Assembly (NCBI GenBank): GCA_963514005.1
Contig: OY740816.1
Coordinates: forward strand, 17,980,001-18,044,000
Direction of reading: 5' to 3'
From: Raja brachyura
Taxonomy: Eukaryota
Length of the DNA: 64,000 bases
Below the pieces are notes generated by a model that had not been told where the DNA came from, ran no database searches, and worked only from the letters and a program-made list of their open reading frames with translations. Numbering within the stretch: position 1 is the first letter of the stretch; the number at the start of each line of letters is the position of its first letter. Below, in pieces: positions 1 through 64,000 of this stretch. The position numbers were made by a program, and so were the translations under genes.

Positions 1-689
1 GTGGCAGCAGCAGAGTGGTGCCATGGGATGTCTAGAATGCAGCTGTGAGAATGTTTGGAGTTAGTAATTTAAGCAAAGGGGTGATACGGAATTAAATAGG
101 GACTAATCATTGATGACCTGTGATGATGAAATTCCTTACGGAGGTTGCCTTTGACTGTATAGGGCATAGTTTACTTTTGATCAAAGGTTCCTAAGTTGCA
201 CACAGTGAAATAGACAGTGAACTGGATATAGAAAATGGAAATGCATTGATTTAAAACAGAAAATGGTGTTAAGTTGTGCATTTGGGAAAGAATGAGAAGC
301 AGTTTGAATTGGATGGCTAAATCTTTTCAAATATGATGCAGGAAAGAAAACAGAGTAAAGGTTGTCAGCCTTGAGGCTACTTGCAATTTGGATTTGCAAA
401 GATTTAAGGAAATAGTAACAAAGATGCATAATAAGTAATCATGTATATTTATAATATGATGATTACTGCTTGTGTTGCAGAACCTTTCAGTTTATAAATT
501 GGTCATGTGCAGAAATGCTTTAGGATGCACGGACCTAGAATTTGTGTATGTAAGTTTCATGGACCCTTAGGTTAACATAATTTGGGACAGTTTACCAAAT
601 TAAGCAAGTTTCTTTCATGCTTAGCTAAAATCTTGCCTGTAGTGAGTGCAATGAAGATGAACTGAAGAAAACTAGTCTGATATAAGACT

Positions 690-2350
690 AGTTCGCATAC
701 CGCCACAACAGGTCAATGGTAGATGCAATTTCACTGGTTCTCCACTCCACACAGGACCACTTGAACAATAAAAACACCTACGTCAGGCTGTTGTTTCTAG
801 GCTACAGCTCGGCGTTTAATACCATCATCCCTTCCAAGCTGGTTACCAAACTCACGGAACTGGGCCTCTGCGCATCCCTCTGCAATTGGATCCTCGACTT
901 CCTCATCCACAAACCACAGTCTGTTCAAATTGGAGGAACCACTTCTTCCTGAGAGAATGGAGCAGCTGGGCTGTACACTCTGGAGTTTAGAAGGATGAGA
1001 GAGCATCTCATTGAAACATATAAGATTGTTAAGGGCTTGGACACACTAGAGGCAGGAAACATGTTCCTGATGTTGGGGGACTCCAGAACCAGGGGCCACA
1101 GTTTAAGAATAAAGAGTAAGCCATTTAGAATGGAGACGAGGAAACACTTTTTCTCACAGAGAGTGGTGAGTCTGTGGAATTCTCTGCCTCAGAGGACGGT
1201 GGAGGAAGGTTCTCTGGATGCTTTCAAGAGAGAGCTAGATAGGGCTCTTAAAATAGCGGAGTCAGGGGATATGGGGAGAAGGCAGGAACGGGGTACTGAT
1301 TGGAGATGATCAGCCATGATCACATTGAATGGCAGCGCTGGCTCGAAGAGCCAAATGACCTACTGTTGCATCTATTGTCTATCAGAAACAATTAGCACGG
1401 GAGCACCTCAAGGCTGCATGCCTAGCCCCCTGCTTTACTCACTCTATACCCATGACTGCTTAGCCGGTCACAGTGTGAACTCCATCATCAAGTTCGCCGA
1501 TGACACCACTGTGGTTGGACGAATCACAGATGGGGCCGAGTCAAAGTATAGAAGTGAGATCAACCGACTGACCAAATGGTGCCAGCACAACAACCTGGCT
1601 TTCAACATCAGTAAGACCGAGGAACTGATTGTGGACTTTAGTAGGGAAAGGATGAGGACCCACAATCATTTTTATATCAACGGGGCGATGGTGGAGAGGG
1701 TCAATAACTTCAAATTCCTGGGCGTGCATATATCAGAAGATCTTTCCTGGACCCATGCAATTGTAAAGAAGGCACATCAGCGACTCTACTTCTTGAGAAG
1801 ATTACGGAGATTTGGCATGTCGAAGAAGATTCTCCTAAACCTCTACAGGTGCACGGTAGAGAGCATTCTGACTGGTTGCATCGTGGCCTGGTTCGGCAAC
1901 TTGAACGTCCAGGAGTGAAAAAAACTACAAAAAGTTGTACCGCTGCCCAGTCCATCGTTGGCTTTGACCTCCCCACCGTCGAAGAGATCTATCGTAGTCG
2001 CTGCCTCAAAAAGGCAGCCAAAATCATCAAGGACCCACACCGTCCTGGCCACATACTTATCTCACCACTGCCATCAGGAAGAAGGTACAGGAGCCTGAAG
2101 ACTGTAACGTCCAGGTTCAGGAACCGTTTCTTCCCCACAGCCATTAGGCTATTAAACACAACAAATAAGCTATGAGCTCAGAACTCTATTTTTTATTATT
2201 TGCACTATATTTGTTATTTATTAAACTTTTTCTTTATTTTTCTGTTATATACTATGTTTACATATTCCCATATTCTGTTGTGCTGCAGCAAGTAAGAATT
2301 TCATTGTCCCATCCGGGACATATGACAATAAAACACTCTTGACTCTTGAC
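690..2350 (+). mobile_element. Rex1/Babar-type LINE, 5'-truncated and decayed, interrupted by a CR1 fragment
   Basis: RT motifs [18 protein letters not shown] and IIKFADDTT in ORF 1316..1918, upstream RT part in ORF 716..952; ends in ctcttgactcttgac tail. Confidence 0.88.
951..1381 (+). mobile_element. CR1/HER1-type LINE 3' end nested in the Rex1 element
   Basis: LIETYKIVKG...SRTRGHSL...FFSQRVVSLWNSLP is the CR1 ORF2 C-terminus; Rex1 RT resumes after it. Confidence 0.9.
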
Positions 2351-2756
2351 ATGACATTTTAATCATATGCAAAACTGGGGAAGCTGGGCACATTTTGCTT
2401 GGTGCAGAGATGGTTAAGGGAAGTATTATGATCATGTCTCCCGAGTGAATTAGTAAAAAAAACGTTTCACCTGGCTGGAAATGGAAGATGCAGATTTAAT
2501 GTATTTGGCAAGAAGACTGTCTTCCATGCTGTAAGTATCTGCATCAAAAATTTGGAACTGCATTTGAAAATCAAAAATTGTATGCTGGATATGTGAAATT
2601 AAAGCTAAATTATAAATAGCAGGTAGATAAATTATTTCATGATATTCATGAATGGCTGGATACAGTATGTATTACATTAGTTTAATTATGATCAGCATTC
2701 AGGACATTTGTTTATAGGGTGTCTATTTAATGAAATGAAAGAATTATCGGAAGTAT

Positions 2757-3849
2757 ATGCAGAGTGATACAATATTGGAAGCTATCATAAATAGATTTTT
2801 CTGACTTAGAAATTTATGCACAGACATTTCTCAGGAACGGAGCCCTTGCATACATGGGAACTGCATGTACAATTTAGTGATTTCAGCAAATATTTATAAA
2901 AGATTGTGACTGCACAGTCAAATCGGCTTGTTTTTTTTCTTTTTCTCGATAGCAGCTAGTAGCAATACGCCAAAGCTATTTCAATGTTCAACTGTGAACA
3001 AATTCTGGTCAGGGCCTGTGACAATCAAGGTTTCATGGTCAGTTTATTGTCACACGTACCAATTAAGGTACGGTGAAATTTGAGTTGCCATACTAAGTGA
3101 AAAACAACAAGACACACAACCACATAAAAGTTAACATAAACATCCATCACAGTGGATTCCACATTCCTCACTGATGGAAGGCAATAAAGTTCAACCTTCT
3201 TCCTCCTTTGTTCTCCCGCCGTCGGGGCAGTCAAACCATCCGCAGTTGGGTTAATCAAAGCCCCCGCAGCCGACAATCGAAGCCCCCGCATCGGGGCAGT
3301 TGAAACTCTCTGCGGCATGGATCTCCCGAGTCGGTCACTTCTTATCAGAGACTACGGGCCTCGCGGTGTAAGTCCACAGGCCAGTTGGAGCTTCGATCCC
3401 TGGCAAAGTCCCGCAGACTCCCGCAGCTTGGAGTGCCCGTCGGTCTCCAGGAAAGGCCGCCAACTCCATGATGTTAGGCCGCAGTGGGGACGGAGGTACG
3501 ATACGGGGGGGGGGGGGGGGGGGGGGAATATTGCATTTCCGTCGAGGTAAGAGATTGAAAAAAAGTTTCCCCACACACACATAAAACAAACCAAGGAACA
3601 CTAAATATAAACTTTTAACACATGCTAAAAATAACAAAAAGAAAGGACAGACAAACTGTTGGCGAGGCAGCCACTGAATTACATTCACAGTTGTCAATTA
3701 TAAATCAAATCTTTCACAGATATTTTCTGAAATCACTGAATTTAACAAGCCGCCCCCATGTTATTGAAGAGCTGCAAAATATCTGTACGCTGATTTCTAG
3801 GTCGGAAGAATCTGTTTACTATAGCTACTCGTATTGTATCACTCTGCAT
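2757..3849. mobile_element. non-autonomous DNA transposon (MITE) with an internal retroposon insertion
   Basis: Perfect 18-bp inverted repeat atgcagagtgatacaata (2757-2774) / tattgtatcactctgcat (3832-3849) with further imperfect complementarity inward; a related partial copy lies near 4620-4915. Confidence 0.7.
3025..3675 (-). mobile_element. GC-rich non-autonomous retroposon with a Rex1/L2-like 3' tail
   Basis: Starts with tttattgtcaca (reverse of a tgtgacaataaa LINE-type tail); CpG-rich body unlike the surrounding AT-rich intron. Confidence 0.6.
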
Positions 3850-4075
3850 TGTAGCTTTAAAACTAACAGCTGAGGAGGTTGAGAACTGATGTGAACACTA
3901 CTTGTAACCTACTACTTACCATGGGCAATCTTTGTCACAGAAGGCATTGTTATCCTTGGACCTACTTGTACTACTTAAAACATTTGTCTGTTTCTTGGTA
4001 ATCTATTTTTCTTCTCTACCGTAAATTAATTTTAGTTGTCTTAATTAATTTTTGACAAATCAAAGCTATGTTGAT

Positions 4076-4254
4076 AGACACAAAATGCTGGAGTAACTCA
4101 GCGGACTGGCAACATCTCGAGATAAAAGGAATGGGTGAAGTTTCTGATCGAGACCCTTCAGTCTGCAGAAAGGCCTCGACCCGTTACGTCACCCCTTCCT
4201 ATCCACCATGTGTCTATCTTTGGTGTAAACCAACATCTGTAGTTCCTTCCTTCA
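4076..4254. mobile_element. Penelope-derived foldback element
   Basis: agacacaaaatgctggagtaactcagc arm plus inverted partner; 15-bp TSD caaagc(t/a)atgttgat at 4061-4075 and 4255-4269. Confidence 0.8.
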
Positions 4255-4720
4255 CAAAGCAATGTTGATTGCAGACAGACATTGGCAAAAAGGGTCCAAG
4301 GCCCCAATGGTCAGGGATGTAATTTTTCTCATTGCATTAATTTCATAGATCAAATCTCATTTAAAGGCAATAGTTTATTATCATAGAATAACAAGCTGCT
4401 CTTTCTTTAAAGAAATCTTGGTTCCTGGTGCACATGGCTTGCCTTTATTTGTGTTGTCTGGAACATGCAAAAATTGGATTAGTGGCATGATTGACACCCA
4501 TGTTTTGAGTGTAGTTGTCACAGGCTCCTAAACAAAATTTGGTCATAATTGAACATTTGAAATCGCTCTGGGTGTTGCTACCAGTTAATATCAGAAAAAA
4601 ATGGAAAAGTTAACAGATTTGCCTGCACAGTCACAATCTTTTGCAGATGTTTGCTCAAATCACTGAATTGTATAGGCAGTCAGTCCCCATGTTATGCAAA
4701 GGATTTGTTCCTGTGAAATG

Positions 4721-4860
4721 TGTAGGAAGGAACAGGAGATGCCGGTTTAAACTGATATACACGAAAAGCGGGTGTACCTCTGTGGGTCAGAGAGCATTTC
4801 TGGGGAAAAGTAATAGGTGATGTTTCGGGTCGAGACTCTTCAGGCTGGGGAATGTCTGAA
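4721..4860 (-). mobile_element. Penelope-derived pLTR fragment
   Basis: ggtgatgtttcgggtcgagactcttcag motif shared with the other copies. Confidence 0.7.
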
Positions 4861-7469
4861 AGCCGATTTCTCAGTCAGAAAAATCAGTTTACTCGGCTCG
4901 TCATATTGTATCACTTGATATAATTCATTCATGCTACAATTGTTTTCTGATGCATTCTTGGTCATCTATCACATTTTAAATATGACTAAGAATGCTCCAG
5001 AAAATTGCAAGTCATTGAAACTGTCACTCATCTATCAGAAAGGTCAATGGGATTCTTCAAACAAGAGACTGGTATCCTATACTAAGCTTGTAATTGTGTT
5101 TCCAATCATAGCTGACTAATTTATTTGTAGTTCGGTAACAATTTAGCATGCTGCTATAATTACATTTCCATATGTAGCAGAAAAGAAGCTTCCATAATTA
5201 TTGGTTACCTGCACTTCTCCATGAAATGATAATGCATTGGAGCATCGGCAAAACGCACTCTTTTGATATTCGTTTTGTTAAGAAATTGAACCATTCTACT
5301 GTGAATCCCAATGTAGGTTATAATTAGATTTTCTTTTTACATGTTTGCAGGGTATGATTCTTTTGATCTTAATAAAATCAAACTAGGATTAAATGCAATT
5401 ATTGAGTATGCTGGAAACATCATAATCTGTTATATGCAATCCTTAATATATTTACATGAAAGAAACTGATTAAACATTTCATTGAAACATTTTTCAGTTA
5501 ATTATTCAATTTCGATGGAAAAGGTTTTTAACTGCAGTTAAGTAAATAAGATTACATTTTGCTGCAAAGTGACAATGTATATTTATAACAGTGTAGATTG
5601 TTGTTCCACATGCAGTCTCCTTTCTCAGTCTCATCACATGCAGAATGATTTTATTGGTGAGCGCGAACAGGATTATACACCTGCATTAAAGTTGTAGGTC
5701 ATTTGCAGAGTAGGGTTTGTAGGTTGTTTCAATAACAAGGATGAGCCTTTTATACATGGTGTTGGAAGCAAATGTGCACTTAGGGTAAGTTGAGTGCTTT
5801 TATTTCTGATCGTTGTCTTGGGATGCTTTTGGCAATATTTTCTTTTAGTGCCTTGGCCCTTGAATTTCCCGCCAGCATGATTAATTGTGTTGTGTCATTC
5901 TAAAACTTGGGTCACCAAGAGAGAAGAACTGAGGCAGCAAAATGGGCGTCAGTTTTAAACCGGATTAATAGAGTTTTAAAAATCAGCATAATCCCAAATA
6001 ATTCTGAAATACAAAGAATGCGGGGACATTGTAGGTATTTAAAAGATAAAGCGAAAACAGGGGGAAAAATTGCGATGGACTGTTGATGTAACAATGAATG
6101 CTGCCTTTTTTTCAGTAACTTGTAATTTTAGCTCTTCGTTTAGAGAGGGTAGTCTATATGGAGCACCATGCCATATTTTGGAGTTCCCCCATCACCACCA
6201 GTTGAAGGTTATATATTCCAAAATGTCACATGTTACTTTCAACTTGAATTAATAGAGTGAGTAAAAAAATTTAAGAAACTTAAGTAGCAATTCTTCAATC
6301 ACAAAATAAATATGTTGGTGGGTATTTCTGTTTAATTATTTGGTGGCCAAATTGTCCGTTTGCTGAGCATTTCATTTTGGACATCTTAAACCTTTGTAGA
6401 ATAACTGTTAGTTTGAATGATTTTATTGGCTAATATCTGCATACCAAAACCAAATGCTATCCCTTTTCTCTCATTTTATTTTTAGAGCAACAGTTTGACT
6501 CTTTAAGGAATCTAGTTGTTCTTCTTACTTTGCAAAAATCTCTAAACGCCTGTTTTCGCTTTTTTATTATGGGGTATTGTGCGTAGATCGATTTAATTAT
6601 TATTTTTTAATCAATTTTGGAATAAGGCATCTTGGCATCGTGTTTGGTTCAGACTTTGCGGACCAAAGGGCATGTGCTTGTATTCTACTGTTCAATGTAA
6701 CACAGTGAGATTACCTTAATCAGAAGAACTCAATTTTCAAGTTGACAACATCATGGGCAGTTGGGGATGGGTAATAAATGTTGTCATTGCCAGCAATATC
6801 AGTGGGCTGGATATTTACTGTGTTACTGTGATTAAATTAGATTCCCACACACAATGCTGCATTTAGTAAATGATTTCTGCAAGAGGCAGAGTTTCAAAGA
6901 CCACGGTAACTTGAGTTGTTTCATATTAGTGTTGATGTCTGTTAGGACGTGTTTCATTTGGCAGACGTTAGGCAGTCTTGTATTTTTTTTTTGGGGGGGT
7001 GGATTAATAGGTGAAATAAATTACACATGACCCAATTTATTTGATCAGTCCCCTTCAATATGCTGTTGTAATATGGAGAACACTGGCGCAGTAAAATAAG
7101 TTCATGTTCGTTGAAGTGAGAGCTGTATGTAAGATGCGTGTGTGTACTTTGTGAACTTTTGAGGAGAATATGGATTTTGTTTTTGGAAACCTCCACTGTT
7201 TTGAAATGGTGTACAAAGATTAATATTGGTATATTATTGAAAAACATAATTGCATTTGCTAGCCATTTGTGTTTTAAATTGTACAGTATTCCTGATTATA
7301 ACATTGATTTTATACAAGCCAGTAGCAAACACCCAGGCCTTAGTTTTGTTAACTTGAATTAATTCCAGTAGTATTAATACATAAGGAATTTTAAGGTACT
7401 TAATTTCGGAGTGACTGGAAGGTTGCTTGTGAGTTGTAGCCAATGTCTTGATCTTTTGTTTGCTTTTAG

Positions 7470-7598
7470 GCAAAAATGGACAACCGACAATATGGGGATG
7501 CTCAAGACTTTGCAGCAGATGTTCGGTTGATGTTCTCCAATTGTTACAAATATAATCCTCCTGATCATGAAGTGGTTGCGATGGCAAGAAAACTACAG
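7470..7598 (+). CDS. BRD4: BRD4 exon, bromodomain 2 C-terminal half ([43 protein letters not shown])
   Basis: ttttag|GCA acceptor, CAG|gtttgt donor, 129 bp, phase 0-0; BET BD2 signature [13 protein letters not shown]. Not in ORF track (too short). Confidence 0.97.
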
Positions 7599-7612
7599 GT
7601 TTGTATGTGGTT

Positions 7613-7907
7613 GGTTTATTTAGTTTAGTTCGGAGATGCAGTGCGAAACGGTCCCTTTGGCTCACCGAATCCGCACCAACCAGCGATCCCTGCACATTAA
7701 TACTATCCCTCACACACTAGAGGCAATTTACATTTATACCAAACCGATAAACCTACAAACCTGTATATCTTTAGTGTGTGGAAGGAAACCGAAAATCTCG
7801 GAGAAAACTCAACACGATCATATGGAGAACGTACAAACGCCGTACAGATAACACCCGTAGTCGGGATCAAACCCAGGTCTCCGACGCTGTAAGGCAGCCA
7901 CTGTGTC
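7613..7907 (-). mobile_element. HE1-like tRNA-derived V-SINE
   Basis: Reverse complement of the 50320 copy: B-box-like head, V-domain (ggaaggaaaccg...ggagaacgtacaaac) and CR1-type tail. Confidence 0.85.
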
Positions 7908-8526
7908 GTCAGAAAGGAATACTTATTTAATTGGATCCCTCTACTGGACAAGAAACATATATTGTTCTAAGACAGGGTTCCATAGTATGGTGGGAAGGCT
8001 AAGACGTGTAACTAAATTGGATTTAAGCTATATGGTTGTATGTTTTTAATGGAAGGGACAAATTAAAGTAGCCTTAAGGCAGTTCCTGCAAATGAAAATT
8101 TATATCTCATTCGTTGTCCCCAATCTGTCATTGAGGTCAATAACGGAGTAAGACCATTGGTCGGAAATGTAGAAAACAGACGTTAAAGTTATGAATGCAA
8201 GTCAATAAGGTCAAGGTAATTGTATCCGATCGTGGGATGGCGCAGTGATAACACTTTTGTCTGTGAATCAAGAGATCTCGGATTCAGACAGTGTTCCAAA
8301 AAATTAAGCAGCTAATGCAAGTTGACATGATTATATTACTGACCAAGTACTATTCGAAATGGCAACTCTCATATATTCAATTGAATGTCTATCCATTGAA
8401 TATCTATCTAGTCAATTGTACACAAATGCGCTTATGGCACGTTATCATGTATTTCTTAATGTTAACAGGTGTTTGTTCACCTATCACATTGCTGTTGATG
8501 AGTTTGTGCAAAAGAGCTGCTTTCTT

Positions 8527-8727
8527 GTAGACACCCAATGCCGGAGTAACATAGGAAAACGGATTGGTGGCATGTCGGGTCAGCACCCTTCTTCAGACTG
8601 AAGAAGGTGTCTGAAGAAGGGTCCCCACCCGAAAAGTCACCTATCCATTTTCCCCAGCGATGCTGCGTGAACCGCTGAGTTATTTCAGCATTTTGTGTCT
8701 CTGATATAAACCAGCATCTGCAGTTCG
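8527..8727. mobile_element. Penelope-derived foldback element with a near-intact hammerhead core
   Basis: CTGAAGA-A-GGGT-cccc-ACCC-GAAA-a-GTC at 8611-8638; inverted arms. Confidence 0.8.
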
Positions 8728-9981
8728 TTGTTATTAAGTAGCAACTGTTTTATGTCCTTTTTTCATTTCTAACTCCACTTGGTGGTGAATTGCCATGAGT
8801 ATGTGAAAGCTGCCATATAGCAACTTATTTTTTCTTGACATATTGCACTATTAAAAATCAGAGCAAATTAACGATTTTGAATTATTCCATGCCTTTGTTT
8901 TTTGTACAATTAAAATATCGTGCCCCATAATTTAAGTAGTGGAGAGGGTACATTACATACTTCACAAAACCAAGCAGTGTTTTAATTGTGAGGGTTTCAA
9001 AATCAAGACCATTAAAATAGAAGAATGACAATGGTTTCTATTGTTTTTGTGAGGGTAAATAGTGAGCTATTCTTTCCACTAGATGGACAATTGGTAATAA
9101 AGTTTATATATCTGGAATTTATTAGAGCCCAGGCTTGCGTTGGGTTCAAATTGCTCGTGGTCAGCTCAGGATACATAACTCTGGATTTGGGTTGATTTTG
9201 TTAACTTTATGCCCGAGCTGATCATTAACTGGTTGATTAATTTTACAGAGTTTAAAATATCGCTCTCACTTTGATAACTGCAACAGTATTAAAATGCTGA
9301 ATTGGAAGGCATTGAAGTAAGAGACTGTTTACTTGATCCCTGCAGTAATTTTGAGGTCCATAATTATATTTGATCAATTTCTAGTTGGGAATTTTGTTTT
9401 TCATTTTCAGATATGTAACTTTTTATTAAGGAAACTATTCAATTTCAATTCGGCATCTTTTACCCGAGTTTTGTCATATGAATGAATAAAAATGTATTAG
9501 CCAAGTATGTATACAAAGAAGGAATTTGCCTTGGTGCTTTACACGCAACGATAAAAACACAATATATAGTAGACAATTAAAAATAGCATATAATTTAAAC
9601 ACGTGAAAATAAAGTACCAGAGTAAAAAGAGGCTACTTTTGGCTATTGAGGAGAGCTACTGCTCATGGAAAAAAGCTGTTTTTATGTCTGGCTGTGGAAG
9701 CTTTGATGGTCTGGAGTCGCCTCCCAGAGGGAATTACTTCAAAGAGTTTGTGGCCAGGGTGAGAGGGGTCAGAGATGATCTTACCCGCTCGCTTCCTGGT
9801 CCTTGCAGTGTACAATTCGTCAATGGGGATGGGGGGGGGGGGGATGGTTACAGCCAACAACTTTCTCAACTGATCGAATAATGCACCTCAGCCTCCGGAT
9901 ATGATGGTTGGGCCAAACCAGACCACGATAGAGGAGGTGAGGACAGACTATAATATTGTAAAACTGGGCCATCATTGCCTG

Positions 9982-10191
9982 GTAGACACAAAAAAAAGGG
10001 AGTATCTCAGTGGGACAGGCAGCATCTCTGGAGAGAAGGAATGGGTGAAGTTTTGGGTCTAGACCCTTCTGACTGAAAACCCGAAACATCACCCATTCCT
10101 TCTCTCCTGAGATGCTGCCTGTCCCGCTGAGTTACTCCAGCATTTTCTATCTACTTTCGATTTAAACCAGTATCTGCTATTCTTTCCTGCA
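9982..10191. mobile_element. Penelope-derived foldback element inside the Rex1 LINE
   Basis: Exact 13-bp TSD ccatcattgcctg at 9969-9981 and 10192-10204; inverted arms. Confidence 0.88.
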
Positions 10192-10784
10192 CCATCATTG
10201 CCTGTGGCAGGTTGTGTTTCCTTAACTGCCGCAGGAAGTACATCCTCTGTGGGGCTTTTTTGACTATGTAGTCGATGGTGGTTCTTGGAGGGGGAGCTCT
10301 CCTAAAGTCCATCAATTCCAATGTCTTAAGAACATTGAGTTCCAAGTTGCGATGGCAACAGGACGCCAGCTGCGTTACTTCCTGTCTGTAAGCAGATTCC
10401 TCCCCATCCTGGATCAGTCCAATCAGGGTTGTGTCATCCGCAAACTTGAGAAGCTTGACAGAGAGGTCTGTGGAGGTGCAGTCGTTGGTGTAGAGAGAGT
10501 AAAGGAGAGGAGATAGTACGCAGCCATGCAGTTCTCTGCTGAGGGTCAGCGGGCCGGAGATGTATTTTCCCACCCTTAAATGCTGCTGTCAGGAAGTTTG
10601 TGATCCACTGACAGAGTGGTTGAGGCACAGTCTGCTGGGAGAGTTTGGAGTGTAGTAGCTCTGGCACAATGGTGTTGAATGCAGAGCTAAAATCCACAAA
10701 CAGAATCCTTGCATAGGTCCTCTGGTGGTCTATGTGCTGTAGGATGAAGTGCAGGCCTAGGTTGACTGCGTAATCCACTGACTC

Positions 10785-11212
10785 CAAGGGATGGTGGGAC
10801 TGATGTATGATGAAAGAATGGGTCCACTGGGCTTGTATCCACTGGAATTTGGAAGGATGAGAGGAATTCTCATACTCATAGACACAAAATTCTTTAAGGA
10901 TTGGACAGGCTAGATGCAGGTAAAATGTTCCCGATGTTGGAGTCCAGAACCAGGGGTCACATTTTAAGAATAAGGGGTAGGCCATTTAGGACTGAGATGA
11001 GGAAACATTTCACCCAGAGAGTTGTGAATCTGTGGATCTGATGTTTTCAAGAGAGTGTTAGGTTTAAGAGACTTGGGGCTAAAGGAATCAAGGGATGTGG
11101 GGGAAAAAGCAGGAACTGGGTACTGATTTTAGATGATAAGCCATGATCATATTGAATGGCTGGCTCGACGGGCTGAATGGCCACTCCCGCATCTATTTTT
11201 GTATGTTTCTTT
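10785..11212 (+). mobile_element. CR1/HER1 LINE 3' end nested in the Rex1 LINE
   Basis: Similar to the 951-1381 and 47621-48165 copies (tccagaaccaggggtcac...ccatgatcatattgaatggc). Confidence 0.88.
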
Positions 11213-11786
11213 GATCTATTTACCTAGCAGGGGGTTTGTGATACTTTTCAGGTGGGCCAGCACAAGTCTTTCAAGGGGTTTGATGATTTCAGAGGTCAGT
11301 GCGACAGGTTTGTAGTCATTAAGATCAGTAATGCTTGTTTTTTTGGGTACCAGAACAATGGTGGTGACTCTGAAGCAGGCAGGGACAGTGCAGGTTTGCG
11401 GGGACCGATTGAAAATGTTTGTGTAGACTGATGCCAGTTGTTCGGCACAGAACTTAAGGGTGGAGGGGGAAACATTGTCCGGTCCTGGAGATGTCCGGCC
11501 TTCGGGGATATCTAGGTTATGTTTCTGCCTTTTGAACCTGCAGTAGAACTCATTCAGGTCGTTGGACAGCTGCCAATTGTCCAAGGAGTGGAGTGGGGGG
11601 CCTCTTGTAGCTGGTCCCCTTACATGCCCTTCCACACTGAAAATAAGTCATTAGTTGAGAACTAGCTCCTCAACTGGAAGTTGCTCCTCGTTTTGACATT
11701 AGTCTCCCTCTTTTTATGCAAGTGATTTAATGCATTGTTCAATTTAGCTGGTAGTTGGATTTCATATCCTTGCTTTGTCTTTCCAG

Positions 11787-11993
11787 GATGTGTTTGAGAT
11801 GCGTTTTGCAAAAATGCCAGACGAGCCCGTTGAACCAGTTGTTCCATCTCCTCCTCCTGTACCACCTCCAACCAACCAGGTGTCATCCTCATCCTCGAGC
11901 GACAGTAGCAGTGATAGCTCCTCTGACAGTGACAGCAGCACGGACGATTCTGAGGAGGAGCGAGCACAGCGGCTGGCTGAACTTCAAGAACAG
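11787..11993 (+). CDS. BRD4: BRD4 exon, BD2 end plus NPS serine/acidic cluster ([14 protein letters not shown]...[20 protein letters not shown])
   Basis: ttccag|GAT acceptor, CAG|gtactg donor, 207 bp, phase 0-0; inside ORF 11775..12023. Confidence 0.97.
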
Positions 11994-12885
11994 GTACTGC
12001 CTTTGAGGCCCCCATACAAATAGGTTAGCCATGATTTTAGTATCTTAGCTCCACGTTTCTACAGTAGACAGGATATTATTTTAAGTTATTTTAAACTGAA
12101 TGATTGCGACCATTTTACAATGAGTTGATATTTTGAAATAATTTGATTAGACAGCCATAAATTATTATGAATGAAACTCTAATATCCATTTATGAGTCGG
12201 TTGCATTTTTGCAGTTTTCCATTTGGTAATTTGGAAACGTCAGTTCTTGGTTGAGCGGTTTTCTTTTCTGACGCACGTCATGGGTTAGATTGTTTGAAAC
12301 AAAGTGCTAATTATCTGTGTATCCCCATTTTCACATAGTTTTTTGTCTCTATATACTTGTATGTCTACATGGATTACATTGCATTAAGAAATTTCAACGC
12401 AATTATCGGCTGTGCAGCTCCATTTATCAGGGTTCGTGTTTATCAGAGATTTACGGGTTATTTTTATATCACTTACTCAAGCCCTATTGTAATGCCCTTT
12501 GGTTCTACAGTGGGGGCATTCTTGGTCAGACTCGAACACTTAATGTGTTTGTGTCTGTTCTTATCCGTATTTTTTTTCCTCCTGTGTTTGATGGACTACC
12601 ATGTTCTCTTGAGTTATTCTCCTTTAATTTGCTGAAAATAATATTGCTTAATTTGCCAATAATATTGCTTAATTTGCCCTTGAATTTGACAAATTAGTGC
12701 TTTCCTGTCTTTCAAACCTGTAGGAATGGACGTTTTTCTGTATGAATATTAATTTTCAAAACTTTAACAATTTCTTAAGTTTTAATATCTTGCAATGGCT
12801 TGCTTATCATCTTTTTATGGGGCCATCGAATGGCAAATAACCAATTAAGTCAACTTCCATACCTCTAAGGCAATTAAAATTCTGG

Positions 12886-13145
12886 ATAGTCATAGTGTGA
12901 TACAGTGGGGAAACGGGCCCTTCGCCCCAACTTGCCCACACCGGCCAACATGTCCCAGCTACACTAGTTTCACCCCCTGCATTTGGCCCATATCCTTCCA
13001 AACCTGCCCTATCCAAGTACCCGATTAACTATTTCTTAAACATTGGGATAGTCCCTGCCACAACGAACTCCTCTGGCAGCTCGTTCCATACACCCATCAC
13101 CCTTTGTGTGAAAACGTTGCCCCTCAGATTCCTATTAAATCTTTC
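12886..13145 (-). mobile_element. CR1-type LINE 3' end
   Basis: Reverse of a ...gggccgaagggcccgtttcc... tail and of the FFTQRV-encoding region (ccctttgtgtgaaaa). Confidence 0.75.
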
Positions 13146-14688
13146 TGAAGTTGTGGATTGAAAATATAATGATAGTATGTGTTTACTTACATCGATTAAT
13201 GTTGTTTTTCATCTACCAATTCCCATTTCCACTGCAAAAGTGTTGTATTTTTGATCAAACATAAACTGATTAAATTACAAGGTGGAAAGCAAATATTACA
13301 TTTATTTCTCGAGCCTGGGATATTCCAGTAAAAAATACTCAGTAATTTATGAAAGAGACGGAGCTTTTGAACAAATTTTAAAAGAATCACTTTTATCAAA
13401 TAATTTGGAGCTGATCTGAGTGATGTTCTCAAAGTTTACTTGGAGAAATCATCTCTGAGCAGCTAAGCAAGTAAGATCAATGTCAAAAGAATGAATTATA
13501 TCAGTGTTTGTGGAATTGTTCCGGGACATTATGTGACGTTCCCAGCCGCACCATAATGTACACAGCATCTTTTGAAGATGACCTTGGTTTGATACCAGTC
13601 AACTCTTTTTTTTACTTTGCTATTCTGAATGATGCAATTCAATCAGATTGTAGTCTCATAATTTGAAAACTGAAAAATCAATTTTCTTTCCATTGATTAG
13701 TAGAGGGCAAACTCTTTGCAAAACACTTTTGGTTCTTGTGTAAACACACTGTTTCAGAATTGATTCATGATAACAGCTTTGAAACAAACTGGTGGAATTG
13801 AAATGTAAAGCATGTTTAAATTCACGGGTCACTGAATATGCTTGTACCACTGAAAATTTGGAGTTAACCTCGATTAAATCGTGTAGGGTGGAAATGAGTT
13901 TTGTTTAATTGCATATTGTGCTGCGGCTCGTGGCGATGTCTGCCATAAGTAACTGATGTGGGGCAGCTTTCTTTCCTCTTGTGACATACTTTTTAGTGCT
14001 CGAAGACAGAATGCAGAAAAATTGGATATCGTCTACCCAACTGGAGAGCAAATTATACATGACATTTATATGGAATGTATAATTCAGGTACATGGTGGAA
14101 ATATTAGAATCATCTTCCAAACTGTCTTGTATTTTTAAATTTCCACAAAGTTCTTTCAATGAGCAATAACAAATTAATACTTGTGGAATTTGAGACTCAA
14201 GATAAATGTTAACGGATAAAACTGGATCACTTGCTTTGCACTGTGTGCAACTTTTTATGCAGAAATCAGTCTCAAAGCATTGGAATTTTGCTACGTGGGT
14301 GTTACTGTTTTGCCACCTTCCCACTTCTCCTGGCATTTCATTGTTACCTCGTGGTACAGTGATTTAGTACAATTAGTTTAGAATATGATGTACTGCAGTC
14401 AACCTTTCATTTATGTCCAGCTTAATTGACAACCCCAACATAAATTTTAACTGACCCTTCTCAGGAAGAGGATAAGTAATAAGAACTAAAGAATACACTG
14501 TTTATCATGTTCGGAATTCTTTTCATAGCTGGAGAGCTAAGATATGACAACAGTTGGCAACGGGCTGATTTGTATGTTATCATTTTTTATTAATTGAAAA
14601 TTTGCTGAATGACAGTTCAGAAAACAATTAGACCCATCAAAGATATACTTGAATCTACTTAAACTATGGAATTACGGAAGAAGGGCCT

Positions 14689-14780
14689 CTGGTGAAGGGT
14701 TTCGACCCGAAACGTTACCCATTCCTTCTCTCCAGAGATACTGCCTGTCCCACTGAGTTATTCCAGCTTTTTGTATCTAT
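14689..14780 (+). mobile_element. Penelope-derived pLTR fragment
   Basis: ctggtgaagggtttcgacccgaaacgttacccattccttctctccagag. Confidence 0.75.
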
Positions 14781-14814
14781 GGAATTACTTGACTGAAAGA
14801 AAAACAGAAAATCC

Positions 14815-15090
14815 TGGAAAAACTCTGAAGAACCGCATCTACAAGGCTCCTGTCAGGAGTATAATGGAATACTCCTCACTTGCCTGGATGTGTACAGATT
14901 TCACAACAATAAAGAAGCTTTGCATCTGTACCATAGGCACCCCATCCACAGCCATTCACTCATTCCACCATTGATGCACAGTAGCATCAGTTCGTATTGT
15001 CTACATGATGTATTACAATAACTCAACAAAGGTTGTTTAACAGAACCTTCCAAATCAATTACCGGCTAGAAGGACAGCAGCAACAAAGGT
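14815..15090 (+). mobile_element. old LINE reverse-transcriptase C-terminal remnant
   Basis: IYKAPVRSIMEYSSLAW in ORF 14771..14974 resembles the LINE thumb motif YKxxVRxxLEY. Confidence 0.65.
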
Positions 15091-16646
15091 ATCGCTTGGT
15101 CAACCCCCCCCCCCCCACAGCATTGTTAAACATATTTCTTAATTCCCTTAACACCTAAATAATATTGATACCTCTGTGTACTGAGTGATTTGAGTCCCCA
15201 CAACTCTCAGCTGAAAGACTTCAAACTTTCACTATTCATGTTTGAAGAATTTATTTTCTCATCCTGGCCTTGTACAAGGCTAAGATCCCTAGTTCTCGAT
15301 AGCTAGGGACAACCAACTCGGCAACTACTCTGTAAAGCCCTTATAACAATTTTGTATATTTATTGAGATTCTCTTAAACTGGAGCATGGACCCGGTCTGT
15401 TTAATCTTTCCTCAGAATAAATCCTCTGTCTGAGGAATTGATCTTCTGATTTCTGCTGAATTCTCTCTATTACAAGTATGCCGTTTTGGTAGGGAGATCA
15501 CAGTGATTGACAATATTCCTGATGCACCACCTCTACTTTTCCAGTCAAAACTAGTATGTTGTTTGCCTTGCCACTGCCAATTGTGAATTATCTATGATTT
15601 GCGTTCTAGAGAACATTTGTGTACTTTAGAACACTTCCTCTGACATTTTTGTTTAAATTCCCTTTCTATTTTGTTTTACAAAAGTGGATTACTTTTTTAA
15701 CGTTATACGTCATCCATTAAGTCCTGTTATTCACTTTGCATGTCCATGTCCCTTTAAGGCAGCTCTCCGTCATTTTCATAGAACATAATGCTGCTTAGCT
15801 TATGGTATCATCAGCAAGCTTGGACATATTACATGATCCGATGTCCAAATATAGATTGATTAATTACAGCTGAGATATTAGCACCAACCCCGTGGCATCC
15901 CACTTGTGTAGCCTCCTACTGATTTCTATAAACTAATCCTCCATCCATGCCTGTATATTAACCCTCGTGCGTTCTGGTTTTTTTAATCTCTTATTCGGGA
16001 CCATATTGAAGACTTTCTGAAAGTATACATCTCTTATAACCTCAAACGCATCAGGTTTGTTAAATGTGATTTATCTCATAAAGTTGTTATTTTCTGAGTA
16101 CCTTGTTCATGATAGATTCCAGCATTTTCCTTCTTTTTTTGATGTCACGTAAATACATGCAAGTAAATAATCAGGTAAAGTCTTTTCATACAGGGAAATT
16201 ATTCGTCTGGGGTTGTAATGGAGGCAAATTGAATATAGAATTGAATAGTATCTCAGGAATTTTCACAGCAATGGGAGAGGATGGGTGCGGGACCAGCTGG
16301 ATTTATTTTGCATGGAACCAACACAGAATTGATGGACCAAACAGCTGCCTCCTAAGCTGTAACCATCTTGTGATACTGTGCAATTGTGAGCATTATATTA
16401 TCTAATTCAGTATTTACTAGATGGCAGGACCTAATCTATGTTGTACCTTCCTTCTGATAAAATTACTACAAATTATTTATATTGTCAGAACTATTTCCCT
16501 GCCTCTTCCCTCTAAACTTTGCGTGAGTGTGCATCCATCGAGTAGACGACATAACAACAGCTGTTGCAGGCAAATGCATATTCTTGTGTTCAAAATTTGT
16601 GGAAGTAAACTGCAACTAAGCTTGAGCATTGTTTTGTGTCATATAG

Positions 16647-16864
16647 TTGAAAGCGGTACATGAGCAGCTGGCTGCCCTTTCCCAACCCCAACTGTCAAAA
16701 CCAAAGAAGAAAGAGAAAGATAAGAAAGAGGAGAAAAAGAAAGAGAAGGAAAAGGACAAAGAAAAAGAGAGGCATAAAAAGAAAGATGATGTGGAAGAAA
16801 AGAAAAAGAGCAAAGCTAAGGAGCAACAGCCAAAAAAATCAAAGAAGAGCAATGCAAATCCCAG
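16647..16864 (+). CDS. BRD4: BRD4 exon, motif B / basic interaction domain ([13 protein letters not shown]...KKKEKDKKE...)
   Basis: atatag|TTG acceptor, CAG|gtaaat donor, 218 bp, phase 0-2. Confidence 0.96.
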
Positions 16865-18145
16865 GTAAATCTGCTTGCAAGTTTATTTCTCCGTCATTCA
16901 AATACTAGTTAAATAGCAGTCATGGTTAAATCATTATTTCAGGTGAACGCCTGGTCTGAGACTATATCAAATAGAAATTTGATATAAGTTGAGTTATATA
17001 TGGTGATATGGGGGTTGACAACAGAGTGGTTCAAGCACTGGACAATTGACCCAGAGAAACCAGTTTGATCACAGGTTTGATCAGTTTGATCATCTGGGAT
17101 CAAGTCACAATATGGATGCAACTTAAGGATGAGTCTGATCCCAACCAGCTTGATTTTATTATGTCTTCCTGTTTTCTGATTCTGTCTCCTGAAATCCAGA
17201 GCACCCATTCACGCATGGTTGTGAAGACATTTTTGGGGTTACTGCAATATTTTTTGAAAGTTTCCGGATTGGAATCATTACTTTCAGCTGCTGTTCTACC
17301 TTGTCCGGATTTGTGACAAGGTTCATAAAACTTCTAGTTTTCATACGTATAGCTTGTCTGCTTTGGCTAATTGTTTTTGTATCTTTTGGATGCTTGCCCA
17401 TTCCTTCAAATAGCAGGATAATGCTTTGTATTGTGGTGAATAATCAGTAAGGCAAATTATTTTTGAATCCTGTGATTTAATGTTGAAGCTCTTCACTTTA
17501 CTGAAACATTTGCATTGGAACTAAATTAATGTGTACCATCTTTATCTCAAATAGTTCCTCAATCATTTAAGATACAGTAGTATTTAAGAGTTTATTGGGT
17601 TTTGTTTGAGCAGTGAAGGGAAAACGCGTCAGTTATGTGGTTAAATTGGACGTGGTGTGGATAGCGAGGAAAGTTGAAGCAACAACATTAAAAAGAACAA
17701 GTTGGGCAGAGCATTGTTTGATATAGCTTGATGCCAGCAAGCGCGTGCTGATGCATTTTGGGAGGTCAGTTAGGGGCCGGACATACGCAATAAATGGCAG
17801 GAGTCGATGGAATATTGCACAGAGACCCTCATGAAATGGAGATAATGAGGTCATACGTGCTTACAAAGATTCATAGAATGAAATTGTTTCTAAGGGTTAT
17901 GTTTACAATCCTTTATGGTGAATGTACTTGTAGTTATTGCTTTAAATGAGCAGAAGAAAGGTTATGGAGTACTTGGGCGTAACATTTCAACTGTTATGCT
18001 GCATTTATGTATAAATCTTGCTAAATGCTACTTGGTCTTCTTAACTGAGTAATAATAATCCCAATTCTCTGTGAAGCATGAAGAAAATCTGGACCTTTGT
18101 GAAATGTTTTAATGTTTGTCTTTATTTCCATCACTCTCCGTTCAG

Positions 18146-18432
18146 GAACATGAAGAACAACAAACCTGGACCCACGTACGACTCTGAAGAAGAAGATAAA
18201 TGCAAGCCGATGACCTATGAGGAGAAAAGACAGCTGAGTCTGGATATAAACAAACTTCCTGGAGATAAATTGGGGAGAGTAGTTCACATCATTCAATCCC
18301 GTGAACCCTCACTGAGAAACTCAAACCCTGATGAAATTGAAATAGACTTTGAAACTTTAAAACCCTCCACATTGCGAGAACTAGAACGATACGTTACGTC
18401 GTGTTTACGAAAAAAAGGGAGGAAACCTCAAG
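18146..18432 (+). CDS. BRD4: BRD4 exon, extraterminal (ET) domain ([68 protein letters not shown])
   Basis: ttcag|G acceptor, AAG|gtgagt donor, 287 bp, phase 2-1; canonical ET sequence. Confidence 0.98.
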
Positions 18433-21400
18433 GTGAGTTTATCCCTTGCATGGTGAGATGCATGAGAGATGAGCCTTTGGGAACTAATAGCATTTTTCGA
18501 TCAATTTTACACAAAATTACAGAAGCCATTCCTGAAATCAGTAATCCTTCTCTTTACTTAAAATTTTCTGCACTTTCACACCCCACACTATTTCTTGATT
18601 GTAGTGCCCTTTGGGAGCATTTTTTTCCCTTCTAGGCTTTTCCTTATTTTACCTCTGAAAGTCAGCTGTTTGGTGGTTTATAAGAGTGACGTGGGTGATT
18701 GTTTCTTTCCTAAATCTTCAGCTGGAGTCCAGGCCACACTGCTGCAATTCTGCAATGTGTCAACACACTGCATTATTGCCAGGGACTGATTCGTTGAAGC
18801 AATAGCCAGTTTTTTTTTCAGATGAAATATTAACGTACATTAAAAGCCTGGCATTTAACACGTTGGAGATGCGTTTGAGAGAAACGAGCATCTTTTTTTC
18901 CACACTGATAGATTGTAGGGTCACATTAAGCAAGGCTTATGTGACATGTTAGAAGCTAGCAGAAAGGCTGCAATGCTAATTAGAATGGCTTTCTGTACAA
19001 CTTCAGTCTCTTGCTCTGACAATCGGAATTCCGCAAATGAAATGTACTTTTGTTGGTTTTACTTGAATCTTGTTGGATTACTTATTGGAATCCATTAAAA
19101 TGTTGTCCTGGCAGTTCCTCTTGCAAATATATCCCAATGAGATCCCACTTTTGTGACTTAATATGAAGTGTAGGAAACAGGACCATGTGTACGTTGTAGG
19201 TTTTTAATCATGAAACGCTCAGCTTCCTTTCAGCATCTTGTATGGCCAGAATGATGAGGAACTGCAGGTTATTTTTTTATTTTACAGTCATTTTTCTAGC
19301 TGTTGGTTTGATAGGAAACAGAAACAGGAATGCTCTTTGATATTTTCCCCACCCAAGTGTCAATTTGACATTTCCATGCAAATAAAAACATTTTTGATAA
19401 CAAAAATATTTCCTCATTTCCTTTTGCTGTGACATGGTGAATTGTGGCCCTCAATTTGCTTAGTGTCATAGAGATTAAAAAACATTGACTAAGTTACCAT
19501 CTGAATTTTTTTGGTATTGCTACCCAAATTCATCCCCTGTCTGTTTTCCAAAAACCGAAGTCTAGAGAGGATTACAGAAAAAATCAGGTTAATTAATGTT
19601 TTGGTTATCCTGAGGCGGGGCATACAAATTTTACCTTTGAAATCAAATATATTTATTAATAATAGTTTAAAGTACTATTTTTATTCTCAATTAATTTGAT
19701 TAATAAACTAAACTGTTTCTGATTTGAATAACCTAAATTGTTTCTGATTGGAATGATCAAAATCTGTGTAGTGTATAAATCCCTAAAGTACATTAACAGC
19801 AGTAAAGCCATTGTGTCAGAGCTGTAGAATGGGTACCAAGTATTAGATGATCTATTAAAGTTAAAAGTAAAACTGTTTATTAGAATAATCCCACTGTTCT
19901 TTAGGTAGTCTTGGAGGTTAAATCTTATCAGTTGCTCATCTTTTTAAACAAAATATGGGTTGCTGCTTCCCCACCCAACCCCACCCTGGTCAGGCAGTGA
20001 ATTCCAGATCCCCGTTATTAAGGCGTGATTTTTTTTTTTCCCCCTCATCTTCTCTGTCTTGTTAATTAACGAAGTCTGACTGAAGTCATCTTATACGGGT
20101 CAGTTACAGGAGCAAAGAAGAAACATCTTGGAGGGAGAGGAGTGTCTGGCTGATGTCCTCTTGGATAGTTGCACTACATGGCATGATAGAGGTGCAGGAT
20201 GGGAATGTAATTTTTTGGGTTGGGGACTCAAAGTCAAGAACGCAAAAATGAAAATGTTAACAGTTGTGATAGTGATCTTGATGGGCATTATTAGACGGGA
20301 AGAAAAGAAATGCCTGTGGCCCACCTGGATGCACCTATTTATTTTTTCCCGCACCCTCCCCTTCCACCTACATTCCTTCACAGGGATAGGCGATTGAGTC
20401 CAAAGGACTTGTACTCAATCAGGGCCAGTTAACTGTTCACCTTGCTTGCTTGTTAGATAGCGAAGTGCTTTGGTGTTTATTTAGTTTGGAACATGATTTA
20501 CCTCATGAATTAACAGTCTGATGGCATCACTCACCAGGTTTGGAGATGGAATTTGCTGATTTTACAGAAGGCAGCAAATGTAAAATTAAACACCAACCAA
20601 TTTCCATGGGCCTTATGGTTCAACCTGTTCTGTATTTGAGTTACTTTTATGTAGTGTTGTGTTTGGCTTCTGAATTCTTGCATTTTGCTGCAATATTTTC
20701 CCACTGTCTTCGGATCCATGTTTCATGCAGTGGAAAACATTATGGCTCACAAAAGTTAATTTGAAGCTTCCTCTCTGATCCAAAAAGTGACTCTGCAGGA
20801 AGACAATTTACAAGGCCAAATGGACCATCAGTCAGTTCACAATACAATATGTTGTCAATTAACAGTAAACCTCAAATTTTGGAACATTTGAAGATTATTG
20901 GCCCAAAGCCACATTTTTTAAATTTATTTCCCTTTTGAAATATTCCTGGTACACTTGACTGTAAATTTAAGATTTACACATTTTAAACTACCATTCACTT
21001 CTCTTATTTGGTGCTTCTCAAATGGAAGCTTGGTTTGTTAGCTACCCAGGACCAATATTAAACTTGCCTAATCAAATACAGCATACCCATGAATACTGAA
21101 AAATTACATCTACATATTGTTCCCTAACTGCAATATAAGTCAATGCATGGATAATTCACTGAGGGGTCCAAGTGCTCTTGCATCCTCCAGTGAGTTATCC
21201 ACATGTTTCTTAAGAGTACTAATGCTACACTTAGGTTATTTTTATATACTTTTGATTCTAAGGAGCGGACACAGTACAAATTCATTTTGTCTCGTGGTAC
21301 AATCCCACCATATCGAAATAAAAATAAACCAGAGTATAATTTACTCTTTGTCCAAGATGCTAACAAATACATGTCCTTGGATATTTTTATTTGCTGATTG

Positions 21401-21619
21401 TCATTGGAGTTGGTTATATACCATGATATTCTGACCTTCACTATTGTGGGGACAGATGCTATTGCAAATCTACCCATGCTACCAACACTTTTTGTCACTA
21501 CTATTAGCTGACAGACACAATTAAAACGTGCCTTTAATGTAGCTAAATGTACCAGGGCACTTAACAGTAATGTTTTTGTCCTTTTAATGGTGTCGTGGGC
21601 TATATCAATGGTAGTGACC

Positions 21620-21870
21620 AATAAGTAAGTTTATTGGCCAAGTATTCGCATACAAGGGATTTGCCTTGGTGCTCCGCCCACAAGTAACAACATGACATAC
21701 AGTGACAGTTACGAATCACTCAGTAAACGCTAAACATTAATAATAATAAAACATTAATGATAAAACACCATTGATTAGGCATGTGAACCAACAAAATACC
21801 AGATCAAAGGGAGGCTACAGATTTTTGGCTGTTGAATAGAGCAACTACTCGTGGATAAAAACTGATAAAA
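21620..21870 (-). mobile_element. Rex1-type LINE 3' end
   Basis: Closely similar to 44985-45210 (aagtttattggccaag...gccttggtgctccgc...caagtaacaac). Confidence 0.85.
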
Positions 21871-22149
21871 ACAGTGTCTAAGGAACTTACGGGACATTTA
21901 TCGAGGAGGAGAATTATGGAGCATGATGCCAAGATGTCTAAAAGTACAGCTGTCAGTAGAGGTGTTTAAAATAGAGTCCAGAATTGGAGGTCCTGACACC
22001 TTGTTGGGCCCTTGGGAAGAAGAGTGAATCGTCACGGTCAAGGACTTTATAATGAGGGATCTAATGACCAGGATCTCAATAGTTTATAGCATATAAAGTA
22101 TGAGTAAGTTTTGTAGTGATAAGTTCAGTCATGTTTTTGTAAAGTGAAA

Positions 22150-22560
22150 ATAGGAAATCATATTCTGTGAAACTTAAGGATGCAGAGGCATCGGGGTGAA
22201 CTCATGCATTATTTTTCAAAAGGTTAGTATGCCAGCACTCGGTGATTAGAAAAGCTAACAATCTTAATGTTTATTGCGAGGGTTATTGGATACACAAGTA
22301 GAAAGTTCATGCTTCAGTTACATTGGCTATTGGACTACATCTGGAGCACACATACAGCATTAGTAAACTTATGAAATGAAGAATGTTAAGCAGCTGAGAG
22401 AGGTTTATGAGACAAATATTTAAAATGAGGTTTGATAGGCTTGGCTTGCATCTGCTGGAGTTTAGAAGAGTGAGACTTGATTGCAATGTAAAATCCTGAG
22501 GGTTCTTGACCCAGATGGAAGGGCATGTTTCATCATGGGAGAATCTCAAACTCGTGATGA
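22150..22560 (+). mobile_element. degenerate CR1 LINE fragment
   Basis: ctggagtttagaagagtgaga...gggagaatctcaaactcg resembles the CR1 ORF2 3' part seen in younger copies. Confidence 0.6.
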
Positions 22561-24372
22561 TAGCCGATTTCGATGATAGGGATGATACATTGTCAGGAAC
22601 TCGTATGTGGGTCAAACACATTGCATAGATTGACTTGGTTTTATTTGATTATCAAGATATTTGAGATTACCTAATCTCTCAGACTTCGCCCCAGTGTTCT
22701 GGCTTGCTCACATTATACATCAAAATACTGTGATTCTGAGAATAAATATTTAACAAGACCAACCCTTGCCCAATTCAGGTGCAGTTGAACTGACTTTAGT
22801 GAAGTCTTAGCCAGACCCGCAGTGTGATTCTCCAGGTAAGCCATGGCAGATGTACATTTACAGCATTAGGAATGTACATGTTTCCAGACAGTGCTAATTA
22901 TATATACAGTAGGTACTCTTGTCTTTGTGGGCCTATTGTGGGTTTGCTGTATGGGATTAGGTAGAATCAATACATTAATACGTAAAATTGAACACAAATT
23001 TCTCTGCCTGTACATATACGACACCATTTTATTCTTTGTTGCAGAAGCTATTGATATTCAAATTTGTAGGATTTTTGTATGGTGATGGGGGAAAAGGACT
23101 TGCTGTATTAACTTCAAAGAGTAGATAATCTGCTTCAATGTATTTTGATAACTTGGTAGTTGCAAATGAGATAAATAACCAATTAATTCACTGATTCCAG
23201 TGAGGATGAATTTTGATATCATTATTATTGGTAATGTATGATGTTTTCATTACGCACCATGAACAGGCCCTGATTTGGGTGGTTTGTTCTGCATTTTTTT
23301 TGTTGGAAGACATTTGTAATGTTCAGTTTTTATGACAACAATCATCTTCTGTTTACTTTGGATGTGTGATCATTGTTAAATGATCTACACTGTCACAGCA
23401 TCATTGGACTTGTGAATGGGCACACACAGGTTAGGTATTGACATCTTTGGGGCTGCTTAACCTAGAGATCAGAGCAACAGCTGGTTTTCAGAGGTACACT
23501 ATTTTCTTTTTAATCTTGAACCAGATTTGGCTTCTCCAGCTAAATTTATTTTGAATTTGGCAAACATCGTGAATTTCAGTAGTGACGTCATGATATCAAA
23601 GTAAATCTTTATGGGGGACAAATATTGTAGGTAATATTTCTCATAACAAAAAAAATGAGAAAGAAAGTGGTGCACTAAAACACAATTTCTTGGGGTCATA
23701 TAACTCATTATAATGCTAACCATGCTGAAGGAAAAGACTGGATACTTCCACTGTTGCCGTAGCAAATCTCTGGTTGTCATGGCAGCTAGTATATGGTTTG
23801 GGAAAGTTGAGAAACTTTGTTGACCAGTTGCTTCAACCGTTAGCCTTTTACTATGAGTGAAAGTGGTTAAAATGAAATTTAACTTGGTCCAAGTTTGGTT
23901 AAAGTAAAAATTGTTTTTATTCCTCACAATTCATGTGCCTTTTATGGTTATTTTTTTGAAGTTGACTTCTTTATAATCAGTGACCAGGAATATTTTTTAA
24001 CCCTCACTCCCTTTCCCTCTGGTCTGATTATCTGAGCAGCTCTTTGTTTGGTTTGAATGTCTTTGGCAATAAATTGAATTGTGCATTCTATATACTTCAG
24101 TATTTTTTAAAATGTGGTTTATGTTTCACAAAACAAAATTATCATGACCTCGCTACATGCTTCCAAACATTTGCTAAATTCTCTTTTAGATTATTGGCCT
24201 TTTAAGTTGCAAACAATGAATGGATCCTTTTTTTCCTTTAGCTGCTTTTCCTTCCTTCAATTTGCATCTGATCCCATGTGCCAAATTAGAGTCATTTTTA
24301 TTCACTGTGTTGTACCTGTATAATGGTACCAAAGTGTTTGGTCCAAATCTTGTTGTGTGATGCTGTTTGCAG

Positions 24373-24492
24373 TGAAAAAAGTCCCAGGGAAATCGAACGA
24401 TGACCTCCAGCTAGACTCGAAGAGTGAGCTGGATACCAGGTTACATGACGTTAGCGGCCAGCTGAGCACTGGGAAGAAACCAGGCATAAAAG
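24373..24492 (+). CDS. BRD4: BRD4 exon, post-ET coiled-coil-like segment (VKKVPGKSNDDLQLDSKSELDTRLHDVSGQLSTGKKPGIK)
   Basis: tttgcag|TG acceptor, AAG|gttggt donor, 120 bp, phase 1-1, stop-free in the ET frame; aligns with the BRD2/BRD3 motif [32 protein letters not shown]. Confidence 0.88.
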
Positions 24493-25429
24493 GTTGGTGT
24501 AGTGCAACCTTGTGAAGTAGACCCTTAGGTTATCCTAGGTTGGGGCCAAGGTTAAAATAAATTTGTACGTATTTGTAATAGCTTTAATTTTGTGGTGCAC
24601 ATACCTCTCAAACTGCAATGCGTTGATTGGCAGAATTCTGGTTTATGCTTTCAGAGGAATGCGGCTTTTGGTAGCATTTGTAAATTGCCCGATTTTGATT
24701 GGTTTAATTTGGCTGCTATTTCTATGTGTGCAACTTTATATTGCGTCACAGTAATTTTTTTAAAAAGCATACAGTTGAGAGGTATGGTGGTTACTTTCAT
24801 CAGTATTTGTGATTTAATAGATTGAAACGATCTTTTTGTTTAATCTGGATGTGTACTGCAGGAAATCACTGCAACCGCAGGCAGCGGGTAAGATGTGATT
24901 TTTTTCCTTTTTTTTTCCTTTTCGAAGCTTTGCAGCAAATCGAGTTCCACGAGGTCCTGTATTCTGCCTATGATGATAAATCAATTTTAATGCTGCTTCA
25001 TCCAGATCATTATTTCTTGCCATGAATGTAGCATATGAAATTAACAATTATTAAAAATCATAAATTCTGCTGATGGAAAATTGTTTGTATGGAAATGTTT
25101 AACATTAAAACAGGAAGCCAGAGATGCACTGGTAAACGTGGCTCAAAAATGAGTTCTCTCATTTACATTTTCAGACCAGAGCAATGGGATTATAGTTGTA
25201 TTTTCTCCTGTCTTTTCTCTAATTTTGTACACTGAACTCAAGAACTAATAATTTGAGGACTTGATATTAAAATGGATATCAAAGGCACCAATTTAATATA
25301 TGTGGCAGCCATCAATTTGATAACACATACATGTTCCTCTTTCCCCCTACTGTCCCAGAAAGCAAAATTGCGGACAGCGCATTCTTTCTCTTTACCAAAC
25401 CAGTATATATTTGGGTGAAGTTTGTTCTC

Positions 25430-26228
25430 CAGGTTGTTCTGCTACAACACATGTTGTAACTCATAAACTCATATCTCTAATTGGGTATAACATCATTGAA
25501 GAAATAAGGAACATTACTGTATTATGTGGGTCAAATTGGTAATAATGCAATTTTAATCAGAAACAAGGTGACTAATGTCACTTTGGAAATTAACAAGCAG
25601 AGACAAAGCTGTCTTGGTGGGGTGGGTGGGGGGGGGGGGGGGGGGGAGAAATCGAAGGGACAAATACTTTCTATGTAACTGTCCAGTTGTAACCATTGTC
25701 TTGTAAGAACAGAGGCCAGTGGCTTGAGAAATTGACAAGCAAGTTAGGCATACATTGCTGGAGTAACTCAGCAGGACAGGCTGCATCTCTGGATTGAAGG
25801 AGTGGGTGACATTTTGGGTCGAGACCCTTCAGAATGAAGAACGATCTTGACCTGAAACATCAACCCATTCCTTCTATCCATAGATGCTCCCTGTACCGCT
25901 GAGTTACTCCAGCATTTTGTGTCTATCTTCAGTGTAAACCAGCATTTTCAGTTCCTGACTACGAAATTGACAAACAATCGTTTCCATTGACACTTGTGCA
26001 ATGATACTTTATTAAACAATGTTACATACGGCTTTCAGTAACAAAAATAAAATTACAGCTATTAGAAAAACCTTTTTGAAAACTCTGTATGGGGAAAAAT
26101 AACTAATTGTTGGTCCCCAGCCCCAGCTCACTTTTCTCCCCATTAACTCAATAGTTCTTAATAACTCCATTTTCTATAACCCAAGGCTTCTTAGGAACAC
26201 AACTATTGCTTTACAGCAGAACTACCTG
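25430..26228. mobile_element. Tigger/pogo-like MITE interrupted by a Penelope-derived element
   Basis: Termini caggttgttctgctacaac / ttacagcagaactacctg followed by TA; internal sequence shared with the 34035-34570 copy. Confidence 0.7.
25743..25962. mobile_element. Penelope-derived foldback element
   Basis: 15-bp TSD gaaattgacaa(g/a)caa at 25728-25742 and 25963-25977; inverted arms. Confidence 0.85.
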
Positions 26229-26239
26229 TATATGTGGAG

Positions 26240-26620
26240 ATTAAGCACTTATCTATGGTATTAAAGGTGATCTAATTGAAGCATAGAAAACTGTAAAGGA
26301 GGTTGACAGGTTGATGCAAGGATAATGTTTGCATGGCTAGAAATCTGGAACCAAAGATTACAGTTTCAAATTCAGGTGTTGGCCGTTCTGGACTGAAATA
26401 AGAAGACATTTCATCACTGAGGATGAATCTTTGGAATTATTTATCCAAGGAACTTATGAGATTCAGTTGCTATAAATATTCACGTTGATGTCAATATATT
26501 AAGGAAAGTAAATGAAATGGGTTTAATTCCAGAAGCTGACACTGAGGAAAATATTAGCCATGATCACCGTGTTGAGGAAATAGGCTTATGAGCTGAGTGG
26601 CTCATGAATGTTCTTATGTC
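26240..26620 (+). mobile_element. degenerate CR1 LINE 3' end
   Basis: aaggtgatctaattgaagcata...gaatctttggaatt...ttagccatgatc pattern of CR1 3' ends. Confidence 0.65.
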
Positions 26621-27026
26621 ATGTTTGAAGTCTTTGTGATACAAGATGGATTTTGCCTCATCTTTTGATGTTGATAAATTTAAACTTGCATTGAATGGTG
26701 AAACATTTTTCCTCCCTCCCCGCTCTCATTCCAATCTCTCAAATGGTTGGGCATTTCAATGCAAATGACTGGTACCAAGCTACTGAAAGGCCTGACTGAT
26801 TTAATTGTTCCCAGTTATCACTGCTGTGTGGACATGCTCACTTTTGAAGGTTGAGTTTTATCTCTTCTGTAGATAAGAGTGTACAGTTAATGCCAGATTT
26901 GGGCATTCCACACAGCCACATAATCACATCCTTGTTTGTAGAGTATTTGAGAGATCGAGACACTGGTTTCTTACGAAACTGTCTTATACGGACAGCTGCA
27001 ATATTGAGACTCAGTTGCAATGATAT

Positions 27027-27740
27027 TCAAGTCAGAAGTCAAGAGTGTTTTATTATCATATGCACCAAAATGGAACAATGAAATTCTTGCTTGCAGCAGC
27101 AGCAGCACAGTAAGTTTCTAAGCACAGTACTCAATAGATAACATTATAAACAAACATAAAGAAGAAGTTAAAGAAGAAGCTGTATTTGGATCTGGACATT
27201 ACAGTTTGCAGGATCCTGTACCACCTTCCGATGGCAGGAGTGAAATGAGAGCATGGGTAGGGTGGTGTGAGTTCTTGATGATGTTGGCCGCCTTTTTCAG
27301 GCAGCACCTCCAGTAGATCCCTTTGATGGTGGGAAGGTCAGTACCTTTGATGGACTGGGCAGTCAGTATACACCACTTTTATCTCCTTTGTTCCTGAGCA
27401 TTTGAGTTGCCAAACCAGGCTGTGATGCAACCAGTCAATATGTGCTCTACCGTACAGCTGTAGAAATTCAAGAGTGTATTCATCAACGTTCTGAAACTCC
27501 TCCATCTTCTAAGCTAGTTGAGGCATTGATGGGCTTACTTTATGATTGTATCAATGTGCTGTGTCCAGGACAGATATTCAGAGATATGCACACATAGGAA
27601 CTTGAAGTTATTGACCCTCTCCACAAATGTTCATGCATCCTCAGCTGCTTCTTCAAAAGCCAACAATCATTTCCGTAGTTTTACTGATGTTGAGAGCAAG
27701 GTTGTTTTTCTGGTGCCTTTCAGTCAGATGATCAATTTCA
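27027..27740 (-). mobile_element. Rex1-type LINE 3' fragment
   Basis: Reverse complement of the 1550-2350 region (gtcaagagtgttttatt...gatgcaaccagtca...acttgaagttattgaccctctccac). Confidence 0.82.
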
Positions 27741-30264
27741 AGTGATTTTTGGATATCTAATGCACTGGCAACATTTGTCTGTCTTTTTCATTCTGTATAC
27801 TGGAATGCAATAATGAGATGAAACCTGACCACTTTGCAACTGATGCAACACTTCCCACTGAGCACGAAGACACTGAAATGAATTGTACACTCATGGTCTT
27901 GGTTGAAAATGTTGTGGGCCAGAAATTTACTCCTTAAAGAAAACAAGAATTAGTTTTAAATGAAAACCTATACGACTACAATTTCTAGATTTCTTGATGT
28001 TTGTATGGTTCCGACTTGAAGCTGCAACAAAACACTACTTATTTGTTAGACAGCATGCAGTAAGCAGTCTCTCAACCATCAGATCAAATCTTTGCAATCC
28101 AAACACATTTAGTCATGAATGGTGGTGGACAGGAAGATGCTATTGGGATGCAACAACAGCTCATAGTATATCCCCATACTTGACAATGGTGGGCAGCTGG
28201 TACATTAGTGCTGAAGAAGAAGCCAATGCCTTTGCCATTGATAATGATACATTTCATGGTGAAACCTTCACAGAAGACAGTGTTCAATCTATTTGATTCA
28301 CTTCATGTGACATGAAACTCACCGAGAACCCTGGCTATAATATAGGCTGCTGGCTCCATTGTAGAACTGCAGTTGATGAACTGTCTCCAGCCAAGCTGTT
28401 CCAGATGCAACACTGATATCTGCTTGATCATATGGCAAAATGACCACATATACCGTTCACAAAAAGAAATACAATTTTACATTACTGCCTACTCTCAATC
28501 TTTACTTAACAGTGCTGACAATTGGCTGCTGCCCAGTTTTGGTTTTACTTCGGTGACTCCACTCCAAACCATTGATCAAAAGAGCCAGCCACATCAATAA
28601 TGTGGTTATGGGACCAGCTCAGATACGATTATCTTTCAGTGAACTAATCATCTCCTGAAGCCTTATCACAATTCGGGAGTGTGTTGAACTTCTCTCCCTT
28701 TCCTGGATCGGTGGCTGCGCCGTGTGCCATCCACAAATGCACTGCAGTTTCTCATCAGGACCATGAGGAAAGGTCTTCCCAAGCCAAAAACCTCTCGTCA
28801 CCAAGAAGAATAGGAACGTTAGGCATTTGGGACTTTAGCATGTGCAGTTTCCCCTTTGTACTGCACATCATCCAGATTTGGAAGTGTATTGCTATTATTT
28901 CATCATTGCTTGTTCTAAATCCTGGTAGTCATCGTCAACAATGGAGTTCCTTCACAATGCTTGTTCACCACCTCATTTTCAAAGGCATTTTGAGATGTCA
29001 ATAAATCCTGGCCTCTCAAAAAAATAAAAAGGTTTTCCTTTGGGTGTCGTTCCATTCTTGAGCCGAACAATTTTGTATAAGCTTGGATGATGATATGGAT
29101 GCAGCAATTGCCTTTCTGCCCTAAGGCCTTGTGTTTTTTGTGGTGTGGGTAAGTTGGAATGGTTTTGTACTCTAGATCTCATTACAGTTATTCCTACTGA
29201 AACCCAGAAAGCTATAATAATGCTTGGCTGTAATATGTCCAGTGTTGATAAATGTGTTAAATCATGATTATGCTCAAACAATGAGGTTGTGGGTGGAACC
29301 ACACTGTAATGCTACTTTTGAGCTATTGTTATACTTAACAAGTATTTAATTGTAAGTAAAATGGTCTTGTGTGTTTTATGTAAATGAATGGAATGATGCA
29401 AATATTTTTAAAAGTCAGTTATTTAAGAAATACATTAATGTACGAAAGCATAATCCTCCTTGTTCTTTGGTTAAGTTTTCTTGATTACCATGTTGTAAGG
29501 TATCTTATGTGGAAGTGAAGTTTTTCTGGTTGCCGTATTTCTTGTCCCCCCCCGGTGTCTTTGCCTGGCTATAATGAAGGAACATTGTGGTAAGAGACCG
29601 TGTTAATGTGAGTCTCCAGTGCCAGCTGATTGAAAGTGCTTTAGATACATTGTTACTAGCATAGGGTCAGATAACAATGAACAGTTCATTATTTGGAGAT
29701 TTAACTAGAGAATTTGTTCAAGCAATTTCTTAGGGAAGGTAAATTCTACAAAGAATAAAACATCAAAGATTTTTTAAAAAGCACCATCAAAGATTTTGTA
29801 AATGATAGCTAGGAAGAGAAAGCAGGACTCCAATAGTTTAAAGTACATGGGACTATGCCATCATTTTGAGTATCATGATGTATGTTAAATCAATAACCAT
29901 GGGGTAAGGTAAAATCCAAAGTAATAATATAGAAGTAATCTTTGAAAATTCTTCTGTAATATCTTTAAATTAATCAAACAAGTACAGGGATCTGCGCAGT
30001 ACCTGTTCATGTTACTGAATATTCTTCTTAACTCTACTTTTGTCATGACTAAACACAAGTCACACACTGTTTGGAAGGTTTGTGGCAAATCTGCACATAA
30101 ACTAACATTTTGTTCCATTGATCTCCTAACCCCTGCAAATAGAAATGTTGCCATTATGAACAGCTATCTGTTCTCTTAACGTCTTCCGTCTTAATCACTC
30201 ATGATCCTCACCTTGGGAGGAACGTTTTTCTTCCCGACCCCTGCTCTCCTGTCAATAAGTCTCT

Positions 30265-30909
30265 TGTAGACACTAAAATCTGGATTATCTCAGCGGTTCA
30301 GGCATCATCTCTGGAGAGAAGGAATGGGTGAATTTTGGGTCGAGACCCTTCTTCAGACTGATTAGGGATAAGGGAAACGAGAGATATAGACGGTGATGTG
30401 GAGTGATAAAAAACAATGAATGAAAGATATGCAAAAAAAGTAAAGATAAAAAGGAAACAGCATCTAGCCTCACTCTGACAATGGCAGAGACAGAGTAAGG
30501 CTAAATGCAAATTGGAGGAACTGCATCTCATATTTCGCTTGGGCAGCAGTGGTATGAATATTGATTTCTTTCATTTCAAGTTGCTCTCTCTCACTATCTC
30601 TTTCTCTTTCTCTTTTTCTCTCTTTCTCTTTCTCTCTCTCCCCCCACCCAAGTAGCACTAGCTTTTCATTTTCACCTTACAAACTTTATCACCGTTACTT
30701 TTTTACATATCTTTCATTCATTGTTCTTTATCTCTCCACATCACAGTCTATATCTCTCGTTTCCCTTATACCTAACCAGTCTGAAGGAGGGTCTCAACCC
30801 GAAATGTCACCCATTCCTTCTCTCTAGAGATGCTGCCTGTCCTGCTGAGTTACTCCACATTTTTGTGTCTATCTTTGGTTTAAAGCAGCATTTGCAGTTC
30901 ATTTTTACA
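30265..30909 (+). mobile_element. 5'-truncated Penelope-like element: inverted pLTR, GIY-YIG ORF tail, pLTR
   Basis: 12-bp TSD caataagtctct at 30253-30264 and 30910-30921; 30491-30580 translates QSKAKCKLEELHLIFRLGS/SGMNIDF, like the Penelope endonuclease C-terminus; about 200-bp inverted arms. Confidence 0.85.
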
Positions 30910-31299
30910 CAATAAGTCTCTCAAAGTCTGCCTTACATGCATTTTAAGTTTGGACTAGCTGTATTTAACCATTAACTTGCCTTGCTTCATTTGGGCCACT
31001 GCTATTTAGTTCAGATGTAGTAGTTGCTGAAAATGACAGTTGACAATAGTTGCAACAGGTTGTACATTTCAAGCCATTAATTTTCATTGTTTAGCAATGT
31101 TCTGCATCTGTGACATGTGTAGAGTCTGACATGGGAAATGGATAGATAAAAAGCAGGAGTCCAGTTGCTGTGTTTTTCACAACGCATTAATCAATGTGGA
31201 GCAAGAATTTGTGTCATTGTTGCTTTGAGATTAGTTTTGGGGTGCTAATTATGGCCAGGTATGATTATCCTATAATCATTGGGACAAGTAGAAGAACGT

Positions 31300-31441
31300 G
31301 GGCGACACGGTGGCTACTGCCTTACAACGCCAGAGACCCGGGTTCGATCCTGACTATGGCCGCTTGTCTGTACAGAGTTTGTATGTTCTCCACGTGACCT
31401 GCGTGGGTTTTCGCCGAGATCTTCAGTTTCCTCCCACACTC
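31300..31441 (+). mobile_element. HE1-like V-SINE, 5' half
   Basis: gacccgggttcgatcc B-box and V-domain gtttgtatgttctccacgtgacctgcgtgggttt. Confidence 0.85.
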
Positions 31442-32296
31442 GTACCATAGAAAAGTATACACCCTGGTCAGTACACAAAAGTAAATGCTCATTAATATTT
31501 GCTCCTGCACAAATCCTCATCTATGAATGTTTCACCAGCAAAAATCTATGTCTCTTGTGAAGAAGAAATGAACTGCCGGCTAATGAACTTTGCCTGAAGT
31601 TACTTTTGAGACAGCAAATAATTCATAGCTTATCTAGGTTGAAGGACAAATTTGTGAATTCCATGAATTGCCAGCACTACCTTATCAGAGTATGTTATTG
31701 ATGAGTATTGCCTTGTCTGTAACTGTAACCTGATATTTGGGCCTATGCCTTATTTGCATCTAGCAGTCATTTATGCTTATACTGTGCTCACGTAGATTCA
31801 AGGACAATTTCTGGCCTGTTTAAGTTTATAACATGATAGCAATAAATGGAGACAATGTTCTTTATGTTCCACTGTTCACTTCAATGTGAGTGGGTGCAGT
31901 AATGGAATGATCAGAGTCCTGAATCCTGTTACATTAAGCAATAAATGACATGAACTGTCTCCGAGAAAAGTTATGTTTGGAAGCTATAGGACAAAATACC
32001 AGGCTATTTCCAGTGATGTCCACCATTTAACCTGCCTATTATCTACTCGCCTCTTGATTTCAGACCCATATATTACTTAAATTTTGTATATAAATCTATA
32101 ATTCAAGAAAATTAACGAGATTAAATAAAGACAACTTCAGATGGTGAATAATTATTTTGCCAGAGCTACGCAGCACGTGCACAAACTGTGGTGCAACTGT
32201 GTGAACTACTGACGTTTTAAATCATTTTTTTCACACATACATTAACCTCTAGCCATTTTACTATTATTTCATCTGAATCGGAAATGTTTAGCTCCT

Positions 32297-32332
<36 letters not shown>

Positions 32333-32503
32333 GATAAGGAAATGGCAAATTAATTCAGCAAATATTTTGACGTCATGGACATGAAAAATCTTCCAGAAAT
32401 ATTGTGGGTCCAATGCAAATGAGGAACTAAAATAAATGAGTATAGAAATTTACAGATGGAGTTAATATGCCTGAAAATGAATAATATATACAAATTATAT
32501 ATA

Positions 32504-32566
32504 CAGTGCCGTCCATAATATTTGGGACAAAGATCCATCTATTTATTTGCCTCTGTACTCCACAAT
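32504..32566 (+). mobile_element. Tc1/mariner terminal inverted repeat fragment
   Basis: TA followed by cagtgccgtccataatatttgggaca, a typical Tc1-type terminus; no partner end seen. Confidence 0.6.
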
Positions 32567-32585
32567 GTCTTGAAATATCTAGTAT

Positions 32586-32898
32586 AGATTTAGTTTAGAG
32601 ATACAGCGCGGAAACGGGCCCTTCAGCTTACTGAGTCCGCACCAACACCGAGTCCAATCCCCGCACATTAACACTATCCTACACACACTAGTGACAATTT
32701 ACACTTATATCAGCTAATTAACCCACAAACCTGTACGTCTTTGGAGTGTAGCAGGAAACCAAAGATCTCGGAGAAAACCAACGCGGTCACGGGGAGAACG
32801 TACAGACTCCTACAGACAGCACCCGTAGGCGGGATCGAACCCGGGTCTCCGTCGCTGCAAGTGCTGTAAAGCAGCAACTCTACCGCTGTGCCACTGTG
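32586..32898 (-). mobile_element. HE1-like V-SINE, near full length
   Basis: Reverse complement of the 50320-50630 copy. Confidence 0.88.
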
Positions 32899-33431
32899 AT
32901 TGATGTGATTTGGGCATTTGCATTTTTGGAAGGCTTCTGATTTCCACTCAAGGGGTTGGTGGAAAAGGTTTGAGCACATGGAATTGGGAGTAATAGACTA
33001 GCTTGAATTCAGAGTTGGACAGCGAAAAACACAGTGGGTATAAATTGTTCCCTTTCATTGAGTGCCATGGGAATTGGAGCTTTGGTCCCAAATTTCCACA
33101 ATTGTTATTGACACTTTAGCCAAGGGGACAAAATGTAACGTTTCTAATGACACTAAATAGTGTGGATGTGAGGTGCTGAGGATGTGAAGAAGTGATAGAG
33201 TTAAGTGATTATCTGTTTTGGTAGAAAAATCAGAAATGCTGAATTTTTAAAGCAATCAAAGGGACTTGGATATCCTTGTAAACCGAAAGCACAGAATCCC
33301 CTTCCAAATTATTTTCATGGATGTGGTTTACGAGCTGGTGTAAACAAAATAATAAACTAATTCTATTAAGCAATAATATGAACTTGTTGGAGGGACTGGG
33401 AGCTCTCCTGCTTTCTTAATCTTTACTCAAA

Positions 33432-33528
33432 GGTAGACACAAAATGCTGGGTTAACTCAGCGGGTCAGACTGCATCTCTGCAGAGAAGGAATGGAGTGAC
33501 GTTTCAGGTCGAGACTCTCTTCAGACCG
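33432..33528 (-). mobile_element. Penelope-derived pLTR single arm
   Basis: Minus strand reads ggtCTGAAGAgagtctcgacctGAAACGTCactcc. Confidence 0.8.
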
Positions 33529-34034
33529 ATTCATATTAATGTAACAGTTGACTAATCTTTATTCATATTAATGTAACAATTGTTAGTTATTGTGGAATGT
33601 GTGTGAAATGAATAAAAAATGTATTTGTCAAAATTGCAAAGCAAACTAAATTAAGTGGGAAGGTATGTCAAAATAACTTTATACTCTAAGTAATTAAGTA
33701 TGATGGCTGCGTTAAAGTAGGAGCTCATCGTCGCTTTATATTGAGTGAAGACATTTGGGTTGATTCAATCACACTTGATTGCCCTAAATGAATGCTCATG
33801 AAGCTGCTGGAATATCAAGACTCATAAGTTGCTGTCTTGGACTTGGGTAGTGCGTTGCTAAAATCATTCTGATTCAAAGCATGAAAATAAATTGCAATGT
33901 GTCCTGTCCGTAAATATAATTCTCAGTGTTTAACCTTGACCTCACGAGGACGATTCAAAAGCACTCTACAATGATTGAATCCAATAAGCCCGGAATTTGA
34001 ACTTGTGCTTAAATTAATAACTTTAATGTGAATG

Positions 34035-34570
34035 CAGGTCGTTCTGCTATAACGCGTGTTTCATCCACTCAGTGGATGGAACACAATTGATGAGTTGGGG
34101 AACATTTAGTTTTATACAGGCTGAATTTGTTATATGATTTGTATGGGGAACTAGAGAACCACTTAAAAAGTTACTTTGGAAATTGACAAGCAGAAAAAGA
34201 AAGCCCCTTTGGGGAAAATAAAAACAGTCGGGTGTTTCCAAATAACTTCCCTGCAATAATCAGATGCCGTTGTGTCTTAAGAACAGTCTGCAAGTTTCAC
34301 CTCAGATACCCATTGAAATTGACAAATAATCCTATGATATTGAAATCCATTGAAATTGACATTGTGTGATACTTTAATATTATCAATATTCAATATTCAA
34401 AATATTTTCAGTATTAAAAAGTCCCTCATTTGTAACTTGGTTATTGTGAATCTAAGATGCTCTTGCCCCAGACCCTCCTTTCTCCATTGTCAACATTGTT
34501 TTAAAAACGTGATTTTCTGTGACACGAGATTTCATTCGAACGCAATTATCACATTGCAGCAGAACTGAGT
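34035..34570. mobile_element. Tigger/pogo-like MITE
   Basis: Termini caggtcgttctgctataacgcg / acattgcagcagaactgagta; same family as 25430-26228. Confidence 0.68.
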
Positions 34571-34946
34571 ACTATTCCGTGTGAGGTCTTCTCTACTTGG
34601 AATGACTTCATTGTTTTGCTGTCCCTTTTTTACTGACCCCAAATTTGTAACCTGAAGTGGTGTATTCTGCATTTATTTTTGTTTGCAAAAAGTGAATTTC
34701 CTCAAGTGATAGACCTTGTCATACATCTGTTGTTTCTTTAATTATTATTCTCTATCCACTTATATTAGGAGAAAACTATAAAATTATCAATTGGTTAAAT
34801 ATTTTAGAGTTTCATTCTTTTACACAGAATATGTTTAATTTGGTTGTTATGAAAAGAGTGTTTGTGTAGTGTTCTACAGGGAGAAGTAGCGTTATGAATT
34901 GAGTCCATTTGCTTATAGGTGCCCTGATGGTGGGTTGCAGTAAATT

Positions 34947-34998
34947 GAAGAGGGAGCTTGACCCAAGCTCCCTCTTCCTTGTTCCTGATTGCTTCCAC
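34947..34998 (+). repeat. 42-bp direct repeat copy 1 with a 14-bp foldback arm
   Basis: gaagagggagcttg-acc-caagctccctcttc hairpin (34947-34977); 34957-34998 is identical to 36667-36708. Confidence 0.95.
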
Positions 34999-35305
34999 CT
35001 AATTAACTTGAACAGTCAGAGGTTACCCACTTTAACTTCATTTTGGCTGATTCTTCAAATTGAGTTGAAATGACACTTATTGAACTTGTTTAAAACATTT
35101 TAAGAATAGATTAAGTAAGAATTGTGACTCCTTCCTAATGTATTAATGTACAACATTGTCTTAAGTAGTGCCCATAATTGATAGTAATCAACAAAACCCA
35201 AAGGTAAATTGCAACTTAAAACTGTAGAGAAGCCAGTTAGTTTCAGTATTGATGTTTAGCAGACTACTTAGTCCTGTTACTTACACAATAATTCTCTTTG
35301 TACAG

Positions 35306-35428
35306 CTGAGAAGCATGACGTAAGCATGGATGTGGGAGGCCCTTCAAGGATGAGAAGCAGCAGCAGTTCTTCTGAGTCAGACAGTAGCAGTGACTCCAGC
35401 TCCTCTGAGAGCAACGACTCTGAAACAG
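35306..35428 (+). CDS. BRD4: BRD4 exon, SEED/CPS region ([41 protein letters not shown])
   Basis: ctctttgtacag|CT acceptor, CAG|gttagc donor, 123 bp, phase 1-1; matches human AEKVDV...SSSDSEDSET. Confidence 0.95.
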
Positions 35429-36666
35429 GTTAGCGTCAATTCTTTCAGTAATTGAGCCTGTTGCTAGCCTGGCGCTGGCAAAGTCTGTTTCCCCTCTGCC
35501 CCACGTACTCTCTGTAAACCACCCATCGTAGTTTCCAACCGACAACCAGTGACTTCTAATTATCACTGCAATACATACAGTTTGCCAGATTAATGGAGCT
35601 TTTTACCAGTAGTTCCTTGTGTTAAAAGAACAACATGTCTGGAAGAAATTCTAGAGCTAGTCTGTTTAAGCTGCATAGAAAAAGTGCAATAATGCTGACA
35701 GTGACCATTGAAAGCCATAAAAAGAGCTTAAGTTGCACTTAAATTAGAAAGCAGCTTCAACAGAGAAAATTGTTTTGCTCTTGGAAAAAGCAGGATTGTT
35801 TTTTTTCTACCTCGTCTTTTGAAAGATCGACGTTTGACTACCAGCAAATGAAATTTGCTTCACCTGTCTAAAAAAAAAATGTATGAAGGATTTCTGGTCA
35901 GGACATGCATTTGGAATGCTGTTTACAAAACATGGCGTTCACCTGAGTGCAGTTCGTGTAGCATTTCAGATGGTTGGTGCTAACACAGATCTGCTGTGAA
36001 AGGGGCAGGTTTCAAGATATTCCCCAACTCCATGTGCACTGTGGACTCTTGCGCAGTAAGGTACATGTGCATTGTCTAAATTTGATTATAAAAACAGTGA
36101 GAGGACAGCAAAAGGAGGAGAAAAAACCTGGTGGGCTACAGATCTTTATCCTTTTCAACTGTTACAATTGGCAAAAAATTATCTACATCCTGCATTCTAC
36201 TACTACACCTTCATGGCCGTCGACTCAGTGAGATTTCGCATTTAAAGCAAGTAAGCTATTTAATTATGTACCATTATTTTTTACTATTGTAGAAAACGCC
36301 CGGTTAGTTAGTTGCAAGGCTGTCCCTTAATCTTGGAGCCAGTTATTTCTAACTTATGCTTGTATATTTTCTCTTGCGTCAGTCATAGTTTAAAAATGAT
36401 GGTCTTGTAATTTACCGCCTAGATGTTTCCACTTAACTATAATTTTCAGAAAATACCAGTTGTGCATATATGACCACGTCAGATTTTGTTAATTGTCACT
36501 ACCCATAGCAAAGAGTCATTGCTGAACATTTGAACAAAAATCCTATCATATCCTGTGATCTGCCTATTAAGTTGCACACCATTAAAATATGTTTAATACA
36601 CAGGCTTTCATTCACTCAAGAGTTCTGCCCTGAAGATTGTTTGAGGGCTGCAATTTGACAGGACCC

Positions 36667-36708
36667 CTTGACCCAAGCTCCCTCTTCCTTGTTCCTGATT
36701 GCTTCCAC
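36667..36708 (+). repeat. 42-bp direct repeat copy 2
   Basis: cttgacccaagctccctcttccttgttcctgattgcttccac, identical to 34957-34998. Confidence 0.95.
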
Positions 36709-39700
36709 TGACTGCAGAGGAATTGTCTCCAGTGCTGACTCGTAACCTAGCTAATTTTGAAATGTGGAAAAGTGCAGTCAAGTTTTCTGGAAGCTTGTTT
36801 TCTAGTTTTGTACATCATTTCAAATTTTTCAACTCTTCAATTTTGACCTTCGGAGTTCTTTAGTTGCTCTCCTTTCCCGCTCTCTATCTCCCCCCCCCCC
36901 CACCCATCCAAATGTCATGAAATCAAAGTATTTTTTCCACTGAAATATCAGTAATTGATATTCTGATGAGGGATAACTGAACAAAAGGTTTCTAATTAAC
37001 ATTATGTGCACCTCCAGTTTAGTGGGTAAATTTCATTATGTACATTAGTTGGTCATTCAAGATTCGGTTACAGAACGATTAAGGTGCTCTTGCTGTGTGT
37101 ATTTAATATATCCAAGATAATTGTCAACAGTTTTATTTTTGTAATGTTCATGCGTGTTACGGTATGTATGGTCTTTGGATGCTGTGATTTCTTACACAAA
37201 TGCTATCTTTGAGATGAGTTAATTTTTTTAGTTGTAAGCTGTACCTTTCTACAGATTGAATTGTGTAATAGCCACAGAGTGCAGAGTTTGGAACTGAGAG
37301 GTCAGCCGGCTGCATATTACATTGTTCCTGCTGTGATTATCATATAAGTACAAGATAAAATCTTGTAATGGGGCTGGGTCGTAGATGTGAGGCAATGTAA
37401 ACTGCACAGAGTTGGGAAGTCCAAAAGCTTCCTTCAGAGTTAACACATTGGCTTTAGTAAATACATCTAATCAAAATACAATTCCAAGTATTGAGAAGTA
37501 TTTTTAAATGTACAGGACAGCTCGGTAATATTGCACCATCTGTCTTTATTTTGTGAGAAGGCAATAGCCTAATTTTAGAGAGCTAACATTTTGAGATGTA
37601 GCAAACGCGATTTAAACCAAAACAAAAAGGTTGAAGTATATGGAACCATTTTTTTCAAAGATGTATAAAAATTTGCGAATTGTCTGCCAACAATGGATAT
37701 ATGCCTGTGAAAACTAGTTCAGACACGTGGATTTTGTGTGATTCCTCAAATTTCTACGTTATTGAATTTGGCAATGAAAGTAATATTTCATATTCTTAGA
37801 TATGACGGTCACAAATCTTTTGGACGAAACATTGTCATTAAATTCATATTTCGTGCTTTGCTGTAGCTCGCACTGCTTAAAGTTATCAAGCGTGCGCTCC
37901 TAGATATCCATATTGGATGTTAAGATAATTTGATTACTAGAGGCAGCACAGCATTGCTTGATTGAGTTCATCTCCAATACCCTATTCCCATGTAGATGTG
38001 TGAATTTTCAATCGGATGCTGTAGAAATGCTCGAGACTTGGTCTTCCAATGAGAATTTTGTGATATAATGCCAGCTGTTATATTCTGGTTCAAATCCACT
38101 CATTCACCACAGATTAATATTCAAACCTCAAACCTTTCTACTGTGCCAAGCATTGGTTTCACCTTCAGATTGTTGGGGCCTGATCTCAGTCATCCATGTA
38201 CACATCATATTATGCCGGTGTATTAAGATGTGATCAGATTTTCAATCTAAATGGCCGGCTTTGTACACAACTTAAACACCTATTACAGTTCATATTGTCT
38301 TTACAGTATATTTTACTGTTGAATTTTCAGCAAGGTTTGCAGAGATACAAATTGTGCTTTGGAACTTTGGAATATTTCCTTGCGTTATATGCCACAGGAA
38401 GATTTTACGTTTTAACCTGTTTAGTTGCAATGATGCAGAGAGCATTTGATTTTTGTTCTTCAGATCAGCTCCCACCTTTTGGAAATTTATGGCAACCCCC
38501 ACTGAGTGTGAATTTTCTGCAGTAACGATTTCTTTGTGCATTTTTGTCCAGAGGTTATTGGTGCTCCTATCAGCTTTTGATTCTCCCGAGGCAGAAGAAT
38601 GTATAATGGAGCACAAGTCATTGAGTGAAAGAAGAACAAATGACTTTATTGACATTCAAATTATTTGGGGAGTTGTCACCCATTGTGTGTATTGCATCAC
38701 TTATATTTGTATTAAATTCTTCCAACCACTTGGTGATCTGACACAAAAGGATAAATAGTTTCACCCTTGTCATGCAAGTAAAAATCTTCTCTTACCTGTC
38801 AATAACCTTTCGTGAAATTCTTATGGAAGTGAAGTAATCTACAGTATCACTGTATGTGACTTTGCATCTTTCTTTAATTTATTGAGATTTGTGACAGTAT
38901 TTCAAGTCTGGTGGATTTAATGCACTTGCATCAAACCTCTTTCCACTGAATATTTATCATGATTGCTTTCACCATTGGAAGTTACAATCTCACTTATTTG
39001 TCACTGTAGAAATTGACCAGTATGGAAATATTGGTTCTGTTTTTAAAGGCAGGTGATATTTGAGCCATTCAGAAGTGTTGGTAAATTTGAAGCCACCGTT
39101 TCAGCTCATAAATATTTCAGACTGAACATTTTGAAATTCTTTAACTTTACTCTTTAATTTTTTTTAAAGTGCATTAAAATTTGTACACATGACATGCATG
39201 ATTTTAAACACTGGTGAGACTTGCTTTTTTTAGAAAAAAAGTGTATAAATAAAAATATTTAATCTGCAGGTTTTCAAACCTTGATATTTCTGTCGGGGCA
39301 AATTCTGTGATGGTATGGTTAGTTTTATTGTTGGTATACTTACGCTGGAGGTGTTTTTGACTGTGGGGCTGGACATTTGCCTTTGAAAGAGTCTTGGCCG
39401 CAAGTCTAAAATGCATTTTTTGGAGAAAAGTTAATTATGTGGCAGCCTTATTTTGTAACAAATTGAATTTGCCTATTTTGGAACTAGAATCCTAGCCTTT
39501 TGGATAGGAATTGGTGCTGCAATCGTTTTTAGGATTGGGTTGAATTATTCTGGGAATGGTGCTGTATGGTCTCTGAAAAAGGACCTGATTATTGTGCATT
39601 TGCTACTACAGTTTAATATATCACTTTAAATCTAAATTGACGTGGGATCAAGGATGGTGCCACACTTGCCAGTCTCTCGACCACTTGTCAGTCTGGTGAT

Positions 39701-40771
39701 GATTGGGAATGGCTCATTACAATTCTTTCTTTGTAGTTGGTGCAGGATTTCAGAGTGGATCATAGCCCTATGTTTAAAATCTATATTTGTCTGGATTCAT
39801 ACATTGCATTCAACCAGAAGTAACATTGTTATCAAGGTATCAAACATGGTGTTTCGTTAAATATCCTATTGAATCCAAGTAGCAGAACAGATACCTTAAC
39901 TTATCTTTGAACTGGCATAGCTGGCCCCTCAGTCAAAACTTTAGCACTCGTTGGCTACTTTGTTTTTTTACTTTTTAAAAAAGAAATTTGTAAGCCAAAA
40001 CAGATGTGATTTTTTTTTTAAAGAAACTGGACATTGTATTCCAATTTATTGTGATAAAAAAAATTCACTGTTCCAAAACTGTTTTGTATGCAATTGTATA
40101 TCTTATTTATTTTGACTTGCATGTTTTGTAATGGAGAACATTATTTTTGCTTTTAAAACACATGTATTTTACTTTTGACTTTGGGGTCACAGGGATCGAT
40201 TGGTTGGTTGGAATAGCTGTTTTATATGGATCGCATGAAAGAAAAGCAGAGCTTGCGTAGTGATTGGCAGTTAATAAAATGAGATTGAAAGCTGTATTTC
40301 TGGTAAAAACAGCAGTTAAACAACTGGACCTTAGAACACCTTACATTGCCTGTTACCCAAGTGTCGGTTATTGAGTTGCTTTGTTTGTAGACAGACTCGT
40401 TCCTGTAGCTTAAATAAAGTGGCACATTGTTCTTATCAGTTGAGTTAATTGAGCTGATATATCATTAAAATGGGAAGCATCAATACATGTCCATGTTATG
40501 TATTTTAATTCCAGATACCACAAAGTAGAACTGTTCAAAGGCATTCAGAAGGGTTGCCACTAGGCTTAAATAGATTCATGAAATTGACAACCATGACAAT
40601 ATTAGCAGACACCACAATTACATTTCTATATAATTGGCTTATACTTTCCAAGGAACAGAATACTCTGCATGAAATTATACAATACAGGCGCTCGGCCCTT
40701 TGGCCCAATGAAGACGATGTCATTCACTCTCTTATTCTTTCTTTCTCTCCCTTTTCTTGCTCACTCTTTCT

Positions 40772-40992
40772 CCCCCTTCTCTCTGTCCACCCCCCCTTCC
40801 CTCTGTCCACCCCCCCCTTCTCTCTGTCCACCCCCCCTTCTCTCTGTCCACCCCCCTTCTCTCTGTCCACCCCCCTTCTCTCTGTCCACCCCCCCCTCTC
40901 TCTGTCCACCCCCCCTTCTCTCTGTCCACCCCCCCTTCTCTCTGTCCACCCCCCCCTTCTCTCTGTCCACCCCCCTTCTCTCTGTCCATCCC
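40772..40992. repeat. pyrimidine-rich minisatellite, about 11 units of about 20 bp (ctctgtcca-Cn-ttct)
   Basis: Directly visible tandem array; produces the spurious ORFs at 40554-41230. Confidence 0.97.
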
Positions 40993-41697
40993 ACACATGT
41001 TCATCGACTATTTCTCTCCTCCCCTTTAACTCTTGCATCTCACCCACTGGCACTAAATTGTATTGGGAAGTTATCCTGTCAACTACCATGTCTTTGGGTT
41101 GTGGGAGGAAATGGATGCACCTGGAAGAAACCCACATAGTCGCAGAGAGCATGCAAACTCCACCCAGACACGTGATATGCATTCCAGAGGTAAGAAAGAT
41201 AATAATGCAATCCTGACTGCTCTTGCTCATTCATATTTCTATAAACTGATGTCAACCCAAAATCAATTTCATCTTGCAAGAATTCCCATTTGCCTGTTAC
41301 TCTTCTTGGTGACCTACCTTTGACTCCCAGTTGACAGACACCTTTTTGATTTCTTCTTTTTCAACACATACATGACTAATAGCTTACCAACTCAAGTATT
41401 CCTGAGCTGGACAGCTTTGAGGTATTTAAACTCACATTCTGATTTCTTGAGCCATTCTTGATTGTGTTCACCGTCAACGGGCAGGTATTCAAATAATATA
41501 AATCCTCCCATAAACTTCTATATTTTGTTGTATATAATTCAAACTACTCCTTGGCCAAGCATCTGATGTACTTCCCTCTTGAAGTTGTACCAACATGCCT
41601 GGATAAATATTGAAACCAACCCAATTGATAGTTTGGGGCACTGCTGGGGCCTGCTTCTCTGTGATTAAGTCTGTTGCCTCACAGCACCATTGATCTG

Positions 41698-41884
41698 ATG
41701 ATAGACACAAAGTGCTGGAGCAACTCAGCGTATCAGGCAGTATCTCTGAGGAAAAAGGATGGGTGATTCTTCAGACCCAACATCATCCATCCTTTTTCTC
41801 CAGAAATGCTGCTTGACCTGCTGAGTTACTTGACACTTTGTGTCTATCTTCAGTGTACACCAGCATCTGTAGTTCCTTTCTACT
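41698..41884. mobile_element. Penelope-derived foldback element
   Basis: Inverted arms; 11-bp TSD cc(a/g)ttgatctg at 41687-41697 and 41885-41895. Confidence 0.78.
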
Positions 41885-42296
41885 CCGTTGATCTGGATTT
41901 AGTCCTGATCTTCAGCACGGTCTGTTTGGAGGTTGCATATTACACCTATGACCGTGGTTTTCCCCAAGTGTTTCAGTTTCCTCCCACAGTTGGTAGGTTA
42001 ATTGGCTGCTACAGATTGCCCAAAATGGGTTGTGGGTTGTAAAATTGATGAGAATGAGGAGAAAGTAGGTACAGGAGCAATTGGGTACTCTGAGCCAGCA
42101 TCAATTCAATTGGCTGAAATGGGCTTGTATATCATTCGGAAAATTGGAAGTCCCTTCCAGAAATTGTAATCCTGTTCACAACAGGAGAAAAACCTAAATC
42201 AGTATTGCATGCGACAAATGATGGATGCATGAGAGCAAAATTGCGCCACTGCACTGAAAGGTGTGTTCTTGAGGCTACAGCAAATTGGATTTGACT

Positions 42297-42526
42297 GTTT
42301 AGGAAAGAACTGCAGATGCTGGTCTAAATCGAAGGTAGACACAAAATGTTGGAGTAACTCAGCGGGACAGGCAGCATCTCTGGAGAGAAGGAATGGGTGA
42401 AGTTTCGAATTGAGACCCTTCTCAGTCTCAGTATGAAGAAGGGTCTCTACCCGAAACGCCACCCATTCCTTCTCTCCAGAGATGCTGGCTGTCCCGCTGA
42501 GTTAATCCAGCATTTTGTGTCTACCT
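42297..42526. mobile_element. Penelope-derived foldback element
   Basis: About 90-bp near-perfect inverted arms ggtagacacaaaatg... / ...cattttgtgtctacc. Confidence 0.85.
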
Positions 42527-43656
42527 TAGATTTCCCTGTACTCACATAACAGGTCAATGCTGGACTCTGATGTAAGAATGTCGATAGTATTGGTAAGCAT
42601 GAGATATTAGACCACATTCTTTCCTTAATCATAACATCCCTAAAGCCAACCAGTGAATCACTTAGGAAACTTTACCCTCCCAGGCATTCTAGGCAACTGC
42701 CACTCTTCTATTCTTATAACGTTGCATGACTTGGTTCCATCACAGTCTCTTTCATTGTGGAATTCAGTTTATTGGGAAATTAGGAATGTTAGCCTGTGCT
42801 TGGAATCCAAGCATGTAATATTCCATAGTTAATTTTTGCTCCCAAAGAGTTGAAGTGTCACCTTTGAAGGAATGCAAAGGGCAGAGTCCATGGAAATTAT
42901 CCCTCAATCTATTTGCTGTCAACTGTTGATAGTACAAGCAGGAACATAGTGACAATGGGCTTTGGAATTGGCATGGCTGCAAACCATTTCTTGTGAGATT
43001 TGAACACATCCTTTCCAAGTCGCTTGAGTCAGCAATGAGTTCCCAATACAGCATTCATGTGGATCTCAATAATGTTGAGTTTGTACATGGGAATTGGCAT
43101 TTTCAAAGGCTAATTAGATATATCCTCCCCTTCTCCAAAATGTGCCTTGTCATTACTTCAACTAGATTTGAGGCATAAAGTGCATAATCAATCTTTCAGA
43201 ACTAAATGTACCATTGTTAGGATTGTTTAAATATTTTCAGTTATTACAGAGGCTTGGCTTGGTTTGCAATAAAGCTGGATTTTATTTGAAGTGTGAACTG
43301 CTGAGTAAATTCATTTATGGATGTTTTTTAACTGCCTCTCAGCCTCAGAAATCCCAGAAAGTTACTTAAAAAGTTGTTAAACATCGTTGCCTGAATATGT
43401 GGTGGAAGAGGTTGTTCTTAAGTGAACTCGCCAACATCCTTAGCTGATGACTGTAGCACTGTTAAGTGTGCCCCTTTCAAAATGAACTATTAACAGGATA
43501 TTTGTTACCAGAAATGCAGCTTTTGTGGTATATTTTATTTACTCTTTCTACTTTCTCGTTTAATATGTATCCAATGCATGTTGACTTTCTATATTTGGGG
43601 TTAAATTATATGTATTTTTTTTACTTTGTATAGTTTTCTATTTTCATTATTTCTCA

Positions 43657-43662
43657 AATAAA
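43657..43662 (+). terminator. candidate polyadenylation signal of a short isoform
   Basis: AATAAA preceded by about 150 nt of U-rich sequence with TGTA motifs and followed about 20 nt later by a GT-rich stretch (tgtgtttgcttgctgggttgagttgt). Confidence 0.5.
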
Positions 43663-44977
43663 ACAAGTTTACAAACAAGAATGTGTTTGCTTGCTGGGTT
43701 GAGTTGTAGACTGTCCAGGTCCGCATAGGTCCCTGAATTATCTTGCACATTTCTATGTCCTGCAATATGCCTCATTGTTTTGGTGACCACCTACACAGGT
43801 AAGTTGGCTATACATCAAAAATGATCAATTTAAACCAGATGTCCCATCAAAAATCACATGATAAACTATTGCCATAACTTTCATAAATATTCTATTCCTA
43901 CTGATTTTTTTTCCACAAAGCTCTGGTGAAAATATACAGCAGATCTAGTACATGAGAATGAAAATCACAATACATAAATAATTAACATGACCACATGCAA
44001 TCAGAAAGCCCTTTATCTTTTTAATTTCCCACATCAATATATCTTCAACTTGATTTCAATGATCCTAACAAGCTATCCACTCTTGTATACAATGCTGTTT
44101 ACTCATCTCAGCCTGTTGCCCTTGTCTGCAAATTGAGTAGTTTCATTTCAAGCAGTTATTCCATCCGAATAGTATGATGGTGTTTTAAGAAAATACTTCA
44201 TAGTGGGGAAAGTATTTGGAAGGTGGAGTGTGGGTAGTGTTTGCTGCAGCTGAGAAATGTTAGTGGTAAACATCAGCAGAAACCTCAAGAAAACTGCGAA
44301 AACTGTCTTGGGATTTTAAATGTGACACAAATGACTTCAGTTAGCAATTCATAACTCGTGGAACATCAATGTATCTGTGCATGAATAAAATTATGGTAAG
44401 CATTTTTACTGCTTGCATCTTAAACATTAAACCATTAATCTTGGTATTTCGACTTGGTAATCCACAGATTGGGAAGAAGGATCATTGGGTAATTTTTATT
44501 TGCGAATTGTTACTTTCTCAGACTATCATACATATTGTGAGCAAGAGAGGCTTTTGAGAGCCATTGTTAAAAGTTTTTTTTTTAAGTAAGCTGAGCTGGA
44601 ACATATTCTCACCACTGTGCTTAAGAGTTCCATTTCACTTTTTAAAAGTTGCTTAATGATTCATAAGAGGTTTTGGTGTACTTGAAAGAAGAGGTCTCTT
44701 CCCAGTAGTTATTTAGACTGTATGGAATACACCCAAGTTTACAGGGCATCACAAAGTTAACAATGTTGTTGTATAAGCAGACATAAATAAACTGGACTCC
44801 ACAAGAAACAGTGAGGTGAAGCAGGACCTTGATTGCACACTGCAGTTCTTGAAGAGCCGTCGAATTAATGTTTCTGCATTAATCATCTATTAATTTATGG
44901 GATCTCCAACACTCCACCATTCTCAAAGCACCACCACCCGAACAGCATTATATGAAAATGTCAACCTAGTTTTTGTT

Positions 44978-46400
44978 TGAATGAATGAATAAGTTTATTG
45001 GCCAAGAATTCACATACAAGGAAGTTGCCTTGGTGCTCCGCTCGCAAGTAACAACACGACATACAGTGACAATTAAGAATGACACATAAAACATTAATAA
45101 TAAAACATTACAGTTTAAGCATGTGAATGAAATAAAATACCAGAGCAAAATGAGGCTACAGCTTTTGGTTATTGAGTAGAGCTACTACTCGTGTAAAAAA
45201 GCTGTTTTTATGCTTGGCTGTGGCGGCTTTGACAGACCGGAGTCGCCTACCACAGGGAAGTGCTTCAAAGAGTTAGTGGCCAGGGTGAGTGGGGTCAGAG
45301 ATGATCTTACTCGCTTGCTTCCTGGCCATTGCAGTGTACAGTTCATCAATATGGGGGGGGGGGGGGGGGGGGGGGGGAAGGTTGCAGCCAACAACCTCAG
45401 CTGATCGGACAGTTCACTGCAGCCTTTGGATGTCGTGCTTGGTGGCTGACCCAAACCAGACCATGATGGAGAAGGTGAGGACAGACTCTGATGGCAGTAT
45501 AGAATTGGATCATCATTGCCTGTGGCAGATTGTGTTTCCTCAGCTGCCACAGGAAGTACATCCTCTGTTGGACCTTTTTGACTGTGGAGTCGATGGTGGC
45601 CCCCCATTTCAGGTCTTTGGAGATGATGGTTCCAAGCAACTTAAAAGACTCCACAGATGTTTCTGTGGTGTTGTTGATGGTGACTTGGGGGAGGGGAGGA
45701 GGAGCTCTCCTAAAGTCCACTATCAATTCCACTGTCCTAAGAGCATTGAGCTCCAAATGGCACCAGGACGCCAGCTGTGTCATTTCCTGTCTGTAAGCAG
45801 ATTCCTCCCCATCCTGGATCAGTCCAATCAGGGTTGTGTCGTCTGCAAACTTGAGAAGCTTGACAGAGGAGTCTGTGGTGGTGCAGACGTTGGTGTAGAG
45901 AGAGTAAAGGAGAGGAGATAGTACGCAGCCTTGCGGTGCTCCTATGCTGAGGGTCTGCGGGTCCGAGATGTGCTTTCCCAGCCTCACATGCTGCTTCCTG
46001 TCTGTCAGGAAGTTGGTGATCCACTGACAGAGGGGTTCAGGCACAGCCAACTTGGAGAGTTTGGAGTGTAGTAGCTCTGGCACAATGGAGTTGAATGCAG
46101 AGCTTAAATCAACAAACAAAATCCTTGCATTGGTACCCTGGTGGTCTAGGTGCTGGAGGATGAAGTGCAGGCCTAGGTTGACTGCGTCATCCACCGATCT
46201 ATTGGCCCTGTATGCAAACTGCAGTGAGTCCAGCAGGGTGTTTGTGATATTTTTCAGCTTGGTCAGCACAAGGCTTTCAAGGGTCTTCATGACTACAGAG
46301 GTCAGTGCGACAGGCCTGTAGTCATTAAGACCAGTAATCCTTGTCTTTTTGGGTACAGGGACAATAGTGGAGACTTTGCGGCTGGCAGGGGACAGTACAG
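44978..46400 (-). mobile_element. Rex1/Babar-type LINE, 5'-truncated, RT largely open
   Basis: 353-aa ORF 45397..46458 with [36 protein letters not shown]; frameshifted at the 3' end; (gaat)n tail. Confidence 0.93.
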
Positions 46401-47620
46401 GTTTGCAGGGATTGGTTGACTGGTTGGGTATTTGTATGTTGCTGGAAGATACTGTCAATGCTAAACTTGTGGCTTGAGTGCAGACAAATCCAATTTAAAA
46501 TGACTTAAAACTGAGGCAAGTTCAAGCGTCAATTTTGTTTTTAAGAGTACATTTTTGCAAGAAGATAATAGTAGTTTAAATAATCTGCACGATAGCTTGG
46601 TTAATTCAAACAGACACCAGTAGTATTGTTGCGAGTAATATGCATGTAGTTACCTGAAAAAAAAGTCAGACCATCAAATGTTGCTTTGGAAATAGAAATT
46701 TCCTTAATTATTGATGGTGCTATTTGGACACAACTGAAATAATAAATATGAACTTGCTTCAAAAGGGATGCGGGAGCCATCTGAAGGGAAGGGAATTTAT
46801 TGTCTTCACATCTGCCTTGCCCCCTTTGTGCATAAAGGACTTTGGTTCCCTGACTGCAAAATGACATATGGCCTTTGTTTCCATGCTGAAATGGCCAACT
46901 TTAAAAAAAATTGTAAACAGGATAATTTATCATCTGAAAGCAAGCATCATTGGAAATAAACAAAGGCAAGGTCATGAACGTAGCAAAGAAATAATGAGCC
47001 ATGCGGGGTGGTTATGTACAATGAATAGGCCAGCTGATTTATCTTCGCCCTGTAATTCACTCCTCTTGCTGTTCTTTCAATCTGCTTTCTTATCCTTACC
47101 CAACCAGTATTCTGCCACCCTCTCCAAACTTGCAGCCTCAAGTAGTCATTCTTTAATACTACAGTTCCACTTTGAGGGGGAAAAAATGCCATTATCCTTC
47201 CTGAATGTCTGTTGATGCAGGAGTTGGGCTTGCTCTTGTACTTGGTTAACAATATAATTAATGTGGTAAAAAATTTGATAAGATGGAATGGACCTTAGAG
47301 TGTGTGACCCTGAGAGTTGGTATTTTTAGACGAGGTTAGAGAAAAAGATTGAGAGGTGTCTCTTTAATTTGTATTTTTAATTGTATAAAATTCCCAAGCT
47401 GTATGTAATACAGATGTAGTTTATAAAGCAAATTTTCCCAGAAGTATCAAATCGCTGACCATCTATTTTCAAGTATTTCTGCTCTTCCTGGTTAGGTTCA
47501 TTGTCGTAGATGTTTCGGGTACATGTTCCCAATATTTATATGATTGTCCTGTTATATGTAGTAGTTTAACTTGGCATCATGTTCGGCACAGAATTGTGGG
47601 CTGAAGAGCATGTTGCGTAC

Positions 47621-48165
47621 AGTTTTAGTCTCCTAATCTGAGGAAAGACATTCTTGCCATAGAGGGAGTACAGAGAAGGTTCACCAGACTGATTCCTGGG
47701 ATGGCAGGACTTCCATATGAAGAAAGACTGGATAGACTCGGCTTGTACTCGCTGGAATTTAGGAGATTGAGGGGGGGATCTTGTAGAGACTTACAAAATT
47801 CTTAAGGGGTTGGACAGGCTAGATGCAGGAAGATTGTTCCCGATGTTGGGGAACTCCAGAACAAGGGGCCACAGTTTAAGGATAAGGGGGAAATCTTTTA
47901 GGACCGAGATGAGAAGATCATTTTTCACACAGAGTGGTGAGTCTGTGGAATTCTCTGCCACAGAAGGTAGTTGAGGCCAGTTCATTGGCTATATTTAAGA
48001 GGGAGTTAAATGTTGCCCTTGTGGCTAAAGGGATCAGGGGGTATGGAGAGAAGGCAGGTACAGGATATGGAGTTGGATGATCAACCATGATCATATTGAA
48101 TGGCGATGCAGGCTCGAAGGGCCGAATGGCCTACTCCTGCACCTATTTTCTATGATTCTATGTTC
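47621..48165 (+). mobile_element. CR1/HER1 LINE 3' end, relatively intact
   Basis: Encodes ...EGVQRRFTRLIPGM...YEERL..LGLYSLE...; ends ctattttctatgattctatg; splits an older CR1-type tail. Confidence 0.9.
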
Positions 48166-50319
48166 CTGTGCTGTATTGTGCTGTACTGTGTTATATGTAT
48201 GTCTGCTGGTGGAGTGGGGCCTGTAAATTTCCTGTGCCAGAAGATGTTCTTTGTTTTGCCTAACAGAAGGGTTTTATGATTCCTATAATTGGCATCAAAG
48301 GTTGCTCACCCTTTATATTACAGAGTTGATTTCTGTGGTTTTGATCAAATTGTTCATGTGCATTTAAAGAATTTGGCTTGTGTCTTGGGTCATGAAAATG
48401 TTTAGTTATAGTGGGTTGTCAAGTAACACATGGACTGCAGATGTCCTTAGTTGACATGTACTTTGCAACCCATGGTCATTACAAGAACTTACAATGTTCT
48501 TTCCAAGGAGGAAAGGCAACCTCGAGCAAGGAAGTTATCTGTTAACTCAATTAACATTTTAGATGAATTTTTAATGCTCCTTCCCTTATCCCTCCATAAT
48601 CAAATTAGTTTATATTTTCTGTTTCATCCAAGTGTTGGTCACACACGTTTAACTAAAAATGTGCTCATGAATAGTCTACAATGTCGTTGGGTGCACCAAT
48701 GTCCACACCAATATGCTGGGTAAAATATCGGGCTGGATACTGGATCCAGTCTGAAAGTTATTCTTTATTGAGAGTTATTTACGTGCTTCAAAGGAACTTT
48801 GTCAAACAAACCTTAATGCAGACCCATATAAAATGTTAGGGCTGATACAGGTTGGGTTTTAAGGACTACCTAGAAGGATGGGAAAAAATAATTGGGGATA
48901 ACCAAAGCTTAGTGTCTTAGTAGGTGTAGGCTTGTGATTAAAATTTGGGATTCTCAAGAAGCCAGATTTGGAGGAATTAGTCGGACCAGGAGGATTACTG
49001 GGAAGCGATGAGGCTGTAGAACAATATGACAATTATGCTAAATTTTAAAATGGATTTCTGCTTAACTAGTAAGCAATAAATGTCAGGGAGTGTACAGGAT
49101 GGTGGATGTACAGAACTTGAATGGGAGAACTGTGGCACAGAATGATCTCTTGTATTTATTTGATGGAACATGGGAGGTAGCTGAAACAGCACTGGGAAAG
49201 TTGAGCCTAAAGTTAGCAATATATGGATGAGGTATTTGGCAACAGTTGAGCTTGGGAAGGCAGAGTTGGGTGACATTACATAGCTGGCAAAAAGTGTTAT
49301 CTGTTCAACGCAGTCATGTGGCCCGGAGCCTGTCTTTGTGCTGCACGGTTCACTGTTCTTGTGATGCCAAAGGTGTATGGTTGGAGGTCAAACAAGGCAT
49401 CAACATTGGTGAATAGTTTCAGATAGTTGTCATAAATAAAAATGGTAACGACGGTGACCAGTCAATGTTTAGTTGGAGAAAGGTATTTTCTGTCCAGTAA
49501 ATGGATCCTGGAGCAGTTAATTGTGTGCTGAAAGTCTGGTCACCATTTAATAGAGTTGGAGGAGAGAAATGTTCTTCCAGTTCTTTCCCCACATCCCAGC
49601 CAGATATTCACAATGAGATGAAATGTAACAGTGAGCTTTTGAGTATCTGAAACTGGAGTTTAGCTTTCAAATAGAAAGGAAAGGAAATGTTTGCATTTTG
49701 ACAGTGTTGGCTCTTGTCCATGTCTGGCCAATGAGAAAAACTCTTAATACCTCCCCTCAATCATTATTAATTTACCAAGTAATTGTTTTAAAATTAAGAT
49801 TAGGTAGAGGATAACCGGTTGACAAAGTCGACATTGCTAATTCAGAGCAGGAAAATTATTTTCAGTGAATTCACTGCGTGAATTGTTCCTCTTGAAACAA
49901 GAAATACAAAATTATCAATATTTCCCAAAATCTGTCTTTTACAGCTTAATCTAATTAATCTAATCTAATTAATCTAATCTAATTAATTCTGCTGAAGTTG
50001 AGAATGTCCTTGAGTCCTCGTTTGCTGTCAGTAGTGGTTGAAGAGCGCTATTAAATATGTATCAATAAGCTGGCTAGGAAAATGTAAAATAAAATGTGCT
50101 CCATTGATCTTGCATAGCATACAGTAGAGGGATTTGACCAGCCTTATTCTGTGACTTTAACTTTTCCATAGGGGCAGATGGAATTTTTGGAGTTTCGTGG
50201 CAAGTGGTCTCTCTGGAAAAACCTTTTTGTTTAGAAAATGGTTGCCACCTGGGCTGCTAAAACTGGTCTAATATTGGGATATTTATTGGAGGCATCTTGC
50301 AAGAAATTGATATATCAAT

Positions 50320-50630
50320 GGGCAGCACAGTGGCACAGCGGTAGAGTTGCTGCCATACAACGTTGGAGACCTGGGTTCGATCCCGACTACGTGAGCTGTC
50401 TGTATGGAGTTTGTACGTTCTCCCTGTGACCTGCATGGGTTTTCTCCAAGATCTTCGGTTTCCTCCCACACTCCAAAGAAATACAGGTTTGTAGGTTACT
50501 TGGCTCGGGTTTTTTTTTAATGGTCCCGCGTGTACGATAGTGTTAATGTGTGGGGATAGCTGGACGGTGTGGACTCGGTGGGCTGAAGGGCCTGTTTCCG
50601 TGCTATATCTCTAAAACTAAAAAACAAAAA
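50320..50630 (+). mobile_element. HE1-like tRNA-derived V-SINE, full length
   Basis: A-box-like gtggcacagcggtag, B-box gggttcgatccc, V-domain and gggctgaagggcctgtttccgtgct tail. Confidence 0.9.
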
Positions 50631-51265
50631 ACAATAGGGGAGACTTTTTAAAGTTCCAGGACCAGCGCATCACAAATCAAAATAAAAGTAACCAGATAAG
50701 CAGTGTCATCAGTAATTGAAACTATTAATTGGGAATAATAGGTCTTTGTACTTGGGTATTATTGCACAAGAAAAATATTGGCTGTTTTGGACTTTATCCA
50801 TTAGTATTTGGTCCAAGCTTTCAATTGTTGGGCTGATGCTGTTACCAGATCCTAATGTCATCATGATATTCACCCAGGTGCACTTTCAAGCACAACCGTG
50901 CAAATTAAGGTGAGAACCCTGGTTCTTTTTGGCAATCTTAGTTGAGGAGTTATGAGACGACTTTCAGCATCCCAGCAATTGTCGTAGCTAGAACACACAA
51001 ATCAAATGCTCGTCTAGTAATAGAAGACGTAGCACATCCCAACTAAAGTGTTGGTGGAATTGTCCTGCATATTTCATTACCATTGAGTCGTAATGGCACT
51101 CATGGAAAGTGATAGGCAGTACGCAACAGTTAACACTGTAAACAGAAGGGAAAAAACGCTTCCATACATCTATGTGGAGATACATAAGGCAGTGGAGGTC
51201 AATTCACTGAATGTTTTCAAGAGAGTTAGGCTTAGGTCTTAGGACTTACGGAATCAAGGGATATG

Positions 51266-52156
51266 CAGAGCTGCCAAGTAGTACGGATTTTCCGTATTTT
51301 GTACGGAAATGCGATCAGAATACGGATAGAAACATAGAAATTAGGTGCAGGAGTAGGCCATTCGGCCCTTCGAGCCTGCACCGCCATTCAATATGATCAT
51401 GGCTGATCATCCAACTCAGTATCCCGTACCTGCCTTCTCTCCATACTTTGCTTTGTAAAATACGGATTTTTTAAAAATCTGCCCGACTTCCTGTTTCATC
51501 TTGCTGCTTAAAAAATACAAGGATATAAAAAGTCATACTTTTTAGAGTACCTCTAAAAATTATAGTAGATTAAATCTATTAGTATTTTAAATTTCAAGAT
51601 CTGGATGATTATTTTTGTAAGCTTTGATCTGCCTGTCCCGCTCCAGGTTTTAACAGCGCTATGGGTTCTAAAAATAGATCTCCCAGTTGGAGCACTATTG
51701 CCTTTACACATAGCGCTATGACCACGATGCTATGGGTCACAGACTGTTAGGGGAGGGAGAGAGGGAGAAGGAGAGGGAATAAGAGAGGGAGGGAGAAAAA
51801 AAGGAAGGAGGGTGGGCGGGAGAGGGAGGAAAAGAGAGTAAGGAGGGAGAGGGAGTCTTCCAAAATAGCTTCTACATCATCTGGTGCTCAAAGCAGGAAG
51901 CAGCCGTTCAAACAGCAGTATACAAAGAGATGACAATGAATGCACTATCAGGTAAGATGCATAGAAGACATGTCATTTGGTAGCAAAGTTATGCATTCTT
52001 GTACTCTAACATGGGTATGACTGCACATTTTAAAAAAAAAAAAAAAAACTTTTTTCCAGCAAAATGGCACTGCTTACAAATACTGATTTCCTCAGCAAAA
52101 TACTGATTTTCAGGTACTAGAATACTGAAATGCTCTGACAAAACTTGGCAGCTCTG
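51266..52156. mobile_element. non-autonomous DNA transposon with 14-bp TIRs and 6-bp TSD, inserted in a CR1 tail
   Basis: TIR cagagctgccaagt / acttggcagctctg; TSD gatatg at 51260-51265 and 52157-52162; CR1 sequence rejoins across it; contains a minus-strand CR1 tail at 51326-51446. Confidence 0.88.
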
Positions 52157-53574
52157 GATATGGGGAAAAAGCAGGAATGGGGTACTGATTTTGGATGATC
52201 AGCCATGATCATATTGAATGGCGGTGTTGGCTCGAATAGTTAATTAAAAATCAACACTTTAGCGTTGCTTATTTTTTGTAGGCTTTGTTAGCATGGATGT
52301 GGATTTACAGGGAGATACAGAAAGGATATAGGCCTTTCGGTCTATGGAGTCGCTGCTGACCATCAAACACCATGTGGTGTGACGTACACTTTTCACCTTC
52401 ATGATTTCACTCTTATTGACTTTCTTGAAGAAATTATTATTTCGCTCTCTCTTTTCCAAGATTCTACCATTTGAGCGCATTCAATAAAAAACGAATGGAA
52501 GATTCGATTTAGGCATTAGAACAATTACTGGATTTCACCAAGAAAACAAGTCAGAAACAGCCAACTCATTTCAAAACTCTTAATCCCAATTTATGATGGG
52601 TATGTACGAATTTCCTGTGAAGAAAGACAACTTAACAATAGACTACTGGCAAGGATAGTCAAGGTGAAGCCACTTCACCATTTTTGACCTTCCACTGACT
52701 CTTAAGTTCCAATGCTTTGTTTGACATCTGAGTTTTAAATGAGCCGTAATTCCCTACATTCAAATAAGCCTAGCTAATGCTTCCATTTACCGTCCTGTAA
52801 CTGAACCAGATCATTCATAATCATAGTGTCATATTTGACTAATAAAAGCATGCAACTCGACTTCTGTTTAAATTTGGGAACTTTGCCAGAATAAATCTAT
52901 CTCTGCTTGTTCGCAAAACCCTCCAATAATTTTTTGTTACCATGTGATTTGACTATTCCCACGCAGTCTTGGTCTAGCTTTCTTGCCCATCTGTTAACTC
53001 TGTTCACTGCCTTTTCATTACGGCATTAAAAGTAATAGTGTTGTATCTCCCTAATCCTTGATCTCTGATTTTGCAGTGCTCCAGTATATTTACTTTCCCC
53101 AAATTCCTTCAAGTTGATCGTTCTCCATTATCGTCTGTGCTTTCAGCTTCCAAAGGGTCACACACTGTAGTTCCCTCGTTAAACCTCTCGACCTGTTGAC
53201 TATTTTCTCTCTTAATCGACTTCTGATATTAAATATTTAGTTATTTGTCACATAACGACTTGAGTATACTTTAAAGTATTAATTACAGACACTCTGCCGT
53301 TTGGCCATCACTCCTTTTATCCTTCATGTTCACATAAGCTTGTTACTGGTCTTGAATATATTTAATGAATCCACATCTACAACTCTTAGATAAAGAATTC
53401 CCCAAATTTGCAAACCTGCCAAAGCAATTCTTCTTCCTCCAATTCTGATTTGAAATAATTACCCTCATCTTTGAATAATTACACCTGGTTCGACACATCT
53501 CTGCCAGGGATTGCACCTTTTAGTCTGTCCAGGTCTGTCAGAATCTTATTGCCAGCAGAGGCTGCATATAATTA

Positions 53575-53666
53575 CTGAAGAAGGGTTTCGGCCCGAAAAG
53601 TTGCCTATTTCCTTCGCTCCATAGATGCTGCTGCACCTGCTGAGTTTCTCCAGCACTTTTGTGTAC
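53575..53666 (+). mobile_element. 92-bp Penelope-derived insertion starting at the hammerhead core
   Basis: Exact 13-bp TSD ctgcatataatta at 53562-53574 and 53667-53679; insert begins CTGAAGAAGGGTTTCGGCCCGAAA. Confidence 0.88.
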
Positions 53667-55021
53667 CTGCATATAATTATGTTGATATTGCGTTTTGGAC
53701 AATCCAGATGTACCTATATTAGAACCATGTAGGTCTTAAAGTGAACAATGTACATTTCTCATTTATAATTATCTTTTCAATCTTGAAGTTCAATTAAGTC
53801 ATTCTCCTGAATATAAACATTGAGGGGGTGTTTTGTGAACCAATGGTTTCCAGGTGTATTTTCTTGCTCTTTTCCTCCATATCTTATTTTATTCTTGCCT
53901 GATTCTTATCTTTTTTTCCCCTCTCATTGGACATCAACACTTTGGCTCCGATTCACCACTTCCTGATACACTTGTTACATTTCCCCTATCCATTTGATCA
54001 AGTGTAGAAGAAAGAGGCTCAGGTTAAAAACAACATTTTTTGAAAATTTAGACCTGTGTGTGGTTAAAATATATTTAAATAAAAAACAGGTTTGCATTTA
54101 TATGACACCTCTTGCATTAGTTTCATGATGTCCTAAAGTACCTCACCAAGTATCCTTGAAGTATTGTCATGGTGTAATAGAGAAATTGTGTATTCACTTT
54201 TCACTTCCACAAAATGGAAGTTGGTCATGATCCTATAATCAGAACAAGTCACAGCCTAATGGAATACTTCAGATTTTGCTCGTTCATCAAGCAAGACGCC
54301 TGTGAAACTGTCAGCCATTAAAGAGTTGTTAATATTTATGTAGTGAAAAGGTGATTAATATGAGAAACTGCATCCATTGTCTGTTGTAAAATGACAGTCT
54401 GCTTTGAGTTAACTACCAAAACTATGTTTTACATCTTTGTTCCTTAAATATGGCTGCTTTTCCATTCCCTTTGGCTTCCAAATTGTCAGAGGCTTAATAT
54501 CCAGACGTCCTTCCTAAACCAGTTACTTCCCTTGCACCCTGCTTTTAAAAGCTGATTCTTTGATTAATCTTTTGCCATATTTTCTAACACAACCCTTGAG
54601 CGTTGTCCAATATGTTTCTCATTAAGCTTCATAGACGTATGTTCAAATATGTTACTCGGTTAAAATTGTAAGAGAAAGATGTAAATTGTTGCTTTGAACT
54701 TAAGAATATACATCACAAGATGGTATTTACCATCTGGAAATATTTTTTATCCATGCATGTTCTTGGAAATTGAAAGTAAATGCTATATCCTCAGGATTGG
54801 CTATTGTACGTGTTTTATACTTGCCTATTGTTACAAGTATTCATGGTCAAAGATGCTTTTCCCAAATATTTTAACACGGTCTGCTAATGTAAAGAGGAAA
54901 TTGATGTAAGTGGGATGGAGGTGATTGCATCTTTTGATATTTGGAGTCGCACCTGGCAGCGTAGATAAAGCACTTAAATAAATTACCACCCTCTGCTTAG
55001 TTTTGTTCGGTGTGTGTGTGT

Positions 55022-55550
55022 ATCTATATTATTATAGATCTTGATCTTGGATGTTTGCTTGCTTGAACTTTTTCTTTGATTCACATCTCGAAAAACCGAC
55101 GCGGTAACGGTGACAGTTTTACAGCTTCCGGTGGAGATTTACCTCATGGTTTCAAAAATCCCCTCATCTGAAAATGTGATTCATTATTTCCTGAGATTTT
55201 TACTAAAACTGTTCATCAATCTGACGTTTTTTAAATCTGACGTGCTGAAGCGAGCTGGGTGATGTCACTATGCCTCTGCTCCTCGCGGCAACCTGCGCAG
55301 AATTTTCAATGCGCAGCCCCACTGTTTTCTACCGGCTGTGAGTTACATGGCCCATTGCCATGTTACATTGCCGCGGAATTATTGAACAATCATCTTTGCT
55401 GCGTAATGTCTAAAGCTTGGTGCCCCTGTGCAGAGTTGGATCATTGGGGAGGCAATGGTGGAAAGAAAGAACCCATGTCTTATCAGCATCCACTTTACTA
55501 TTGTAAACTTCAGGGGACTGCTTTAACCCCTGTGGGCCAACCTTCTGTAT
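55022..55550 (+). mobile_element. possible non-autonomous Helitron-like element
   Basis: Begins a|TCtatattattata, CpG-richer body, GC-rich patch near the end; no clean CTAG terminus. Confidence 0.35.
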
Positions 55551-56582
55551 ACAATATAAATTGAGTTTGCACTTGAAACCTGTGATGTGACGCAAGCAAT
55601 TGGTTTAATTGTGATTCTATTAATCTACACTGCAATATGATGTAATACATACCTTGTTAATGGAAATATTAAATAAACAGTAATGTACCAAGGGACATTA
55701 ACTTTTGCATAGCATTTGAAAAATTGTCTTTTCATTTGATCAGCATCTGGAAGGAAGCAATGAAAAATATAGTTAACCAGATACAGTGCCTTAATGCCTA
55801 TTTCATGCTCTTATAAGATACTGTTCATGTTGTGAATTGAAGTTGTATAATTGCCAGCTTTAGCTTGATTTAGTTTGTGGGGGTTAAGGTGACGAGGGAG
55901 GTCAAACTTAAAGGCATGGGGTAGTAGGCTCGTCTTATTACAGAACATCTATTGAACATAAGATGCATGTTGTCTGAAACCAACCAGTTCCTCATTGTAG
56001 GGGGAAAATGGCAGATGAACCACTATGATCCACTCGGTGCCATTAGTTTGCACAACCTAGAAATGAATTGCCTGTGATTAATGGAGATATAGATGACTTT
56101 ATTCTGCAGGGGCACCATCAAATGGCAAGGATATACCTGATCAAGAAGTACAAATTCCATCTTCAATTGTAGCCATACCTGTGATCCGATAATTGTCTCC
56201 AGTGAAATGCTGTGGGCAAACTGGAAATGAATGTGCAAGGTTATGGAAACATAACTCGGATCTCCTGGTAAAATCTTCAACTGGTCAAAAACTGGTAGCA
56301 TATCATATGCCTCTCCTTTAGGCTGCAGATGGAAAGATGATAAAACAAAGGAAATCGATGAAAATACTTAACAAACAGCAGTTTTTTTTAATAAAATTCC
56401 CAATCTACAACAAAAACCTATAGATTTATTTTGTTGCAAACACAACTCCTGTCGTACTTTGTGCAAGGAGGTCCTCTGTTAGAGTTTTTTTAAGTAATCA
56501 TCTGGAGCTCTTGTGTGTATAGTATAGTTTAGATTTAGTTGTCCATCAGGCAGCACATCTCAATTTCAACTCTCTTCTGCAG

Positions 56583-56644
56583 AGGTGCCACCTAAAACCA
56601 AACATGGCAGCCACAAGAGTCGCTCTGGACGGGAGCAAAAGAAG
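56583..56644 (+). CDS. BRD4: BRD4 first long-isoform-specific exon (EVPPKTKHGSHKSRSGREQKK)
   Basis: tcttctgcag|AG acceptor, AAG|gtagga donor, 62 bp, phase 1-0; matches human EMAPKSKKKGHPGREQKK. Confidence 0.92.
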
Positions 56645-58982
56645 GTAGGAATGAACATTGGTCTGAGACACTGTGCTGTTTGTTTACTGGTGGGGGTGGC
56701 TTGGGTTTTGAGCATTTCTTCATATGCCGCTTAAAATAAACTAAACATATTTCAGACTCCTTCCTCTGGTATTTCTTTCTTCCACCTCTCCTGTCCCAGC
56801 ATGTTAATGATTCTGCAACCTTGACCTGTTTTATTTGAAAGACAACCAACCAACACAACTTAATATATTTTAAAACTGTATTTGCAAGTTTCCTGAAAAC
56901 TGTTTTGTGTTGATATATGTCTGGATGGAGGGTATTAAAAGCATGATCCAGCCATTTGCCTTTCTGCCTAAGTAACAATAAGGTTCGTAACTTTTTACTA
57001 GCAGGAAATAGCTGCACAGCTCGAGACCTTGAAAGATCCCAGATAAATTTCTCCCAGAAGCTGCCCATAATCTCAGCAACTTCTGCTTGGCTGATTAGTA
57101 GATGTTTTACTGGAGATTCCTTCATTCCTTCCTATGCACCACTCAGTTCTCCTTGATGTCCTTTTGAACTGGCTGTCAATTTTTTTTTTAGTTTGAGCCA
57201 TTAATGATGCAGAAACTAAATGTGGTAGAAAATAACGGAAAACACTGGGCTGAAAGTGCACTTTTGTATTTGGTAGGAAGAAAGTTGTCTCCCTCCAACA
57301 CAAAAAATAGCAAAAAATTGAAATTAATGATAATTTGCTAGGAAGTGTACAAAATAAGAAAGGATTTGCTATTTGTATCATGGCCAAAGGTCAAGCTCAA
57401 TAAATGTTAAGTTTCCAAGTAAAACTTCAAATAAACATGTTTGAGATGTCCCAAGTTTTCACCGCATGGCATTTTTGAATTCTATCCAAAATCCAGAATT
57501 CAGAACATTTTGAAATTGTATTGCTTGCATTCTTTTGTGCTGTCATTTATTTAGGTCAGAATAGCAATTGTTTGCTTAGACATTTTCTTATTGCTCTTAT
57601 CCACAATAACCTTTGTTAATCTTAGTCCCCAGAGCTCTAAGCCCACCCCCTCCCAAGAAGTCTTTAGGGGAAGCAGTTACTAGTTTTAGCAGTACTTTAA
57701 AAATATCTCTGAAATGGCCTTGCTTTCATTATTAACAAATACCTCCTGGTTCTTGATTACTGCAGCAGAATTACTTCTTATAACATTTTTAAACTGCCTA
57801 ATGCGATCACTACTACATCTTCTGTGCACAAAGTTAAGAATCACTCCTGTAGTTATCATTGTAGAGGACACAGATCTGGTGGAATGTATCGTATCCACAA
57901 AATGTATTGTAAAGGCTTGATTTTAAAAGTTCCATTATAATACAAGTTCAATACCTTAATATTTCCAATCTACGACTCGACTGAGAGCTAGGTGCTCCTT
58001 TTTTCTTCTTCTTAAGAATTATTTTATTACTGCACGAGGGTCTCACAAACTCCCGACATTTGGATCCTGTGCAGTTAATTCATTGCTGTAAGAAATTCAA
58101 CAGACTGGCAGAAACTGCTAGCTAATGAGTGGTTCTCTGTGCTCCTGAACGTAATTAGGAATGTTTCATTTAGTGTTGGCTGTGCAAGACCTGTCCAATT
58201 GGCACTTTGATTGAAGAGTGGTGGGATGGGTTGTCAGGGAGATGGATGGAAATAATAGCACAGTGAAATATTATTTTGCATGTTGTTACTCAATGATTCT
58301 TACGTTGGACAGGTGTTAAGAATCTTCTCGACTGAGTCAACAGCTTCTTTCCTTCCCAACCTAACACATTTTTCCGTCCTCTTTCCTGAAGGATGTTGAT
58401 TTAGAACATAAACTCTGAGGTATAATGTTCTCTCTTCTCACAACATTCAAGACCAGAAGGGAGAAAATTAATGTCATTGTCACAGTGGCTCATGTTCTAG
58501 TTCATTTTTATAACTGAGTTTCAGACTGCTTTTCCAATATAATTCTATCAAAGGCTACCATAGCAATGTCTCAGCATGCAGTTCACAATGGTCTGACCAT
58601 GTAAGGTTGTGGAATTGTATTTTGCACTAGGCTGTTAGAATTGAGAAGTCGATCTGATTCTTCGGACTTGTAGTTATTCCAGGTTCATTATTTTAGTTGT
58701 GAAGATGGAAGCCAGTTCTATCTACTTTAGAAGCTGGAAGACTTGGAAAAACTGGAGTGAGGTTGTGCTTTCTGGATCACTTGAACGTGCCGACATCTGG
58801 CTCTGTGGACTGGGTGAAAATTAGTTCCAAATATTGGAAGGTTCGAGAGAAAATTGGCAAGGAAATTAGAAAAGAAATGTTAGGAAAATGCATTCAGCAT
58901 AAATCCAAATGCATACATTAAAATAGCATGTTTTTTAAAACAAAAACTTAACTTTAATGAATTGTTATTTTTTTCTCTGCAG

Positions 58983-59223
58983 CAACATCACCACCACCAT
59001 CAGCTTCCACAGCCGATGAAGCAATCACCTCCACAGTTTGTACCTACTCCCCTTCCAATCATGGAGCCACAGATATTGACCAATGCCTATGATGCCATGC
59101 CGCACTTTGGACAACCCATGATGCACCTTCCTCACCAAAGCGAGCTGCAGACGCATTTGCCGCCACCACCCGAACAGCATTCGCCCCCTCACCTCACCCA
59201 GCATTCGGTGGTGTCTCCACCAG
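58983..59223 (+). CDS. BRD4: BRD4 exon, His-tract / Pro-rich IDR (QHHHHHQLPQPMKQSPPQF...HLTQHSVVSPP)
   Basis: ttctctgcag|CAA acceptor, CAG|gtgtgt donor, 241 bp, phase 0-1. Confidence 0.95.
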
Positions 59224-60379
59224 GTGTGTGGCTAGCATACAGCCTTTTAGTGAGGTCTAGCACCTGAGAAACCTTCTGGAAATTGTATAGAATCTATACA
59301 TTTTTCCTCTAGGTTTCACTGAAATTATATGTTGAGTAATTTTTATTCTGAGCAAAACACACAGTGCTGGAGGAATCCAGCTGATCAGAAGGGAATGCTG
59401 CCTGATCTACTGAGTTCCAAAAGCATTTGATTTTTTCTTAAGATTTCAGCATCTAGTTTTATGTCTTAATCTTTATACTGTGTACTCTGCTTAAAAGATC
59501 ACAAGGTTTAAAGTATCTTGTGGTTTCCACCAGTGTATTGAATAAATGTTACCATAATATTGAACCTCCATCCTTCCCTTCGGTCTACCATCCTGCTGTA
59601 TCTCATTGCCATTCACCAAGACCAGCCAAATTCCCAAACGCATGAAGAGATGTGCTTATTAATGTTTAATTCTGCTGTTGATGTGGCTTGCAAAATGGAT
59701 GGAGTGGTAATGATGGAAAACCTTTAGCAAATAAACAGAAAACCCATAGAGTTGATTAAAAAGGGCTGAGTTTTGTCGGGATGTGTAAAATGGTTGAGGA
59801 AATGCAAATGGTGTGTGCCACCTTCCAAATATTTGATTGCGAATGTTGGGGTGGGGCGGGTGGGGATGTGTACTGCTGGTGATGGGTACATTTTGTGCTG
59901 GTCAAGAAATCATTCAATGATTGGAATACAGTTATGTACAGTTTTACTGGTCAATGATTGGAATACAGTTTTGAAATTGATAAGTGAAGGTGCCAATATT
60001 TCGGGAGCAAATAATAAGAGGAGAAAATGAAGACACTAAAGGATGACTAGGCAGTGCTTTTTGTTTAGTGACTGTATGGCATGCCAGCATCTCTAAAACG
60101 TTTAAAGTGTAGATTGATGTACAGCAGCCAATAGCTTTGCGTGAACTGTTATATGAGTACCAGTATATTTTTGTCTATATTAAAAGCACTGGAATAATTC
60201 AGCAGGTTAGGTGGCATCCATTTAAGAGAGCTCCATTTAAGAGTGTTTTATTGTTATATGACCCTTAAACGAAACAATTAAATTCTTACGTGCATCAACA
60301 CCATAACAGCTTTGTAAATGCAGTACTCAGTAGATAAGACAAGAAATTGACAAAAAAAAAGTTCAATAAATAACAAAAA

Positions 60380-60570
60380 TAAAAGGACATGGATAGGCGA
60401 TATCTCAGGTTGGAACTCTCCTTCAGACTCTTTTTCGAGTCGGGGCCCTTCTTCAGACATCCTGACCTGAAATGTGATTTATTTATCCACTCCAGAGACG
60501 CTACCTGACCCACTGAGTTACTCCAACACTTTGTGTTTTCCTTACGATTCCAGCATTGTAGTTCCTTGTG
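60380..60570. mobile_element. degenerate Penelope-derived element
   Basis: cccttcttcagac...cctgaaatgtga...ctgagttactcc motifs. Confidence 0.65.
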
Positions 60571-60676
60571 ATCTAAGCACTGACTATAGGTGTGCGGTTT
60601 GGTTATACATATCAATATTTGCCTTGCAACGTTCTGCTGTATGTTGAAAGTAATATTTTTGTTTTCTTTTTTTTAG

Positions 60677-61270
60677 CCTTGCACAGTAGTTTGCCTCAAC
60701 AGCCATCCAGACCCAGTGGTAAAGCGGCACCATTACCTCCCAAACAGCCTCGTCCTCTTGCACAGTCCCCGCCCATGGTCCCACAGCCTATATTACAGCC
60801 CCCACAGATGACTCAGCCGCCAGCTATTCTAGAAGAGGAAGAACTACCATCTCATCTCTCGATCCCCCTACATACTTCTCAGGTGCACCTGTATCTGCAG
60901 CAGCTCCAAAAGGCCCAGAGTCACACCCCGCTTCTCTCAACGGTCCAGACTGCGTCCCTGCCACAGCCTCTGCCCCTGCCCCAGACGATCCTCAGCCAAC
61001 CCCAGGTATCTCACGCACAGCCCCAACCTCCACCCCACATTCAGGCTGTGCCACATCCCCAGCCTCAGCCTCTTTCCCAACAGCAGGTACAACAGCAGCA
61101 GCAGCAGCAGCAGCAACAGCCGAGGCCACTTCACATGCAGCCCATGCAGTTTCCACCACACATCCAGCACCCGCAGCCTCCCCACCAACCTCCCCCGCAG
61201 GCGAAACCCCAGCAAGTCATTCAGCATCACCACTCCCCACGGCAGCCAAAACCTGATCCCTACTCCACAG
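60677..61270 (+). CDS. BRD4: BRD4 exon, large Pro/Gln-rich IDR ([14 protein letters not shown]...[20 protein letters not shown])
   Basis: ttttttag|CC acceptor, CAG|gtaagg donor, 594 bp, phase 1-1; includes a Q10 tract at 61090-61119. Confidence 0.96.
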
Positions 61271-61659
61271 GTAAGGAGTCTTAAAAAAACATCGCTCTCT
61301 TACTCTGTCATTTATGCAGCAAATCAAATAATCCTTGATTTACAAAAGGGATGAATTCCAGGGAAATATTTTGTTAAGCAAGATTTTACAAATCGTGAAG
61401 ATTTTTCAGAATAATTTACAGCTAAAAAATTCAAGTGGGTTCCAGAACTAAAAAATGTTTGGTCCAAAACAGGCCTAACTACATAATCGTAAAGTAGTAT
61501 TTGAAATGATAAAATTTCATTGAAATAATAGTTCAATTTGAAGTTAAAAAAATCAATGATGCACCTCTTGATAAACTCATTAAACAATAATTTTCTAAGC
61601 AGTCCATTTTCACTCAAATGAACATGTAAAATTTCTTGATGTTTTGAAGAAATTGAAGA

Positions 61660-62000
61660 ATAAGACACTGGAAAGAATTAGGCCATTCGGCCCATTGAGT
61701 CTACTCCGCTATTCGATATATTTTTCCTTCTCAAACCCATTCTCCTGCCTTCTCCCTGTAATCTTTGACACCTTTCCTAATCAAGAACATATCAATCTCC
61801 GCTTTAGAAGTGCCCAATGGCGGCCTCCACAGCATCTGTGGCAATGAATTCCGCGGATTCACCACCTTCTGGCTAAAGAAATACCTCCAACTTCATTCCA
61901 AACTTATTTTGATTTTAATGCGAAGCTTTTCCCATGGGTTCTGCACTCTCCCACTAATGGAAACATCCTTTCCACGTCCACTCTATGCCTTTCAAAAGCC
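61660..62000 (-). mobile_element. CR1 LINE 3' end
   Basis: taggccattcggccca...ggcctccacagcatctgtggcaatgaattcc is the reverse of a CR1 tail. Confidence 0.78.
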
Positions 62001-62196
62001 CATTGATCTGGTAAATATTTACCCGTCAACTACTTTGAAAAAATGTCTCATCATAACAACTGTGCATAAAAAAAGTGCCAACTTTTTTTTTTAAGTTGCA
62101 AAGTTCTTGGGAAATTCTGAAGGTACAAAAAGTGCTAGATTAAATTTCCTTTGGTGGAAAATTGTGGTTTTAATTTTTCTTGCTTGCTTTTCACAG

Positions 62197-62303
62197 CTCA
62201 TATGGCAGATGTGTCTTCTCCGCTCCTGATGCATTCCCCACCACTGCCACAATTTCCATCCCTTGTCCAGTCACCACCAAGAAATGTACAGACTAAAAAA
62301 CAG
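62197..62303 (+). CDS. BRD4: BRD4 exon (AHMADVSSPLLMHSPPLPQFPSLVQSPPRNVQTKKQ)
   Basis: tttcacag|CT acceptor, CAG|gtaaaa donor, 107 bp, phase 1-0; matches human HLREAPSPLMIHSPQ...NVQPKKQ. Confidence 0.94.
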
Positions 62304-64000
62304 GTAAAAAGCATATTTTCCATACAATGGGGCAAAGCATAGTCTATTCCAAGCAGGTTTAAATCGGAATTTCCGATTTTTTTTCTCCTAACAATGAATC
62401 AGATTTTTCCATTTTTTGTGCCCGATTTTGACACCGTTGGCAAGATTGTAAAATAAATTGGTGAGGGAAGATGAATCAGTGGAGGTACTGGTCTGGAGGC
62501 AGGCAAGCTTGTGATTCATGATGGGAGTCAGCAAGATCAGCCAATAGCAGGGGGGACACACACAATGCTCTTTGGTTGCTGCTGAGATCAGCCCGGTGGC
62601 GCCGTGTGAGCTGTGTCGGTGCCCGTTAGTCGGAGGGAACCGGAGTGGGTAAGACGCGGGGCCACGAACGGGTGCAGCGGCTGCCCCCTCCCCTTTCTGG
62701 TGATTTTCTGTTTATATTGGGAATTGTTGTTGTCATTGTTATTGGCAGGGGTTTTTATTTTTCTACCTTAGCGTTGTAGATGTGACTTCAGTGTATTGAC
62801 AGTTAAATGCCTTGCAGTATTGTGCATAATTATGCCTTGAGGTGGTACCTTTCTAAGGTGATGTGTAGGTTTTACTTTTGGCATCTCTACAAATACCTCA
62901 TTTAGAAATTCAGGAAACATTTTTTGTAAAGATTTTTTTGGCTTTATTTCATGAAATATTTATCATTTGGGGGCGATTTTACTGGCTATATGTTAGAATA
63001 AATTCTGTTATGTAAACTACCAGCAGAAAGCTTAGGAATTACTTTCTATTTATTGAAAATGCAGGAGCCCCCTGAACTCCCACCCTGCCCCTGGACCCCT
63101 CTGGGGGCCTAGCCGGCCTCTAGGAGCCCTGGACAATACTCACTACTTTTTTTTTCTGGAGGTGAATAAATTTGTGCCAAAGGCACAAATGTTTTTGAGT
63201 TTTCTGTGCACCTTCCTTGGGAGCCTTTAAATAAGCATCTACAAAAAGATTAGTGTTTGCAGGACATGGTGAAAAAACATTTGGTTAAACATATGCATCT
63301 AATAAAGTGAACTTTGCTGGGCATTTCAAAAAAACGACACTAATAATATGTCTACGCACACTTAGACTCGCATGAAGGTTTAGTGGCTAGCGATGAAGAG
63401 CAGGAACTTTGTCCAGTTTTAATTCCCCTGTCACTATTTGTGTTGAGATCGTCATAGACTTGAGATCAAGCCAGATGCCTTTACAATTTCACTTATTGTC
63501 CTAATCAGGGAATCTTTGAGAAGCATTGTTCATGAAGAATGTTCTCACACTATATATGATGAATGTTTGGTACAGCAACAGTCACAATATAATGAATTTA
63601 AGCTTGTGAATAGTTCAATGGATTCAGTTTGTCAAATTCAGCAACAGGGAATCGAACCAATTGAACGGTTGTTCTGGAAATTGACTCGTTCCTTTAAAAG
63701 TAATTTTTTCTCTTGTTCTCAAGTCCCCTGTGCAACTTCACCTGCATTTTCCCTAAAGCTGTTCTTTGATAATGAAGCCTTTATCAGAGGAAAATTCAAG
63801 TAATCGACAGGAAAGTGTGCATTCAATCTTTGTTAAATTTGGTGTAATTGTACGTATGAGTTTGCACAATACACTTTGCAGGCAACCTCTCATTTAACAG
63901 GGATTCCAGTTGAGAATTTATTTGAGGCAAATTGAAGTTTTGTGAATGTTATCATGACCCTGAAATTGTTAACGTGGAACTAAATATATAGTATGAGCTA

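Follow-up and report, generated by a model that had tools for sequence, protein, structure and literature searches.

The BRD4 gene of the skate Raja brachyura carries, directly after the exon for its ET domain, the helix exon that is found in the other BET genes, and in our judgement this ancestral exon is probably, in the BRD4 of skates and their relatives, a regulated cassette encoding a weakened, BRD2-like docking helix. The reviews PMC11939847 and PMC8446420 describe the corresponding coiled coil (CC) as absent from BRD4, and as giving short BRD4 a BRD2-like activity. These reviews use the post-ET helix to set BRD2, BRD3 and BRDT apart from BRD4; skate BRD4 carries that very exon, and may show how BRD4 diverged from BRD2. 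Our literature search returned no report of a post-ET exon in any BRD4; Werner et al. 2020 and the preprint supplements could show BRD4 of fishes or sharks.

The gene in the window (the whole stretch of 64,000 nucleotides analysed here) is BRD4. Searches using tblastn with gecko and newt BRD4 recovered the end of bromodomain 2, which is the one part of the bromodomains that falls within the window, followed by motif B, ET, SEED, His/Pro-rich and Pro/Gln-rich exons (Table 1), and the C-terminal P-TEFb motif follows some 5 kb downstream of the window (L009:5366-5431; 90-95% identity). In a tree of ET domains (79 columns, 23 rows), the window sequence and seven bony-vertebrate BRD4 proteins formed a clade of eight rows (support 99/96), with the window sequence as sister to the other seven (96/85). 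The assignment rests on the proline-rich exon at 60677-61270, the C-terminal motif past the window and this placement of the ET domain; BRD2, BRD3 or BRDT was rejected as the identity of the gene. Three other BET copies are present in the same genome: over the columns of the tree, C25 did not differ from skate BRD2, nor C35 from sawshark BRD3, and the C10 copy was taken as BRDT by elimination. The exons of C25 also match skate BRD2 proteins at 93-100%, which suggests a skate or a near relative as the source organism.

Table 1. Exons of skate BRD4 and a splice-site region in the window, with the evidence for each.
Feature	Position	Strand	Evidence
Exon for the last part of bromodomain 2, limits approximate	7470..7598	+	86% identity in tblastn (gecko and newt BRD4)
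BRD4 exon, end of bromodomain 2 (BD2), Ser/Asp-rich stretch and start of motif B	11787..11993	+	tblastn with gecko and newt BRD4
Exon for motif B and the basic region	16647..16864	+	tblastn with gecko and newt BRD4
BRD4 ET-domain exon, phase 1 end	18146..18432	+	ET tree, run contigs
3' splice site region ahead of the post-ET exon, rich in UG and poor in pyrimidines	24330..24372	+	TG count, pyrimidine fraction
Helix ("coiled-coil") exon after ET (main finding), 120 bp, phase 1-1	24373..24492	+	sequence, genome search, sequencing-run contigs
SEED (Ser/Glu/Asp-rich) exon	35306..35428	+	run contigs, reading frame
Next long-isoform exon	56583..56644	+	match to loose contig ends at 35428, 2 mismatches
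BRD4 His/Pro-rich exon	58983..59223	+	tblastn
BRD4-type proline/glutamine-rich exon	60677..61270	+	tblastn, 50-51% identical to the gecko and newt proteins, E about 1e-46

The post-ET exon begins 5,940 nt from the end of the ET exon, with the acceptor TTTGCAG/TGAAAA at 24373 and the donor AAAG/GTTGGT at 24492. It is open in the frame that enters from the ET exon (phase 1 end, 18432), encodes 40 amino acids and re-enters frame at 35306, so that the description of a stop-free, AG/GT-bounded, phase 1-1 exon in the earlier note agreed with ours in coordinates, splice sites, length, phase and translation. A search of the skate's own 2.7-Gb genome with a 39-residue peptide gave exactly four places: the exon itself and one for each other ET exon, the three paralogous matches each lying just downstream of their own ET exon (E 1.6e-4 to 2.6e-3). 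These four places, together with the GT..AG joint described below, put the exon beyond chance. Its splice signals are poor. The acceptor region has nine TG in 40 nt, a count made post hoc, after the UG-richness had been spotted (40-nt tiles of 18500-35200 have a mean of 3.3 and a maximum of 8), and a pyrimidine fraction of 0.6; the donor is off consensus at +3 and +4; and the exon has nine GAR triplets versus 14 in each paralogous exon. A UG-rich, pyrimidine-poor acceptor, an off-consensus donor and few GAR triplets fit a weak, regulated exon.

No annotated BRD4 protein from a shark, ray or skate was recovered. An ET query against the protein collection returned skate BRD2 and a single intron read-through fragment of the ET exon of a skate-type BRD4. 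The 40-residue peptide and a 50-residue proline-rich piece each gave four candidates and no match in that collection, which weighs little; none of ten genomic ORFs was present on exact look-up, and in the ESM Atlas the nearest clusters were unnamed short proteins, with a recognition value under the useful range.

The peptide is 50% identical to the post-ET exon of each of the three other BET genes of the skate. These exons confirm that BRD2, BRD3 and BRDT carry the segment after their ET exons; they measure 120 bp in BRD2, 120 bp in BRDT and 129 bp in BRD3, and all are phase 1-1. In both length and phase, the window exon thus equals the BRD2 and BRDT copies of the skate. As in the ETCC of BRD2, BRD3 and BRDT (the post-ET coiled-coil module of Werner et al. 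2020, as presented in PMC11939847 and PMC8446420), it is a separate phase 1-1 exon at the same site, right after the ET exon. Among the proteins retrieved, the post-ET motif also occurs in 104, as 53 distinct segments, with sources ranging over arthropods, a hemichordate, a hagfish and vertebrate BRD2 and BRD3. The size, phase and place of the paralogous exons and the motif in invertebrate and hagfish BET proteins indicate that the exon, as had been proposed, is ancestral, and that its symmetric phase is so too. The phase that the earlier note singled out as making the exon skippable is real, but it is no peculiarity of BRD4, since the paralogous exons share it.

By contrast with the skate gene, human BRD4 and the other bony-vertebrate BRD4 proteins sampled are without the post-ET helix segment, while having ET, SEED, proline-rich and C-terminal motif exons in common with skate BRD4. 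The absence from human BRD4, claimed beforehand, was borne out by human BRD4 isoform C (PDB 36iu chain K), in which ET joins the SEED region directly, and the motif was found in none of 28 bony-vertebrate BRD4-type proteins, a sample drawn outside gar, bichir, sturgeon, coelacanth, lungfish and chimaera. Three of the 28 are poor witnesses (one intron read-through and two with inserted non-exon letters); in the other 25, ET is followed directly by SEED, and 11 named species are among them: horse, yak, mole rat, gecko (three isoforms), agama, newt (seven isoforms), frog (two), cutthroat eel, brook trout, huchen and icefish. The absence is read from protein models, from which a loss of the exon from the genomes does not follow. 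The simplest reading is one loss on the bony-fish stem, and a natural BRD4 with the exon dates the loss, at least for the species sampled, after the split of sharks and bony fishes.

Five to seven of seven sampled exon words were present in 20 of the 24 sequencing runs listed (11 studies, nine coded organisms). The runs had been picked through the exon's own words, which biases them to species where the exon is conserved. We examined contigs from four of the 20 runs (X1, X5, X8 and X10), one for each of organisms A-D, and in all four the GT..AG joint 18432-24373, proposed earlier as a check, connects ET to the post-ET exon. In X8 and X10 a single contig runs through ET, the post-ET exon, SEED and then sequence matching the long-isoform exon at 56583, and in X5 the depth of 179 is equal on ET, post-ET and SEED exons, with unique intron bins at about 2-14. 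No run is on record as RNA: the run type is a guess, and X5 is labelled "probably DNA". The contigs nevertheless bridge exons at GT..AG sites, and such splicing in all four organisms, together with the lack of a processed copy in the skate's own genome, points to RNA. Given this strong inclusion, automated skate gene models likely include the exon.

The DNA of the exon is tightly constrained. In X8, the most distant run, 30 of 288 positions of the ET exon depart from the window sequence, as do 2 of 120 in the post-ET exon and 2 of 125 in SEED; at the ET rate, 12.5 differences would be expected in the post-ET exon (Fisher p=0.002). The ET pieces of X10 had 7 differences in 86 and 4 in 50, versus 2/120 for the post-ET exon and 2/125 for SEED, and for X1 and X5 the comparison gave 3 and 6 differences versus 0. 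Of the 22 ET differences listed for X8, 21 are synonymous. The SEED exon is of low complexity, yet it is conserved like the post-ET exon in both X8 and X10, a hint of RNA-level constraint at the decision point between the short and long isoforms.

Because SEED is equally conserved, what is under constraint may be the whole region or RNA signals rather than the peptide, and the main alternative to our reading takes this up: the exon would be kept for RNA-level or spacing reasons, as an element of splicing control near the choice between short and long isoforms or as a linker that joins ET with SEED, while the encoded peptide would have ceased to bind the partners of BRD2. We regard this as a possible but distinctly less probable account. 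It is favoured by the constraint on near-silent sites in both exons, by the synonymous nature of the ET differences, by the UG-rich acceptor and by what the peptide has lost. Out of 18 columns that are at least 70% conserved in the 53 segments, 11 are kept and seven lost, all of the latter charged or polar (K>N, E>D three times, K>S, K>T and Q>H), and six of the seven replacement residues are unseen in any of the 53 segments, so that the window peptide may no longer bind anything. The core has two K+R versus 5-6, and the mean helix cost is 0.47 versus 0.36 +/- 0.02, a level reached by none of the 53 distinct homologous segments. The E/K-rich N-terminal half of ETCC is lacking, and so, by prediction, is its full-length helix. 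Against the alternative stand the exact frame and length of the exon and the retention of all four residues of the hydrophobic face together with R, D, G and Q, which a free linker would not need.

The stripe L20, L24, V27, L31 is intact, with R23, D26, G29 and Q30, and the hydrophobic face and the RL.DV.GQL motif are present; several of the kept columns (L, R, L, D, V, G, Q, L) had anchored the cutting of the homologous segments. The drift of charged positions around preserved leucines and DVSGQL that the earlier note described was confirmed. AlphaFold2 in single-sequence mode, which on short peptides is weak evidence, predicted a helix at residues 16-32 (17 residues, mean pLDDT 68) in the window peptide and at 9-31 (23 residues, pLDDT 84) in the BRD2 copy. 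Since the stripe spans under two heptads, the peptide would fit a "docking helix" better than a long coiled coil. It also has new S-x-x-acidic motifs, S16-K-S-E and S18-E-L-D, which could be read as an N-cap or as CK2 sites.

Whether the exon is ever left out bears on a second alternative, in which it is essentially constitutive and the pattern in X1 has some other origin, such as a rare splicing error, an artefact of assembly or an unrecognized exon. In X1, the ET contig ends at 18432, the SEED contig begins 3 nt upstream of 35306, and a cassette contig of 177 nt consists of 30 nt of ET, the 120-nt exon and 27 nt of SEED. A simulation of inclusion plus skipping with k=31, a value assumed from the word length, reproduced every contig measure of X1, whereas inclusion plus unspliced RNA gave 178 nt, 28 nt and 2 nt, unlike X1. 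Four independent measures fit skipping to the base, and the depth of 55 on the inclusion arm versus 102 just after it, a crude figure, is a hint of substantial skipping in that sample. Under one filter, the interval from ET to SEED contained no further candidate for a stop-free phase 1-1 exon with AAG at its end, and depth at 22400-22500 and 26230-26480 was rejected as exonic because the sequence there is repeat-like. On the other side, the contigs of X5, X8 and X10 have no break at the exon, so that skipping is minor or filtered in those runs, and the skip joint 18432-35306 is absent among the joints listed; this absence says nothing either way, since the cassette-to-SEED joint, known from the contigs, is absent there too. 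We consider constitutive splicing quite unlikely. The exon preserves the frame and its included form is expressed, as in a cassette exon, and the geometry of the contigs in one of the four runs makes it likely that some transcripts skip it; the earlier suggestion of a cassette accordingly gains from X1, its direct joint not being among those listed.

Two further readings were rejected as highly improbable. The proposal of a pseudo-exon in mid-decay, free of selection, could draw on the charge drift, the low number of GAR triplets (9 versus 14) and the weakness of both donor and acceptor, but it is ruled out by the difference rates, differences being roughly sixfold rarer in this exon than in ET (2/120 versus 30/288, p=0.002), and is further opposed by inclusion in all four runs and near word-for-word retention in the nine coded organisms. 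Loss from BRD4 before the jawed-vertebrate split followed by regain from a paralog has nothing specific in its favour and is scarcely credible given the equal distance (50%) from all three paralogous exons, the native position, size and phase, and the sister relationship of the window ET domain to bony-vertebrate BRD4.

On our preferred reading of a regulated cassette with a weakened helix, partial skipping, as the contig geometry of one run suggests, would give two BRD4 forms, the skipped one having the ET-to-SEED join of human and other sampled bony-vertebrate BRD4. In the included form, the first two turns of the helix are predicted to be gone, with S16-K-S-E as a new possible N-cap ahead of the intact L20/L24/V27/L31 face. 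From the work on BRD2, this face may aid the ET domain in binding factors of initiation or elongation (TFIID, PAF), more weakly than in BRD2. In the preprint of Zheng et al. (bioRxiv 10.1101/2025.09.20.676678), a BRD2 fragment with the homologous helix binds TFIID, the fragment deleted in BRD2 comprising both this helix and the sequence after it, and the authors hypothesize that BRD4 lost a TFIID-linked initiation function after gaining P-TEFb binding. Skate BRD4 differs in that the helix exon and the C-terminal motif occur together in one gene. Invertebrate long BET proteins of the Fs(1)h type likewise combine the two in one protein; unlike skate BRD4, they keep the E/K-rich consensus of the helix. 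Compared with ETCC, the window copy shares the L..RL.DV.GQL face and a predicted helix, but sits in BRD4, has D/N/S/T in its once charged N-terminal half, has a helix predicted to be about two turns shorter, and is likely skippable.

After the vertebrate duplications, the BRD4 copy may have shed charge and become optional; cartilaginous fishes would then have frozen an optional, charge-poor exon that bony vertebrates dropped, a plausible route from charge loss through optional splicing to deletion. As a naturally occurring mutant, the skate exon could serve to map the face of the helix that binds partners. A bolder version, which we put forward tentatively and hold to be rather doubtful, is that splicing switches the BRD4 of cartilaginous fishes between a form with a working BRD2-like docking helix for initiation factors and a mammal-like form without the helix. 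If true, it would be a living intermediate in the division of labour between BRD2 and BRD4, and the seven substitutions would map the helix residues that partners need.

Several minor observations were made along the way. Read-through of the SEED exon into the intron meets a stop after one codon (ETG-stop), a 1,495-nt contig of X5 extends from 35399 into the intron at a depth of 22 (179 for the spliced form; X1 has a depth of 8 there), and an ATTAAA lies at 36581; the region 35429-36900 possibly yields a short BRD4 isoform through intronic polyadenylation. Among insects, the long BET proteins of psyllids (Cacopsylla, Diaphorina) are without the post-ET helix and that of aphids is shortened (P0219, P0229, P0257-P0259), apparently through independent loss or erosion. 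A basking-shark BET protein labelled BRD3-like, probably BRDT (P0244), has the C-terminal motif and is without the helix segment though the C10 copy of the skate has the exon, reflecting either skipping or a model error. The introns contain broken LINE-type reverse-transcriptase fragments and many short interspersed repeats (690-2170, 10200-11000, 45290-46400 and 47630-47800), all ordinary, and tandem simple repeats resembling proline-coding sequence in the BRD4 and BRD3 introns (40700-41030 and L012:3050-4500) yield spurious matches to the proline-rich tail of BRD4.
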